NCBI GenBank assembly: GCA_002269645.1
Contig: NIVC01000356.1
Location: 1 to 64,000 of the forward strand
Length of the DNA: 64,000 bases
Direction of reading: 5' to 3'
Origin: Macrostomum lignano
Taxonomy: Eukaryota
Shown: positions 1 through 64,000 of the stretch, one piece after another
How the letters are laid out: each line of letters opens with the position of its first letter
Numbering within the stretch: position 1 is the first letter of the stretch
The notes under the pieces: model-generated
The model's database searches: none
Told to the model about the DNA's origin: nothing
The model's input: the letters and a program-made list of their open reading frames with translations, nothing else
Program-made: the position numbers and the translations under genes

Positions 1-1329
1 TTGCAACTATTACATACATTGAAAATATGCCAAACTTCCCGTTTCCATCCCACCTATGCCATTTAGTCCTTTATCGCGTTGACTGCAAATCTACAGGTAG
101 TCTATCTAGTCGTTTCGATTCACTATACTCATTTCAAATGAGTACTTATCTATAATAATGACTAGATGGATTATTTGTATTTTTTGGTCAGTGTTCATCA
201 ATACTCATTCAATTCAACATTGGTATTGCTCTTTGTCAGTCTTGGACATACTTTGACTATAATCTATACTATAGGCTAAGGCTATAACTATAAGCCTATC
301 TGCTATCTGTTGAATTTGGTAGGATAATCAATGAGCCTAACAATGCTAATTACTATACCTACTAGTACTAAAGTATCTTTGCTTTTGATTATCATATTTA
401 ATTAATGTACAAAAACCTTTAAAATATCTAAATTGAAGAATATATGTCAGTATGTGCCCTGGGTTTTTTAAGGTTGAAAATCCAGTTGCCAGCTAGCCCC
501 TGGGGCTCAAAATCCAGTTGCCAATGGCTTTTTTTGGTTGCCCATTGGCAACTAGCCTAGCCAAATTCTTGTTGAGGATAGATATTTCCAAGGCTACATA
601 TATTTGAAAAGCAGAAATTTGTTCTCTTAACTCTAAGATTGCTATCTATGCTGCAAACAATAACAAACTAACAATTCCATCATATAGATTTATATGGCAC
701 TTTTATTATATTTACAAAATCATTTTTTGAAAATGGCAACTGGCATAGGGGAAATGAAGTTGCCAGGTTGGCCTCTGATGCCAAAAATCCAGTTGGCAAT
801 AATATTTTTAAGGTATGGCCCAAAAAACCCAATATGTGCCCTTTGTACCATCTCTAAATTATATTGTTTTAAATATAGGCTAAGTTATTTAAAACTCTAT
901 AAATGTTGAAATGATACCAGAATGCCCAATTGGCTATCCTGTAGTTTTGCACGTTAAATTATTACCCACCCCCCCACCACCTTGAATAGAGGGCGAAATA
1001 ATTCCGTAAAATAATTTAACGTGCGAAACTACAGGATAGCCGCCCAATTATACATTTAATCAAATATTTTCATTTCATAAATGCAATTTATAAAATGTAC
1101 AATAAATAGGCATATAAATTATATAGCATTGTGTCATCTGTTACAAAACTTTCTGAAATCTAGTAAGTGAATAGGAAAATTCTGGGTTTATGAACTTTGC
1201 CAGCCAAAAATATGTAGTAAGAATTAAGAAAGAAAGGTATCAGGTAAGAATTTCAGCAGCTGTCTAATTTTAAATTTATAAATAATTAATAGCTATTCTA
1301 ACAACAACAACAAACTATGCAGCCCTGTA

Positions 1330-2035
1330 TGCAAGGTCACAGTTAGAGCAGGGCATGCCAGATGGCGACCTGCACAGCCTGAAAGTGGACAAAGCGTCGC
1401 ACAGCAAGCAGTCCACATATCGACAGGTTCCCGCCTGAATGAGCCCTGCAGCTTGGCCCGATCGTACAGGTACAGGGCCTCAGTCCCGACGCTCTCGTCA
1501 GCTCGAAAGGCCGCATGGAGCAGCCCTGAGTGCACCGAGTCCAACTGCCGCTCCAGCGTAGCCGTCAGCTTCCACGTCTCGGTGTTGTAGAGCAGGACGG
1601 TTTCGACCACCGCTTGCAGCGCTTTGCACTTGAGGACGACTCGGATCGAACGAAAGGCCGCCCAGGCAAGTCCTCTGCGCCGCCGGAGGTCCTCCTCCAC
1701 GTGTGGCACCAGACCGCCGAGGTAGGTGAACCGGTGGCAGCGTGCGAGCGTGGTCGTCTGCCCGTCTGCGCCGCGGCACATCAGGTCCGCTGGGATGTCG
1801 GCCGGCACAGTCAGCACCTCGATCTTCAGCGTGTTGACGATCAGACCGATGCTCGATGCCACCTCGACCAGCCTGTTGATCTGGCGCTGGGCGCCTTCAA
1901 CGGACGAGGACAGGAGGGCGCGAGGTCGTCGGCGTAGCCAAGCACGCTCAGGCGCTTTTCGCCGTGGCGGTGACGATGCTTCTGCGCAGCAGGAAGCCGT
2001 CGTCAGCCAAGGGGAGTGCGTCTTAGAAGTCTTAT
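1330..2035 (-). mobile_element. Degenerate 5'-truncated non-LTR retrotransposon (LINE) reverse transcriptase fragment
   Basis: GC-rich island. The minus strand at ~1922-1945 reads VLGYADDL (RT YADD motif), then a frameshift into ...LLSSSVEGAQRQINRLVEVASSIGLIVNTLKIEVL...FTYLGG...RRRRGLAWAAF...VLLYNTETWKLT, typical of LINE RT thumb/C-terminal regions. Confidence 0.85.
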
Positions 2036-2428
2036 AAGAGCTAAAGTATACTAATACTTTATTTAATTGATTATGCTGAATAAAAATAGCAACTAAATAC
2101 ATGTGGCTAAAAACAAGAGTATGCCTGCATATTTTGTTGCAAAATGACTGGAGCGCCCTTTCGCATTCCACCCAGCCGAAGATAAGGGGAGAGGGTCTGA
2201 GGGGTTTGTCTAACTGTCCTTTCTTGTCCTTTCTAAATATAGTACGCTCGTAATATGAATTATTATAATTATTAAAAACTAGTTAAAAACTAAAATTACA
2301 ATTTTAGGTGCTGAAATTCTGAGCTCCCAAAATTTCTTGAATAAGACTTTAAAAGCCTTTTTGCCTTTTCATTAGCATATTTATATTTATAAATATAATA
2401 TAGAAACCTTACTAGCATCCATGCTTGG

Positions 2429-2561
2429 GCGCAACCTTGGGATTCCCTCGGCCGTTTCTATCGGCAACACACACATGTAAGTCGCTATTGGACGGATCAG
2501 CCAATAGCGACTTACATGTGTGTAGCCAACAGAAACGGCCGAGGGAATCCCAAGGTTGCGC
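2429..2561. repeat. Long inverted repeat / hairpin (31-bp + 23-bp perfect stems, 9-nt loop)
   Basis: 2429-2459 is the exact reverse complement of 2531-2561; 2469-2491 is the exact reverse complement of 2501-2523; the loop is ACGGATCAG. Confidence 0.95.
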
Positions 2562-3171
2562 ATGTATGTCAAATACAGTATCTGTTCTGAGGGTAAGTGT
2601 AAATCTCGTGAATTTGCCAAAGCTTTTTTTAAACCACAACTTACTGCTTAAGTACACGTATGCAAAGATTTCTCAGGCTGAAACATGTATGTAATCAGAT
2701 CAGTGAATTTTTTTGAAGATTTAGTCTGATCAAACCTTTCTATTACATTAATTAGTTAATTTTCACAAGGAACCTTTTCCACCAAAAGCAGAAATTCAAC
2801 ATAACAATACAAACTAGAAACGGTAGTGTTTAGTGTGCCATGCAGTCAGTAAGTCAACTTTAACTGCTAAACTACAATGGCATGTGCAAGAACAAGATTT
2901 ACACTGAAGCTTGTCTATTTAGCGTCTATTAAGCATATAGTATTTAAACACTAGTATTATTATCTGATCGCCTCTAGACTATAGATACAATATATTGTAG
3001 TTAATTGGGAGAAACTACGGAAAAGACTAATAATTATCAGTAACTAAGCAACACACACACTTGTGAGTTCGAGCTAAACTTAAATTGTTGAATTCTGTCT
3101 GGAGGCCACAAAAACTATTTAGATAGGATGGGGCAAAGTTTCGAGTCATTCAGTATCTGAGAAGAAAATGT

Positions 3172-3690
3172 CTACACAGTCCACAGGTCCTTGACAACGC
3201 GGATGAATCCGACGTCAGTGTAGCAAAAGTACACAAAGCCGGCGAATCCGATCAAGGAGATGACCTTCCAGACGGCGTAGAGAATCTTCTGCAGCTGGGG
3301 TCCGTACAGGCGCTCCATGGCGTAGTCCTTGATCACCGCCTCGATGCCCCAGTAGACGTGCATGGTGATAGCCGCGCCGACGGCCAGGTTCATGGCCAGG
3401 CCGTCCATCATCAGCGCTGCGGGGTACAGCGGCAACATGCCGACTGTGAGCACTCGCTCCACTGTCCAGTGCTGCGACTTGCTCATCATGCCGCCGTGCG
3501 ATGCTTCGGGAATTGTCACCCGAGTCGGCTTCTCCTGCAGGCCCAGTACCCCAACTGATGGCGTGGCGTGCAGGCGGCGCTGCTGCTGCTGCTGCTGGAT
3601 GGCGGCGGTGGCTGATAGGTGCAGACGACCGCGCAGGAGCATCAGAGCGCGACCGCTGCTGGCTAGCGAGCCGAGTTTGCCTGTGAGAGC
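3172..3690 (-). CDS. SDHD: Succinate dehydrogenase cytochrome b small subunit (CybS)
   Basis: SKSQHWTVERVLTVGMLPL...TMHVYWGIEAVIKDY...YFCYTDVGFIRVVKDLWTV matches the SDHD pattern (HWTxER, heme His, DY quinone site, DVGI-like C-terminus). The exon appears to start at the acceptor TTGCAG|GCT at 3690; an internal ATG lies at 3642. Confidence 0.93.
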   Translation of the reverse strand, partial: ALTGKLGSLASSGRALMLLRGRLHLSATAAIQQQQQQRRLHATPSVGVLGLQEKPTRVTIPEASHGGMMSKSQHWTVERVLTVGMLPLYPAALMMDGLAMNLAVGAAITMHVYWGIEAVIKDYAMERLYGPQLQKILYAVWKVISLIGFAGFVYFCYTDVGFIRVVKDLWTV

Positions 3691-3811
3691 CTGCAATTGT
3701 TGCCATTGTTGATACGTATTAATACGTTTCTCGGGAGATTTTGTGGGATACCTAATGCACTTCAAGATTCTATGGGATTATAAGCTTTTAAACTTCAGGG
3801 CAATACCACTT

Positions 3812-4160
3812 AGGGCTGTGTGCACCCTGGCGCACTTTAAGCGACATAGGCACACAACCAGCGAGAGGCATTACTGCCCATTCCGCCGACTCCCCTGAGC
3901 AGGCACACAAGCGCGCGGATACGTACGCAGTCATACGCACAGGCACACACTCACACAGGAGTGTACAGCGGCCCTAACTTTATTTATCGTTAGGCATGTA
4001 CACTTCACTGTCCTTGGGGGTTGGCCCTCAAGGGTGTCAACTACACGAGCAGAGCCAAGCCGAGATTCCAATTCAGCCCCAAATTAATGTGATGACTGCA
4101 CTTGGAATCGAGCCTGGGCCGCTGGCACATTCCTGCCGCGCTGGACCACTGGGCTACGTC
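3812..4160 (-). mobile_element. tRNA-derived SINE, copy 1
   Basis: The minus-strand head has an A-box-like TAGCCCAGTGG and a B-box-like GGCTCGATTCC. The body (…GGCACACAAGCGCGCGGATACGTACGCAGTCATACGCACAGG…) recurs at 32.6, 57.3 and 58.9 kb. Confidence 0.85.
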
Positions 4161-4917
4161 CAGCCTTGGCCTAACCATAGTCCTCACTAACCATAGATTT
4201 ATGAAATGCTGTCACGGATATCAAGAAATGCTACTAAAAATAAGTAAGATACGTCATAAGCTCAACAGACAGACGCCTAAAGACAGGATAAATTTACAAA
4301 TAAAATTAACACTTTTTAGACACATCTTAATTAAGGAAACGATATCAAAACTCAGTTTATTATCTTAAGGTTACAAATAGAATGTATAAATAAATATAAA
4401 TATATGCATGAACATATTGCTTCGGTAAAATGAACAGATTAGTACAAGCAGCAGATAGAATATTGAAAAGCTGGAATATGGAAAGCAGTAGCTGGAATCG
4501 TCCTTCTAATGAATGGAATCAATGGATTCGCTTTATTTGGAATAATTCAGTTTCAAAAGATCAAAATTAAAAGAATTCGATTTTTAGTAATAAAAATCGT
4601 TGGATAATCATTATTAATGAGTGGCCATTCGAAACAGCTGTCTAATTGAGCTGTACTGATTTAAACAAATTCGAATTACAAACGCTAACCATGACGCGGA
4701 AAAAAATAAATTAAAATTTGGCAACAATAACAAATCGTTTTGGAATTTAATAACAATTCGACATTTCCGTAGTTTACAAGCCTTCCTGATTAGCTGTTTA
4801 AACTAGAATATGTAGAATATAATAATAATAATTACTGGCAAAAGCGAATAAAGTGTCGTTAGTACTTAGTCAGCAGATTCGGATGGACACTCTTCAACGG
4901 CTTATTATTAAAACCGA

Positions 4918-7900
4918 TCATTCCGCAGCTTTCTCGGCAGTGTCGCCGCTTTTGATCAAGTCTTTGTTGCCGTTCTGAAAGCAGATCAAAAGTTCAGAAC
5001 TGATGCTGAAGTATGATAATACGAGTAACTAATAACACATAATAAACACACAAAAACACTAAAACTTTATTTTTATCACTTCATTGCACCCATTGCTATT
5101 GCATCATTTCATCGCACCATTGCTATTGCATCATTTCATTGCACCCATTGCTATTGCATCATTTCATTGCACCCATTGCTATTGCATCATTTCATTGCAC
5201 CCATTGCTATTGCATAATTTCATTGCACCCATTGCTATTGCATCATTTCATTGCACCCATTGCTATTGCATCATTTCATTGCACCCATTGCTATTGCATC
5301 ATTTCATTGCACCCATTGCTATTGCATCACTTCATTGCACCCATTGCTATTGCATCACTTCATTGCACCCATTGCTATTGAATCATTTCATCGCACCATT
5401 GCTATTGCATCATTTCATTGCACCATTGTTATTGCATCATTTCATTGCACCCATTGCTATTGCATCATTTCATTGCACCCATTGCTATTGCATCACTTCA
5501 TTGCACCCATTGCTATTGCATCACTTCATTGCACCCATTGCTATTGCATCACTTCATTGCACTATTGTTATTGCATCAACTCATAGCAGTGATAGCACCA
5601 TCATGCATTACGCACCTCAGCGCCCGCAGCTGATGGCAGCTGTAGAAACGCGCCGACAGTGTCAACCTCGACTGCTTCAGAGAAGTCGTCCCCATCCTTG
5701 GAAAAACAAAAGTACATCTCTGATAAGTGCACGAGTACTTAAAATACTTGTACTAATTAAGTAGATAGAAAAACGAGATTAATCGAGTACATAAAACATA
5801 AAACATCTTATCAAAAAATGAACTGATTGGAGATAACCAAGAAAGCACATGGACATGGAGGGAGGAAGTGGGGGGTAGAATTGATAATATACTCACGCCT
5901 AGGTACGCATCATCTCGCATCAGGTGCGGTGGCACCACAGGCTTGCCATGGCTGCGAGCAGCAGTCTGCATCTGAGCTTTGAGCTCTGCATTGGCGTCAT
6001 CTGATATGTCAATCTCTTCATATTGTACATTCAAACTGTCCAGAATTCGCTTCACATATGCTTGACGTTCTTTGATCTAAAATGTGTATTTGCATAGCCC
6101 TGTTTATGAACTTAAAATTTATATTTGTAGAATGGAATACTTTTTTAAATAAACTACATCTAGCTTCTGACCTCTCAGCTTTGACATCTCAGTAAGTCCC
6201 CCTAAATTAAGTTAAAAGTGTCAATAATGAATAAGTAGTTCCATTCTATTTTTATAATTTTTTGTCTTTCCAAAACAATACTAAATTGGATTTTGTGCTA
6301 TAGTCTGTAACTTTCATAGGTTCCTATTTAGTATAGTTGCCAGAAAATAAAGTATCCTATAGTTATAGCCAATTATTGAATATTAGCAAGAGTTTCTGCT
6401 TTTAGTGCTAAAATGAAAACTTCCTCTCTTTTTAAATGTATTTTATTGATAAAAGTGGCCTCTAAAAATTCTTACTTGCTTTTTTTTCTATAAAACAAAA
6501 CTATATAATACATTATTATCATAGTAGTAGCCAATGTTGGGCACCATTAATGAAAATCTTAACTTCTGTTAATGGCAAACACATTAGCATCAAAACAAAA
6601 AAATCTTAACTTATTAACTCCTAATTTTGTTAATGTGGTGTCTGGCCTGTTGAGTGCTCTTGCACTTTTTGAGTTGTTTTTGCATGCACCCTAGGCGGCC
6701 ATCCCTAGACCAGTTCTGGCTGGTTGGGGGGGGGGGCACTTGGCCGAGCTTGAGTCTTTCCCTGCGACAGCCAATGATTGGCTGGGCTTGTGTTTTTGTG
6801 TTTTTCTTTTCTGGCCCACAGTCAATCAGATCTGCTTGGCGGGCATTATGATTGGCTGAGGGGTCATCTCTTTTGTTTGGCGTCTCTCTCGCGCTGTCTG
6901 CCCCTCTACCCTATTAATTGGTATATAGTGCTCAAGCCTAGCCCAGCCAGCTCCCTACTCTCCGCTCTGTGCCCCATGCCTAGCTTTTCAAACTAACCTA
7001 GCAATATTCAAATGAGCCATAAAGATGGTCTCTTATAGCAAAGACTCTAAATTTTGCATGCAATACTCAAGTGAGCTGTATCTATATGGTCTCTTATTGT
7101 GAGAACTCAATTGATTAGGAGCAAATAAAGCAGTCAAATGGTGGCAATAGTCAAACGAGCTCCATAGTTTGTGGCACCAATAAGACCCCAAGTTCATTTG
7201 CTTCTTTAGCTTTTCCGAGGCCTTGCTATAGCAGTGATTCCATAGCTAAAGCGTTATCATGCCTGTGACTGTGACCACTGCAGCATAGCAGTGTTGTATA
7301 TTGTGTATTATTGTAGTACTATACTGGTTACTTTATATAGTGTGTACAACCTGCAGTATCGAAGCTAGAAGTACTCGAGAGTGTCACCTCACCAGACTGA
7401 GCTGCAGCTTGAACTCTGAATGTCACAACACCAGAGTGATTGAACTATTATTGCAAAGTGTCATCACACCTGCTCATATCCATAAAAGTATGAGCGTATA
7501 GACAGAGCGTCACTACTCCTGTTATATTATATGTAACATATTTTACTCTAGACTGGGCACCCATACCAACCCGAGTTATGATGTTAAGTTAACTGAAAAT
7601 TAACTGATAATCATTAATGTGCAATAATCTAATAAAGTTAACATAGAAAATACAGAAATCGCATTTTTTCCTAAACAAACTTCATAATACATTGTCTTTG
7701 CTTTTTCATCTTTTTAGCAAAACACAGAGGTCATCCAAGCAATTTATACAAGCTAAAAAGGTAATAAAAATAATCTAAAAACTTATATGTATATTGTATA
7801 ATATTATTAAAAGTAAGCATACAATAAATGTAACTTATTTAGCAATAAAGCTCACAACTTTAATTTATTATTAAAGTTCATTATTAAGAAGTTGTTATAT

Positions 7901-10015
7901 TTTCATGATCATTGTCATAAACAAAGAGTTTAATTAGGCATTTAGATAAATTTAAATATGTTTGTAATGTTGTAACTTTTTTTAAACATATATTTTGCTG
8001 TTTTTTGCATCTTTAGTCATTGACATTGTCATTAATGTTAACAATGAATTTGTTGAAAGGGCAGATTTTAGGTAAGGACCCAAGAGGGTGGATGGGATGC
8101 AGCTCTATATTGTGGCAAAAATTCACTTGGTCTCTCTCTTGATTTTTTCTAGTCACTACCTAAAGGGAGAGCAACTGCTCCCTCCCTAGTTGCACAAGGG
8201 GGTTAGTTTATTTTTTATTTTATTTTTTATTTGTTATTTGCAATCCAGAATGGAATTCATGCACAAAAGTTGTTACGCATTTGTGCGCACTTGTCAAATT
8301 TGTGCACGCTGAAAAGGAGACTTCTTGCGCACTCTTAAGAAGTGTGTGCGCGCTCCATTGTATGCGCTTGCGCAAGAAGCTTTTTGCCACAGAATCACAG
8401 ACAGGATTTGACTTTTATATGCATTTAACATGGTTATGTGCCATGTAGCATGTGTGCTCAAGTTTTCCTACTTTTCATAGTCTAGGTTGTTTTTACGCTG
8501 GAAAATTTCAAAACAAAAATAAAACAAAGAATAATAGTTTTTAGCAAAAACAGTTACTTTAAAGTTTAGTAAAACTCTTATAATTTTTAAAGGATAAAAT
8601 TATAAGAATAAAGAATAAAAAAGAATATTTTTTCTAAAAAAATATAGTGTTCAAGCTACTTTACACTTGAAGTACAATTTTTTAATTTACATTGGCATAG
8701 AATTCAAAAACTAGAAAAATGAAATTTCTATTTTGGCGCATGGGTCATGATCCGCATTATGCTTATTTTTATAGCTGGCATGCACACTTGCGCGCTGCTA
8801 CAAAAATATGTGCGCCCATTTTCCTACCCCCAAGCAAGAATTCCATCCTAGTTTGCAATAAATGTTGTTTTACATGTGGTAAGTGGAATATGCAACCTTT
8901 TTAAATGAAATCATGCATTTGTAAGTTTTTTATAGTTGCTGCATTACAAAAATTAGTTGCTAAGTTTGACTTAGTCAAAAAATTATTATACAAATATGCA
9001 AGTTGGCTAAAAGGTATGCATATATATCCAAGTTTTTATTAGTATGCATGAAATATATCTAGGATTTTGTAAAAAAGTTCTATTAATTATTATAGCAAAT
9101 AAAAGTATTTAGGCTCTAAAATCCTTCTTTTATAAATGTCTTTTTTGCATATTGCAAAAGTGTATAATTTTTATATTTGTTAGACCCCATAGGCCTAGTC
9201 TAGATCATGCTAGGTGCATGCTCAAACAAAAATTGAATAATTATAAATGTATGCCAAAAAATTGTGCACACCCATTCTCAAAAATATACCACTGTTGCAA
9301 CAATAAATGAATTTTTTTACATTGTGACAATAAATGACCTTTTTTAAATTGCATAATAGACCCTTATTTGCAATATAAAAATCAACCAAGTAGATTATTT
9401 GGTTGATTTTTATGCTTTTTGGGCAATACTATTCATAGCAAAAATTGATACATACAAAGTCTTGTTTAAATGCTTCTTTATGAATTATGAGCTTGAAATT
9501 TATGCTTACAAATTAACTTTCTTCATTTTTTCTACTTCACAATAACTTTTATGCGTGATTCTATAAAGTGCATGCATACTATTTTCTCAAGAGTGATACA
9601 TGCCAATGCAACTGTGCATGCCTAATTTTGGCATGCAAGGCCAATGCACACCTGAATTTTCCGGCATATACTACATGATCTGGAGTGTGGGTTAGGCCTG
9701 CAGGAATAATAAATTTAAGAATGAAAAATGCATACAATTTTTCTATACAAAGTTGAAAACTTTTTTTAGTCCTGGTGTACAAATGTGGTTCTTTACTTTT
9801 TCCCCCACTAGACCTGGCATACACTAATACTAATAGTAATACTAAATCCAAATTATGCCTATGGCATGGGGTTTTAGTTTAGCCACTAGGGCCTACGTGA
9901 AAATTTCAGGCAAGCATTTGTAGCTCCATACAACAATAATATTGATTGGCAGATGAAAAATTAGACTCACCTTCATATTTCCAGAAACTGAGGAAACAAA
10001 CAACTTTAATGACAT
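4918..10015 (-). CDS. SH3BGRL: SH3BGR-like thioredoxin-fold protein, 4 exons, ~120 aa
   Basis: Exons 10015-9971 (MSLKLFVSSVSGNMK), 6076-5897 (IKERQAYVKRILDSLNVQYEEIDIS…PPHLMRDDAYLG), 5696-5616 (DGDDFSEAVEVDTVGAFLQL…) and 4974-4918. All introns are GT-AG phase 0. The last exon is less certain; read-through to a stop at 5601 is an alternative. Confidence 0.85.
5075..5580. repeat. 28-bp minisatellite (TTCATTGCACCCATTGCTATTGCATCAT) in SH3BGR-like intron 3
   Basis: Direct tandem repetition, roughly 17-18 units. Confidence 0.95.
8238..8858. mobile_element. Old MITE-like element with 25-bp imperfect terminal inverted repeats
   Basis: TTGCAATCCAGAATGGAATTCATGC (8238-8262) versus the reverse complement of 8834-8858 (TTGCAAACTAGGATGGAATTCTTGC), 4 mismatches. 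No TSD recognised. Confidence 0.45.
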
Positions 10016-11209
10016 AGCTTTGTCTTTGAAGGTGACTTAAATAATAGTGCAATTTATATCAATTGTATGCGGGTGTGCCTTGAGGCGAGGGGCTTCGCTT
10101 AGTAGGGTGGTCTGGGCACGCTCTTGCCTATTGCCTCTTATTACCAAAAATTGCAACAAATTAAACAGCAGTAGCCAATAGTAGAGCGTATTTTTTAAAC
10201 TATAAAAAAGCGCTATTTAAAGTCTACGAAAACGGTATTTGTACTTTAACAATTATTCAATTCCATCCGTGAGTTTAGAAAACGTTTCTCAGAACGTATT
10301 TTATACTTTAAAATCTCAAGAAATAACAAATAGTGGGCCGATAGAATAAAACAGCTGAGTAATAAACACATCTTGATCAGCGCCAATATCACTAATTTTA
10401 TTCTATGTGTTATCACACATATTTAAGGCTCAAAAATTTGATTTTACGTGTATGATACTGCCTGTCCGTGTAACAGTTAATCCGGCGCGTACGATGTGTC
10501 TCAACTGAGTCCAGGGTGCCAGTAGCTTGGCGCCAAGAGCAGAATATGTTTATGTCAACATATAAATATATTGTGAAACTAGTAAAATTACAGTAACAGG
10601 GGTGCCATGCAGCACCATAGGAGTTGCGCATAGATGGAAGTAGGAGCGAGGCTGCTTCGGCAAACACTTGTGCCAAGAGCATCTCGTGTCGTTGATTTCC
10701 GATGCCTCTGTGTAAGCTGAATACGCCCGAAAAATTTGTTTTAAGTTATTAATAGCCTAAATTGAATTCCGAACTGTAGCGAATTTTACTGGTGGGAGGC
10801 CAAGGGGTGAAATCTAAAGTTTACCCAAAAGTAATTAGCGAAACTACACTACTGTTCGTAAAAATTAAGTCTTATAAAGTATTGTCCTGCTCGAAACATT
10901 CTTTTAATGATTATGGGGTGTTCAACAGATCTCTCTCCACTCCATTAAACAAGACTCAAATCTCAGCTTCATACATGTAGGAGCAGGTCAATTAACTTAA
11001 TTAACAGCATCTCAAGAGGTACATGTAATTCACCTTTATTTGTCCCAAAGTTATCACATATATATGTAAAATACAGTTACATTCTATGCAAAACCTCTCA
11101 CTGCTGTATGATATTCTGCTACGAGCGTACAAGCCACAAGTAAGTATTATAGTTCTCTAGACGTTTATTAAAAAAGAGTTCTGTGGAAGAGTTTCTTCAC
11201 TAGGGAAAA

Positions 11210-14200
11210 TCAGTCCAAAACAAAGTCGGTCTCCTTCAGCCTCATCATTGTGTCGCCCACCAGTCGAATGTCGTTCATGTCAACGACAATGGAGGCGGCG
11301 ATGCGGATGAACAGCGAGTCCTCGATGTTGAGAATCAGCAGGTCCATTTTGAGCTTGTAGGCCAGGAATTTCCACATGTTGCTCTCGAATCTCGTCTCCT
11401 CGGCCTGCGATTTCAGGTTGCGGATGGGAAAGTAGAGAAGAAAGAGGAGAGGAGAGGAGAGGAGAGGATAGGAGAGGAGAAGAGAAGAGAGGAGAGGAGA
11501 GGAGAGGAGAGGAGAGGAGAGGAGAGGAGAGGAGAGGAGAGGAGAGGAGAGGAGAGGAGAGGAGAGGAGAGGAGAGGAGAGGAGAGGAGAGGAGAGAAGA
11601 GGAGAGGAGAGAAGAGGAGAGGAGAGGAGAGGAGAGGAGAGGAGAAGAGAGGAGAGGAGAGGAGAGGAGAGGACAGGAGAGGAGAGGAGAGGAAAAGAGA
11701 GGAGAGGAGAGGAGAGGAGAGGAGAGGAGAGGAGAGAGAGGAGAGGAGAGGAGAGGAGAGGAGAGGAGAGGAGAGGAGAGGAGAGGAGAGGAGAGGAGAG
11801 GAGAAGGAAAGAGAGGAGAGGAGAGGGAAAGAGAGGAGAGGAGAGGAGAGGAGAGGAGAGGAAAGGAGAAGGAAAGAGAGGAGAGGAGAGGGAAAGAGAG
11901 GAGAGGAGAGGAAAGGAGAAGGAAAGAGAGGAGAGGAGAGGAAAAGAGAGGAGAGGAGAAGGAAAGAGAGGAGAGGAGAGGGAAAGAGAGGGAGAGGAGA
12001 GGAGAGGAGAGAGAGAGAGGAGAGGAGAGGAGAGGAGAGGAGAGGAGAGGAGAGGAAGAGAGGAGAGGAGAGGAGAGGAGAGGACAGGAGAGAAGAGGAG
12101 AGGAGAGGAGAGAAGAGGAGAGGAGAGGAGAGGAGAGAAGAGGGAGGAGAGGAGAGGAGAGGAGAGGAGAGGAGAGGACAGGAGAGGAGAGGAGAGGAGA
12201 GGAGAAGAGAACTGAGGAGAGGAGAGGAGAGAAGAGGAGAGGAGAGGAGAGGAGAGAGAGGAGAGGAGAGGAGAGGAGAGGAGAGGAGAGAGAGGAGAAG
12301 AGAGAAGAGGAGAGGAGAGGAGAGAAGAGGAGAGGAGAGAGGAATGAAGAGAGGAGGTCACAAACTCGACCTCTCCAAAGAAGAACTCACAAACTTCTTG
12401 ATGGCGGGCCTCTGAAGATGCTGGGGTAGGCGGATGAGGCGCATGAACGGCGCCTGCATGTCAGCCGGCAGGGGCAGCAGGTCGGTGCCCCAGAATCCGG
12501 CCAGATAGCTGCTGGCCTCATCAGCAAGGCTGCGGCAGTATTCGTAAACTCTGTCCTGATGTGCATCGGTGAAGGTAACAGAGGTATGCTTCACTCATTC
12601 AGACAGTTGTTGAGCAGCCCCAATTGGCCAGCAGACACTCACCAGACCGCCGCAAATCTCGTCGATAAACTTCAAAGCTTCCGGGATGACGTAGAAGCTG
12701 CTGGTGTCCCTGGTGCCCAGGTAGGAGTACCTGTGCGGCAGCACCTCGTCATGGAGCAGCCAGGAGACAATGTCGGGTTTCATGGTGCTCACGTGAGCCT
12801 CGCCAATCCACATCAGAGCGACTGATTTCGGCAGGAAGTGCCACTTGTTGAGGTTGCCGAGGTAGAAGTCGGCGCCGATGTCCTCGATGTCCAGGTTTGG
12901 CACCTGGCCGATGGCGTGGGCCCCGTCGATGATCACCTTGATGCCCCGGCTGCGACACAGGGCTGTGAGCTCCTTCACTGGCATCAGGCAGGCCGTGGTG
13001 CTCGTGATATGGTCTAAATAGGGGATGTCGGATAAGCGTTGCTGGGAGCCCTAGCTGCGCAGTATCTGTCACCCTGCCTGTCACCTGTGTCACCCTGCCT
13101 GTCACCTGTGTCACCCTGCCTGTCACCTGTGTCACCCTGCCTGTCACATGTGTCACCATACCTGTCACCTGTGTCACCCTGTCTGTCACCTGTGTCACCC
13201 TGCCTGTCACCTGTGTCACCCTACCTGTCACCTGTGTCACCCTGCCTGTCACCTGTGTCACCCTGCCTGTCACCTGTGCCACACTACCTGTAACCTGTGT
13301 CACCCTGCCTGTCAACTGTGTCACCCTGCCTGTCACCTGTGTCACCCTGCCTGTCACCTGTGTCACCCTGCCTGTCACCTGTGTCACCCTGCCTGTCACC
13401 TGTGCCACACTACCTGTAACCTGTGTCACCCTGCCTGTCAACTGTGTCACCCTGCCTGTCACCTGTGTCACCCTACCTGTCACCTGTAACCTGTGTCACT
13501 CTAACTGTCACCTGTGTCACCCTACCTGTCACCTGTGTCACCCTACCTGTCACCTGTGTCACCCTACCTGTCACCTGTGTCACACTACCTGTCACCTGTG
13601 TCACTCTACCTGTCACCTGTCACCTGTGTCACCCTACCTGTCCCCTGTGTCATCCTACCTGTCACCTGTGTCACTCTACCTATCACCTGTGTCACCCTAA
13701 CTGTCACCTGTGTCACCCTACCTGTCACCTGTGTCACTCTAACTGTCACCTGTGTCACCCTACCTGTCACCTGTGTCACCCTAACTGTCACCTGTGTCAC
13801 CCTACCTGTCACCTGTGTCACCCTAACTGTCACCTGTGTCACCCTACCTGTCACCTGGGTCACCCACCTCATCGCCTGTCCCCCAGCTACATTCCTAAAT
13901 TCTCCAGTGGGGTCGCACCGAACACAGCAATTCGAACTTTCGGCCTCCTGTCCAGCTCCTGCTCGACCGCCCGCAGCACGTCCTCGCCCGACTTCAGCGG
14001 CAGTTGAAGCTTCGCTTCGGGCGCCTCCCCGGCCTCCGTAGCAGCCATCCTGACGGCGATGTAGGTCCAGGAGTTGATGAGCACCTGGGAGCCGGGCGGC
14101 TCCAGGGCCAACAGCCGGCGCAGAATGTTGGACACTCCGATGGTGACATTCTCCAGAAGGGCGCACTGCTGCGGCCGCACCCGAAGGCGCCTGGCGATGG

Positions 14201-15435
14201 CCTCCAGGCTGCTGTAGTTCAGATCCACCTGGCGGAGTCGAACGAACTCGTCGGCGAACGACTCGAACTCTTCGGTGAGTCTGCGGGCGGCAGATCAAAG
14301 GGAATGCTCAAGTAGGAGGTAGAGCTGTCTTATAAAATATTTGAAGCGGAAGGCTGAAGGCAGTGTCTGAAGGATCCGCTAAGGGTGTCTGTGCAGGATC
14401 CGCTAAGGGTGTCTGTGCAGGATCCGCTAAGGGTGTCTGTGGGATCCGCTAAGGGTGTCTGTGCAGGATCCGCTAAGGGTGTCTGTGCGATCCGCTAAAG
14501 TGTCTGTGCGATCCGCTAAGAGTGTTTGAGGGATCCGCTAAGGGTATTTGAGGGATCCGCTAAGGGTGTCTGTGGAATCCGCTAAGGGTGTCTGTGGGAT
14601 CCGCTAAGGGTGTCTGAAGGATCCGCCAAGGCTGTCTGAGGGATCCGCTAAGGGTGTCTGAAGGATCCGCCAAGGCTGTCTGTGGGATCCGCTAAGGCTG
14701 TCTGTGGGATCCGCCAAGGCTGTCTGTGGGATCCGCCAAGGCTGTCTGAGGGATCCGCTAAGGGTGTCTGAAGGATCCGCCAAGGCTGTCTGTGGGATCC
14801 GCTAAGGCTGTCCGTGGGATCCGCTAAGGGTGTCTGTGGGATCCGCTAAGGGTGTCTGAGGGATCCGCTAAGGGTGTCTGAGGGATCCGCTAAGGGTGTC
14901 TGAGGGATCCGCTAAGGGTGTCTGAGGGATCCGCTAAGGGTGTCTGAAGGATCCGCCAAGGCTGTCTGAGGGATCCGCTAAGGGTGTCTGAGGGATCCGC
15001 TAAGGGATGTCAGACGGCCGCCACAAATAATTTTAAGTATTAGAAACGTCCTTAGGACTTTTTAGAATCTCTGAGAACTCTGAGAATTTGAGAAATCCTA
15101 TCATTTCATGTATTCATTACTTCAAGGGATCAGGAATCATTTGTACCGCAGTTTGCAATCCAGAACGCTCTTCGGTGCCACCCCGAACGAGCCATTGTTC
15201 AGCATGAGGACGCCACGGCGAGCCACGTGGGGAAAGTGCTGCTCAAGCATCGGCCTGCCGAACTCAGCGGCTTGGAGCTGGCCGGATGTTTCTAAAAATA
15301 GAATTTTGAAGGGTGGATGAGGGGCGCTAATGAGGGGCGCTAATGAGCGGCGCTAATGAAGGGTTGTAATAAGAGGGGCAGTAATATTTTACTACATTCA
15401 AACTTGTTTCTCTTACCAGCTTCAGTTTCATCCAT
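11210..15435 (-). CDS. Class-V PLP-dependent C-S lyase-like enzyme (Egt2/hercynylcysteine sulfoxide lyase / L-cysteine desulfhydrase / IPN-epimerase-like), copy A, 6 exons, 418 aa
   Basis: Exons 15435-15417, 15291-15147, 14280-13919, 13013-12643, 12555-12391, 11404-11210 total 1257 nt and are phase-consistent. Motifs: EFGRPM…[51 protein letters not shown] (PLP Lys). Confidence 0.9.
11440..12350. repeat. (GAGAG)n pentamer array in lyase copy A intron 5
   Basis: Visible purine microsatellite; its mirror (CTCTC)n lies at 27400-28160. Confidence 0.95.
13060..13870. repeat. 21-bp minisatellite (sense GTGACACAGGTGACAGGTAGG) in lyase copy A intron 3
   Basis: Tandem units; mirror at 25750-26690. 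Confidence 0.95.
14360..15010. repeat. ~20-22-bp GGATCCGCTAAGGGTGTCTG minisatellite in lyase copy A intron 2
   Basis: Tandem units each with a GGATCC site; mirror at 24525-25260. Confidence 0.95.
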
Positions 15436-15879
15436 TGCCGTCAGAGTTGAAATAGACTTTGTTAATTTAAACTTAACTTTTTGAACTTTGAAGGCTAAAT
15501 CGAAGGCTAAAACTGGCCTTGTGCTGCCGCCTGAAGCAGTGTCGCCTCTTTTAAAAGAAAATTATTCAACAGCTTTGTAACTTCGAACCAGTGTTAAATT
15601 TTGTCCGCAGATAGATAAAACTGGCAAAAAGGCGTTGCTTTTGATCTTATCTACGACTTCGGCACCATAACTGCATAGCGAGAGACAGCCTGAGCTATCT
15701 GTTCACCAAAATCTACTACAAACGCGTGAAAAGCTTCGGCTTCTTGATTTCTCCAAGGTTGGCCTGAATTGCGGGAAAGCGCAGGTGAAACCTTAACAGC
15801 CAAGGCCATTAACTTCTGCGGTGCAAGTCAAGGACATTTTTGCTGCTAAAATGATTAAAATTGCCTACAAAATGACAGA

Positions 15880-16030
15880 CCCCCGATCCCAGATCCCCGA
15901 TCCCAGATCCCCGATCTCAGATCCCCGATCCCAGATCCCCGATCCCAGATCCCCGATCCCAGATCCCCGATCCCAGATCCCAGATCCCAAATCCTCGATC
16001 CCAGATCCCAGATCCCAAATCCTCGATCCT
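15880..16030. repeat. 14-bp CCCCGATCCCAGAT array
   Basis: Tandem units; a longer mirror lies at 23140-23435. Confidence 0.9.
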
Positions 16031-16320
16031 AAATAGCATAATAATATACTCGAATATTTTTGAAAATAGACAAGCAAACTTTATTAAAAATAAACAGCAA
16101 GGCACTAATTGTGTTAAACAAAAGCCAGGATTCACGATGTACTCTAAGAAAATTGATTGAGCATAGTTTTTCATGCATAATTTGAATGAGAAAAAGTCAG
16201 CAGAAACGTTCTTGTCCACAATAGTAAGGTTGCAGTCGGATTCTGATCAAAACCGCGGTTCGCAAGTGGCGCTCATTGGATGAAGTCCCGGACAGGACAG
16301 AAACGGCAGGCCGTGAACGG

Positions 16321-16675
16321 CAGTGTCAGGCAGTGTCAGGCAGTGTCAGGCAGTGTCAGGCAGTGTCAGGCAGTGTCAGGCAGTGTCAGGCAGTGTCAGG
16401 CAGTGTCAGGCAGTGTCAGGCAGTGTCAGGCAGTGTCAGGCAGTGTCAGGCAGTGTCAGGCAGTGTCAGGCAGTGTCAGGCAGTGTCAGGCAGTGTCAGG
16501 CAGTGTCAGGCAGTGTCAGGCAGTGTCAGGCAGTGTCAGGCAGTGTCAGGCAGTGTCAGGCAGTGTCAGGCAGTGTCAGGCAGTGTCAGGCAGTGTCAGG
16601 CAGTGTCAGGCAGTGTCAGGCAGTGTCAGGCAGTGTCAGGCAGTGTCAGGCAGTGTCAGGCAGTGTCAGGCAGTG
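16321..16675. repeat. (CAGTGTCAGG)35 perfect decamer array
   Basis: 35 identical units 16321-16670 followed by CAGTG. Confidence 0.98.
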
Positions 16676-19600
16676 CTCCATCCACGCAGCGCGGACGCTG
16701 TCCACATCGGTACAGGTGAAGCACTGCTTGATGACCCCGTTCCAATCAGCAATGCTGGGCAGCCGCCGGCCCATAGCGAAGATGCTGAGCGCCATACGCG
16801 GGAGGAGTACGCTACCGTAGCAGTCCTTTGGAGTTCGAGCAAAAGTTTTTTTGTTTAGGCAGCAAATGCAGCGGGTGAGCGATTTACCAGCGACATCAGT
16901 TATTAGGATTGGAGAAGGGTTCAGAAAACAAAATAGGAACAGAGTGGAAGAGAGTGGAAGAGAGTGGGAGAGAGTGGAAGAGAGTGGGAGAGAGTGGGAG
17001 AGAGTGGAACAGGAAAAATAATGGAGGGGCAAGTATATCAGAGCGGAGAAAGTCGAGAACGGGATATAAGTACATACCCTCATGCAAGTATTGATCAGTT
17101 AATCAAAAGATTACTGATCAGTGATTCAATTTCAATATCTAGCATTTCGCAGCCCTATAATGAGATTTTTACCTGCACCGTGAACTTCCTCGGCGACAGG
17201 TAAAGCTGCTGCAGTTTGTGCTTGGACTCTGCCAGCCGCTGCCAGCCCGGGGAGTCACTCCAGCACGGGAAGGTGACGAAGAACCAGCAAGCGCCGCTGG
17301 CATCTCTAGGAATAATCGAGGGGTGAAGGACTGAGATATTGGAACTCATAGTGCTAATAATAGTGCTTGACTGTGGAGTGTGTACCTGCAGGCTTCTAGG
17401 CAGGAGTACAAAGTTCATGTGATTGAATTACGTGCTCATCGGAGACAAACAGACATATCTTAATACTGATTTACTACTGTATGTCATCCGGATGTACTAA
17501 GCATGTCATCCCGGATGTACTAAAAAAGCATGTCATCCCAGATGTACTAAGCATGTCATCCCGGGATGTACTAAGCATGCCACCCCATGATGTACTAAGC
17601 ATGCCACCCCTGGATGTACTAAGCATGCCACCCCGGGATGTACTAAGCATGTCATCCTGGATGTACTAAGCATGCCACCCCGGGATGTACTAAGCATGTC
17701 ATCCTGGATGTACTAAGCATGCCATCCGGATGTATTCAACATTGATACCGGATGCATTCAACATCCGTTCCGGATGTACACATAGAGTATACTCAAACAC
17801 GTTCAAATACCTGTTCAAATAGTCCAACACCTTGTTGGCGACTTGCAACATTAGCTCCTCGATAAAAGGTGGATTAACTGTCCAGCCTCCTGGATAGTGG
17901 CTGAAGTCCACGGCGAAGAAGTCGCCAAGGCTGCCAAACGGAGCGTCCGTGTCCGGGAACAGGCTGCAAAATGCGACGCCCGGTTTTCCTAGCAGTTTCG
18001 AATTCAAAGGCGATGCGAATCCTTCATAGCGCACGCCCATGTGTTCGTACAGTGCGTGGTGCACTGTGACCGGGTCGCCCCACTGCAGGCTGCCTGTGCC
18101 CAGAGTCTCGTACCGTAACAGCATCCGGGCCGTAGCTTTTAAGCCGAAATTTCTTACCAAAAAGCTGATTCTAGGACAGCATGGACTGGCGTAGCCATCA
18201 GACAAACTTAAAGAGTTTTGGTGACCTGCAGAGAGGTTGAGGTTTGAAAATCAATCAATAAATCAAATCAACTGCCGAACTAAAACAGTCTCAGAAAATA
18301 TATTAAGTACACAGTGTGCTTTAACTCACAGCCAATAAGCAGCTGTCCTTCAACCTCCGATTCCTTGCACTCGCTGTCATCTCCGAGGTCACCATTCTGT
18401 TGGCGTCGCCGTTCCAAGAAGACCACACTGACGCCGCCTGCATTGCCTGGCTGCCGATCTGGTGATTGGATCAGCTGGTCGATTGTCTGCTCAAACTGAG
18501 ACACCGCGTCTACCAGGACCCGAGCGATTCGCTGCGCGTTGCTTCGGGACGCGCTGAACTTCTTTTCCACGCACTCATCGATCTGTCGGGGAAAAAAGTT
18601 TTCTTGCTCAATGGAGACAGCCAACTCGGAGAGTAGGCAATTAAGATTGGCCTCTGAGCTGACCTCTAAGCATTCAAACATTTACGTATGATACGTACGT
18701 ATGCTACTAGGCTTCTTCCACAGACAGCGATTGAGAATTGACATTGTAACACGATTTAAATGTGTAAAAGAATGCTTAAAACCCCAAGACTGCGGATGGC
18801 CTGCTCTGCAGGTCATGGTCTCATATCTATGGTCTGCGGCTCAATTTGCTGCTGATATGTTAAAACATTTCTAATGAGTCTTAGTTTGCGGCTGTGGCCT
18901 GCATGGCCATGAAAAATTCGGTTGTTTTAAGTAACTTTTTTGTTCCTTTTGAACATCTGATTTTTTCTATACTATGGCGCAACAGGGATACTAAACGAGT
19001 TATGAATTGTGAATATATTTTCTCAACAGTCATTGGAACAGTGAATAAAAGTTCAAAGACATAGTGAAAAATTTACGAAAACAAGTAATACGAACAAGTT
19101 TAAAATGATAAGCGAGTAATTCAACAACGACCAACAAACATCGATAACACCAAGTACGAGTAGCAGTCATAGGCATAACAGCAGGTGAGTCACAATTTAA
19201 CAAATAGTTATACATGTAATTAATTTTGATTGGCATGCCAATCTCCGAAGCAGGGCACAGCGCAAAGACCTGGATTTCCCTGGCAGTGATCGCAGCAATA
19301 GACAGTTTTCTGTATCGTGCTGCTAATTACGCGTGCACTCGTGGCCTGGACATCTATATAAGTGATGTAACCACGCTCTGGTCGCGGGATAGGGCATGGG
19401 AACTTTTTCGTAAGTGCCTCCTATCCCGTGTACCCCCCTGCACAGAGCTGTCGAGACTCGGCCAGGTCTCCGACCAGGCCTGGAGACTCCCGCTCTGCTG
19501 CACCCCCCCTGCTGCCTTGGTTCCGTCTCCCCTGCCGCCACACCTGCCTTTCCGGAGCCCCCTATCCCTCTCTGTACTTCCCCCTCTACCTTATCTCCCC

Positions 19601-22421
19601 TGTGCTCCACCCTAGTCTTCTTGCACTTTCCCTATCTTCCCTCTTTTTGTCTCCCTCTGCACTCTTTTCCTGCGCTGTCCCCTCTTTCCCTGTGTCTACT
19701 TACAGTATTTTGTGTGCTCACCGCCTCCCCATCCCCTCTCAAACTCCCAAACGGTGACGCAAGTCGTGTGACCCCTTCTCCCCCTCGGTGACTCATCGAT
19801 GACTCATCCCCCTCTCTTGCGCAACCTTTTCTCACGCCATTGTTCTTCCCCCCAAATTTCTCATGCGACACCCACCCCACCTCCGCTTCTATTGTTCTCG
19901 TTTTTGATTCTTTTGTTCTCTCGACCCCCACCAATTATCACATTTCCTCCGATTTTCTCTTTCTTTTGTTCTCGTTTTCGCACCTAATTATCACCTTTTC
20001 TCCAATGTTTACTTTTCCATTGTTCTCAGTTTTCCCCAATTATCCCCGATTTCCAATTCCTTTGTTCTCGACCCCGGCCCCATTGTTCTCAATGTTTGCT
20101 TGCGCAACACTTTCGCGACCTCCCGCTGCGCCAATTATCCCCCCACCCCGCCTCCGGATTGCGCAATTTCCCTATTTCTCATGTTGCTATGCCGGTCTCA
20201 TGCTTCTCATCATGACTCATTCTGACGTCATTCTGCCGGCAGCCAATCAGAGAGAGGGAGTCATGGAAACGACCTTGGAGCGGCGGCTGGGAAGGCTATA
20301 AAAGGAAGCGATTTCGGCATGAGAATCCTCAGCTCTTTGGCCACGGGTGCCCACCTTCGGGCTCCTAGTCTTTCTTTAGACTTGCCGTCAGACTGAGTTC
20401 TGACCCATTCGTCTATAAGACGAATCCCTGCCGGTCCGCGGTCTGTTACCGCCAAGTTATCTTCAGCTCCCCAAGTGAGCTCGCCTATCGGCCAGCGGTC
20501 TGACACCGCCCAGCATCATCAGCTTCGCCTGATCTACACCAGCGCCTCGTCGCTTCAGCGCTTCGCCGCTTCACTGTCTGCCTGACTGCAGCCTACAGCC
20601 GCCCTCGGTCACTCCGCCTCTCTCTCTCTCTCTGTGCAGCTGCCGGTAAGTTCCTATTACTGATTTGTGCTCTAATTGCCTTTGCTTATCCGGAGTTTGC
20701 CTATTTTTCCATTGTCTGATTAGAGAGCTGAGCCAGTTGTGATACCGTACCTTTTGCTGTATTTTTACTCAATAGTGAAGCCGCCTAATTGCCTGCTTAT
20801 TTGCCTAAGGGCCTAATTATTAACTATTAACTAACCTCATCATTATTCACTCTTTCACCATCATTTCACTCATGGCTTGCTAAGCCTTTCTCCCGGGGTG
20901 GCAAAGCATAAGGAAGTTGGGTAAGCTAATGGCCTCTCCCCGTGCAAAGCCCGCCTGTGAGTGCGTGCTGCGGGGCCGCGTGTGCGTGCAGTAGAGGGAT
21001 TAGCGAGTCTTGGCACAGAATGGCAGTAGGAAGGTTGCAACCCCATGCTGACGCGTCCCTTCGCCCTGAGCAATCTAAACCATAGACAGTACATGTTCGC
21101 CTCATACTACTCTTAGTAATCAAAGTCGCAAGTCAGCCTCGCTCACAGCCACAAAGGATCCCCTGCTGAGAAATCCTCCAGATTGAGCCCAGAGTTCCCG
21201 ATCATGCCCCAAGCAGAGTCCCTGTACTCGGCTGCATGTGTCTCCCCTGTTAGCCTAAATCTCCTGGTAACCATCCCAGGCGGGGCTCTAGCCTCGAGAG
21301 GTCTAGTAGAAAGATCCAGGTGCGCCAGGTCACATAGAGTGGTGGCAGCCACTCGGTCATACTATGACCGAGTGACCAACTATTGCACCTTGGCTACAGG
21401 TGGGCTCCATGTGGGTCCTTGGCCCTCTGGTCACGAAGCGCTACCAAAGCTATCAATCATGTGGGCGGGACAGTCTGGTGCTGGAGGTCCGTCAGGTCAT
21501 TGCCCGGTCATAGGCAGCCTACGGTCATTGCCCCCTCTAGTCATGCGTTCGTCTCTCTACGGAGCGGACAGGCGACAAGGGCGGTTACATCATAAGCACT
21601 AAAAACAGACTTTTGAACCCCTCAACGTCAAAATTGAATAGCGATTTGTCAGTTTTGATAGCTCCTAGTTCAAAATTGAACGCAAAAAGGTGTAGAACGC
21701 TCGTTTTCATCTATTTGCTAAAGGCCGGCTATCTCTGGGGCATTTAGAATGCTCCAGAGAACGCAGCGTTGAATAGACTTTTGCCCAGTCCCATTTCTCA
21801 AGAGCAAATTACTAAATGGACCAGCGATACAACAGCTACGTTCTTTACCGACCCCAGCTCATTTCTAGGAAAATTCAGTGTGCACGTAGCGTCCTTTGTA
21901 CCTTGGGTTCATGAGTCTTGCTTGTATGGAGCACAATATGCAGCTTTAGGAGTCGAGGCTCATTGGGGACTTGGCTGAAATGCCGTGGCTTAAGGGGGTT
22001 GCTCAGATATTTTGCTAATTGCTAGGAAACATACAACAAAGCAAAAATGGCAGTAAAAATACGCATGACTAATACAGACCAACTTTTGGCTAGCGAACGT
22101 TTCAGTGCCCAATAGACCTGGGAAAATTGGTAGTGACAGCGAACGAGCTCCACAACATTCTTCGCTGCGACTCTCCAGTTGAAAGGACAGGAGCCAGCGA
22201 TCAAAGATATTCCTGGCCTCGGCCTGGTCCTGCTCTCGAGTCCGATGCATTGGTCCGTCGCCCACTTGAACAAACACCCGACAAAGTTGCCGAGTCAGGC
22301 GCCAGAGGTTCAACTCGCGGAGCAGCAGCTCTGATGCGACGATTCGCTCTACCTCGACCAGTTGAAGTTGATCGGCACCGGCAGCTTTGCTCTTTTGTAA
22401 CTCAACCGCAGCTTGAGACAT
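16646..22421 (-). CDS. PCIF1-like: PCIF1/CAPAM-like SAM-dependent N6-adenine methyltransferase lacking a WW domain, 5 exons, 455 aa
   Basis: Exons 22421-22118, 18665-18330, 18225-17811, 17305-17173, 16825-16646 total 1368 nt and are phase-consistent. Motifs: NIFDRWLL (helical domain), MLLRYE, EGFASPLN, FCSLFPDTDAPFGSLGDFF, NPPFIEELM, FFVTFPCWSDSP. There is an in-frame TGA six codons upstream of the ATG. Confidence 0.85.
17480..17740. repeat. 21-bp minisatellite (CATCCCGGATGTACTAAGCAT-like) in PCIF1-like intron 3
   Basis: Tandem units visible. Confidence 0.9.
19363..21592 (+). mobile_element. 2230-bp solo-LTR-like element in PCIF1-like intron 1 (antisense)
   Basis: Ends TGATGTAACC…GGTTACATCA (10-bp perfect inverted ends, TG…CA). 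TSD TAAG at 19359-19362 and 21593-21596. Internal CCAAT/TATA promoter and no convincing ORF. Confidence 0.8.
20213..20303 (+). promoter_or_regulatory. Pol II promoter module inside the LTR-like element
   Basis: TGACTCA (AP-1-type) 20213, TGACGTCA (CRE) 20223, CCAAT 20243, TATAAAA 20297. Further TGACTCA at 19789 and 19800; splice donor G|GTAAGT at 20646. Confidence 0.65.
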
Positions 22422-23857
22422 TTTCAATGAGTCAACTTTTCAATGAGTCAATTCAATTCTTGTCCAGCACAGATTGCTAATCAATATTATTTATAGCTCT
22501 CAGAGGGGGGGGGGGGCTCGTCTAGCCAAAAAGCGTAGTACATATGCGCGAGCTATAATCACTAAAATAATTCCAGTCTAGGCGCAAAGCTCATGTAGCA
22601 AACCGGTAAATGGGCGGAATGACTGTTTGTATTCTCAGTGCTCATTTTTTTAGCTGAAAGCACTCTGGCTGTACGCTGGGTTGGCAAGAATACACTTGCC
22701 TTAGGAGAGGAAGGGAGAGAGAAGGGACAGACGAGACTACGAGCTCATGGAGCACCGCTTCCTTCCGAAAGAGAGGAGAGCTTACTGTGTTACACAAGTA
22801 CATGTAGTCAAGGCTCGTAGCGCACACTCTCATCTGCAGTTTGTGTCGACATTTCTTTGAAAATAAGCAGCAAAAGTAACCTACTATAATGACATCTGCT
22901 TACGTTTGTCTTGTTTAATAGCTCGTTCAGACCGTTTTTAAATTAGGCCAACGTTTTGCCACTGCGCGGTTTGTCATTTGTTCAGTTCATCGAGTCGCCT
23001 GGTTTTATGGCTCATTCGATGGGGCATTAACGCGCCATTGTTTAATGAACAGCAGTCTTAACACAAATTCAAATGAGCACTACTAGGCACCCTCTTATAT
23101 TGTATCAGGTTTTGGCACCCTGTTCCAGCGCCCCTGGTCGGGGATCTGGGATCGGGGATCTGGGATCGGGGATCTGGGATCGGGGATCTGGGATCGGGGA
23201 TCTGGGATCGGGGATCTGGGATCGGGGATCTGGGATCGGGGATCTGGGATCGGGGATCTGGGATCGGGGATCTGGGATCGGGGATCTGGGATCGGGGATC
23301 TGGGATCGGGGATCTGGGATCGGGGATCTGGGATCGGGGATCTGGGATCGGGGATCTGGGATCGGGGATCTGGGATCGGGGATCGGGGATCGGGGATCTG
23401 GGATCGGGGATCTGGGATCGGGGATCTGGGATCGGGGAAAAAATCTCTTTGACTTGTACCGCAGAAGTTAATGGCGTTGGCTGTTTAGGTTTCAACCGCG
23501 GACTTCCCCGCAAATTCAGGCCAATCTCGCATAAATTCAGGCCATTCTCGGGTTTTCACGCATGTTTGTTGTAGATTTCGGTGAACAGATTAGCTTAGGC
23601 TGTCTTTCGCTATACATTTTTGGTATCAAACTCTCGCTGATAAGATCAATAGCAACGACTTTTTGCCAGTTTTATCTATCAGACAAAAGTTATGACCAGT
23701 TCGATGTTTAAATAACAAAGTAGGTGAAAAAAATTCTTTTAAAAGAGGAGGCAGTGCTTCAGATCTCAGCACAGGGTCCGTTCTTCGCTTCGATTTAGCT
23801 TTCAAAATTAAAAAGGTTAAGTTTATATTTACAAATTCTATTTTAACTCCGACAGCG

Positions 23858-26800
23858 ATGGATAAAACTGAAGCTGGTAAGTGAAATAAGTGAAAATGAG
23901 ACATGTTAAACCTCAGCGCCCCCCTCTCATTAGCGCCCCTCATTAGCGCCCCTTTCATTAGCGCCCCCTCTCAGTAGCGCACCTCGTTAGCGCCCCTCAT
24001 AAGCGCCCCCTCTCATTAGCGCCCAATTTCTAATTAGGGCCCCTCTCATTAGCGCCCCTTTCATTAGCGCCCCTTTCATTAGCGCCCCTCATTAGCGCCT
24101 CTCGTTAGTGTTCTCCTCATTAGCGCCCCTCATTAGCGCCCCTCTCATTAGCACCCCTCATTAGCGCCCAATCTCATTAGCGCCCCTCATTAGCGCCCCT
24201 CATTAGCGCCCCTCATCCACCCTTCAAAATTCTATTTTTAGAAACATCCGGCCAGCTCCAAGCCGCTGAGTTCGGCAGGCCGATGCTTGAGCAGCACTTT
24301 CCCCACGTGGCTCGCCGTGGCGTCCTCATGCTGAACAATGGCTCGTTCGGGGTGGCACCGAAGAGCGTTCTGGATTGCAAACTGCGGTACAAATGATTCC
24401 TGATCCCTTGAAGTAATGAATACATGAAATGATGAGATTTCTCAAATTCTCAGAGTTCTCAGAGATTCTAAAAAGTCCTAAGGACGTTTCTAATACTTAA
24501 AATTATTTGTGGCGGCCGTCTGACATCCCTTAGCGGATCCCTCAGACACCCTTAGCGGATCCCTCAGACAGCCTTGGCGGATCCTTCAGACACCCTTAGC
24601 GGATCCCTCAGACAGCCTTAGCGGATCCCACAGACAGCCTTGGTGGATCCTTCAGACACCCTTAGCGGATCCCACAGACACCCTTAGCGGATCCCACAGA
24701 CACCCTTAGCGGATCCCTCAAATACCCTTAGCGGATCCCACAGACACCCTTAGCGGATCCCTCAAATACCCTTAGCGGATCCCACAGACACCCTTAGCGG
24801 ATCCCTCAAATACCCTTAGCGGATCCCTCAAATACCCTTAGCGGATCCCGCAGACACCCTTAGCGGATCCCTCAGACACCCTTACTTGATCCCACAGACT
24901 GCCTTAGCGGATCCCTCAGACAGCCTTAGCGGATCCCTCAGACACCCTTAGCGGATCCCTCAGACACCCTTAGCGGATCCCTCAGACACCCTTAGCGGAT
25001 CCCACAGACAGCCTTGGCGGATCCTTCAGACACCCTTAGCGGATCCCTCAGACACCCTTAGCGGATCCCACAGACACCCTTAGCGGATCCTGCACAGACA
25101 CCCTTAGCGGATCCTGCACAGACAGCCTTAGCGGTTCCTTCAGACACCCTTAGCGGATCCCTCAGACAGCCTAAGCGGATCCCACAGACAGCCTTAGCGG
25201 ATCGCACAGACACCCTTAGCGGATCCTGCACAGACAGCCTTAGCGGTTCCTTCAGACACTGCCTTCAGCCTTCCGCTTCAAATATTTTATAAGACAGTTC
25301 TTCCTCCTACTTGAGCATTCCCTTTGATCTGCCGCCCGCAGACTCACCGAAGAGTTCGAGTCGTTCGCCGACGAGTTCGTCCGACTCCGCCAGGTGGATC
25401 TGAACTACAGCAGCCTGGAGGCCATCGCCAGGCGCCTTCGGGTGCGGCCGCAGCAGTGCGCCCTGCTGGAGAATGTCACCATCGGAGTGTCCAACATTCT
25501 GCGCCGGCTGTTGGCCCTGGAGCCGCCCGGCTCTCAGGTGCTCATCAACTCCTGGACCTACATCGCCGTCAGGATGGCTGCTACGGAGGCCGGGGAGGCG
25601 CCCGAAGCGAAGCTTCAACTGCCGCTGAAGTCGGGCGAGGACGTGCTGCGGGCGGTCGAGCAGGAGCTGGACAGGAGGCCGAAAGTTCGAATTGCTGTGT
25701 TCGGTGCGACCCCACTGGGGATTTTGGGAATGTAGCTGGGGGACAGGCGATGAGGTGGGTGACCCAGGTGACAGTTAGAGTGACACAGGTGACAGATAGG
25801 GTGACCCAGGTAACAGGTAGGGTGACACAGGTGATAGGCAGGGTGACACAGGTGACAGTTAGGGTGACACAGGTGACAGGTGACAGTTAGAGTGACACAG
25901 GTGACACAAGTGACACGTAGAGTGACATATGTGACAGGCAGGGTGACACCGGTGACAGGTAGGGTGACACAGGTGACAGGTAGAGTGACACAGGTTACAG
26001 GTGGAGTGACACAGGTTACAGGTAGGGTGACACAGGTGACAGGTAGGGTGACACAGGTGACAGGTAGGGTGACACAGGTTACAGGTAGGGTGACACAGGT
26101 GACAGGTAGAGTGACACAGGTGGACAGGTAGGGTGACACAGGTTACAGGTAGGGTGATACAGGTGACAGGTAGAGTGACACAGGTGACAGGTATAGAGTG
26201 ACACAGGTGACAGGTAGAGTGACACAGGTGACAGGTAGAGTGACATAGGTGACAGGTAGGGTGACACAGGTGACAGGTTGGGTGACACAAGTGACAGGTA
26301 GGGTGACACAAGTGACAGGTAGGGTGACACAGGTGACAGGTAGGGTGACACAGGTGACAGGCAGGGTGACACAAGTGACAGGTAGGGTGACACAGGTGAC
26401 AGGCAGGGTGACACAGGTGACAGGCAGGGTGACACAGGTGACAGGTATGGTGACACAGGTGACAGGCAGGGTGACACAGGTGACAGGCAGGGTGACGCAG
26501 GTGACAGGCAGGGTGACACAGGTGACAGACAGGGTGACACAGGTGACAGGTATGGTGACACAGGTGACAGGCAGGGTGACGCAGGTGACAGGTAGGGTGA
26601 CACAGGTGACAGGCAGGGTGACACAGGTGGACAGGTAGGGTAACACAGGTGACAGGCAGGGTGACACAGGTGACAGGCAGGGTGACAGATGCTGCGCAGC
26701 TAGGGCTCCCAGCAACGCTTATCCGACATCCGCTATTTAGACCATATCACGAGCACCACGGCCTGCCTGATGCCAGTGAAGGAGCTCACAGCCCTGTGTC

Positions 26801-28391
26801 GCAGCCGGGGCATCAAGGTGATCATCGACGGGGCCCACGCCATCGGCCAGGTGCCAAACCTGGACATCGAGGACATCGGCGCCGACTTCTACCTCGGCAA
26901 CCTCAACAAGTGGCACTTCCTGCCGAAATCAGTCGCTCTGATGTGGATTAGCGAGGCTCACGTGAGCACCATGAAACCCGACATTGTCTCCTGGCTGCTC
27001 CATGACGAGGTGCTGCCGCACAGGTACTCCTACCTGGGCACCAGGGACACCAGCAGCTTCTACGTCATCCCGGAAGCTTTGAAGTTTATCGACGAGATTT
27101 GCGGCGGTCTGGTGAGTGTCTGCTGGCCAATTGGGGCTGCTCAACAACTGTCTGAATGAGTGAAGCATACCTCTGTTACCTTCACCGATGCACATCAGGA
27201 CAGAGTTTACGAATACTGCCGCAGCCTTGCTGATGAGGCCAGCAGCTATCTGGCCGGATTCTGGGGCACCGACCTGCTGCCCCTGCCGGCTGACATGCAG
27301 GCGCCGTTCATGCGCCTCATCCGCCTACCCCAGCATCTTCAGAGGCCCGCCATCAAGAAGTTTGTGAGTTCTTCTTTGGAGAGGTCGAGTTTGTGACCTC
27401 CTCTCTTCATTCCTCTCTCCTCTCCTCTTCTCTCCTCTCCTCTCCTCTTCTCTCTTCTCCTCTCCTCTCCTCTCCTCTCCTCTCCTCTCCTCTCCTCTCC
27501 TCTCCTCTCCTCTCCTCTCCTCTCCTCTTCTCTCCTCTCCTCTCCTCTTCTCTCTTCTCCTCTCCTCTCCTCTCCTCTCCTCTCCTCTCCTCTCCTCTCC
27601 TCTCCTCTCCTCTCTTTCCTTCTCCTCTCCTCTCTTTTCCTCTCCTCTCCTCTCTTTCCTTCTCCTTTCCTCTCCTCTCCTCTCTTTCCCTCTCCTCTCC
27701 TCTCTTTCCTTCTCCTTTCCTCTCCTCTCCTCTCCTCTCCTCTCCTCTCTTTCCCTCTCCTCTCCTCTCTTTCCTTCTCCTCTCCTCTCCTCTCCTCTCC
27801 TCTCCTCTCCTCTCCTCTCCTCTCCTCTCCTCTCCTCTCCTCTCCTCTCTTTCTCTCTCCTCTCCTCTCTTTCCTTCTCCTCTCCTCTCTTCTCCTCTCC
27901 TCTCCTCTCCTCTCCTCTCCTCTCCTCTCCTCTCCTCTCCTCTCCTCTCCTCTCCTCTCCTCTTCTCTCCTCTCCTCTCCTCTTCTCTCTTCTCCTCTCC
28001 TCTCCTCTCCTCTCCTGTCCTCTCCTCTCCTCTCCTCTCCTCTCCTCTCCTCTTCTCTCCTCTCCTCTCCTCTCCTCTTCTCTCCTCTCCTCTCTTTCCT
28101 TCTCCTCTCCTCTCTTCTCTTCTCCTCTCCTATCCTCTCCTCTCCTCTCCTCTCCTCTTTCTTCTCTACTCTCCCATCCGCAACCTGAAATCGCAGGCCG
28201 AGGAGACGAGATTCGAGAGCAACATGTGGAAATTCCTGGCCTACAAGCTCAAAATGGACCTGCTGATTCTCAACATCGAGGACTCGCTGTTCATCCGCAT
28301 CGCCGCCTCCATTGTCGTTGACATGAACGACATTCGACTGGTGGGCGACACAATGATGAGGCTGAAGGAGACCGACTTTGTTTTGGACTGA
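23858..28391 (+). CDS. Class-V PLP-dependent C-S lyase-like enzyme, copy B, 6 exons, 418 aa
   Basis: Exons 23858-23876, 24242-24386, 25342-25703, 26741-27111, 27199-27363, 28197-28391. By eye it differs from copy A at E3K and a G/S change in exon 4 (IGEAH vs ISEAH), plus silent changes. Confidence 0.9.
23920..24215. repeat. CATTAGCGCCCCT-type minisatellite in lyase copy B intron 1
   Basis: An expanded array here versus only ~3 units in copy A (15320-15360). Confidence 0.9.
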
Positions 28392-29759
28392 TTTTTCCTA
28401 CTGAAGAAACTCATCTAGAGAACTCTAAAGAACTTTAAAGAAGGTACTAAAGGTACGAAGAACATAATGCAGCAGTGAGAGTTGTCATCAGAGTTTTAAC
28501 TGTTATACATGATTTTCACTTTGGGGCATTTTTTGGGAGATAAAAAATGTAGACTTCTTGAGATGCTGCTATTAGCTACTCACTTTGATTAACCTGCTTC
28601 TATGAAGCCGAGATTTGAGTCTTATTCAAAGGAGGGGAGAGAGATCGGTTTAACACACCTAATCATTTAAAGAATGTTTTGCACAGGAAAATTCTCCACA
28701 AGCATCCATTTTTACTAAAAGTAGCGTAGTTTGACTTTTACTTTCGGGTAGTTTTCGACCCTTCCCCCCCCGCAGTGAGACTCGCTACATTTCGGAATTC
28801 AATTTAGGCAATTTATAACTAAACAAGTGGAGCAACATTTTCGGACGGATTCAGCTTACACAGAGGCATTGGATTTCAACGGCAAAGTCAACGACACAGG
28901 ATACTCGTGCTAATTGTTATGACACGAGTGTAATTTGCCTGGCACCAGCTTCTTATGCGCGACTCCTGCTCCAATGCACTGGGGGGGGGGGGGGCAAAGC
29001 ACCATCTTTGTCAACAATCTATTAATTCTGTTTATAAATCCAAACAAGTTCTTTAAGACCGCGTCGTCAACGAAAAAGTCCTCGGATTGCACTCGGTTAA
29101 ACTTGAATTTATTTGCTCTAATTATTGCTATGGAAATTGCGCAGTTGACTGAGATTTGGCATGTAAACCGGTGGAGGCTCAGGGCCTTTAATCTGGCTTT
29201 TATTTCTTTTCGCCTTACGTTTCTTATTGCCTACCGGTAGACACCCATGGAGTACTGGGATACTAGAATCTGGTTAGGAAGCATCACTATGACAAGGAAT
29301 TTGAAGGCCATCGAGTTTTAAAGCTTAATCTATAAGACTATCTCCAACTCCAATCCAGTCGGTATGTTTAGCACGCCATGACCGGAGGAGCCGAAGGGAG
29401 TGTGGGCTCGGTGGCCACTGGGTTCGGCTGTCCCAGAAACTGGGCCGCCGCCCGCTGCACGCAGCGCCCCGCCAGAGAGGGAGTTGGAAACGCAGGAGAT
29501 TAAAGACTGCTACACAACAAAGTAATTTTTTCGCGCAGCGCACTTGCAATCGCGACAGTTTAACTTTCCAGCCAAGCCACTCCGTCCCGTCCCGAGTAAG
29601 CGCTGCTTAAGCATTGGCCCGCGATGCCAGGGGTTACCGGGTGCTTAGCGGCTTTGTTGGAATTTGAAATTTGAAACAAATATTAGGGTTCTTTCTAATT
29701 TCGAATTTTGCACGATTCAGCCTCATCCTGGTACAGGAAATGCCTGGCAACCACCAATC

Positions 29760-30280
<521 letters not shown>

Positions 30281-30919
30281 GGCAAAAGTTATGCAACTCA
30301 CAATAGCATACACTAGGGACCCCCCTAGGAATTGCATTACTAGGGTACATTCATAAAATGAATGTTCTTTTTTATGTTACAAGCAAGTCGCACCGGAGTA
30401 ACCTCCAAGTTTTCATCATTTTAACTTCATTTTATTATCCAGCACAATTTGCCCACTTGTCACTGTCAGAGTGTGGCATCTGCCTGAGATACCAACCAGA
30501 GCCAGTCCAAGTGACGCCCAGTAGTCTGTGTGTGGGCCCGAGGGCCGTGTCACAATTAGCAGCTCTTCTCATAATTCAGCTAAATATTTTCGCCATCAAT
30601 TCAACTCGAGGGCCCAAGCAGGCGGTCACTGGCCACTTGAAGCAAATAGTTGAGATTGAGAATCTTCTCAACAACTTAGCTTATTCTATTCAATAATTTA
30701 ACTGCAACTGCATGGGGAAGGCAGCAAATAAGCATCGTGGGTATGTGGCCCCTGCCGGTGTAACTGGGGTGGGGAGTTCAAACGGGTTCATTGTGCTTTT
30801 ATTGTTTGCTTTTGTATCACTCACTGTCTCTCTCGCCTGTCTCTACCTCTCAGATCTGTGCTGACTCTCACACAGCTTGGGAGGTCCCGGGCCGCAGCCG
30901 CTGCAGGGCAGTGTGCCGG

Positions 30920-33900
30920 TCATTTTCGGTATGCGGCTTGCAATACCCAGTGCAGTTGCGGTCTTCCATCTGCGCCGCCAATGTACAGTGAACTGATTTC
31001 CCCAGCTTTCGCGCTCCAATTGCAACTGAAATATTTAGGCGCCATTTTGGCGTCAAATACACGCAACTTAGCGCCGATTCGAACTGGGCTTGGAAATGAA
31101 TTGGCGTCATTTTGGCGCTTTTGTACTGGCGCCAAATCTAGCTGGAGTGGTTGAGTATATTTTTCCCAGCTTCCTAATGTCTTTCTTGGTGTCTGTTTTA
31201 GTGTCCATCATAGTGTTCTAATTTCTGTCCTAATATCTGTCTTAGTTTCCTAATGTTTGTCCTAATATCTGTCTTAATGTCTGTCTTAGTGTCCTAATAT
31301 CTGTCGCAGTGTCCTAATGTCTGTCTTAGTGTCCTAATGATTGTCCTAATGTCTGTCTTAGTGTCCTAATGTTTGTCCTAATGTCTGTCCTAATATCTGT
31401 CCTAATATCTGTCCTAATATCTGTCCTAATGTCTGTCTTAGTGTCCTAATGTTTGTCCTAATGTCTGTCCTAATATCTGTCCTAATATCTGTCCTAATGT
31501 CTGTCCTAATGTCTGTCTTAGTGTCCTAATGTCTGTCTTAGTGTCCTAATGTCTGTCCTAATGTCTGTCTTAGTGTCCTAATGTTTGTCCTAATTTCTGT
31601 CCTAATTTCTGTCCTAATATCTGTCCTAATGTCTGTCCTAATGTCTGTCTTAGTGTCCTAATGTCTGTCTTAGTGTCCTAATGTCTGTCCTAATGTCTGT
31701 CTTAGTGTCCTAATGTTTGTCCTAATGTCTGTCTTAATGTCTGTCTTTATGTCTGTCCTAATGTCTGTCCTAATATCTATCCTAATGACTGTCCTAATGT
31801 TTGTCTTAGTGCCCCAATATCTGTCCTAATGCCTATCTTAGCGATAGTAAATTGGCAATCAGTGTGGCAATAGCGTATCTAGAAAAGGTGTAAAAACTCG
31901 TTGTAAGATAAAAGTTTTCCCAAGTATTCTTCGTGTGCGGGCCTCGGGCTGATCCCCAAGATAGTTAAACTTTTTGCCAGTTTAAAATGCCAGTTTTGCA
32001 AATTCCCGATGCCGTCTCTCTGCAAGGCCCAGACAGACCGGGGTAATAAAATTTTTCTGTGTTTTTTCTTCTTTTTCTGTTCGCGTTCGCCGCCATCCAC
32101 CATTCACTTGCCCAGGTGCGTGTCCGGGAGGTGGCGGGAGGAGTAAGATGAGAAGAGGGGAGCGTGGGGTGGTGGCGTGGGCAATAAAAACTGTATCGAA
32201 AATTCCCACCTAAAAAGGCGCTGATTCCATATTGTTCTTCTTTTTTTATTCTCTTCTTCTGGCGGAACCTCCGCCGGCTTTTGGAGCAAATCTGGAGCAA
32301 CTTCAACCCCGAGGCTTAAGTGTTTGGAATTGACTGCACGGGCTCTGGCGGTCTTTAAATTGGGACAAAAAATACCGGCTTTAATAAAAGAGAACAACAC
32401 CTATTGAACCTGAGGGGTTGACTTTCATTTCTGGGAGACTTGAAGAATTATTGCTGGTAGGTAAAGGTTGCCCAGCCAGACCTCCACAAAAGGCCAATTG
32501 GGGACATTTGCAAGGAAGCCTAGAAGCAGAGGTTTGGAGTGCCAATTCTTCCCGAAATTCCTCCAGTTCCAGACAACTACAGACTGGGCAAAAGATTGGG
32601 CAAGATTCTGTGTAATCATTTATAAAGTTATCGCAGTCACCCTGACGCACTTCAAGCGAAATTGTCACACAACCGGCGAGAGGCATTGCTGCCGGCCATT
32701 CCGCCGACTCCCCTGAGCAGGCACACAAGCGCGCGGATACGTACGCAGTCATACGCACAGGCACACACTCACACAGGAGTGTACAGCGGCCCTGACTTTA
32801 TTTATCGTTAGGCATGTACACTTCACTGCGCCTTGGGGTTGGCCCTCAATGGCGTTAATTGCACGAGCAGAGCCAAGCCGAGATTCCAATTCAGCCCCAA
32901 ATCAATGCGACTGCACTTGGAATCGAGCCTGGGCCCCTGGGCTACGGGCCCTCTTCAGAACTCGATTAAATTGATTTTAATGCGCTTGGTTCACAGCATT
33001 TACACTCTACAGTTCAGCCTCTAGTTGTCTGTGTGGCTCCAGGTTCCTTTTCTAGCACTCCTTGACTCCTTGTCTAGACGGGATTGCGGAATTTAAGGGT
33101 CATCTAATAGTAGCACAGGCTACAACTATGGGATCCAAGCGGGCATTAGGCCAATAAAACCCCCCCCCGGACTTAGCGCCCAAGCCGGCAATCTGCACAA
33201 TAGAAGTAATAATTTAGCAGTAGCAGTTAGTACGGGGTTCTCAACTTTCTACAGTAAGCGATGAGTGATTTGGTCTCGCTAGTGTTTTTTTTCGCTCGCT
33301 AAATTGATAATTTATTGCTTTTAATAGTGTGCACACACTGGGCTGGCGTGTCAGTTGCCTGTGCTGCCAAGGGCTGCTGCAATAACACTATGAATATGAT
33401 GCAGGATGCCTGATTAAGAATTAGAATTTAGAGAATTTATTGCGAATTGTGCAATAGTTCAGAGAATATGAAATATGAGACGGAACATGTGATAGAGTAG
33501 AGAGTATGAGATATATTGACTTTGAGATAGAGTGTAAGATTAGAATGAACGAATTGTGAGATAGGAGTAGACAGAATATGAGATTAGAATGAACGATTTG
33601 TGAGATAGGAGTAGACAGAATATGAGATTAGAATGAAGGATTTGTGAGATAGGAGTAGACAGAATATGAGATTAGAAATGAAGGAATATTGGAGATAGGA
33701 GTAGACAGAATATGAGATTAGAATGAAGGATTTGTGAGATAGGAGTAGACAGAATATGAGATTAGAATGAAAGAATTGTGAGATAGGAGTAGACAGAATA
33801 TGAGATTAGAATGAAGGAATTGTAGAGATAGGAGTAGACAGAATATGAGATTAGAATGAAGGAATTGTGAGATAGGAGTAGACAGAATATGAGATTAGAA

Positions 33901-36900
33901 TGAAGGAATTGTGAGATAGGAGTAGACAGAATATGAGATTAGAACAGAAGAAGAGCAAAATGAAATCGGGAGCAGAAGAAGATAAGCAACAGAAAAAGAA
34001 AGTGGGGAAGGAACAACAGACGCCCCTTGCCGGCTTTTGATCTCCCTCCCCCCTCTCTCCCGCACCAAGCCAGACAAGCCGCAAACAAAACTGCCGGTCG
34101 CACCCAGGCCGAACTTCAAAAGGCTCGACCCCAAGCCAGGCCTCAGACAGGCTCTGGCGGACACATGCACTCAAAGGATGCCGCGAGGGCTTTAACATTG
34201 GAGACAAGTAAACCGAGGCATGGGTTTATTTAAACAAGAAAATCATCAACCAGCAGTTATGAGCTATCTATTCTGTTCCTTTCTTTCAATTCTTTCGCAC
34301 GGGCTTGTAATTTTTTTTTGGGGGGGGGGTTGAGCAATCGTGGGAACGTTTTAAAGGAGCCTTTGTTATATTGCTGAGTCAATTGTGGCTACAAGCAGCG
34401 CTTGGGAATTGTTTGTATAGTGCGTGAAATTAGTGAGAGATTCGGGAAAGTCCCTCCAGCCCCTGATCATACTTCTTTTCCCTTGAACGTAATGTGTTAG
34501 CGCCAAGTTAGCGCTGTAGGCTAGATTTTAGCGCCAAGTTTAGCGCTGTAGACTAGATTTTAGCGCCAAGTTTAGCGCTGTAGGCTAGATTTTAGCGCCA
34601 AGTTTAGCGCTGCAGACTAGATTTTAGCGCCAAGTTTAGCGCTGCAGGCTAGATTTTAGCGCCAAGTTTAGCGCTGCAGGCTAGATTTTAGCGCCAAGTT
34701 TAGCGCTGCAGGCTAGATTTTAGCGCCAAGTTTAGCGCTGCAGACTAGATTTTAGCGTTAAGTTTAGCGCTGCAGGCTAGATTTTAGCGCCAAGTTTAGC
34801 GCTGTAGGCTAGATTTTAGCGCCAAGTTTAGCGCTGCAGACTAGATTTTAGCGCCAAGTTTAGCGCTGCAGGCTAGATTTTAGCGCCAAGTTTAGCGCTG
34901 CAGACTAGATTTTAGCGCCAAGTTTAGCGCTGTAGGCTAGATTTTAGCGCCAAGTTTAGCGCTGTAGGCTAGATTTTAGCGCCAAGTTTAGCGCTGTAGG
35001 CTAGATTTTAGCGCCAAGTTTAGCGCTGCAGGCTAGATTTTAGCGCCAAGTTTAGCGCTGTAGGCTAGATTTTAGCGCCAAGTTTAGCGCTGCAGGCTAG
35101 ATTTTAGCGCCAAGTTTAGCGCTGCACTCACCCTTGCTATAATTAAACTACAGAGCTGTCCAGGAATAGCATCACTGCCAGTTTGCAAGGCCATTTAAGA
35201 AATTTAGCTTTGCATTGTCTGCTTCACATCGAGCTCTGCACTGTGCATGCTTTGCAAGTGACAGGAAACATCTGAGCAGCACAAGAGCATTTCCGTGCAC
35301 TCCGCGAATCAGTGCGTGCCGAGCGTGCGGCATGTTCACAGAATTATGGAGTCTGAGATTAGCGCAGTGGTGTTAGATATAGACACTAGACAGAGCTTGA
35401 TCTAACATGGCGGCCTTATAATGTGTTAGATATAGACAGCGCTTGATCTAACATGGCGGCCTTATAATGTGTTAGATATAGACAGCGCTTGATCTAACAT
35501 GGCGGCCTTATAATGTGTTAGATATAGACAGCGTTAAGGCTGGAAGGTTTTATAACCTCTTAGTCTGACTTTGGGTATAATTTATTTATTGGCACCAATT
35601 AGCTGAGAATGTTTGAAGGTCATCAGGCTGCAAAATTATGATTTCAAAATTCAATGACAAAGAGTCCTTTTTTATTGCCAGAGCGCGCACAAGTTGCAGT
35701 TCTCAAAGCATTAATTAATATCATGCTCGCAATGTGTGGCCGGGCAGCGAGAAGGGCACTTGAAAATCAAAGTGCAAGTTGGCCAGTCATAAATTGGCGA
35801 GTTTGACATTTAAAAGTTTTTCATTGGTGCAGTGTTTATTCAATAATAGAAGAGCCTGGATTTGTTTATGACAGGTGGGGTTCACTCACTCGATCCTCTC
35901 TCACAGTGACTCCCTTGTCAAGTGTTAAAAACTGGCAATAAAATTTGCTTGCCTAAAGCTTACCTGCCTTATCTCAGTTTTAAGCTCAAACTAGTTTAAT
36001 TATTTGTCACCTGGAAATCCAGAGCAGTCCTCTAGGGTGAGTGTCTATGTGATTGTCTGTGGGGTCTAAGGGTCTGAAGGATCAGAGAGGGGTAGCGGGC
36101 AGTCAACTGAAGGATCAGAGAGGGTAGTGGGCAGTCAACTGAAGAATCAGAGAGGGTAGCGGGCAGTCACCTGAAGGATCAGAGAGGGTAGCGGGCAGTC
36201 ACCTGAAGGATCAGAGAGGGTAGCGGGCAGTCACCTGAAGGATCAGAGAGGGTAGCGGGCAGTCACCTGAAGGATCAGAGAGGGGTAGCGGGCAGTCACC
36301 TGAAGGATCAGAGAGGGTAGCGGGCAGTCACCTGAAGGATCAGAGAGGGGTAGCGGACAGTCAAATGAAGGATCAGAGAGGGGTAGCGGACAGTCAAATG
36401 AAGGATCAGAGAGGGTAGAGGCCTCACTGAATGATCAGAGAGGGTAGCGGACAGTCAACTGAAGGATCAGAGAGGGTAGCGGGCAGTCACCTGAAGGATC
36501 AGAGAGGGGTAGTGGGCAGTCAACTGAAGGATCAGAGAGGGTAGCGGGCAGTCAACTGAAGGATCAGAGAGGGTAGCGGGCAATCAACTGAAGGATCAGA
36601 GAGGGTAGCGGGCAGTCACCTGAAGGATCAGAGAGGGGTAGCGGGCAGTCACCTGAAGGATCAGAGAGGGTAGCGGGCAGTCACCTGAAGGATCAGAGAG
36701 GGGTAGCGGACAGTCAAATGAAGGATCAGAGAGGGGTAGCGGACAGTCAAATGAAGGATCAGAGAGGGGTAGTGGGCAGTCACCTGAAGGATCAGAGAGG
36801 GTAGCGGGCAGTCACCTGAAGGATCAGAGAGGGTAGCGGGCAATCAACTGAAGGATCAGAGAGGGTAGCGGGCAGTCACCTGAAGGATCAGAGAGGGGTA

Positions 36901-38027
36901 GCGGGCAGTCACCTGAAGGATCAGAGAGGGTAGCGGGCAGTCACCTGAAGGATCAGAGAGGGGTAGCGGACAGTCAAATGAAGGATCAGAGAGGGGTAGC
37001 GGACAGTCAAATGAAGGATCAGAGAGGGGTAGCGGGCAGTCAACTGAAGGATCAGAGAGGGTAGCGGGCAGTCAACTGAAGGATCAGAGAGGGTAGCGGG
37101 CAATCAACTGAAGGATCAGAGAGGGTAGCGGGCAGTCACCTGAAGGATCAGAGAGGGGTAGCGGGCAGTCACCTGAAGGATCAGAGAGGGTAGCGGGCAG
37201 TCACCTGAAGGATCAGAGAGGGGTAGCGGACAGTCAAATGAAGGATCAGAGAGGGGTAGCGGACAGTCAAATGAAGGATCAGAGAGGGGTAGTGGGCAGT
37301 CAACTGAAGGATCAGAGAGGGTAGCGGGCAGTCAACTGAAGGATCAGAGAGGGGTAGCGGGCAGTCACCTGAAGGATCAGAGAGGGGTAGTGGGCAGTCA
37401 ACTGAAGGATCAGAGAGGGTAGCGGGCAGTCAACTGAATGTACAGGTCAATTTTCAATGAAATCCAACTAGCAGTATTTTTTAAACGCTCGATTTCTACT
37501 TCAAATTTAACAAGTCAAGAGTGCTTCACATTGCAGCATACAAAGTTCTAGAACAATTTAGAAATTACTTGACACATACCCAATATTATCTTGTTTACTA
37601 CAGTCCAAAGTTCTTAATAAATTTAATAGCCAATAAAACTATTGAGCTGCACGCGTATTAGCACAGATACAAGAATACTTAGATAAAACGCTACACCGCA
37701 TGGGTGTTTGGGTGCAAAATTCACAGGTTGTTTACTTAAGTAAAGTTGTTAAAGTGATAGATACAACTGTATAAAATGCCATGGTAACAGAAAACGTGTG
37801 TGGGGTTGCCACCTCTTCAGTGTGTTTGTTTACCAGCATGTTATTTTAGCTGCATTTTGTTGACTTCTATATTGAACTAGAAAAAACATGCATTGGCGCT
37901 GGGGGGCTAAACTGTACAGTTTGGGCGGGTTGGGTGCTGCAGTGACCCCTGCAGAGCTGAACTTTGCAACCTGCTTGATCTCACTGAGCCACTCAGCGTA
38001 CTCTGCGAACTGGAATGCAAGATTAGC
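30920..38027 (-). CDS. Provisional multi-exon gene of unknown function
   Basis: Candidate exons: 38027-37834 (ANLAFQFAEYAEWLSEIKQVAKF…), ~35175-35132 (…GQLCSLIIAR, donor GTGAGT), 34153-34066 (SLSEAWLGVEPFEVRPGCDRQFCLRLVWL), 32583-~32410 (VCSCLELEEFREELALQ…) and a terminal exon (DGRPQLHWVLQAAYRK*). The last four join in phase. No family recognised. Confidence 0.4.
31180..31840. repeat. 12/20-bp TAATGTCTGTCC-type minisatellite
   Basis: Tandem units visible. Confidence 0.9.
32646..32950 (-). mobile_element. tRNA-derived SINE, copy 2 (internal deletion in head)
   Basis: Same body as copy 1; GGGCCCCTGGGCTACG shows loss of the segment between the A- and B-box-like motifs. Confidence 0.85.
33480..33940. 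repeat. 44-bp minisatellite (GAGATAGGAGTAGACAGAATATGAGATTAGAATGAAGGAATTGT)
   Basis: About 9 tandem units. Confidence 0.95.
34495..35125. repeat. 32-bp minisatellite (TAGATTTTAGCGCCAAGTTTAGCGCTGCAGGC)
   Basis: About 19-20 units; begins immediately after the minus-strand donor GTGAGT at 35131. Confidence 0.95.
35390..35530. repeat. ~46-bp unit x3 with internal 8-bp stem (ATCTAACA…TGTTAGAT)
   Basis: Direct repeats visible. Confidence 0.85.
36070..37440. repeat. 32/33-bp minisatellite (minus-strand unit GTGACTGCCCGCTACCCTCTCTGATCCTTCAG)
   Basis: About 41 tandem units. Confidence 0.95.
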
Positions 38028-38127
38028 CTACTGGGGAAGGGAATGATTCACGTGATCAATTTTCATGTACATAGCATTTCATGTAAAGGTATGGACAGTT
38101 TGTACAAATTAAATCTCCTCTGTCTAT

Positions 38128-38360
38128 ATCCTCTCCTCTCCTCTCCTCTCCTCTCCTCTCCTCTCCTCTCCTCTCCTCTCCTCTCCTCTCCTCTCCTCTC
38201 CTCTCCTCTCCTCTCCTCTCCTCTCCTCTCCTCTCCTCTCCTCTCCTCTCCTCTCCTCTCCTCTCCTCTCCTCTCCTCTTCTCTCCTCTCCTCTCCTCTC
38301 CTCTCCTCTCCTCTCCTCTCCTCTCCTCTCCTCTCCTCCCCTCCCCTCTCCTCTCATCTC
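38128..38360. repeat. (CTCTC)n array
   Basis: Pentamer microsatellite. Confidence 0.95.
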
Positions 38361-38939
38361 CTTTTCTCCCAATAAGAACAGACAAATACAGGTTTTGAGT
38401 TTGTAGTCTTAGCAAGTTTCAAGTGCTTAAGCTGTTAAGCCGTCATTCCGACTCACAAGAGCTTTATCTCTGGATAGTCAGCCGAATACATGCAATGTTT
38501 TAGCTTTTACAAACCATGACCACGACACAGCATAATCAGTTATCTTAGAGTTACAAATATGAGTTGCCGAACTTCAGCAAACTCTTCTGGATCCTAATCT
38601 AGCCACCAGCAGTGACACACTCTGTGTGCCTGGGCGTTTAAATTTTTTATTGCCTGGCAAATTTGGGATGAGAGCAAAGTTTTTTCAAAAAATTATCTCT
38701 TAGAAGAAACATTATTTGTCATGCTCAAGTAACTCTCCGTTCGAGGTTACTGAGTTCATCTGGGAAAATATCTTTTATCGCTTATCAGCAGCTGTGAAAC
38801 CGCCATTAGCAGCTGTAGTAAGTAAGTAGTTCACGCTGGTGGTGCAAACGAACTTGAGTTATCAGTTATTTTCACAGACTTTACCGAGGACTTATAGACA
38901 CCAAAACTGGCTGACTGAAGGCGTGAAAATGAAATAGCC

Positions 38940-39480
38940 AGAGAGAAGAGAGACAGCAGAGAGTCAGAGAAGAGAGAAAGCAGAGCGCCAGAGAAGAAAG
39001 CGGAGCGCCAGAGAGGAGAGAAAGCGGAGCGCCAGAGAGGAGAGAAAGCGGAGCGCCAGAGAGGAGAGAGAAAGCGGAGCGCCAGACAGGAGAGAAAGCG
39101 GAGCGCCAGAGAGGAGAGAAAGCGGAGCGCCAGAGAGGAGAGAAAGCGGAGCGCCAGAGAGGAGAGAAAGCGGAGCGCCAGAGAGGAGAGAGAAAGCGGA
39201 GCGCCAGAGAGGAGAGAGAAAGCGGAGCGCCAGAGAGGAGAGAGAAAGCAGAGCGCCAGAGAGGAGAGAAAGCGGAGCGCCAGAGAAGAGAGAAAGCGGA
39301 GCGCCAGAGAGGAGAGAAAGCGGAGCGCCAGAGAAGAGAGAAAGCGGAGCGCCAGAGAGGAGAGAAAGCGGAGCGCCAGAGAAGAGAGAAAGCGGAGCGC
39401 CAGAGAGGAGAGAAAGCGGAGCGCCAGAGAAGAGAGAAAGCGGAGCGCCAGAGAGGAGAGAAAGCGGAGCGCCAGATAGC
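38940..39480. repeat. 24/26-bp minisatellite (GAGAAAGCGGAGCGCCAGAGAGGA)
   Basis: Tandem units visible. Confidence 0.95.
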
Positions 39481-40059
39481 AGTTTTGATGTCTTAAGTTT
39501 ATGTTTTCGAAGAGTAAAAGACAGTGAGCCGATTCTCTTCTTTCAGCAATCACAGGCATTATTTTATGCTTATATGAAAATCGTCAATGCACAATGTCTG
39601 AATACTGATGGACATCAGTACTATTTTTAGCTACAGTCACTGGTTCTGAGTCAAATACGAGTTAAGCTCCAGTTAAAAAGGATATTGAATGAGCTTCCCA
39701 TGTAACTAGAATAACACAGAGAGGGTGCAATATGAAGGTCAGCAAGTCAGCTATTGAAGCAGATAGAGAAGCTACAGTATTTACAGCTATTTAGGAGCAT
39801 GTGGTGTACAGTAGAGGTCAACCGTCAGTCCACGAATAGAAGTTCTTGGGGTTTCCCTATCTTGGTGTTTGGTCATATCTCTCTCTTTCTCTCTCTCTCT
39901 CTCTGGTCTTCTGTCAGACAAGCCAAGCTAAAATGAACAGAGAATTACCATTTATGCTTTTGCTGCTCTTCTGCTAGCCTCTCTTTCACTTGGACCGCTA
40001 AAATTGGAGAGAGAGAGAGAGAGAGTGGAGCGAGAGGCCATGTGACTTCAAGCGGGCCG

Positions 40060-40150
40060 GGTTCTCATTGGTCCAGAGGGGTCCCGAAGCCGGTGCTATA
40101 TAAACAGCCAAAGCCGCGAAGGCGTTTCGAGAACTCTCTCTCTCTCAGTC
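40060..40150 (+). promoter_or_regulatory. Putative core promoter of the ETS gene
   Basis: Reverse CCAAT (ATTGG) at ~40067, TATATAAA at 40097-40104, flanking GA/CT repeats, ~130 bp upstream of the ATG at 40231. Confidence 0.55.
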
Positions 40151-40230
40151 TTAATCAGGTTGTAGAAGAATCATTTTTATAATTTGTTAATTTTCTTCCA
40201 AATACGATAGGCAGGAGGTGCACAGCGAGA

Positions 40231-42587
40231 ATGGACAGCGACGACATCATCGAGGAGCTGCTGAATGGCAGCGGTTTATCCAGCTATCCGCCTCAGCAGC
40301 AGCGCTTGCAACATTGCAGCGGGGTGCCTGCGGGTACAGCAGTGTTCTCAGCTCTGCAATGGGACGCATTCATGGCGAACTGCTCGGAGAACTACTCAAC
40401 TGGCTTAGGCTACTGCAGTTCGGCCGGATTTGAGCAGCAGAAGCAGCAGCAGAGCACCTTTCGACTGGCATTTGAGTCTGCTATGGTGAGTAGCTTAGCT
40501 TGCTTTGATTGGTGCTGCTGATTGATTGATTATTGATGTCTCAGACTCTTAGTAAGGGTGCCAGTGAAAGGGCGCTAATGAAGAAGGGGCGCTAGTGAAG
40601 AAGATGCGCTAGTGAAGAAGGGGCGCTAGTGAAGAAGGGGCACCAGTGAAGGGGTGCCAGTGAAGGGGCGCCAGTGAAGAGGCGCTAGTGAAGGGGCGCT
40701 AGGGAAGAAGGGGCGCTAGTGAAGAAGGTGCGCTAGTGAAGGGGCGCTAGTGAAGGGGCGCTAGTGAAGAAGGGGCGCTAGTGAAGAAGGGGCGCTAGTG
40801 AAGGGGCGCTAGTGAAGGGGCGTTAGTGAAGAAGGGGCGCTAGTGAAGAAGGTGCGCTAGTGAAGGGGCGCTAGTGAAGAAGGGGCGCTAGTGAAGAAGG
40901 GGCGCTAGTGAAGGGGCCCTAGTGAAGGGGCGCCAGTGAAGGTGCGCCAGTGAAGAGGCGCTAGTGAAGGGGCGCTAGTGAAGAAGGGGCGCTAGTGAAG
41001 AAGGTGCGCTAGTGAAGGGGCGCTAGTGAAGAAAGGTGTTAGTGAAGGTAGTGAAGAGACCGATAATCCTGTTGAAAAATTAATTTTCCACACGAGTGTG
41101 CTCAAGTTCGGACTCAAACACAACCCCATGGCAACCCACCACCAGGCCGCACAGACCGCTGACGATCTGAACGGTCTCAACACCTGGGACTTCGCCGTGA
41201 TGCGCAGCGAATTCGGCGACCTTCAGTCCATCGACAACGCCGAACTCATCGACCTTTACTGTCGGCCCAACTGCGGACCCGACAGTCAGAAACTCATCGA
41301 TCTCACTGATGAAGATTCGCAGCTTCTGGAGCTGCGGAGTCGCTCCGACTCGGGCTATTCAACAGCCTCTTGCCAGCAGCAGCAGCAGTTCGTTCCGCCT
41401 GTGACGTCCGCAACCACAGCCGCAAGCTTCTGGTGCCAGAGCCCCACCTGCCTGAGCTGCGCCAGCAGCAGCGATGGAGCCGACAGTCCGTCTCCGCCGT
41501 CGCTTCTGTCCTCGCCGATTCCGCAGCAGCAGCTGCAGGAGCGCCAGGAGCAGCGGAGCCACCAGCTGGCTGCACTGGCGGCCAAGCGGCTGGTCTCGGC
41601 TGTCGCTGCTGCACCCGCCGCTGGAGGCGTCGTCAAGAGGGCGAAAAAGCAGCGAACAAGTGAGTGGCGTAAATGCCTGCGTATGCTCACCCACTCTACC
41701 TACCTATATGACCTTCCTACGTATCTTTCTATCTTTTCTGCCTACGTTTCTGCCTATCTAACTTCCTTGCCTTACCTATCTACCTGTCTACCTACCTACC
41801 TGTCTACCTACCTGTTTACCTACCTACCTACCTATCTATCTACCTGTCTACCTACCTACCTGTCTACCTACCTATCTACCTATCTACCTGTCTACCTACC
41901 TGTTTACCTACCTACCTACCTATCTATCTACCTACCTATCTATCTACCTGTCTACCTACCTATCTATCTACCTGTCTACCTACCTACCTGTCTACCTACC
42001 TATCTACCTGTCTACCTACCTATCTACCTGTCTACCTACCTATCTACCTGTCTACCTATCTACCTGTCTACCTATCTACCTGTCTACCTATCTACCTGTC
42101 TACCTATCTACCTGTCTACCTATCTACCTGTCTACCTATCTACCTGTCTAACTAACTGCATCCATCATCAACCCTGTCTGTATACTTTGCCTGTCTACCT
42201 GCCTACTTCTCTACGCACCTGCCTGAACCTACTTGGCTAATTATTAACCTAATAACAACCCTACCCGCAGAGGTGACCAAGTCCCGCCAGCTGCAACTGT
42301 GGCAGTTCCTCTACCAGCAGCTGGACCTGGGCACCGAGGCCGACTGCCTGGATGAAACCGGCCAGCCGAACCTGCACTGGCTGTACCGGCAGGACGGCGT
42401 GTTTCGAATCTCCAATCCGAACAACCTGGCCGAGGCCTGGGGCAAGCATCGCAGACGAGACAACATGACGTATGAGAAGATGTCGCGCACACTGAGGTAC
42501 TACTACGACAGGCGCCTCATCACCAAGGTGACTGGCAAGCAGCACACCTACCAGTTCCACTACGATGAGTTCCCCGAGCAGGAATAG
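40231..42587 (+). CDS. ETS-domain transcription factor, 3 exons, ~361 aa
   Basis: Exons 40231-40485, 41146-41659, 42271-42587, phase-consistent. ETS domain: LQLWQFL…HWLYRQDGVFRI…LAEAWGKHRRRDNMTYEKMSRTLRYYYDRRLITKVTGKQHTYQF. Confidence 0.92.
40560..41050. repeat. GAAGGGGCGCTAGT-type 14/17-bp minisatellite in ETS intron 1
   Basis: Tandem units visible. Confidence 0.95.
41690..42230. repeat. (CTAC/CTAT/CTGT) tetramer array in ETS intron 2
   Basis: Low-complexity tetramer repeat. Confidence 0.9.
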
Positions 42588-44019
42588 AAAGCACCCCTCC
42601 GGTTGGGTCCTGTTTACTCAAATGTTCTCATTCGCTGAACTGTTTTGGTCACAAAAATATTAATAAATCGATTTTGAAAGATTTAGAGACAAAAAATAAT
42701 GAAACTCAAAGTACGCTACTTAATTAAGTAGCAATATGAGAAAATTGCATCTGAATTTTTATGGCCAAAAAAGATTCAACGATGAAGATCAGAATTGAGG
42801 AGTGCATTTTTTCTCTGTGGTTTGTGAAACTTGAGTTCGCGCCCAACTTTCAAGTCATCCGGTGTGTTTCAGATTGCCTGACTAATTTCTTATTTGTTTT
42901 AATTTGACTGTATTTTCTGCGCAAAAAACTAGACTAAATGTATATTTTGGTTCACCCTCTCACTCTGTCCTGCTCCCATTGACTCCGAAGCTGGTGAAAT
43001 TCCCGCAGCATTCGGTAATGACCATTTTTTTATTGCACCGAACTGTGAATTGTCATTCTCGACATTGTTCCATAGCTCATCTGCGACTGTTTATTCAGTG
43101 AGGATACTGTGTACCAAGCAGTCACGTTTATTTATTTACTGTAAATTCACTGCTATAAACAAACATTCGACTGACGCAGCTGAGGCCAAAAAGTACTCCA
43201 GCTTAGCTGTCGTCTAATAATTTTCGTCAATGCTTATCTCTCCCGATCGTCGCACTACTCTAAGTAGGCAAGTAGCGAATCTGCCACGCCCGATTCCGCG
43301 CCGTCTATCGATTCCAACTGGTTCCTTTTTGAAAGCCTGTTCGATCTGTACCGATTGTATTTGTTTATTTAGTTGGAGCTTTTGCGTTGAAATGTATTTA
43401 ATTGTTCCTCGATTGGTGGCTCTCTAATTCTTTACCGACTGCAAGCGACTCCACACGGAGTCCTTGCTAATCCTGGCACTGCGGCGCACTGAAATTTTAT
43501 CTTTTTTTCATTTGTGCCTTTTTTGTCCCGGCGGATTTCCCGCCCGGACTTTCTTAATTTTTTTGGTTTTTATTACTCTGCGCGCTCGGTGCTCTACTGA
43601 CAGTAGCATAAATAGCACCCAGTTTTGTTTATCGGCGCTCTGGTGCTCGGTAACTGTGCGAGCAAATTCTTCATCTTGTCAAGAAATAAAGCCATCAGAC
43701 TTTACACCCCACACCTGCACTCGTAACTATGCACAAATCGACAAGGCACCAGACGGTGTTGCAATTATAACAAAAAAATCCGAATATAAATTCAACTGGC
43801 ATTTCAATTTACGAAACTGGATTTACTCATTTTAATAGCTGTATACGTGATAGCTTGCGAGTCAAAACAGTTAATGCAAATAGGGTCCAGACAATGAAGG
43901 GCAATTAGTTAGAACCGAGTGGTGTTTTTTGAAAGTTGAGTTGCTATTTCTTAGAACCGACCGGTATTTCTTGGAATTAAGTGGTATTCTTCAAATCGAG
44001 TGGAATACTGGCATTTCTT

Positions 44020-44300
44020 AGAATCAACAGGTATTTCTTAGAATCGACAGGTATTTCTTAGAATCGAAAGGTATTTCTTAGAATCGACAGGTATTTCTTA
44101 AAATCGACAGGTATTTCTTAGAATCGAAAGGTATTTCTTAGAATCGAAAGGTATTTCTTAAAATCGACAGGTATTTCTTAGAATCGAAAGGTATTTCCTA
44201 GAATCGACAGGTATTTCTTAGAATCGACAGGTATTTCTTAGAATCGACAGGTATTTCTTTGAATCGACAGGTATTTCTTTGAATCGACAGGTATTTCTTA
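44020..44300. repeat. 20-bp minisatellite (AATCGACAGGTATTTCTTAG)
   Basis: About 14 units. Confidence 0.95.
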
Positions 44301-44413
44301 GAATCAAGAGGAATCAGAATACGGCTTGAACAATTTCCAAGTACAAACTATAGGCAATATTAACCATCTCAGTAGTTCATATTAATTGAGCATCGTTGAG
44401 AACAGACTCTGAC

Positions 44414-47400
44414 TCAGCCTCTGTGTTCATTCATGGCCAAAGTTTTCCCAATCGTGATGGCCGACACAGCACAGCCAAAAGCCGTGTCAGCCGGCATCAG
44501 CTCGACCTGCGGGCGCGAGGTTCGGAAAGTTGCGCCTATTCCTCCGATTTATGGATCTATTTTCAGGAAATGTTCTCGGATCGAACTCAGGATTTAATTC
44601 AGTTTTTATTCTCGAATTTAAGTGCAAGTATTCATTTTGGAGCTGTCGGAGATCAATTTCGTGACTGCTTTGGGATCGATTTTGGGACTTTTTTGGGATC
44701 AGTTTTGGGACCGCTTTGGGATTGATTTTGGGACTGCTATGGGATTGATTTTGAGACTGCTTTGGAATTGATTTTGGGACTGCTATGGGATTGATTTTGA
44801 GACTGCTTTGGAATTGATTTTGGGACTGCTTTGGGATCGATTTTGGGACTTTTTTGGGATCAGTTTTGGGACCGCTTTGGGATTGATTTTGGGACTGCTA
44901 TGGGATTGATTTTGAGACTGCTTTGGAATTGATTTTGGGACTGCTTTGGGATCGATTTTGGGACTTTTTTGGGATCAGTTTTGGGACCGCCTTGGGATTG
45001 ATTTTGGGACTTTTTTGGGATCAGATCAGTTTCGGGATCGCTTTGGGATCGATTTTGGGACTGCTTTGGAATTGATTTTGGGACTGTTTTGGGATTCATT
45101 TTGGGACTGTTTTGGGATCAAGTTTGAGACTGCTTTGGGATCAGTTTCGGGACTGCTTTGGGATCAGTTTCGGGACTGGTTTGGGATCAGTTTCGGGACT
45201 GGTTTTGGATCAGTTTCGGGACTGCTTTGGGGTCAAGTTTGAGACTGATTTGGGATCAGTTTTGGGACTGCTTTGGAATCAATTTCGGGACTGCTTTGGG
45301 ATCAATTTCGGGACTGGTTTGGGATCAGTTCGGGACTGGTTTGGGATCAGTTTTGGGACTGCTTTGGGATCAATTTCGGGACTGCTTTGGGATCACTTTC
45401 GAGATTGATCTTTCTGTGACAAACTTTCGGGACCAACAGACGTCTCTCCTCACCTTGAACGGGTAGATGCTGTTGATGGGGCTGGCAAATTCGTCCAGCG
45501 TCTCCTGCAGGCTGGGCAGCAGCTGGCCGATCTGGAACATGGCCCCGCAGTAGGCCACCACCATTCGTTCGGGCAGCAGCTTGCCGTACACGCGCTGGGC
45601 CACCGCCATGATGCAGCTGGCCAGCATGGTGGCACTGCGCTTCACAATGGCCTGACAGACTTGGGCGAGCTTCTCCGCCTCCTTTGGCTGGATCTGATAG
45701 CGCTCAAGCGGGTCGAGGAAAGCCTGATTTGGAGGGGGGGGGTTTGGGAACAGGGCAAGTTTGTACCTGTTAGATAATACTAGCTAACCTGTTAGACAGG
45801 GTGGTTTAGAAGCCTTTAGCTAATGTTAGACAATAGCTTTTAGACCCAGCTGTTACATATTATAGCTGTTAGACACTAGCTGTTAGAAACTAGCTGTTAG
45901 ACACTAGCTGTTAGACACTAGCTGTTAGACACTGTAGCTGTTATACACTATAGCTGTTAGACACCATAGCTGTTAGACACTAGCTGTTAGAAACTAGCTG
46001 TTAGACACTAGCTGTTAGACACCATAGCTGTTAGACACTAGCTGTTAGAAACTAGCTGTTAGACACTAGCTGTTAGACACTAGCTGTTAGACACTGTAGC
46101 TGTTATACACTATAGCTGTTAGACACTAGCTGTTAGACACTAGCTGTTAGACACTAGCTGTTAGACACTAGCTGTTGGACACTAGCTGTTAGACACTATA
46201 GCTGTTAGACACTGTAGCTGTTATACACTATAGCTGTTAGACACTATAGCTGTTAGACACTATAGCTGTTAGACACTAGCTGTTAGACACTAGCTGTTGG
46301 ACACTAGCTGTTAGACACTATAGCTGTTAGACACTAGCTGTTAGACACTATAGCTGTTAGACACTGTAGCTGTTAGACACTATAGCTGTTAGACACTAGC
46401 TGTTAGACACTAGCTGTTAGACACTAGCTGTTAGACACTAGCTGTTAGACACTATAGCTGTTAGACACTGTAGCTGTTATACACTATAGCTGTTAGACAC
46501 TGTAGCTGTTAGACACTATAGCTGTTAGACACTAGCTGTTAGACACTAGCTGTTAGACACTAGCTGTTAGACACTAGCTGTTAGAAACTAGCTGTTAGAC
46601 ACTATAGCTGTTAGACACTGTAGCTGTTATACACTATAGCTGTTAGACACTAGCTGTTAGACACTAGCTGTTAGACACTAGCTGTTAGACACTATAGCTG
46701 TTATACACTATAGCTGTTAGACACTATAGCTGTTAGACACTATAGCTGTTAGACACTATAGCTGTTAGACACTAGCTGTTGGACACTATAGCTGTTAGAC
46801 ACTATAGCTGTTAGACACTGTAGCTGTTAGACACTATAGCTGTTAGACACTATAGCTGTTAGACACTAGCTGTTGGACACTATAGCTGTTAGATACTATA
46901 GCTGTTAGACACTATAGCTGTTTGACACTAGCTGTTGGACACTATAGCTGTTTGACACTAGCTGTTGGACACTATAGCTGTTATACAGTATAGCTGTTAG
47001 ACACTAGCTGTTAGACACTAGCTGTTAGACACTAGCTGTTAGACACTATAGCTGTTAGACACTATAGCTGTTAGACACTGTAGCTGTTATACACTATAGC
47101 TGTTAGACACTATAGCTGTTAGACACTATAGCTGTTAGACACTAGCTGTTAGACACTAGCTGTTGGACACTAGCTGTTAGACACTAGCTGTTAGACACTG
47201 TAGCTGTTAGACACTGTAGCTGTTATACACTATAGCTGTTAGACACTATAGCTGTTAGACACTATAGCTGTTAGACACTATAGCTGTTAGACACTATAGC
47301 TGTTAGACACTAGCTGTTAGAAACTAGCTGTTAGACACTATAGCTGTTAGACACTAGCTGTTAGACACTAGCTGTTAGACACTAGCTGTTAGAAACTAGC

Positions 47401-50400
47401 TGTTAGACACTATAGCTGTTAGACACTAGCTGTTAGACACTATAGCTGTTAGACACTATAGCTGTTAGACACTGTAGCTGTTATACACTATAGCTGTTAG
47501 ACACTATAGCTGTTAGACACTATAGCTGTTAGACACTAGCTGTTAGACACTAGCTGTTGGACACTAGCTGTTAGACACTAGCTGTTAGACACTGTAGCTG
47601 TTAGACACTGTAGCTGTTATACACTATAGCTGTTAGACACTATAGCTGTTAGACACTGTAGCTGTTAGACACTATAGCTGTTAGACACTATAGCTGTTAG
47701 ACACTAGCTGTTAGAAACTAGCTGTTAGACACTATAGCTTTTAGACACTAGCTGTTAGACACTAGCTGTTAGACACTAGCTGTTAGACACTAGCTGTTAG
47801 AAACTAGCTGTTAGACACTATAGCTGTTAGACACTGTAGCTGTTATACACTATAGCTGTTAGACACAAGCTGTTAGACACTAGCTGTTAGACACTAGCTG
47901 TTAGACACTATAGCTGTTATACACTATAGCTGTTAGACACTATAGCTGTTAGACACTATAGCTGTTATACACTATAGCTGTTAGACACTAGCTGTTGGAC
48001 ACTATAGCTGTTAGACACTATAGCTGTTAGACACTGTAGCTGTTAGACACTATAGCTGTTAGACACTATAGCTGTTAGACACTAGCTGTTGGACACTATA
48101 GCTGTTAGATACTATAGCTGTTAGACACTATAGCTGTTAGACACTAGCTGTTAGACACTAGCTGTTGGACACTAGCTGTTAGACACTATAGCTGTTAGAC
48201 ACTATAGCTGTTATACACTATAGCTGTTAGACACTATAGCTGTTAGACACTATAGCTGTTAGACACTATAGCTGTTAGACACTATAGCTGTTAGACACTA
48301 GCTGTTAGAAACTAGCTGTTAGACACTATAGCTGTTAGACACTAGCTGTTAGACACTAGCTGTTAGACACTAGCTGTTAGACACTAGCTGTTAGAAACTA
48401 GCTGTTAGACACTATAGCTGTTAGACACTGTAGCTGTTATACACTATAGCTGTTAGACACTAGCTGTTAGACACTAGCTGTTAGACACTAGCTGTTAGAC
48501 ACTATAGCTGTTATACACTATAGCTGTTAGACACTAGCTGTTGGACACTATAGCTGTTAGACACTATAGCTGTTAGATACTATAGCTGTTAGACACTATA
48601 GCTGTTAGACACTATAGCTGTTATACACTATAGCTGTTAGACACCATAGCTGTTAGACACTATAGCTGTTAGACACTATAGCTGTTAGACACTATAGCTG
48701 TTAGACACTATAGCTGTTAGACACTAGCTGTTAGACACTATAGCTGTTAGACACTAGCTGTTAGACACTAGCTGTTAGACACTAGCTGTTAGACACTAGC
48801 TGTTAGAAACTAGCTGTTAGACACTATAGCTGTTAGACACTGTAGCTGTTATACACTATAGCTGTTAGACACTAGCTGTTAGACACTAGCTGTTAGACAC
48901 TAGCTGTTAGACACTATAGCTGTTATACACTATAGCTGTTAGACACTAGCTGTTGGACACTATAGCTGTTAGACACTATAGCTGTTAGATACTATAGCTG
49001 TTAGACACTAGCTGTTAGACACTATAGCTGTTATACACTATAGCTGTTAGACACCATAGCTGTTAGACACTATAGCTGTTAGACACTATAGCTGTTAGAC
49101 ACTAGCTGTTAGACACTAGCTGTTAGACACTAGCTGTTAGACACTAGCTGTTAGAAACTAGCTGTTAGACACTATAGCTGTTAGACACTGTAGCTGTTAT
49201 ACACTATAGCTGTTAGACACTAGCTGTTAGACACTAGCTGTTAGACACTAGCTGTTAGACACTATAGCTGTTATACACTATAGCTGTTAGACACTAGCTG
49301 TTGGACACTATAGCTGTTAGACACTATAGCTGTTAGATACTATAGCTGTTAGACACTAGCTGTTAGACACTATAGCTGTTATACACTATAGCTGTTAGAC
49401 ACCATAGCTGTTAGACACTATAGCTGTTAGACACTATAGCTGTTAGACACTATAGCTGTTAGACACTATAGCTGTTAGACACTAGCTGTTGGACACTATA
49501 GCTGTTAGATACTATAGCTGTTAGACACTATAGCTGTTAGACACTAGCTGTTAGACACTAGCTGTTGGACACTAGCTGTTAGACACTATAGCTGTTAGAC
49601 ACTATAGCTGTTATACACTATAGCTGTTAGACACTATAGCTGTTAGACACTATAGCTGTTAGACACTATAGCTGTTAGACACTATAGCTGTTAGACACTA
49701 GCTGTTAGAAACTAGCTGTTAGACACTATAGCTGTTAGACACTAGCTGTTAGACACTAGCTGTTAGACACTAGCTGTTAGACACTAGCTGTTAGAAACTA
49801 GCTGTTAGACACTATAGCTGTTAGACACTGTAGCTGTTATACACTATAGCTGTTAGACACTAGCTGTTAGACACTAGCTGTTAGACACTAGCTGTTAGAC
49901 ACTATAGCTGTTATACACTATAGCTGTTAGACACTAGCTGTTAGACACTATAGCTGTTAGACACTATAGCTGTTAGACACTAGCTGTTGGACACTATAGC
50001 TGTTAGATACTATAGCTGTTAGACACTATAGCTGTTAGACACTAGCTGTTAGACACTAGCTGTTGGACACTAGCTGTTAGACACTATAGCTGTTAGACAC
50101 TATAGCTGTTATACACTATAGCTGTTAGACACTATAGCTGTTAGACACTATAGCTGTTAGACACTATAGCTGTTAGACACTATAGCTGTTAGACACTAGC
50201 TGTTAGAAACTAGCTGTTAGACACTATAGCTGTTAGACACTAGCTGTTAGACACTAGCTGTTAGACACTAGCTGTTAGACACTAGCTGTTAGAAACTAGC
50301 TGTTAGACACTATAGCTGTTAGACACTGTAGCTGTTATACACTATAGCTGTTAGACACTAGCTGTTAGACACTAGCTGTTAGACACTAGCTGTTAGACAC

Positions 50401-53400
50401 TATAGCTGTTATACACTATAGCTGTTAGACACTAGCTGTTGGACACTATAGCTGTTAGACACTATAGCTGTTAGATACTATAGCTGTTAGACACTATAGC
50501 TGTTAGACACTATAGCTGTTATACACTATAGCTGTTAGACACTATAGCTGTTAGACACTATAGCTGTTAGACACTATAGCTGTTAGACACTATAACTGTT
50601 AGACACTATAGCTGTTAGATACTAGCTGTTAGACACTAGCTGTTAGACACTAGCTGTTAGACACTAGCTGTTAGACACTGTAGCTGTTATACACTAAAGC
50701 TGTTAGATACTATAGCTGTTAGACACTAGCTTTTAGACCCTAGCTGTTACATATTATAGCTGTTAGACACTAGCTGTTAGAAACTAGCTGTTAGACACTA
50801 GCTGTTAGACACTAGCTGTTAGACACTGTAGCTGTTAGACACTATAGCTGTTAGACACTATAGCTGTTAGACACTATAGCTGTTGGACACTGTAGCTGTT
50901 ATACACTATAGCTGTTAGACACTATAGCTGTTAGACACTATAGCTGTTAGACACTATAGCTGTTAGACACTATAACTGTTAGACACTATAGCTGTTAGAT
51001 ACTAGCTGTTAGACACTAGCTGTTAGACACTAGCTGTTAGACACTAGCTGTTAGACACTGTAGCTGTTATACACTAAAGCTGTTAGATACTATAGCTGTT
51101 AGACACTAGCTGTTGGACACTATAGCTGTTAGACAATTATCTGTTAGCTGTTAGACAATCCTTACCTGCAAATCCTTAGCCAGTTGGTCTTTGCTCGGCT
51201 CCTTTACAGTCGCGTACCTGTCGCACACGTAGAAGACCTCAAAGCAGTTTGCGGAGCTCAGCAGATCTGGGAAACCTGCCCCAACCACTTCAAGTTTGCG
51301 CATAGTCTTGATGCTGTTCCTGAGCAGTTTCGGGTACCAGCAGCCCGAGGACAGGCACTCCCAGCGCATCGAATCGCCGGGTTTGGCTTCCTCCAGCACG
51401 TTTTTCTCGATGTTGTTCAGAAAATTGCTCAGCTCGCCCTTCTCCCCGCAGCGCATGCCGGCCTCGGGGTTCACCACCACGCAGAAGCTGCCGTTCCTTG
51501 GCGACCGCAGCAACAGCCTGCGGTCAGTGGTGCACGAGTCTAGAAAGTCTTGATCAGTCTCCAGGAAGGACACGTTCGCACCGCTGCGCGTTGTGACGAC
51601 GCTGATTGAGCAGTCCGAGGTGGAGATACGTCTGCTGTACACCGAGTGCACCCCGTAGAGCAGTGTGCAGACCGCGTCATTGAGCACAGTTACAATCTTC
51701 ACCTTCAGCCCGTGCTTGTCCATGGATTTCTGCACGAGGGGGGATTTGTGGGGATAAGAAAGAGAACGGGATTTGAGAGTTGGGGATTCGGGAAATGGGG
51801 AAGAGACGGGGATTTAATAAGTGGGGAAAAGACGGGGATTTGGGAAGTGGGGGAGAGACAGGGATTTTGTAAGTGGGATAGAGAACGGAATTTGGGGAAT
51901 GGGGAAGAGACATGGATTCGGGAGGTGGGGTAGAGACGGGGATTCGGGAGGTGGGGAAGAGACATGGATTCGGGAGGTGGGGAAGAGACATGGATTCGGG
52001 AGGTGGGGTAGAGACATGGATTCGGGAGGTGGGGAAGAGACATGGATTCGGGAGGTGGGGAAGAGACATGGATTCGGGAGGTGGGGAAGAAGCCTATCCA
52101 TATACTAAAAATTGTCTCATCTATGGATCTCAGCTAAATGACTGCTCACTCATTTCGGCACCTCAAGGGTTCACACAAGCCAATCACTGATTCGCCCCAC
52201 CTGAAAGCTGGCCACAAAATCGCAGTTGATGAAATTCTCCATCTTGTAGTCTTTGAAAGTTTTCCCAACTCGCGCCTCGGCCGGCGAAATCTGCGGCTTC
52301 AGTCGAGCGTCGAAGCCGGCGACGATGCCCATGTAGATGGGGTCCGCCTGCGCCTGCAGCCCATTCTCCTGCAGCACCTGGCGGACGCAGATCGCAGTGA
52401 AGTCGCAATAGACGGACATTGGGGCGCGGCGCAGGGCGGGAGTCAGCACGAATGCGCGGCGGTCGACTGGCCGGAATTCGGTGGTGTCGCGACTGGTCTC
52501 CGACTGCCGGATGTTGCAAACGGCCACCTGAACAGCGGGTCAGGCTGGAACTGCTGGCAAGTGAGCTCCTACAATCCTCCCTAATCATATAATCCCACCT
52601 GTATGTACTCTTCGGTGATATTTTAGCAGGCTATCATTTTGGCGCCGCAGGCACTCATTTTGGCGCCGCATGCACTCATTTTGGCGCCGCAGGCACTCAT
52701 GGTTTTTGCCTCATGGTTTTTGGTACCCGCCGCGCCCAACCCCACCCCCAGGTGATTGGGGGGGGGCCACGGCCCCCCCCCGCTTCCCCCCCCTGGCTAC
52801 GCTACTGGTACCAGGGGCTCGGGGGGGGGGTTGGGGCAAGAGTCACTGAGCTGCTCTGTCCTGTCTACCATGCCTCACTAATATATTCAGTAAGTCTTGA
52901 ATTATATTTTTTATTTTCTCTTCCTCAACTCCCGAAACTTATCATCTTCCCAGATTAGAAATCCATTTCCATTTCTATCAGATCCATCACATCCCATCCC
53001 ATCCCATCCCATCCCATCCCATCCCATCCCATCCCATCCCATCCCATCCCATCCCATCCCATCCCATCCCATCCCATCCCATCCCATCCCATCCCATCCC
53101 ATCCCATCCCATCCCATCCCATCCCATCCCATCCCATCCCATCCCATCCCATCCCATCCCATCCCATCCCATTCCATCTCATCCCACCCAGTCCAATTCC
53201 ATCCCGGAATCCCATACAGTCCAATCTCACTCCGGAAATCTCATCTCATCCTATCTCATCCCGAGAATCTTATCTCATCCTATCTCACCCCGAGAATCTT
53301 ATCTCAACCTAACTCATCCCGAGAATCTCATCTCACCCTATCTCACCCCGGAAATCTCATCCCATCCTATCTCTTCGCATCTCATCGCGCACTTGAAAAA

Positions 53401-54548
53401 AATTGTCGTTGCAGCCAAAGTCCAGCGACAGGCATTTCCCGGCCACGCGGCCGACCGGCAGTATGGGGACGTAGGACCAGTGGATCGGGACCCCGTCGGC
53501 GCCTCGCTGCCTGAAGGTGTCAACCAGATCGAAGTCACGAATGATGATCAACAATATGATTCCGCGAATTTTGACATGGTTTCCAGACTGAACTCACTTG
53601 ACCAGGTCGTCAATGTTCTTTTTTAAACTGGCCACCAAGTTCTCCATCTCACTGGGCGACATCGCGAATTCCTTGAGGAAACACTCGACCTGTGGCGTTG
53701 TGACAGCAATAAGCAACTTATTTGGTGCTGAGCATGGGATTGTGGCAGCTGCAGATCTGCTGCTGATGTCAAGCCACATGCGGATGCAGGAATAGAATGG
53801 ATTGCTAATCTAGCCAATTTGTAGAATGTAGGAATAGAATGGATTGCTAATCTAGCCAATTTGTGGAATGTAGGAATAGAATGGATTGCTAATCTAGCCA
53901 ATTTGTAGAATGTAGGAATAGAATGGATTGCTAATCTAGCCAATTTGTAGAATGCAGGAATAGAATGGATTGCTAATCTAGCCAATTTGTAGAATGTAGG
54001 AATAGAATGGATTGCTAATCTAGCCAATTTGTAGAATGTAGGAATAGAATGGATTGCTAATCTAGCCAATTTGTAGAATGCAGGAATAGAATGGATTGCT
54101 AATCTAGCCAATTTGTAGAATGCAGGAATAGAATGGATTGCTAATCTAGCCAATTTGTAGAATGCAGGAATAGAATGGATTGCTAATCTAGCCAATTTGT
54201 AGGATGCAGGAATAGAATGGATTGCTAATCTAGCCCACAAGAATGCAGGAATAGAATGGATTGCTAATCTAGCCCACATGCGGATGCAGGAATAGCCAAT
54301 GGATTGCTAATCTAGCCCATGCTGATGACAGAAACCCTCACCGGGTCCTCAGCCGGCTCGCTTTTGTTAGACTCCGCTACACTGTTCCTGGCTCGTTTCG
54401 CGTCCTGCTCAATGGAATAAACACTTTTATTGATGGAGCTGACATCGTAGGCTGACATGACACTGTTGTCCCGCTGAGGCGCTGAGTAGCTGTTGAGCAC
54501 TGTGGTTGCAGCCGCGAGACCACCATCTGACTCTGAAGCCAAGATCGA
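44414..54548 (-). CDS. Divergent hexokinase-fold protein (probable pseudo-hexokinase), at least 7 exons, ~556 aa
   Basis: Exons 54548-54342, 53689-53598, 53510-53393, 52527-52201, 51729-51166, 45723-45454, 44506-44414, phase-consistent. Hexokinase landmarks in order: WSYVPILPVG…LSLDFGCN, VLNDAVCTL, SGANVSFLE, VVNPEAG, WECLSSGCWY, KRSATMLA, VELMPADTAFGCA. The 5' start is unresolved. Confidence 0.8.
44660..45400. repeat. ~11-bp TTTGGGA(C/T)-type minisatellite in last hexokinase-like intron
   Basis: Tandem degenerate units. Confidence 0.9.
45770..51155. repeat. 5.4-kb 14/16-bp satellite (TAGCTGTTAGACAC / TATAGCTGTTAGACAC) filling one intron
   Basis: Roughly 350 units with recurring variant blocks. 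Confidence 0.98.
51780..52090. repeat. 26-bp minisatellite (GGAGGTGGGGAAGAGACATGGATTCG)
   Basis: Tandem units in a hexokinase-like intron. Confidence 0.9.
52988..53175. repeat. (CATCC)n array
   Basis: Pentamer microsatellite in a hexokinase-like intron. Confidence 0.95.
53775..54315. repeat. 42-bp minisatellite (GGAATAGAATGGATTGCTAATCTAGCCAATTTGTAGAATGTA)
   Basis: About 12 units in a hexokinase-like intron. Confidence 0.95.
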
Positions 54549-54844
54549 CTGCAAAACCCTTTTCTATTGGTTTTGATCCTGAGCGTTCGAATTTAGATTA
54601 ATTTTTTTCAATAATCTTCACAATGTTGATATTGATATAATATTGAAAGTTCGACTTGGCAAATTTAAAAAACAGTTTTGTCTATGGTAAAATTTTCTTT
54701 TTGAAAAATCTAAAAAAGGGAATAAATATTGTAAAGAACGGAAGACATTTTCTAAAAGTTTCCAGAGTGAAATCTTGTATGGACTTGCCATAGACAGATC
54801 TTTGAAAAGAAAGAAGGAAGGGAAGAAGAACGACTGCGACTGAG

Positions 54845-55385
54845 TGATGGAGTGAGGTGGGTGAGGGAGTGAGGTGGGTGAGAGAGTGAGGTGGGTGAGG
54901 GAGTGAGGTGGGTGAGAGAGTGAGGCGGGTGAGGGAGTGAGGTGGGTGAGAGAGTGAGGTGGGTGAGGAAGCGAGGTGGGTGAGGGAGTGAGGCGGGTGA
55001 GGGAGTGAGGCGGGTGAGAGAGTGAGGTGGGTGAGGGAGTGAGGCGGGTGAGGGAGTGAAGTGGGGAGGGAGTGAGGCGGGTGAGGGAGTGAGGTGGGTG
55101 AGGGAGTGAGGTGGGTGAGGGAGTGAGGTGGGTGAGGGAGTGAGGTGGGTGAGGGAGTGAGGCGGGTGAGGGAGTGAGGTGGGTGAGGGAGTGAGGAGGG
55201 TGAGGGAGTGAGGTGGGTGAGGGAGTGAGGCGGGTGAGGGAGTGAAGTGGGGAGGGAGTGAGGCGGGTGAGGGAGTGAGGCGGGTGAGGGAGTGAGGTGG
55301 GTGAGGGAGTGAGGTGGGTGAGGGAGTGAGGTGGGGAAATGAGTGAGGTGGGGAAATGAGTGAGGTGGGGAAATGAGTGAGTTTG
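54845..55385. repeat. 17-bp minisatellite (GTGAGGGAGTGAGGTGG)
   Basis: Tandem units visible. Confidence 0.95.
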
Positions 55386-55999
55386 GGGGAATTATTGGCG
55401 ACTAGCTGTTGTAGGTAGCAGAGTCTCTGCCGGAGAGGAGAGGTGCAGCAGGCTGTGGCGCAAAGCAATATGCAAATTAAGGCAATGCACGCTCACACAG
55501 TCTCGACCAGAATCAAAATGAAAGCGAAGACTTTGAAAGCATTTATTTGCCAAGGCGGCTTCTCAATTCTGGAACAATCGTGCTCATCTGTCTTGCTCAT
55601 TCCTATTCTTCTTGTCTTTCTATTTTGCATTTCTGCACAAAATTGGCATCTGTGGCCATCGCACAGTCGGCTGAGCTGGCTTCTGAGGGGCTGAGGGTGG
55701 GTGCTACCTGTACGCGGAATATACAAATATTTCTCATCCCATCTTTCTTGAGACACAATGAATAGCCAGTCTCAGAGAGGTGAGTTCGGTGCACAAGCGA
55801 ACTGCGGCATTGCAGCTCCGGGCGTGTCTCTGCTTTTTAGACAGCCGCTGAGTTTGCTGCAAAATTTGCATCGGCAACCGAAGCACCGAAAAGCCTTTTT
55901 AAAAAGAATATAAAGACGCCAAAGCACTCGAGATTTTACCTGCCGACAAAGTTACAAGCCTTTAGTCTCGAGCATTGTTGTTAGCGTGTTAACTTTATC

Positions 56000-57891
56000 A
56001 TGGCAGACTTTCTCACCGCGTTTGAGTCAATTGACACCGACTTTAGCGGAGAGATCACCAGAGAGGAGCTGGAGGCCTACTGCAGGAAGCAGAACTTCGA
56101 TGAAAAGTTTGTACAGGTAAATCTGCTGAGATACTGTAGCCAGTTGTACAGGTAAATCTGCTGAGACACTGTAGCCAGTTGTACAGGTAAATCTGCTGAG
56201 ATACTGTAGCCAGTTGTACAGGTAAATCTGCTGAGATACTGTAGCCAGTTGTACAAGTAAATCTGCTGAGATGCTGTAGCCAGTTGTACAGGTAAATCTG
56301 CTGAGATACTGTAGCCAGTTGTACAAGTAAATCTGCTGAGATGCTGTAGCCAGTTGTACAGGTAAATCTGCTGAGATACTGTAGCCAGTTGTACAGGTAA
56401 ATCTGCTGAGATGCAGCCAGTTTAACTTGATGACTTGACGCGTAAAGCAAATCGCAAAATGCCAAAATTTACAGAAATGGCTGAACCTGTTTGATGCCGA
56501 CAACTCAGGCACCATCTCGATTGATGAGTACTGCGATACCCTCGGCCTCAGGCCCAACACTGAGTACATGTGAGTGCTTGGACTGGGGGGGGGGTCAGCC
56601 TCACAACCGTTGGAATGGAAGGAGCATGGATATCTAAGTACAAGGACGCTGTTCTCGCTGCACAGTGGGAGGGGGCAAATCCAAGGATTCTAGATGTACA
56701 TTATTTTGAGAATCGGTGTTTGTCAGAGCTCATTTTGTCACCCTGAAGCACAACTATTGATTTTCATAACGGGTCACAACGTGGTGTGGGGGACAAAGCA
56801 TTGGCATGTCCCCCATAGCTTTTACGCTCGTACTGGGGGGGGGGGAAACATGTCCCACCTGTCCTTTGAACAGGTCAAGAATCTTCTTTGACTGAGCCGA
56901 AACCACCTGAACCATACCCACCCCGCGCAGGGAAAAGGTGCAGGTCCAACGCTCCAATGCAGCACCAGCAGACGATGACTGGATGAACGGCGTCAAGGTA
57001 ATCGCAGTCGCCGAGGCCCTCGACGAGGATCTGATGCGCCTGATCGTCCGGCTGGCCCGGGAGGCTCAGGCCAAGCACACCGTCGAGAAGGACATCGCCA
57101 TGTACATCAAGGACCGGCTGGATGAAAAAGACCAGGCCGCTTGGCAGGTAAGATTTCTCTGAGATTTCGGCACAGGTGCACAACTGTTATTAGAAATTAC
57201 TGACTGGAAATTGGAAAGGTAGTCGGAGACCAGCCACCTCGAGCCCTACTCATGCCATCTTGTGCGTTCGTCATTAAAACAGAAGAGCAAGAAACCGTCG
57301 ATTTAGTGCTTAAAAATATCGATTTTCTGTCTGGCTGCTCTAAGGGGTCCGTAGCCCAGTGGTCAAGCGCGGCGCTCTGGTGTGCCAGCGGCCCAGGCTC
57401 GATTTCCAGTGCAGTCACATAAATTTGAGGCTAAATTGGAATCTCGGCTTGGCTCTGCTCGTGCAATTAACACAGTGAAGTGTACATGCCTAACGATAAA
57501 CAAAGTTAGGGCCGCTGTACACTCCTGTGTGAGTGTGTGCCTGTGCGTATGACTGCGTACGTATCCGCGCGCTTGTGTGCCTGCTCAGGGGAGTCGGCGG
57601 AATGGGCCGGCAGTAATGCCTCTCGCCGGTTGTGTGACAATGTCGCTTGAAGTGCAGGTCCTAAAGTATATTGTCCATCGTTTAACACGGTAACTTCTGG
57701 CAGTCTTTGTTCCTATGTATTCAATATAAAAGAATAATTGCTTTCAAGCTGGTTCATTTTCGACTCCATTTACTCAGGTGGTTCTCGGCCGATTCAAGTA
57801 CGGCTCCTTCGTGACGCACGAGAAAGGGTACATGCTGCACTTCTTTGTTGACCGTTTTGCTTTCCTCATCTGGCGCACTCCAAACTACTGA
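56000..57891 (+). CDS. Tegumental-allergen-like (TAL) protein: EF-hand pair plus dynein-light-chain-like domain, 4 exons, 180 aa
   Basis: Exons 56000-56116, 56475-56569, 56931-57147, 57778-57891. EF loops DTDFSGEITREE and DADNSGTISIDE; DLC-like EKDIAMYIKDRLDE…WQVVLGRFKYGSFVTHEKGYMLHFFVDRFAFLIWRTP. Confidence 0.92.
56117..56415 (+). repeat. 35-bp array starting at the TAL intron 1 donor (GTAAATCTGCTGAGATACTGTAGCCAGTTGTACAG)
   Basis: 8 full units plus a partial one. Confidence 0.97.
57344..57655 (+). mobile_element. tRNA-derived SINE, copy 3 (in TAL intron 3)
   Basis: GTAGCCCAGTGG (A-box-like) and GGCTCGATTTCC (B-box-like) head followed by the shared body. Confidence 0.85.
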
Positions 57892-58399
57892 TGGTTAGTA
57901 GTGCGAGACGCTACCCGACTAGGGACAGGGCCAGTTGGGGTTGGTCTCCAGGACAGATACTGCCTTCGTTAACCAATCTTCTACTTGAAGTAAAAATCAG
58001 GCTCATGGCAGTACTAAACTACAACAAATCATTAATGACGCTATCATTAACTAGAACTTGCCCTTGAATTTTGTTATCTGTTTATTCCAACCATTTTTAT
58101 TTATAACAAGTCGTTTTTAAAAACTAATATTTTTATTAGAAGTAACTTACATGTATATTAAAATCTTTCAATGCTTGTGCATTGTACTTGCTAACACTGT
58201 GCAGGAGATATATTTCGCTAATTAGTGTTATAAGCTAATATTTGAATATGTTCATTAAAAGTACTAATATAATATATTTTGAATGAAATCTTTACAAAGA
58301 AGATCAATGTTCTTACTGTGTTTACTAAAGTACAAATGTACTTGGGTCAGAGCATGGATATTGGCCAGGTAGGCTTTTCGATAGATTTCCCTGATTAGT

Positions 58400-58850
58400 T
58401 GGTGAATGTGCACTCAATGAGTTGGTGAATGTGCACTCAATGAGTTGGTGAATGTGCACTCAATGAGATGGTGAATGTGCACTGAATGAGTTGGTGAATG
58501 TGCACTCAATGAGTTGGTGAATGTGCACTCAATGAGTTGGTGAATGTGCACTCAATGAGATGGTGAATGTGCACTGAATGAGTTGGTGAATGTGCACTCA
58601 ATGAGTTGGTGAATGTGCACTCAATGAGATGGTGAATGTGCACTGAATGAGTTGGTGAATGTGCACTCAATGAGATGGTGAATGTGCACTCAATGAGTTG
58701 GTGAATGTGCACTCAATGAGTTGGTGAATGTGCACTCAATGAGTTGGTGAATGTGCACTCAATGAGTTGGTGAATGTGCACTCAATGAGTTGGTGAATGT
58801 GCACTCAATGAGTTGGTGAATGTGCACTCAATGAGTTGGTGAATGTGAAT
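58400..58850. repeat. 23-bp minisatellite (GAGTTGGTGAATGTGCACTCAAT)
   Basis: About 19 units. Confidence 0.95.
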
Positions 58851-58948
58851 GTGAAACATTATAATACTTCACCAAGATTGGACTGCAGCGTATAGTCTAT
58901 GGCCAAAGTTTTTTTATTTTTTGAAGTTAGATTAACGGCAGAGGGACA

Positions 58949-60170
58949 GTGTGCACCATGGCGCACTTTAAGCGACATTGTCACACAACCGGCGAGAGGC
59001 ATTGCTGCCCATTCCGCCGACTCCCCTGAGCAGGCACACAAGCGCGCGGATACGTACGCAGTCATACGCACAGGCACACACTCACACAGGAGTGTACAGC
59101 GGCCCTGACTTTATTTATCGTTAGGCATGTACACTTCACTGTGCCTTGGGGGTTGGGCCTCAAGGGTGTTAATTGTTCCCTTTTGTCTATGGTTTCCGGC
59201 ATTCATACTTGCGGTAACAATTTAATTGTTTGTCGGCTTTTTTCGATTGTTGCCGGATTTCAGACGAATGTATTTGGCTATCAAAACAAGGAACAACAAT
59301 AGCAACACGGCGAAAGTGTTTCATAGTCACAAAAAGTTCTTAAGAACAAACCGATCGAATCAATTGTTTTACTTTCCGTAAAAGTTGAATGTGCAGTTGT
59401 GGAACTGACCACCACAGAGGCTTCTCGGCAGGTCTTGGCCGCCCTCGGGTGCTTTCATCAGCTCGCCTCTATCAGACCCAGTTGTCACACTTTCGATGGT
59501 GGATTCCGCATCGTCGTCAATCTTGGTGACTTTGGACCCATAGGCAGCCAGGTTGTCCATCTCCAGAACGTAGCGCGTGCTCGACTCTCGGGTGACAAAA
59601 GCCAACTCGTCCGTGGAGAGTCCACATATTTCTCCGCCAGGAATGTTTGCGTAGCGAATCATAGCTACTTTTCCTATTTGCACTCCGAATAGGAGAATTA
59701 ATTCAAGCTCAAAATCAACTTGAGAATTAACTCATGGCAGCCAGGCTAGCTGTCTTCACTGTCCTTTAAATTTGCCATAAACGATTAATTATCTCTACAA
59801 CCCTTTCATTTAGAGAGCAACTAAATTTGCCATAGACGATTGATTATCTCTACAACCCTTTCAAAGCGCATTCCGGCAACAATCGCATTTCATACTCAGC
59901 ATCCGCACTATGTCTGGGCCATAGACAAGGGAAGTCAAAAGGGTACAATAATGACATGTACCGATTTTTTTCGGCAGCAATTGCGTAAGCTGAAGCCGCG
60001 TAGCGGCTGAAGCTTAGTAGAGCAATGCGAAGTGCGAAAAAAATCGGTATATATCGTTACATTGCACGAGCAGAGCCAAGCTGAGATTCCAATTTAGCCT
60101 CAAATAAATTTTACAGCACTTGGAATCGAGCCTGGGCCGCTGGCACATCATAGCGCCGCGCTCAACAAAG
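58949..60170 (-). mobile_element. tRNA-derived SINE, copy 4, split by an 885-bp insertion
   Basis: The body 58949-59175 ends GTTAATTG and resumes as ATTGCACGAGCAGAGCC at 60061. Uninterrupted copy 2 reads GTTAATTGCACGAGCAGAGCC. Confidence 0.85.
59176..60060. mobile_element. 885-bp non-autonomous insertion (Crypton- or Helentron-like)
   Basis: ATTG on both sides; asymmetric inverted repeat (59176-59192 vs 59919-59933); terminal hairpin with 15-bp perfect stem (59959-59973/60035-60049); minus-strand ORF 59369-59683 ending GGQFHNCTFNFYGK. Confidence 0.65.
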
Positions 60171-60402
60171 ACCATAGACATCAGTAGATTAAAAAAGGCA
60201 ATCAATTTTAATGCCCGCCAGCACACGCCAGATCCGAAATAGCTGGGCAGGGGCAGATGCAAGTCAGACAGATTTCAAAATCTGTCCCGCGTTGTAAAAG
60301 TTGATCAGCAAGTGCTTGACCAGTTGGCGGCAGCAGCAAAGACTCAGGCCAGACGGAACATTAAGGAGATCGCCGCTTATCAGCTGTAGGCAGCCGCCAG
60401 CC

Positions 60403-60735
60403 ATGCCGCAAGCGCCTCTGAAGCAGTGCCGGCGGTCGCGCAGCCGCAGCAAGCCGCCCAACAGTTACAACAACGCCGAGATGGAGGCCGAGCCCAATCA
60501 CGACTTGACGGCCGCCAGGGACCCCGACGAGTTCAAATTCCTGCTGACCATCAGCGACCTGGTGCCGCGCAACTCGCATCATTCCAGAGCCTCTGGCAAG
60601 GTGCCCCTGGCAGCGAAGTCGTCCTGCGGCCGGGCTGCCGAGTCCACTGAGGACGATGAGTCATCGATGGCGAACAACAACCAGGACTTCGTCTTGCTGC
60701 TGACTGGCCTTGTGCCGCACCCGCCAGAAGCCTGA
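60403..60735 (+). CDS. Small orphan protein, 110 aa
   Basis: GC-rich ORF with coding-like codon usage, ATG in GCCAGCCATG context, and two related motifs DEFKFLLTISDLVP and QDFVLLLTGLVP. Confidence 0.55.
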   Translation: MPQAPLKQCRRSRSRSKPPNSYNNAEMEAEPNHDLTAARDPDEFKFLLTISDLVPRNSHHSRASGKVPLAAKSSCGRAAESTEDDESSMANNNQDFVLLLTGLVPHPPEA

Positions 60736-60994
60736 CTCTGACAATGACGGTGCTCAAACCCCAGCTTTTTACAAATAGCTGGTCTATTCATTGAGTTGTT
60801 TTCTGATTTTCTAATCCGTTTGTTATTTTAAATGCACAAATTTTCCTAGGAATTCAATGCATTTAAATGGCATTGGCCCCATTTTATATTGCCAGAAAAG
60901 GAAAGTAAAACTTGAAAAAAGACTTTTCAAATGCAATGCTGAATTTGTCTGGTTTGAGTTACCTCTGGATCTTCTTTTTTCTCTCTGACCTGGA

Positions 60995-62760
60995 TTGAGT
61001 AGGTTATTGAGTAGGTTACTGAGTAGGTTATTGAGCAGGTTATTGAGTAGGTTATTGAGTAGGCTATTGAGTAGGTTATTGAGTAGGTTATTGAGTAGGT
61101 TATTGAGTAGGTTATTGAGTAGGCTATTGAGTAGGTTATTGAGTAGGTTATTGAGTAGGTTATTGAGTAGGTTATTAAGTAGGCTATTGAGTAGGTTATT
61201 GAGTAGGTTATTGAGTAGGTTATTAAGTAGGCTATTGAGTAGGTTATTGAGTAGGCTATTAAGTAGGTTATTGAGTAGGTTTTTGAGTAGGTTATTGAGT
61301 AGGCTATTGGGTAGGTTATTGAGTAGGCTATTGAGTAGGTTATTGAGTAGGTTATTGAGTAAGTTATTGAGTAAGTTATTGAGTAGGTTATTGAGTAGGT
61401 TATTGAGTAGGTTATTGAGTAGGTTATTGAGTAGGTTATTGAGTAGGTTATTGAGTAGGTTATTGAGTAGGTTATTGAGTAGGTTATTGAGTAGGTTATT
61501 GAGTAGGTTATTGAGTAGGTTATTGAGTAGGTTATTGAGTAGGTTATTGAGTAGGTTATCTGTGAGGGGAGCTGCAGAACTCCCAGAATTGAGTAGGTTA
61601 TCTGTGAGGGGAGCTGCAGAACTCTCAGGATTGAGTAGGTTATCTGTGAGGGGAGCTGCAGAACTCCCAGGATTGAGTAGGTTATCTGTGAGGGGAGCTG
61701 CGGAACTCCCAGGATTGAGTAGGTTATCTGTGAGGGGAGCTCCAGAACTCCCAGAACTGAGTAGGTTATCTGTGAGGGGAGCTGCAGAACTCCCAGGATT
61801 GAGTAGGTTATCGGTGAGGGGAGCTGTAGAACTCCCAGGATTGAGTAGGTTATCGGTGAGGGGAGCTGCGGAACTCCCAGGATTGAGTAGGTTATCTGTG
61901 AGAGAGGCTGCGGAACTCCCAGGATTGAGTAGGTTATCTGTGAGAGAGGCTGCGGAACTCCCAGGATTGAGTAGGTTATCTGTGAGGGAGGCTGCAGAAC
62001 TCCCAGGATTGAGTAGGTTATCTGTGAGGGAGGCTGCAGAACTCCCAGGATTGAGTAGGTTATCGGTGAGGGGAGCTGCGGAACTCCCAGGATTGAGTAG
62101 GTTATCGGTGAGGGGAGCTGCGGAACTCCCAGGATTGAGTAGGTTATCTGTGAGGGAGGCTGCAGAACTCCCAGGATTGAGTAGGTTATCTGTGAGGGAG
62201 GCTGCAGAACTACCAGGATTGAGTAGGTTATCGGTGAGGGGAGCTGCGGAACTCCCAGGATTGAGTAGGTTATCTGTGAGGGGAGCTGCGGAACTCCCAG
62301 GATTGAGTAGGTTATCTGTGAGGGGAGCTGCAGAACTCCCAGGATTGAGTAGGTTATCTGTGAGGGGAGCTGTAGAACTCCCAGGATTGAGTAGGTTATC
62401 TGTGAGGGGAGCTGCGGAACTCCCAGGATTGAGTAGGTTATCTGTGAGGGAGGCTGCGGAACTCCCAGGATTGAGTAGGTTATCTGTGAGGGAGGCTGCA
62501 GAACTCCCAGGATTGAGTAGGTTATCTGTGAGGGAGGCTGCGGAACTCCCAGGATTGAGTAGGTTATCTGTGAGGGAGGCTGCAGAACTCCCAGGATTGA
62601 GTAGGTTATCTGTGAGGGAGGCTGCAGAACTCCCAGGATTGAGTAGGTTATCTGTGAGGGAGGCTGCAGAACTCCTAGGATTGAGTAGGTTATCGGTGAG
62701 GGGAGCTGCGGAACTCCCAGGATTGAGTAGGTTATCTGTGAGGGGAGCTGCAGAACTCCC
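60995..62760. repeat. Compound array: 12-bp TTGAGTAGGTTA then 42-bp unit containing that 12-mer
   Basis: About 47 dodecamers to ~61560, then about 29 copies of the 42-mer. Confidence 0.97.
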
Positions 62761-63299
62761 TGATCAGGATTGATCTCAGCTACAGAACTTATTATACTTG
62801 TACCAGGTAAGTTTCAGACTTCTCTAAGGATCCAGGAACCTGTTGAGTCAGTAAGCGAGAGTTAAAAGTCAAAGAACTGCCAGAGCAAGCTACGTGGGTG
62901 GTGAAAAAAGCAGTATTTCTTGGTTCAACACACGACTTGCATTAGCACCAATTTATCCAGCTGTGCGAAAAACTTGCGCGCAATCAAGTGGAAAGATTTG
63001 CATAACAGAGGCAAGTATGAATTCAGTTATTGCATATTAGGTTACTGAAAACCTGTTAGTGTTAGCCGAAGCTGTTAGCCGAAAACCAGCACCAACTAGC
63101 TTAGAAATTTGCTTATCAAATTAGACAAGAAATATTTCTGGTAAAGTTTTGTTTAACTTCTCAAGTTAACAGTGAACAGGTATAAATATCAACATTAATG
63201 AGTTCGCACGAGGGTCGCAGTGCATTTTTGGCACTTTTGCTAAACAAATTTTTTAACTGTTTTAGCAAGCTGTGACTACCAGCTTTGCAGCCAGACGAC

Positions 63300-63979
63300 A
63301 TGACTGCTGCAACGCTTCACACAATTGACTATGTTGTCCTGGTTGCCAACTTCATCATCACCCTGCTGGTGGGCATCTGGGTAAGAGTCTCGTTGTGCGT
63401 CCCCAGCTCATGAGTGTTGCCTCAACAAAAATCATCAGAAATACATGCAAACTTCCTGTTCTGCAGCGCTGACTTCTCCGTTCTTGAAGAAATGAATTCC
63501 TCAAGCCCTGGGTCTTCCTCTGGTAACCAACACCCGTCTTCCCCAGATAACCAACACCTGTCTTCCCCAGGTAACCAACACTTGTCTTCCCCAGGTAACC
63601 AACACCTGTCTTCCCCAGGTAACCAACACCTGTCTCCCCCAGGTAACCAACACCTGTCTTCCCCAGGTAACCAACACCTGTCTTCCCCAGGTAACCAACA
63701 CCTGTCTCCCCCAGGTAACCAACACCTGTCTCCCCCAGGTAACCAACACCTGTCTTCCCCAGGTAACCAACACCTGCCTTCCCCGTCCTCACCAACCCGC
63801 AGTCGGCGTGGCGCAGCGAGCGCAGCACCACCGTGGGATATTTCCTGGCGAGTGCCAGCATGACGTGGCCTCTCATCGGGTTCTCCATCTTCATGACGAA
63901 CATCGGCAGCAGCGCGGTGATCGGACTGTCTGGCGCGGCCGCGGCTTCTGGCATCCCGGTGATCTGCTACGAGCTGTTC
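63300..63979 (+). CDS. SLC5-like: SLC5 sodium/solute symporter (SGLT/SMIT-like), first two coding exons; continues beyond the window
   Basis: Exon 63300-63380 (MTAATLHTIDYVVLVANFIITLLVGIW) and exon 63803-63979 (…TTVGYFLASASMTWPLIGFSIFMTNIGSSAVIGLSGAAAASGIPVICYELF) match the SGLT N-terminal pattern GxFLAGRSMxWWPIGASLFASNIGS. Confidence 0.9.
63523..63785 (+). repeat. 24-bp array (GTAACCAACACCTGTCTTCCCCAG) in SLC5 intron
   Basis: Nine CCCCAG|GTAACC junctions at 24-bp spacing (63571-63763). Confidence 0.97.
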
Positions 63980-64000
63980 GTGAGTACCGCCTGGTTGAAC

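What the first reader, a model, noticed from the sequence alone, without database searches (positions are those of the whole stretch)
10680..28900. 18-kb palindromic cassette with a sharp gene-conversion footprint
Seen: ~5.4 and ~5.8 kb arms in inverted orientation around a ~7.1 kb spacer. From ~15345 to the stop codon (11210), and in its mirror, unique intron and exon sequence is nearly identical. Immediately outside (3' of TGA, and exon 1/upstream) the arms are clearly diverged, by eye roughly one difference in four to five bases. Inference: an old inverted duplication whose gene bodies are homogenised by conversion while flanks and promoters diverge, resembling palindrome-arm conversion on sex chromosomes. 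Flip-flop inversion of the spacer is also predicted.
Basis: partly seen in the sequence, partly recalled or inferred. Interest (0 to 1): 0.7.

Follow-up and report, generated by a model that had tools for sequence, protein, structure and literature searches.

The report
Inverted gene pair homogenised by conversion
Two mirror-image copies of a flatworm enzyme gene keep their gene bodies almost identical by copying sequence from one another while their flanks have drifted about 25% apart; the pattern is real but is a well-known kind of event.

Summary
The window is Macrostomum lignano contig NIVC01000356.1 (Mlig_3_7 assembly). Arm A (10643-16100, gene on the minus strand) and arm B (23157-28946, plus strand) each carry an intact six-exon, 418-aa class-V PLP aminotransferase / C-S-lyase-like gene. 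They lie inverted around a 7.06-kb spacer filled by a PCIF1-like gene. In unique sequence the core (stop codon to intron 1) differs at 14 of 1761 sites (0.8%). The homologous flanks differ at 239 of 967 sites (24.7%; Fisher p = 3e-97). Both steps are sharp. One lies within about 4 bp of the stop codon, the other at a 13-bp minisatellite in intron 1. Introns and synonymous sites are homogenised too, so selection alone cannot explain it. The same palindrome is present in two other copies of the locus in the same assembly (contigs 282 and 281), with different conversion mosaics. In contig 281 the promoter and exon-1 flank is 100% identical between arms. Copy B is broken there (in-frame stop) and in contig 282 (5' deletion). 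This fits recurrent arm-to-arm gene conversion after an old inverted duplication, as at the Drosophila Amy and Hsp70 pairs. No flipped spacer was seen in four contigs. It is a new member of a known kind, of modest interest.

The parts
10643..16100 (-). Arm A: the whole homologous block (3' flank, gene copy A, 5' flank including promoter region and exon 1).
   Evidence: Global alignment to the reverse complement of arm B; blastn.
23157..28946 (+). Arm B: the whole homologous block, a mirror image of arm A.
11207..15368 (-). Homogenised core of arm A: exons 2-6, introns 2-5 and the 3' part of intron 1. Unique sequence is 0.4-1.6% different from arm B.
24174..28394 (+). Homogenised core of arm B.
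10643..11206 (-). Diverged 3' flank / 3' UTR of copy A (27.7% mismatches against B). AATAAA lies 40 nt after the stop.
28395..28946 (+). Diverged 3' flank of copy B. No AATAAA/ATTAAA within 600 nt. The same B-type flank occurs in contig 282 (15 differences in 398 sites).
15369..16100 (-). Diverged 5' flank of copy A: the rest of intron 1, exon 1 (15435-15417, MDETEA), promoter region and a 14-bp minisatellite (15876-16029). 21% mismatches against B.
23157..24173 (+). Diverged 5' flank of copy B: 14-bp minisatellite (23138-23438), promoter region, exon 1 (23858-23876, MDKTEA) and an expanded 13-bp minisatellite in intron 1 (23921-24214).
11210..15435 (-). Gene copy A, class-V aminotransferase, 418 aa, intact. 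Exons 15435-15417, 15291-15147, 14280-13919, 13013-12643, 12555-12391, 11404-11210. All introns are GT-AG.
   Evidence: PF00266, 47 bits against a cut-off of 21.5; 3 aa differences from P0001, M. lignano.
23858..28391 (+). Gene copy B, 418 aa, intact. Exons 23858-23876, 24242-24386, 25342-25703, 26741-27111, 27199-27363, 28197-28391. Differs from A at E3K and G246S plus 3 synonymous sites.
16101..23156 (.). Spacer, 7.06 kb, not repeated.
16646..22421 (-). PCIF1_WW-domain gene (440-aa annotated product) that fills the spacer. It is head-to-head with copy B and upstream of, and in tandem with, copy A.
   Evidence: Gene call in L003 (L003 = window 13780-38391); PF12237 hit of exon 17699-18205.
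11443..12339 (.). (AGAGG)n in intron 5 of A (mirror 27415-28174 in B). 897 versus 760 bp.
13067..13869 (.). 21-bp minisatellite in intron 3 of A (mirror 25753-26687 in B). 803 versus 935 bp.
14363..15011 (.). 22-bp minisatellite in intron 2 of A (mirror 24522-25259 in B). 649 versus 738 bp.

Best explanation
A single gene for a class-V PLP enzyme was duplicated in inverted orientation around the neighbouring PCIF1-like gene. This happened long before the three M. lignano subgenomes separated: flank divergence is p = 0.25, about 0.30 substitutions per site after Jukes-Cantor correction. Since then, double-strand breaks in one copy have repeatedly been repaired from the other copy on the same chromosome (non-reciprocal, arm-to-arm gene conversion). 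This resets the gene body, introns included, to near identity. Conversion tracts cannot extend into sequence that is already too different or is interrupted by length differences. The edges therefore became self-sharpening barriers. One is at the stop codon, where the two 3' UTRs are unalike. The other is at an intron-1 minisatellite of very different length in the two arms. What is shown: the step profile, the homogenised introns and synonymous sites, the different mosaics in the three subgenome copies, and arms within a locus being more alike than the same arm between loci. What is inferred: the break-repair mechanism, the reason for the edge positions, and any role of selection in holding the 3' edge at the stop codon.
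For: (1) Step profile: core 14/1761 mismatches against flanks 239/967, p = 3e-97. The steps are sharp to a few bases. (2) It is not selection. 520 bp of unique intron lies inside the core, and only 3 synonymous differences occur in 1257 nt of CDS, against about 25% in the flanks. (3) The flanks are true homologues of the same gene. Exon 1 keeps its ATG, 19 coding nt and GT donor in both diverged flanks, in register with the core. (4) The structure does not rest on one contig. The window is NIVC01000356.1, and contigs NIVC01004096.1, NIVC01000282.1 and NIVC01000281.1 carry the same arrangement. This matches the three subgenomes reported for this assembly (PMC10733133). (5) Concerted evolution. 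In the exon 4-5 segment, A-B within the window differ at 3/727 sites. A(window)-A(282) differ at 10, B(window)-B(282) at 12 and A(282)-B(282) at 15. In the exon-3 segment the arms of 281 differ at 5 sites and the arms of the window at 6, against 14 for A(window)-A(281). Four sites are shared only by the two arms of 281. (6) Tract ends differ between loci. In contig 281 the arms are 100% identical over about 1.1 kb covering the 14-mer minisatellite, promoter, exon 1 and intron 1. This is the stretch that is 21-23% diverged in the window. That flank is A-type apart from about 50 bp of B-type at exon 1. Exon 2 and intron 2 of B(281) are about 12% from every other copy. (7) The 3' step at the stop codon is shared by contigs 356 and 282, and A-type flank begins at the stop in 281 too, so this edge is old and stable. 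(8) GC3 of the converting gene is 0.81 against 0.59 in the PCIF1 exons next door. This fits GC-biased conversion but does not prove it. (9) The same pattern is documented for the Drosophila Amy and Hsp70 inverted pairs, with a model of ineffective conversion at block edges (PMC3924832; PMC2588116).
Against: All four contigs come from one assembly of one inbred line, so there are no population data, raw reads or sister species. Polishing of a polyploid long-read assembly could exaggerate identity between arms, for example the 100% stretch in contig 281. The between-locus comparisons rest on few sites (3-17 differences per segment) and some site patterns conflict: B(window)-B(281) differ at 7 sites, about the same as A-B within the window at 6. 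The 5' and 3' halves of the core differ in divergence only marginally (10/798 against 4/963, p = 0.06). High GC3 could reflect expression-linked codon usage rather than biased conversion.
Confidence: 0.87

Rival explanations
1. One recent replacement: the gene body of one copy was overwritten once (a single long conversion or a template-switch re-duplication) shortly before or after the subgenomes split. Nothing has happened since.
For: One 4.2-kb tract with two sharp ends would be the simplest footprint of a single event. The 3' edge is identical in contigs 356 and 282.
Against: The three loci have different mosaics. In 281 the 5' flank is 100% homogenised and there is a 12% island at exon 2. 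In the window the arms are closer to each other (3/727) than to their counterparts in 282 (10-12/727). Divergence varies from 0.4% to 1.6% along the core. Several events after the subgenome split are therefore needed.
Confidence: 0.07
2. Assembly artefact: the palindrome, or the near identity of its arms, was produced by mis-joining haplotypes or subgenomes, or by consensus polishing with reads mapped to the wrong arm.
For: Mlig_3_7 is a fragmented, over-sized assembly of a neopolyploid with known copy-number errors (PMC10733133). Contig 4096 ends inside the spacer. The arms are full of tandem repeats.
Against: Fold-back artefacts give palindromes whose homology runs on outward. Here homology stops at 10643/28946 and the outer flanks are unrelated. 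The arms have arm-specific 3' flanks that recur in a second contig (B-type flank 15/398 between 356 and 282). Minisatellite lengths differ, and 14 single-base differences include sites that separate A from B in both contigs. Three contigs show both arms around PCIF1. Polishing cannot create a jump from 100% to about 72% within a few bases.
Confidence: 0.04
3. Purifying selection alone keeps the two gene bodies alike after an old duplication, without any sequence exchange.
For: Both copies are intact and differ at only 2 of 418 residues.
Against: Unique intron sequence and synonymous sites are as alike as replacement sites. The identity ends at a point inside an intron and at the stop codon, rather than tracking exon borders.
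Confidence: 0.01

Closest known systems
Drosophila Amy-p/Amy-d inverted amylase pair (concerted evolution confined to the gene; PMC3924832, PMC2588116)
   Same: Two tightly linked paralogues lie in mirror orientation. The duplication is old, the gene region is kept near-identical by ectopic gene conversion, and the 5' and 3' flanks evolve independently. Divergence rises steeply at the block edges.
   Different: Here the homogenised tract is mostly intron (four of five introns, full of minisatellites) rather than coding sequence. Exon 1 and the start codon lie outside the tract. A whole unrelated gene (PCIF1-like) sits between the copies. The comparison is among three subgenomes of one neopolyploid rather than among species.
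Drosophila Hsp70Aa/Hsp70Ab palindromic pair (PMC3924832)
   Same: An inverted pair whose paralogues within a lineage are more alike than orthologues between lineages. The inverted orientation favours conversion over copy-number change.
   Different: Hsp70 genes have no introns and a short spacer. No population evidence such as shared polymorphisms is available for the flatworm locus.
Arm-to-arm gene conversion in sex-chromosome palindromes (human Y P1-P8 and X palindromes; named from general knowledge, not tested here)
   Same: Intrachromosomal, non-reciprocal exchange between inverted arms around a unique spacer. Crossing over between arms would invert the spacer.
   Different: Those arms span tens of kb to Mb, are over 99.9% identical along their whole length and lie on non-recombining sex chromosomes. 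Here the arms are about 5.5 kb, only the central 4.2 kb is homogenised, and the animal is a hermaphrodite without sex chromosomes.
Gene / pseudogene conversion pairs such as human CYP21A2/CYP21A1P (general knowledge)
   Same: In contigs 282 and 281 the B copy is dead (5' deletion; in-frame stop) yet still near-identical to the live copy over long stretches. A dead copy can therefore act as conversion partner.
   Different: Those pairs are tandem, not inverted. No transfer of a defect into the live copy is seen here.

Membership tests
Concerted evolution of an inverted paralogue pair by ectopic gene conversion (Amy/Hsp70 type) | Two linked paralogues in inverted orientation | tested here: met
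   Gene A is on the minus strand at 15435-11210 and gene B on the plus strand at 23858-28391, 7 kb apart.
Concerted evolution of an inverted paralogue pair by ectopic gene conversion (Amy/Hsp70 type) | Paralogue divergence far lower in a central tract than in homologous flanks, also at silent and intron sites | tested here: met
   0.8% against 24.7%, p = 3e-97. Introns are included, and there are 3 synonymous differences in 1257 nt.
Concerted evolution of an inverted paralogue pair by ectopic gene conversion (Amy/Hsp70 type) | Paralogues within one lineage more alike than the same paralogue between lineages | tested here: met
   Window A-B 3/727 against A-A 10 and B-B 12. Arms of contig 281 differ at 5/421 against A(window)-A(281) at 14. 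The site numbers are small and one comparison (B-B 7 against A-B 6) is neutral.
Concerted evolution of an inverted paralogue pair by ectopic gene conversion (Amy/Hsp70 type) | Mosaic tracts with different end points in different lineages | tested here: met
   In contig 281 the 5' flank is 100% identical between arms, with an A/B-type switch at exon 1 and a 12% island at exon 2. In the window the step lies in intron 1.
Concerted evolution of an inverted paralogue pair by ectopic gene conversion (Amy/Hsp70 type) | Polymorphisms shared between paralogues in a population | not testable with these tools
   No population or read data are available.
Sex-chromosome ampliconic palindromes | Near-perfect identity (over 99.9%) along the entire arm up to the spacer | tested here: not met
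   The inner 0.7 kb and outer 0.55 kb of each arm are 21-28% diverged.
Sex-chromosome ampliconic palindromes | Location on a sex-specific, non-recombining chromosome | not testable with these tools
   M. lignano is described as a simultaneous hermaphrodite (PMC10468722 title and abstract), so no sex chromosome is expected. The chromosome carrying this contig was not determined.
Flip-flop (invertible) segment between inverted repeats | Both orientations of the spacer relative to the outer flanks exist | tested here: inconclusive
   Contigs 356, 4096, 282 and 281 all read arm B - PCIF1 - arm A - A-type 3' flank. No flipped form was seen, but four assembled contigs of one line cannot exclude rare isomers.
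Class-V aminotransferase fold (Pfam PF00266) | Profile match above the curated cut-off | tested here: met
   47 bits against a cut-off of 21.5. The closest solved relatives are class-V aminotransferase/cysteine desulfurase 8dl5 (E = 2e-33) and the C-S lyase Egt2 5uts (E = 2e-23).
Class-V aminotransferase fold (Pfam PF00266) | PLP-binding lysine and enzymatic activity | not tested
   A candidate lysine lies in GNLNKW (paralogue P0004 has GNLHKW). It was not checked against a structure, and the substrate is unknown.

The most novel reading that the evidence does not exclude
The 3' edge of the tract sits exactly at the stop codon in every copy because selection holds it there. On this reading the two copies are one enzyme under two regulatory regimes. 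Copy B shares a divergent promoter region with PCIF1 and lacks a canonical poly(A) signal. Copy A lies downstream of PCIF1 and has AATAAA. Conversion serves to keep the protein identical while the UTRs and promoters stay distinct. The three subgenomes then form a natural triplicate in which conversion has preserved copy B once and failed twice, which would allow the rates of conversion and pseudogene decay in a new polyploid to be measured.
Probability: 0.12. Interest if true: 0.5.

Novelty: new member of a known kind. Interest (0 to 1): 0.3.

Why it matters
It is a clean, well-bounded example of concerted evolution in a flatworm. The held literature has no paper on concerted evolution of Macrostomum protein-coding paralogues. 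It comes with a built-in comparison, because three subgenome copies of the same palindrome carry different conversion mosaics and different fates of copy B. It has practical consequences. Copy-specific assays (RNAi, in situ probes, CRISPR guides, RNA-seq quantification) for this gene can only use exon 1 and the UTRs. Divergence-based dating of M. lignano paralogues will underestimate the age of such pairs by more than 30-fold. It does not reveal a new mechanism.

Tried and rejected
Instead I used members of the 90% cluster of P0001, which were accepted. (2) A protein search with the PCIF1 exon, meant to fetch loci centred on the spacer, returned a single UniRef entry without a contig, so nothing was gained. 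As a result the B arm of contig 281 is seen only up to exon 3, and the outer flank of contig 282 only for about 600 bp. (3) No tRNA genes are in the window, and no other large dispersed repeat apart from tandem arrays. The flanks therefore do not look like a repeat family within the about 130 kb examined. (4) Selection as the sole cause was rejected on intron and synonymous identity. (5) Fold-back mis-assembly was rejected because homology ends at the arm ends and the arms have their own recurring flanks. (6) A two-age structure of the core (3' half younger than 5' half) is only marginal (p = 0.06) and is not claimed. (7) The divergent exon-2 island of B(281) could be an unconverted relic of the old B sequence or decay of a pseudogene. 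At 12% it lies between the 1-9% divergence among loci and the 25% flank divergence, and I could not decide. (8) Sister-species comparison was not possible because none of the searchable collections holds other Macrostomum genomes.
Full report
WHAT IS THERE. The window is positions 1-64000 of contig NIVC01000356.1 of the Macrostomum lignano assembly Mlig_3_7 (GCA_002269645.1). Locus L003, fetched from that contig at 13780-38391, matches window 13780-38391 at 100%. A global alignment of 9500-17500 against the reverse complement of 22000-30000 shows the following:
- Identity is at random level (about 40%) outside 10643/28946 and between 16100 and 23157.
- It is 63-79% over 10643-11206.
- It is 98.5-100% in unique sequence from 11207 to 15368 (mirror 28394-24174).
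- It is 65-81% from 15369 to about 16100.
The arms are therefore 5.46 and 5.79 kb and the spacer 7.06 kb, as reported.

THE GENE. Each arm holds a six-exon gene with canonical GT-AG introns and an intact 418-codon reading frame.
- Copy A, minus strand: exons 15435-15417, 15291-15147, 14280-13919, 13013-12643, 12555-12391, 11404-11210.
- Copy B, plus strand: exons 23858-23876, 24242-24386, 25342-25703, 26741-27111, 27199-27363, 28197-28391.
The product is a class-V PLP-dependent aminotransferase-fold protein (PF00266, 47 bits against a cut-off of 21.5). Its nearest solved relatives are a class-V aminotransferase/cysteine desulfurase (8dl5, E = 2e-33) and the C-S lyase Egt2. It differs at three residues from M. 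lignano protein PAA86363.1 (P0001). The two copies differ at five of 1257 coding bases. Two are replacements: E3K in exon 1, which lies outside the homogenised tract, and G246S. Three are synonymous. Introns 1, 2, 3 and 5 are largely tandem repeats: a 13-mer, a 22-mer, a 21-mer and (AGAGG)n. Array lengths differ between the arms. The spacer is almost filled by a PCIF1_WW-domain gene on the minus strand (16646-22421). That gene is head-to-head with copy B and directly upstream of copy A.

THE STEP. Counting only unique sequence, the core has 14 mismatches in 1761 aligned sites (0.8%) and the two flanks 239 in 967 (24.7%). The Fisher exact test gives p = 3e-97. The 3' step is within about 4 bp of the stop codon. 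Identity is perfect for 224 bp inside it, and 6 of the first 38 bases outside differ, followed by indel-rich sequence. The 5' step is in intron 1, at a 13-bp minisatellite with 3.6 copies in A and about 20 in B. Exon 1, the start codon and the promoter region lie in the diverged part. They are still clearly homologous and in register, because the ATG, the 19 coding bases and the GTAAG donor are conserved. The flanks are therefore part of the original duplication and not chance neighbours. About 520 bp of unique intron and all but three synonymous sites are identical inside the core, so selection on the protein cannot be the cause.

EVIDENCE FROM OTHER COPIES OF THE LOCUS. Members of the 90% protein cluster of P0001 led to three more contigs of the same assembly.
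- NIVC01004096.1 (L004) is 99.5-100% identical to the A side of the window and ends inside the spacer.
- NIVC01000282.1 (L001) is 95-99.8% identical with structural differences.
- NIVC01000281.1 (L002) is about 90-97% identical.
This fits the published finding that about 70% of Mlig_3_7 is present as three paralogous blocks, read as subgenomes S, L1 and L2 that differ by 1.4-1.6% at single bases (PMC10733133). All contigs have the same layout: arm B reversed, PCIF1, arm A, A-type 3' flank, then SH3BGR and CybS genes.

Four results bear on the mechanism.
1. The 3' step at the stop codon is also present between the arms of contig 282. The A-type flank begins at the stop codon in contig 281 as well. 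The B-type 3' flank of the window recurs in contig 282 (15 differences in 398 sites) while being about 27% from every A flank. The A/B flank distinction and this edge therefore predate the split of the subgenomes.
2. Arms are more alike within a locus than the same arm is between loci. In the exon 4-5 segment the counts are A-B (window) 3/727, A(window)-A(282) 10, B(window)-B(282) 12 and A(282)-B(282) 15. In the exon-3 segment the two arms of 281 differ at 5/421 and the two arms of the window at 6, against 14 for A(window)-A(281). Four sites are shared only by the two arms of 281. The numbers are small, and one comparison (B-B 7) is neutral.
3. Tract ends differ. In contig 281 the arms are 100% identical over about 1.1 kb that covers the 14-mer minisatellite, promoter region, exon 1 and intron 1. 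This is exactly the part that is 21-23% diverged in the window. At sites that tell A from B, this stretch is A-type except for the last 50 bp or so at exon 1, which is B-type. Just downstream, exon 2 and intron 2 of B(281) are about 12% from all other copies.
4. Copy B has different fates. It is intact in the window. In contig 282 it has lost about 2.4 kb, comprising the promoter-proximal region and exons 1-3, with one deletion end in the 21-mer minisatellite. In contig 281 it carries an in-frame TAA in exon 2. The dead copies remain 98-100% identical to their live partners over long stretches.

MECHANISM. The best reading is an old inverted duplication followed by repeated non-reciprocal repair of one copy from the other. 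The flank divergence of p = 0.25 corresponds to about 0.30 substitutions per site by my Jukes-Cantor arithmetic, roughly 35 times the core value. Some conversion events must postdate the subgenome split. The edges are where exchange can no longer propagate: a length-polymorphic minisatellite on one side and an already unalike, indel-rich 3' UTR on the other. This is the 'ineffective conversion at the edges' model of Osada and Innan (PMC2588116). The inverted orientation allows conversion without copy-number change (PMC3924832). GC3 of 0.81 in this gene against 0.59 in the neighbouring PCIF1 exons fits GC-biased conversion but could have other causes. The break-repair mechanism and the reasons for the edge positions are inferred, not shown.

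RIVALS.
- A single replacement event does not explain three different mosaics.
- A mis-assembly is unlikely. Homology stops at the arm ends, and each arm has its own flank that recurs in another contig. Array lengths and 14 point differences distinguish the arms, and three contigs show both arms around PCIF1. All data nevertheless come from one assembly of one inbred line, and polishing may have inflated identity locally.
- Selection alone is excluded by the intron and silent-site identity.

FLIP-FLOP. Crossing over inside the core would invert the spacer together with the inner flanks, and would join an A-type 5' flank to a B-type 3' flank. In all four contigs the copy downstream of PCIF1 has the A-type 3' flank. 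No inversion has therefore become fixed in any subgenome. Rare isomers cannot be excluded without reads.

COMPARISON AND NOVELTY. The closest known cases are the inverted Amy-p/Amy-d and Hsp70Aa/Ab pairs of Drosophila, where concerted evolution is confined to the gene and the flanks evolve independently (PMC3924832; PMC2588116). The differences are of degree:
- the tract here is mostly intron and minisatellite;
- it leaves out exon 1;
- a whole gene lies between the copies;
- the replicate lineages are subgenomes of a neopolyploid.
Sex-chromosome palindromes share the arm-to-arm exchange, but not the scale, the whole-arm identity or the chromosomal setting. I found no paper describing this locus or concerted evolution of Macrostomum protein-coding paralogues. 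The finding is real and correctly interpreted, but it is a new member of a known kind. I score interest at 0.3.

Noticed in passing
window 45848-51147: A 5.3-kb array of a 16-bp unit (AGCTGTTAGACACTAT, about 350 copies, 91% matches). The whole window is packed with minisatellites of period 5-65 (at least 25 arrays between 31 and 64 kb).
   Followed up: partly
window 15317-15363, 23921-24214 and 40556-41048: Related GGGGCGCTA-type 13/14/17-bp minisatellites occur in intron 1 of both gene copies and again 12 kb outside the palindrome. This suggests a dispersed minisatellite family.
   Followed up: no
window 11170-11165 (copy A) versus 28392-29000 (copy B): Copy A has AATAAA 40 nt after its stop codon. 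Copy B has no AATAAA or ATTAAA within 600 nt, so the two copies probably use different 3'-end signals.
   Followed up: partly
L002 (NIVC01000281.1) about 13368-21528: An insert of about 8.2 kb with long gag-like and pol-like reading frames (reverse transcriptase / integrase type) on the minus strand, 220 bp downstream of the stop codon of copy A. It is absent from the window and from contig 282 and looks like an LTR retrotransposon. It was not assembled or analysed further.
   Followed up: partly
L001 (NIVC01000282.1) 2947-3040; window equivalent about 23530-25900: The B arm of this subgenome copy lacks about 2.4 kb (promoter-proximal region and exons 1-3). One deletion end lies in the 21-bp intron minisatellite.
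   Followed up: yes
L002 about 1000-985 (B arm, exon 2): In-frame TAA (GQLQ to GQP*) in copy B of contig 281. The same arm is 100% identical to its partner just upstream.
   Followed up: yes
window 17699-18205 (minus strand): An exon of the spacer gene matches PCIF1_WW (PF12237, 90 bits) and contains the NPPF motif, which from general knowledge is typical of the cap-adenosine methyltransferase family.
   Followed up: partly
window 23780-28391: The database protein for copy B on this contig (PAA84868.1, 'partial', 444 aa) is longer than the 418-aa model that fits all splice sites and the A copies. The annotation of copy B probably retains intron sequence. No gene was listed for copy A in the part of the contig that I could see.
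   Followed up: no
window 3793-3940 and 57350-57655: A short dispersed repeat (85-94% identical), also present in L001 at 20539-20866.
   Followed up: no
proteins P0002 and P0003 (UniRef entries from an older M. lignano annotation): These models fuse the PCIF1 3' exons or unrelated sequence to the aminotransferase. P0002 carries the MDKTEA exon 1 with A-like upstream sequence, matching the mosaic seen in contig 281.
   Followed up: partly
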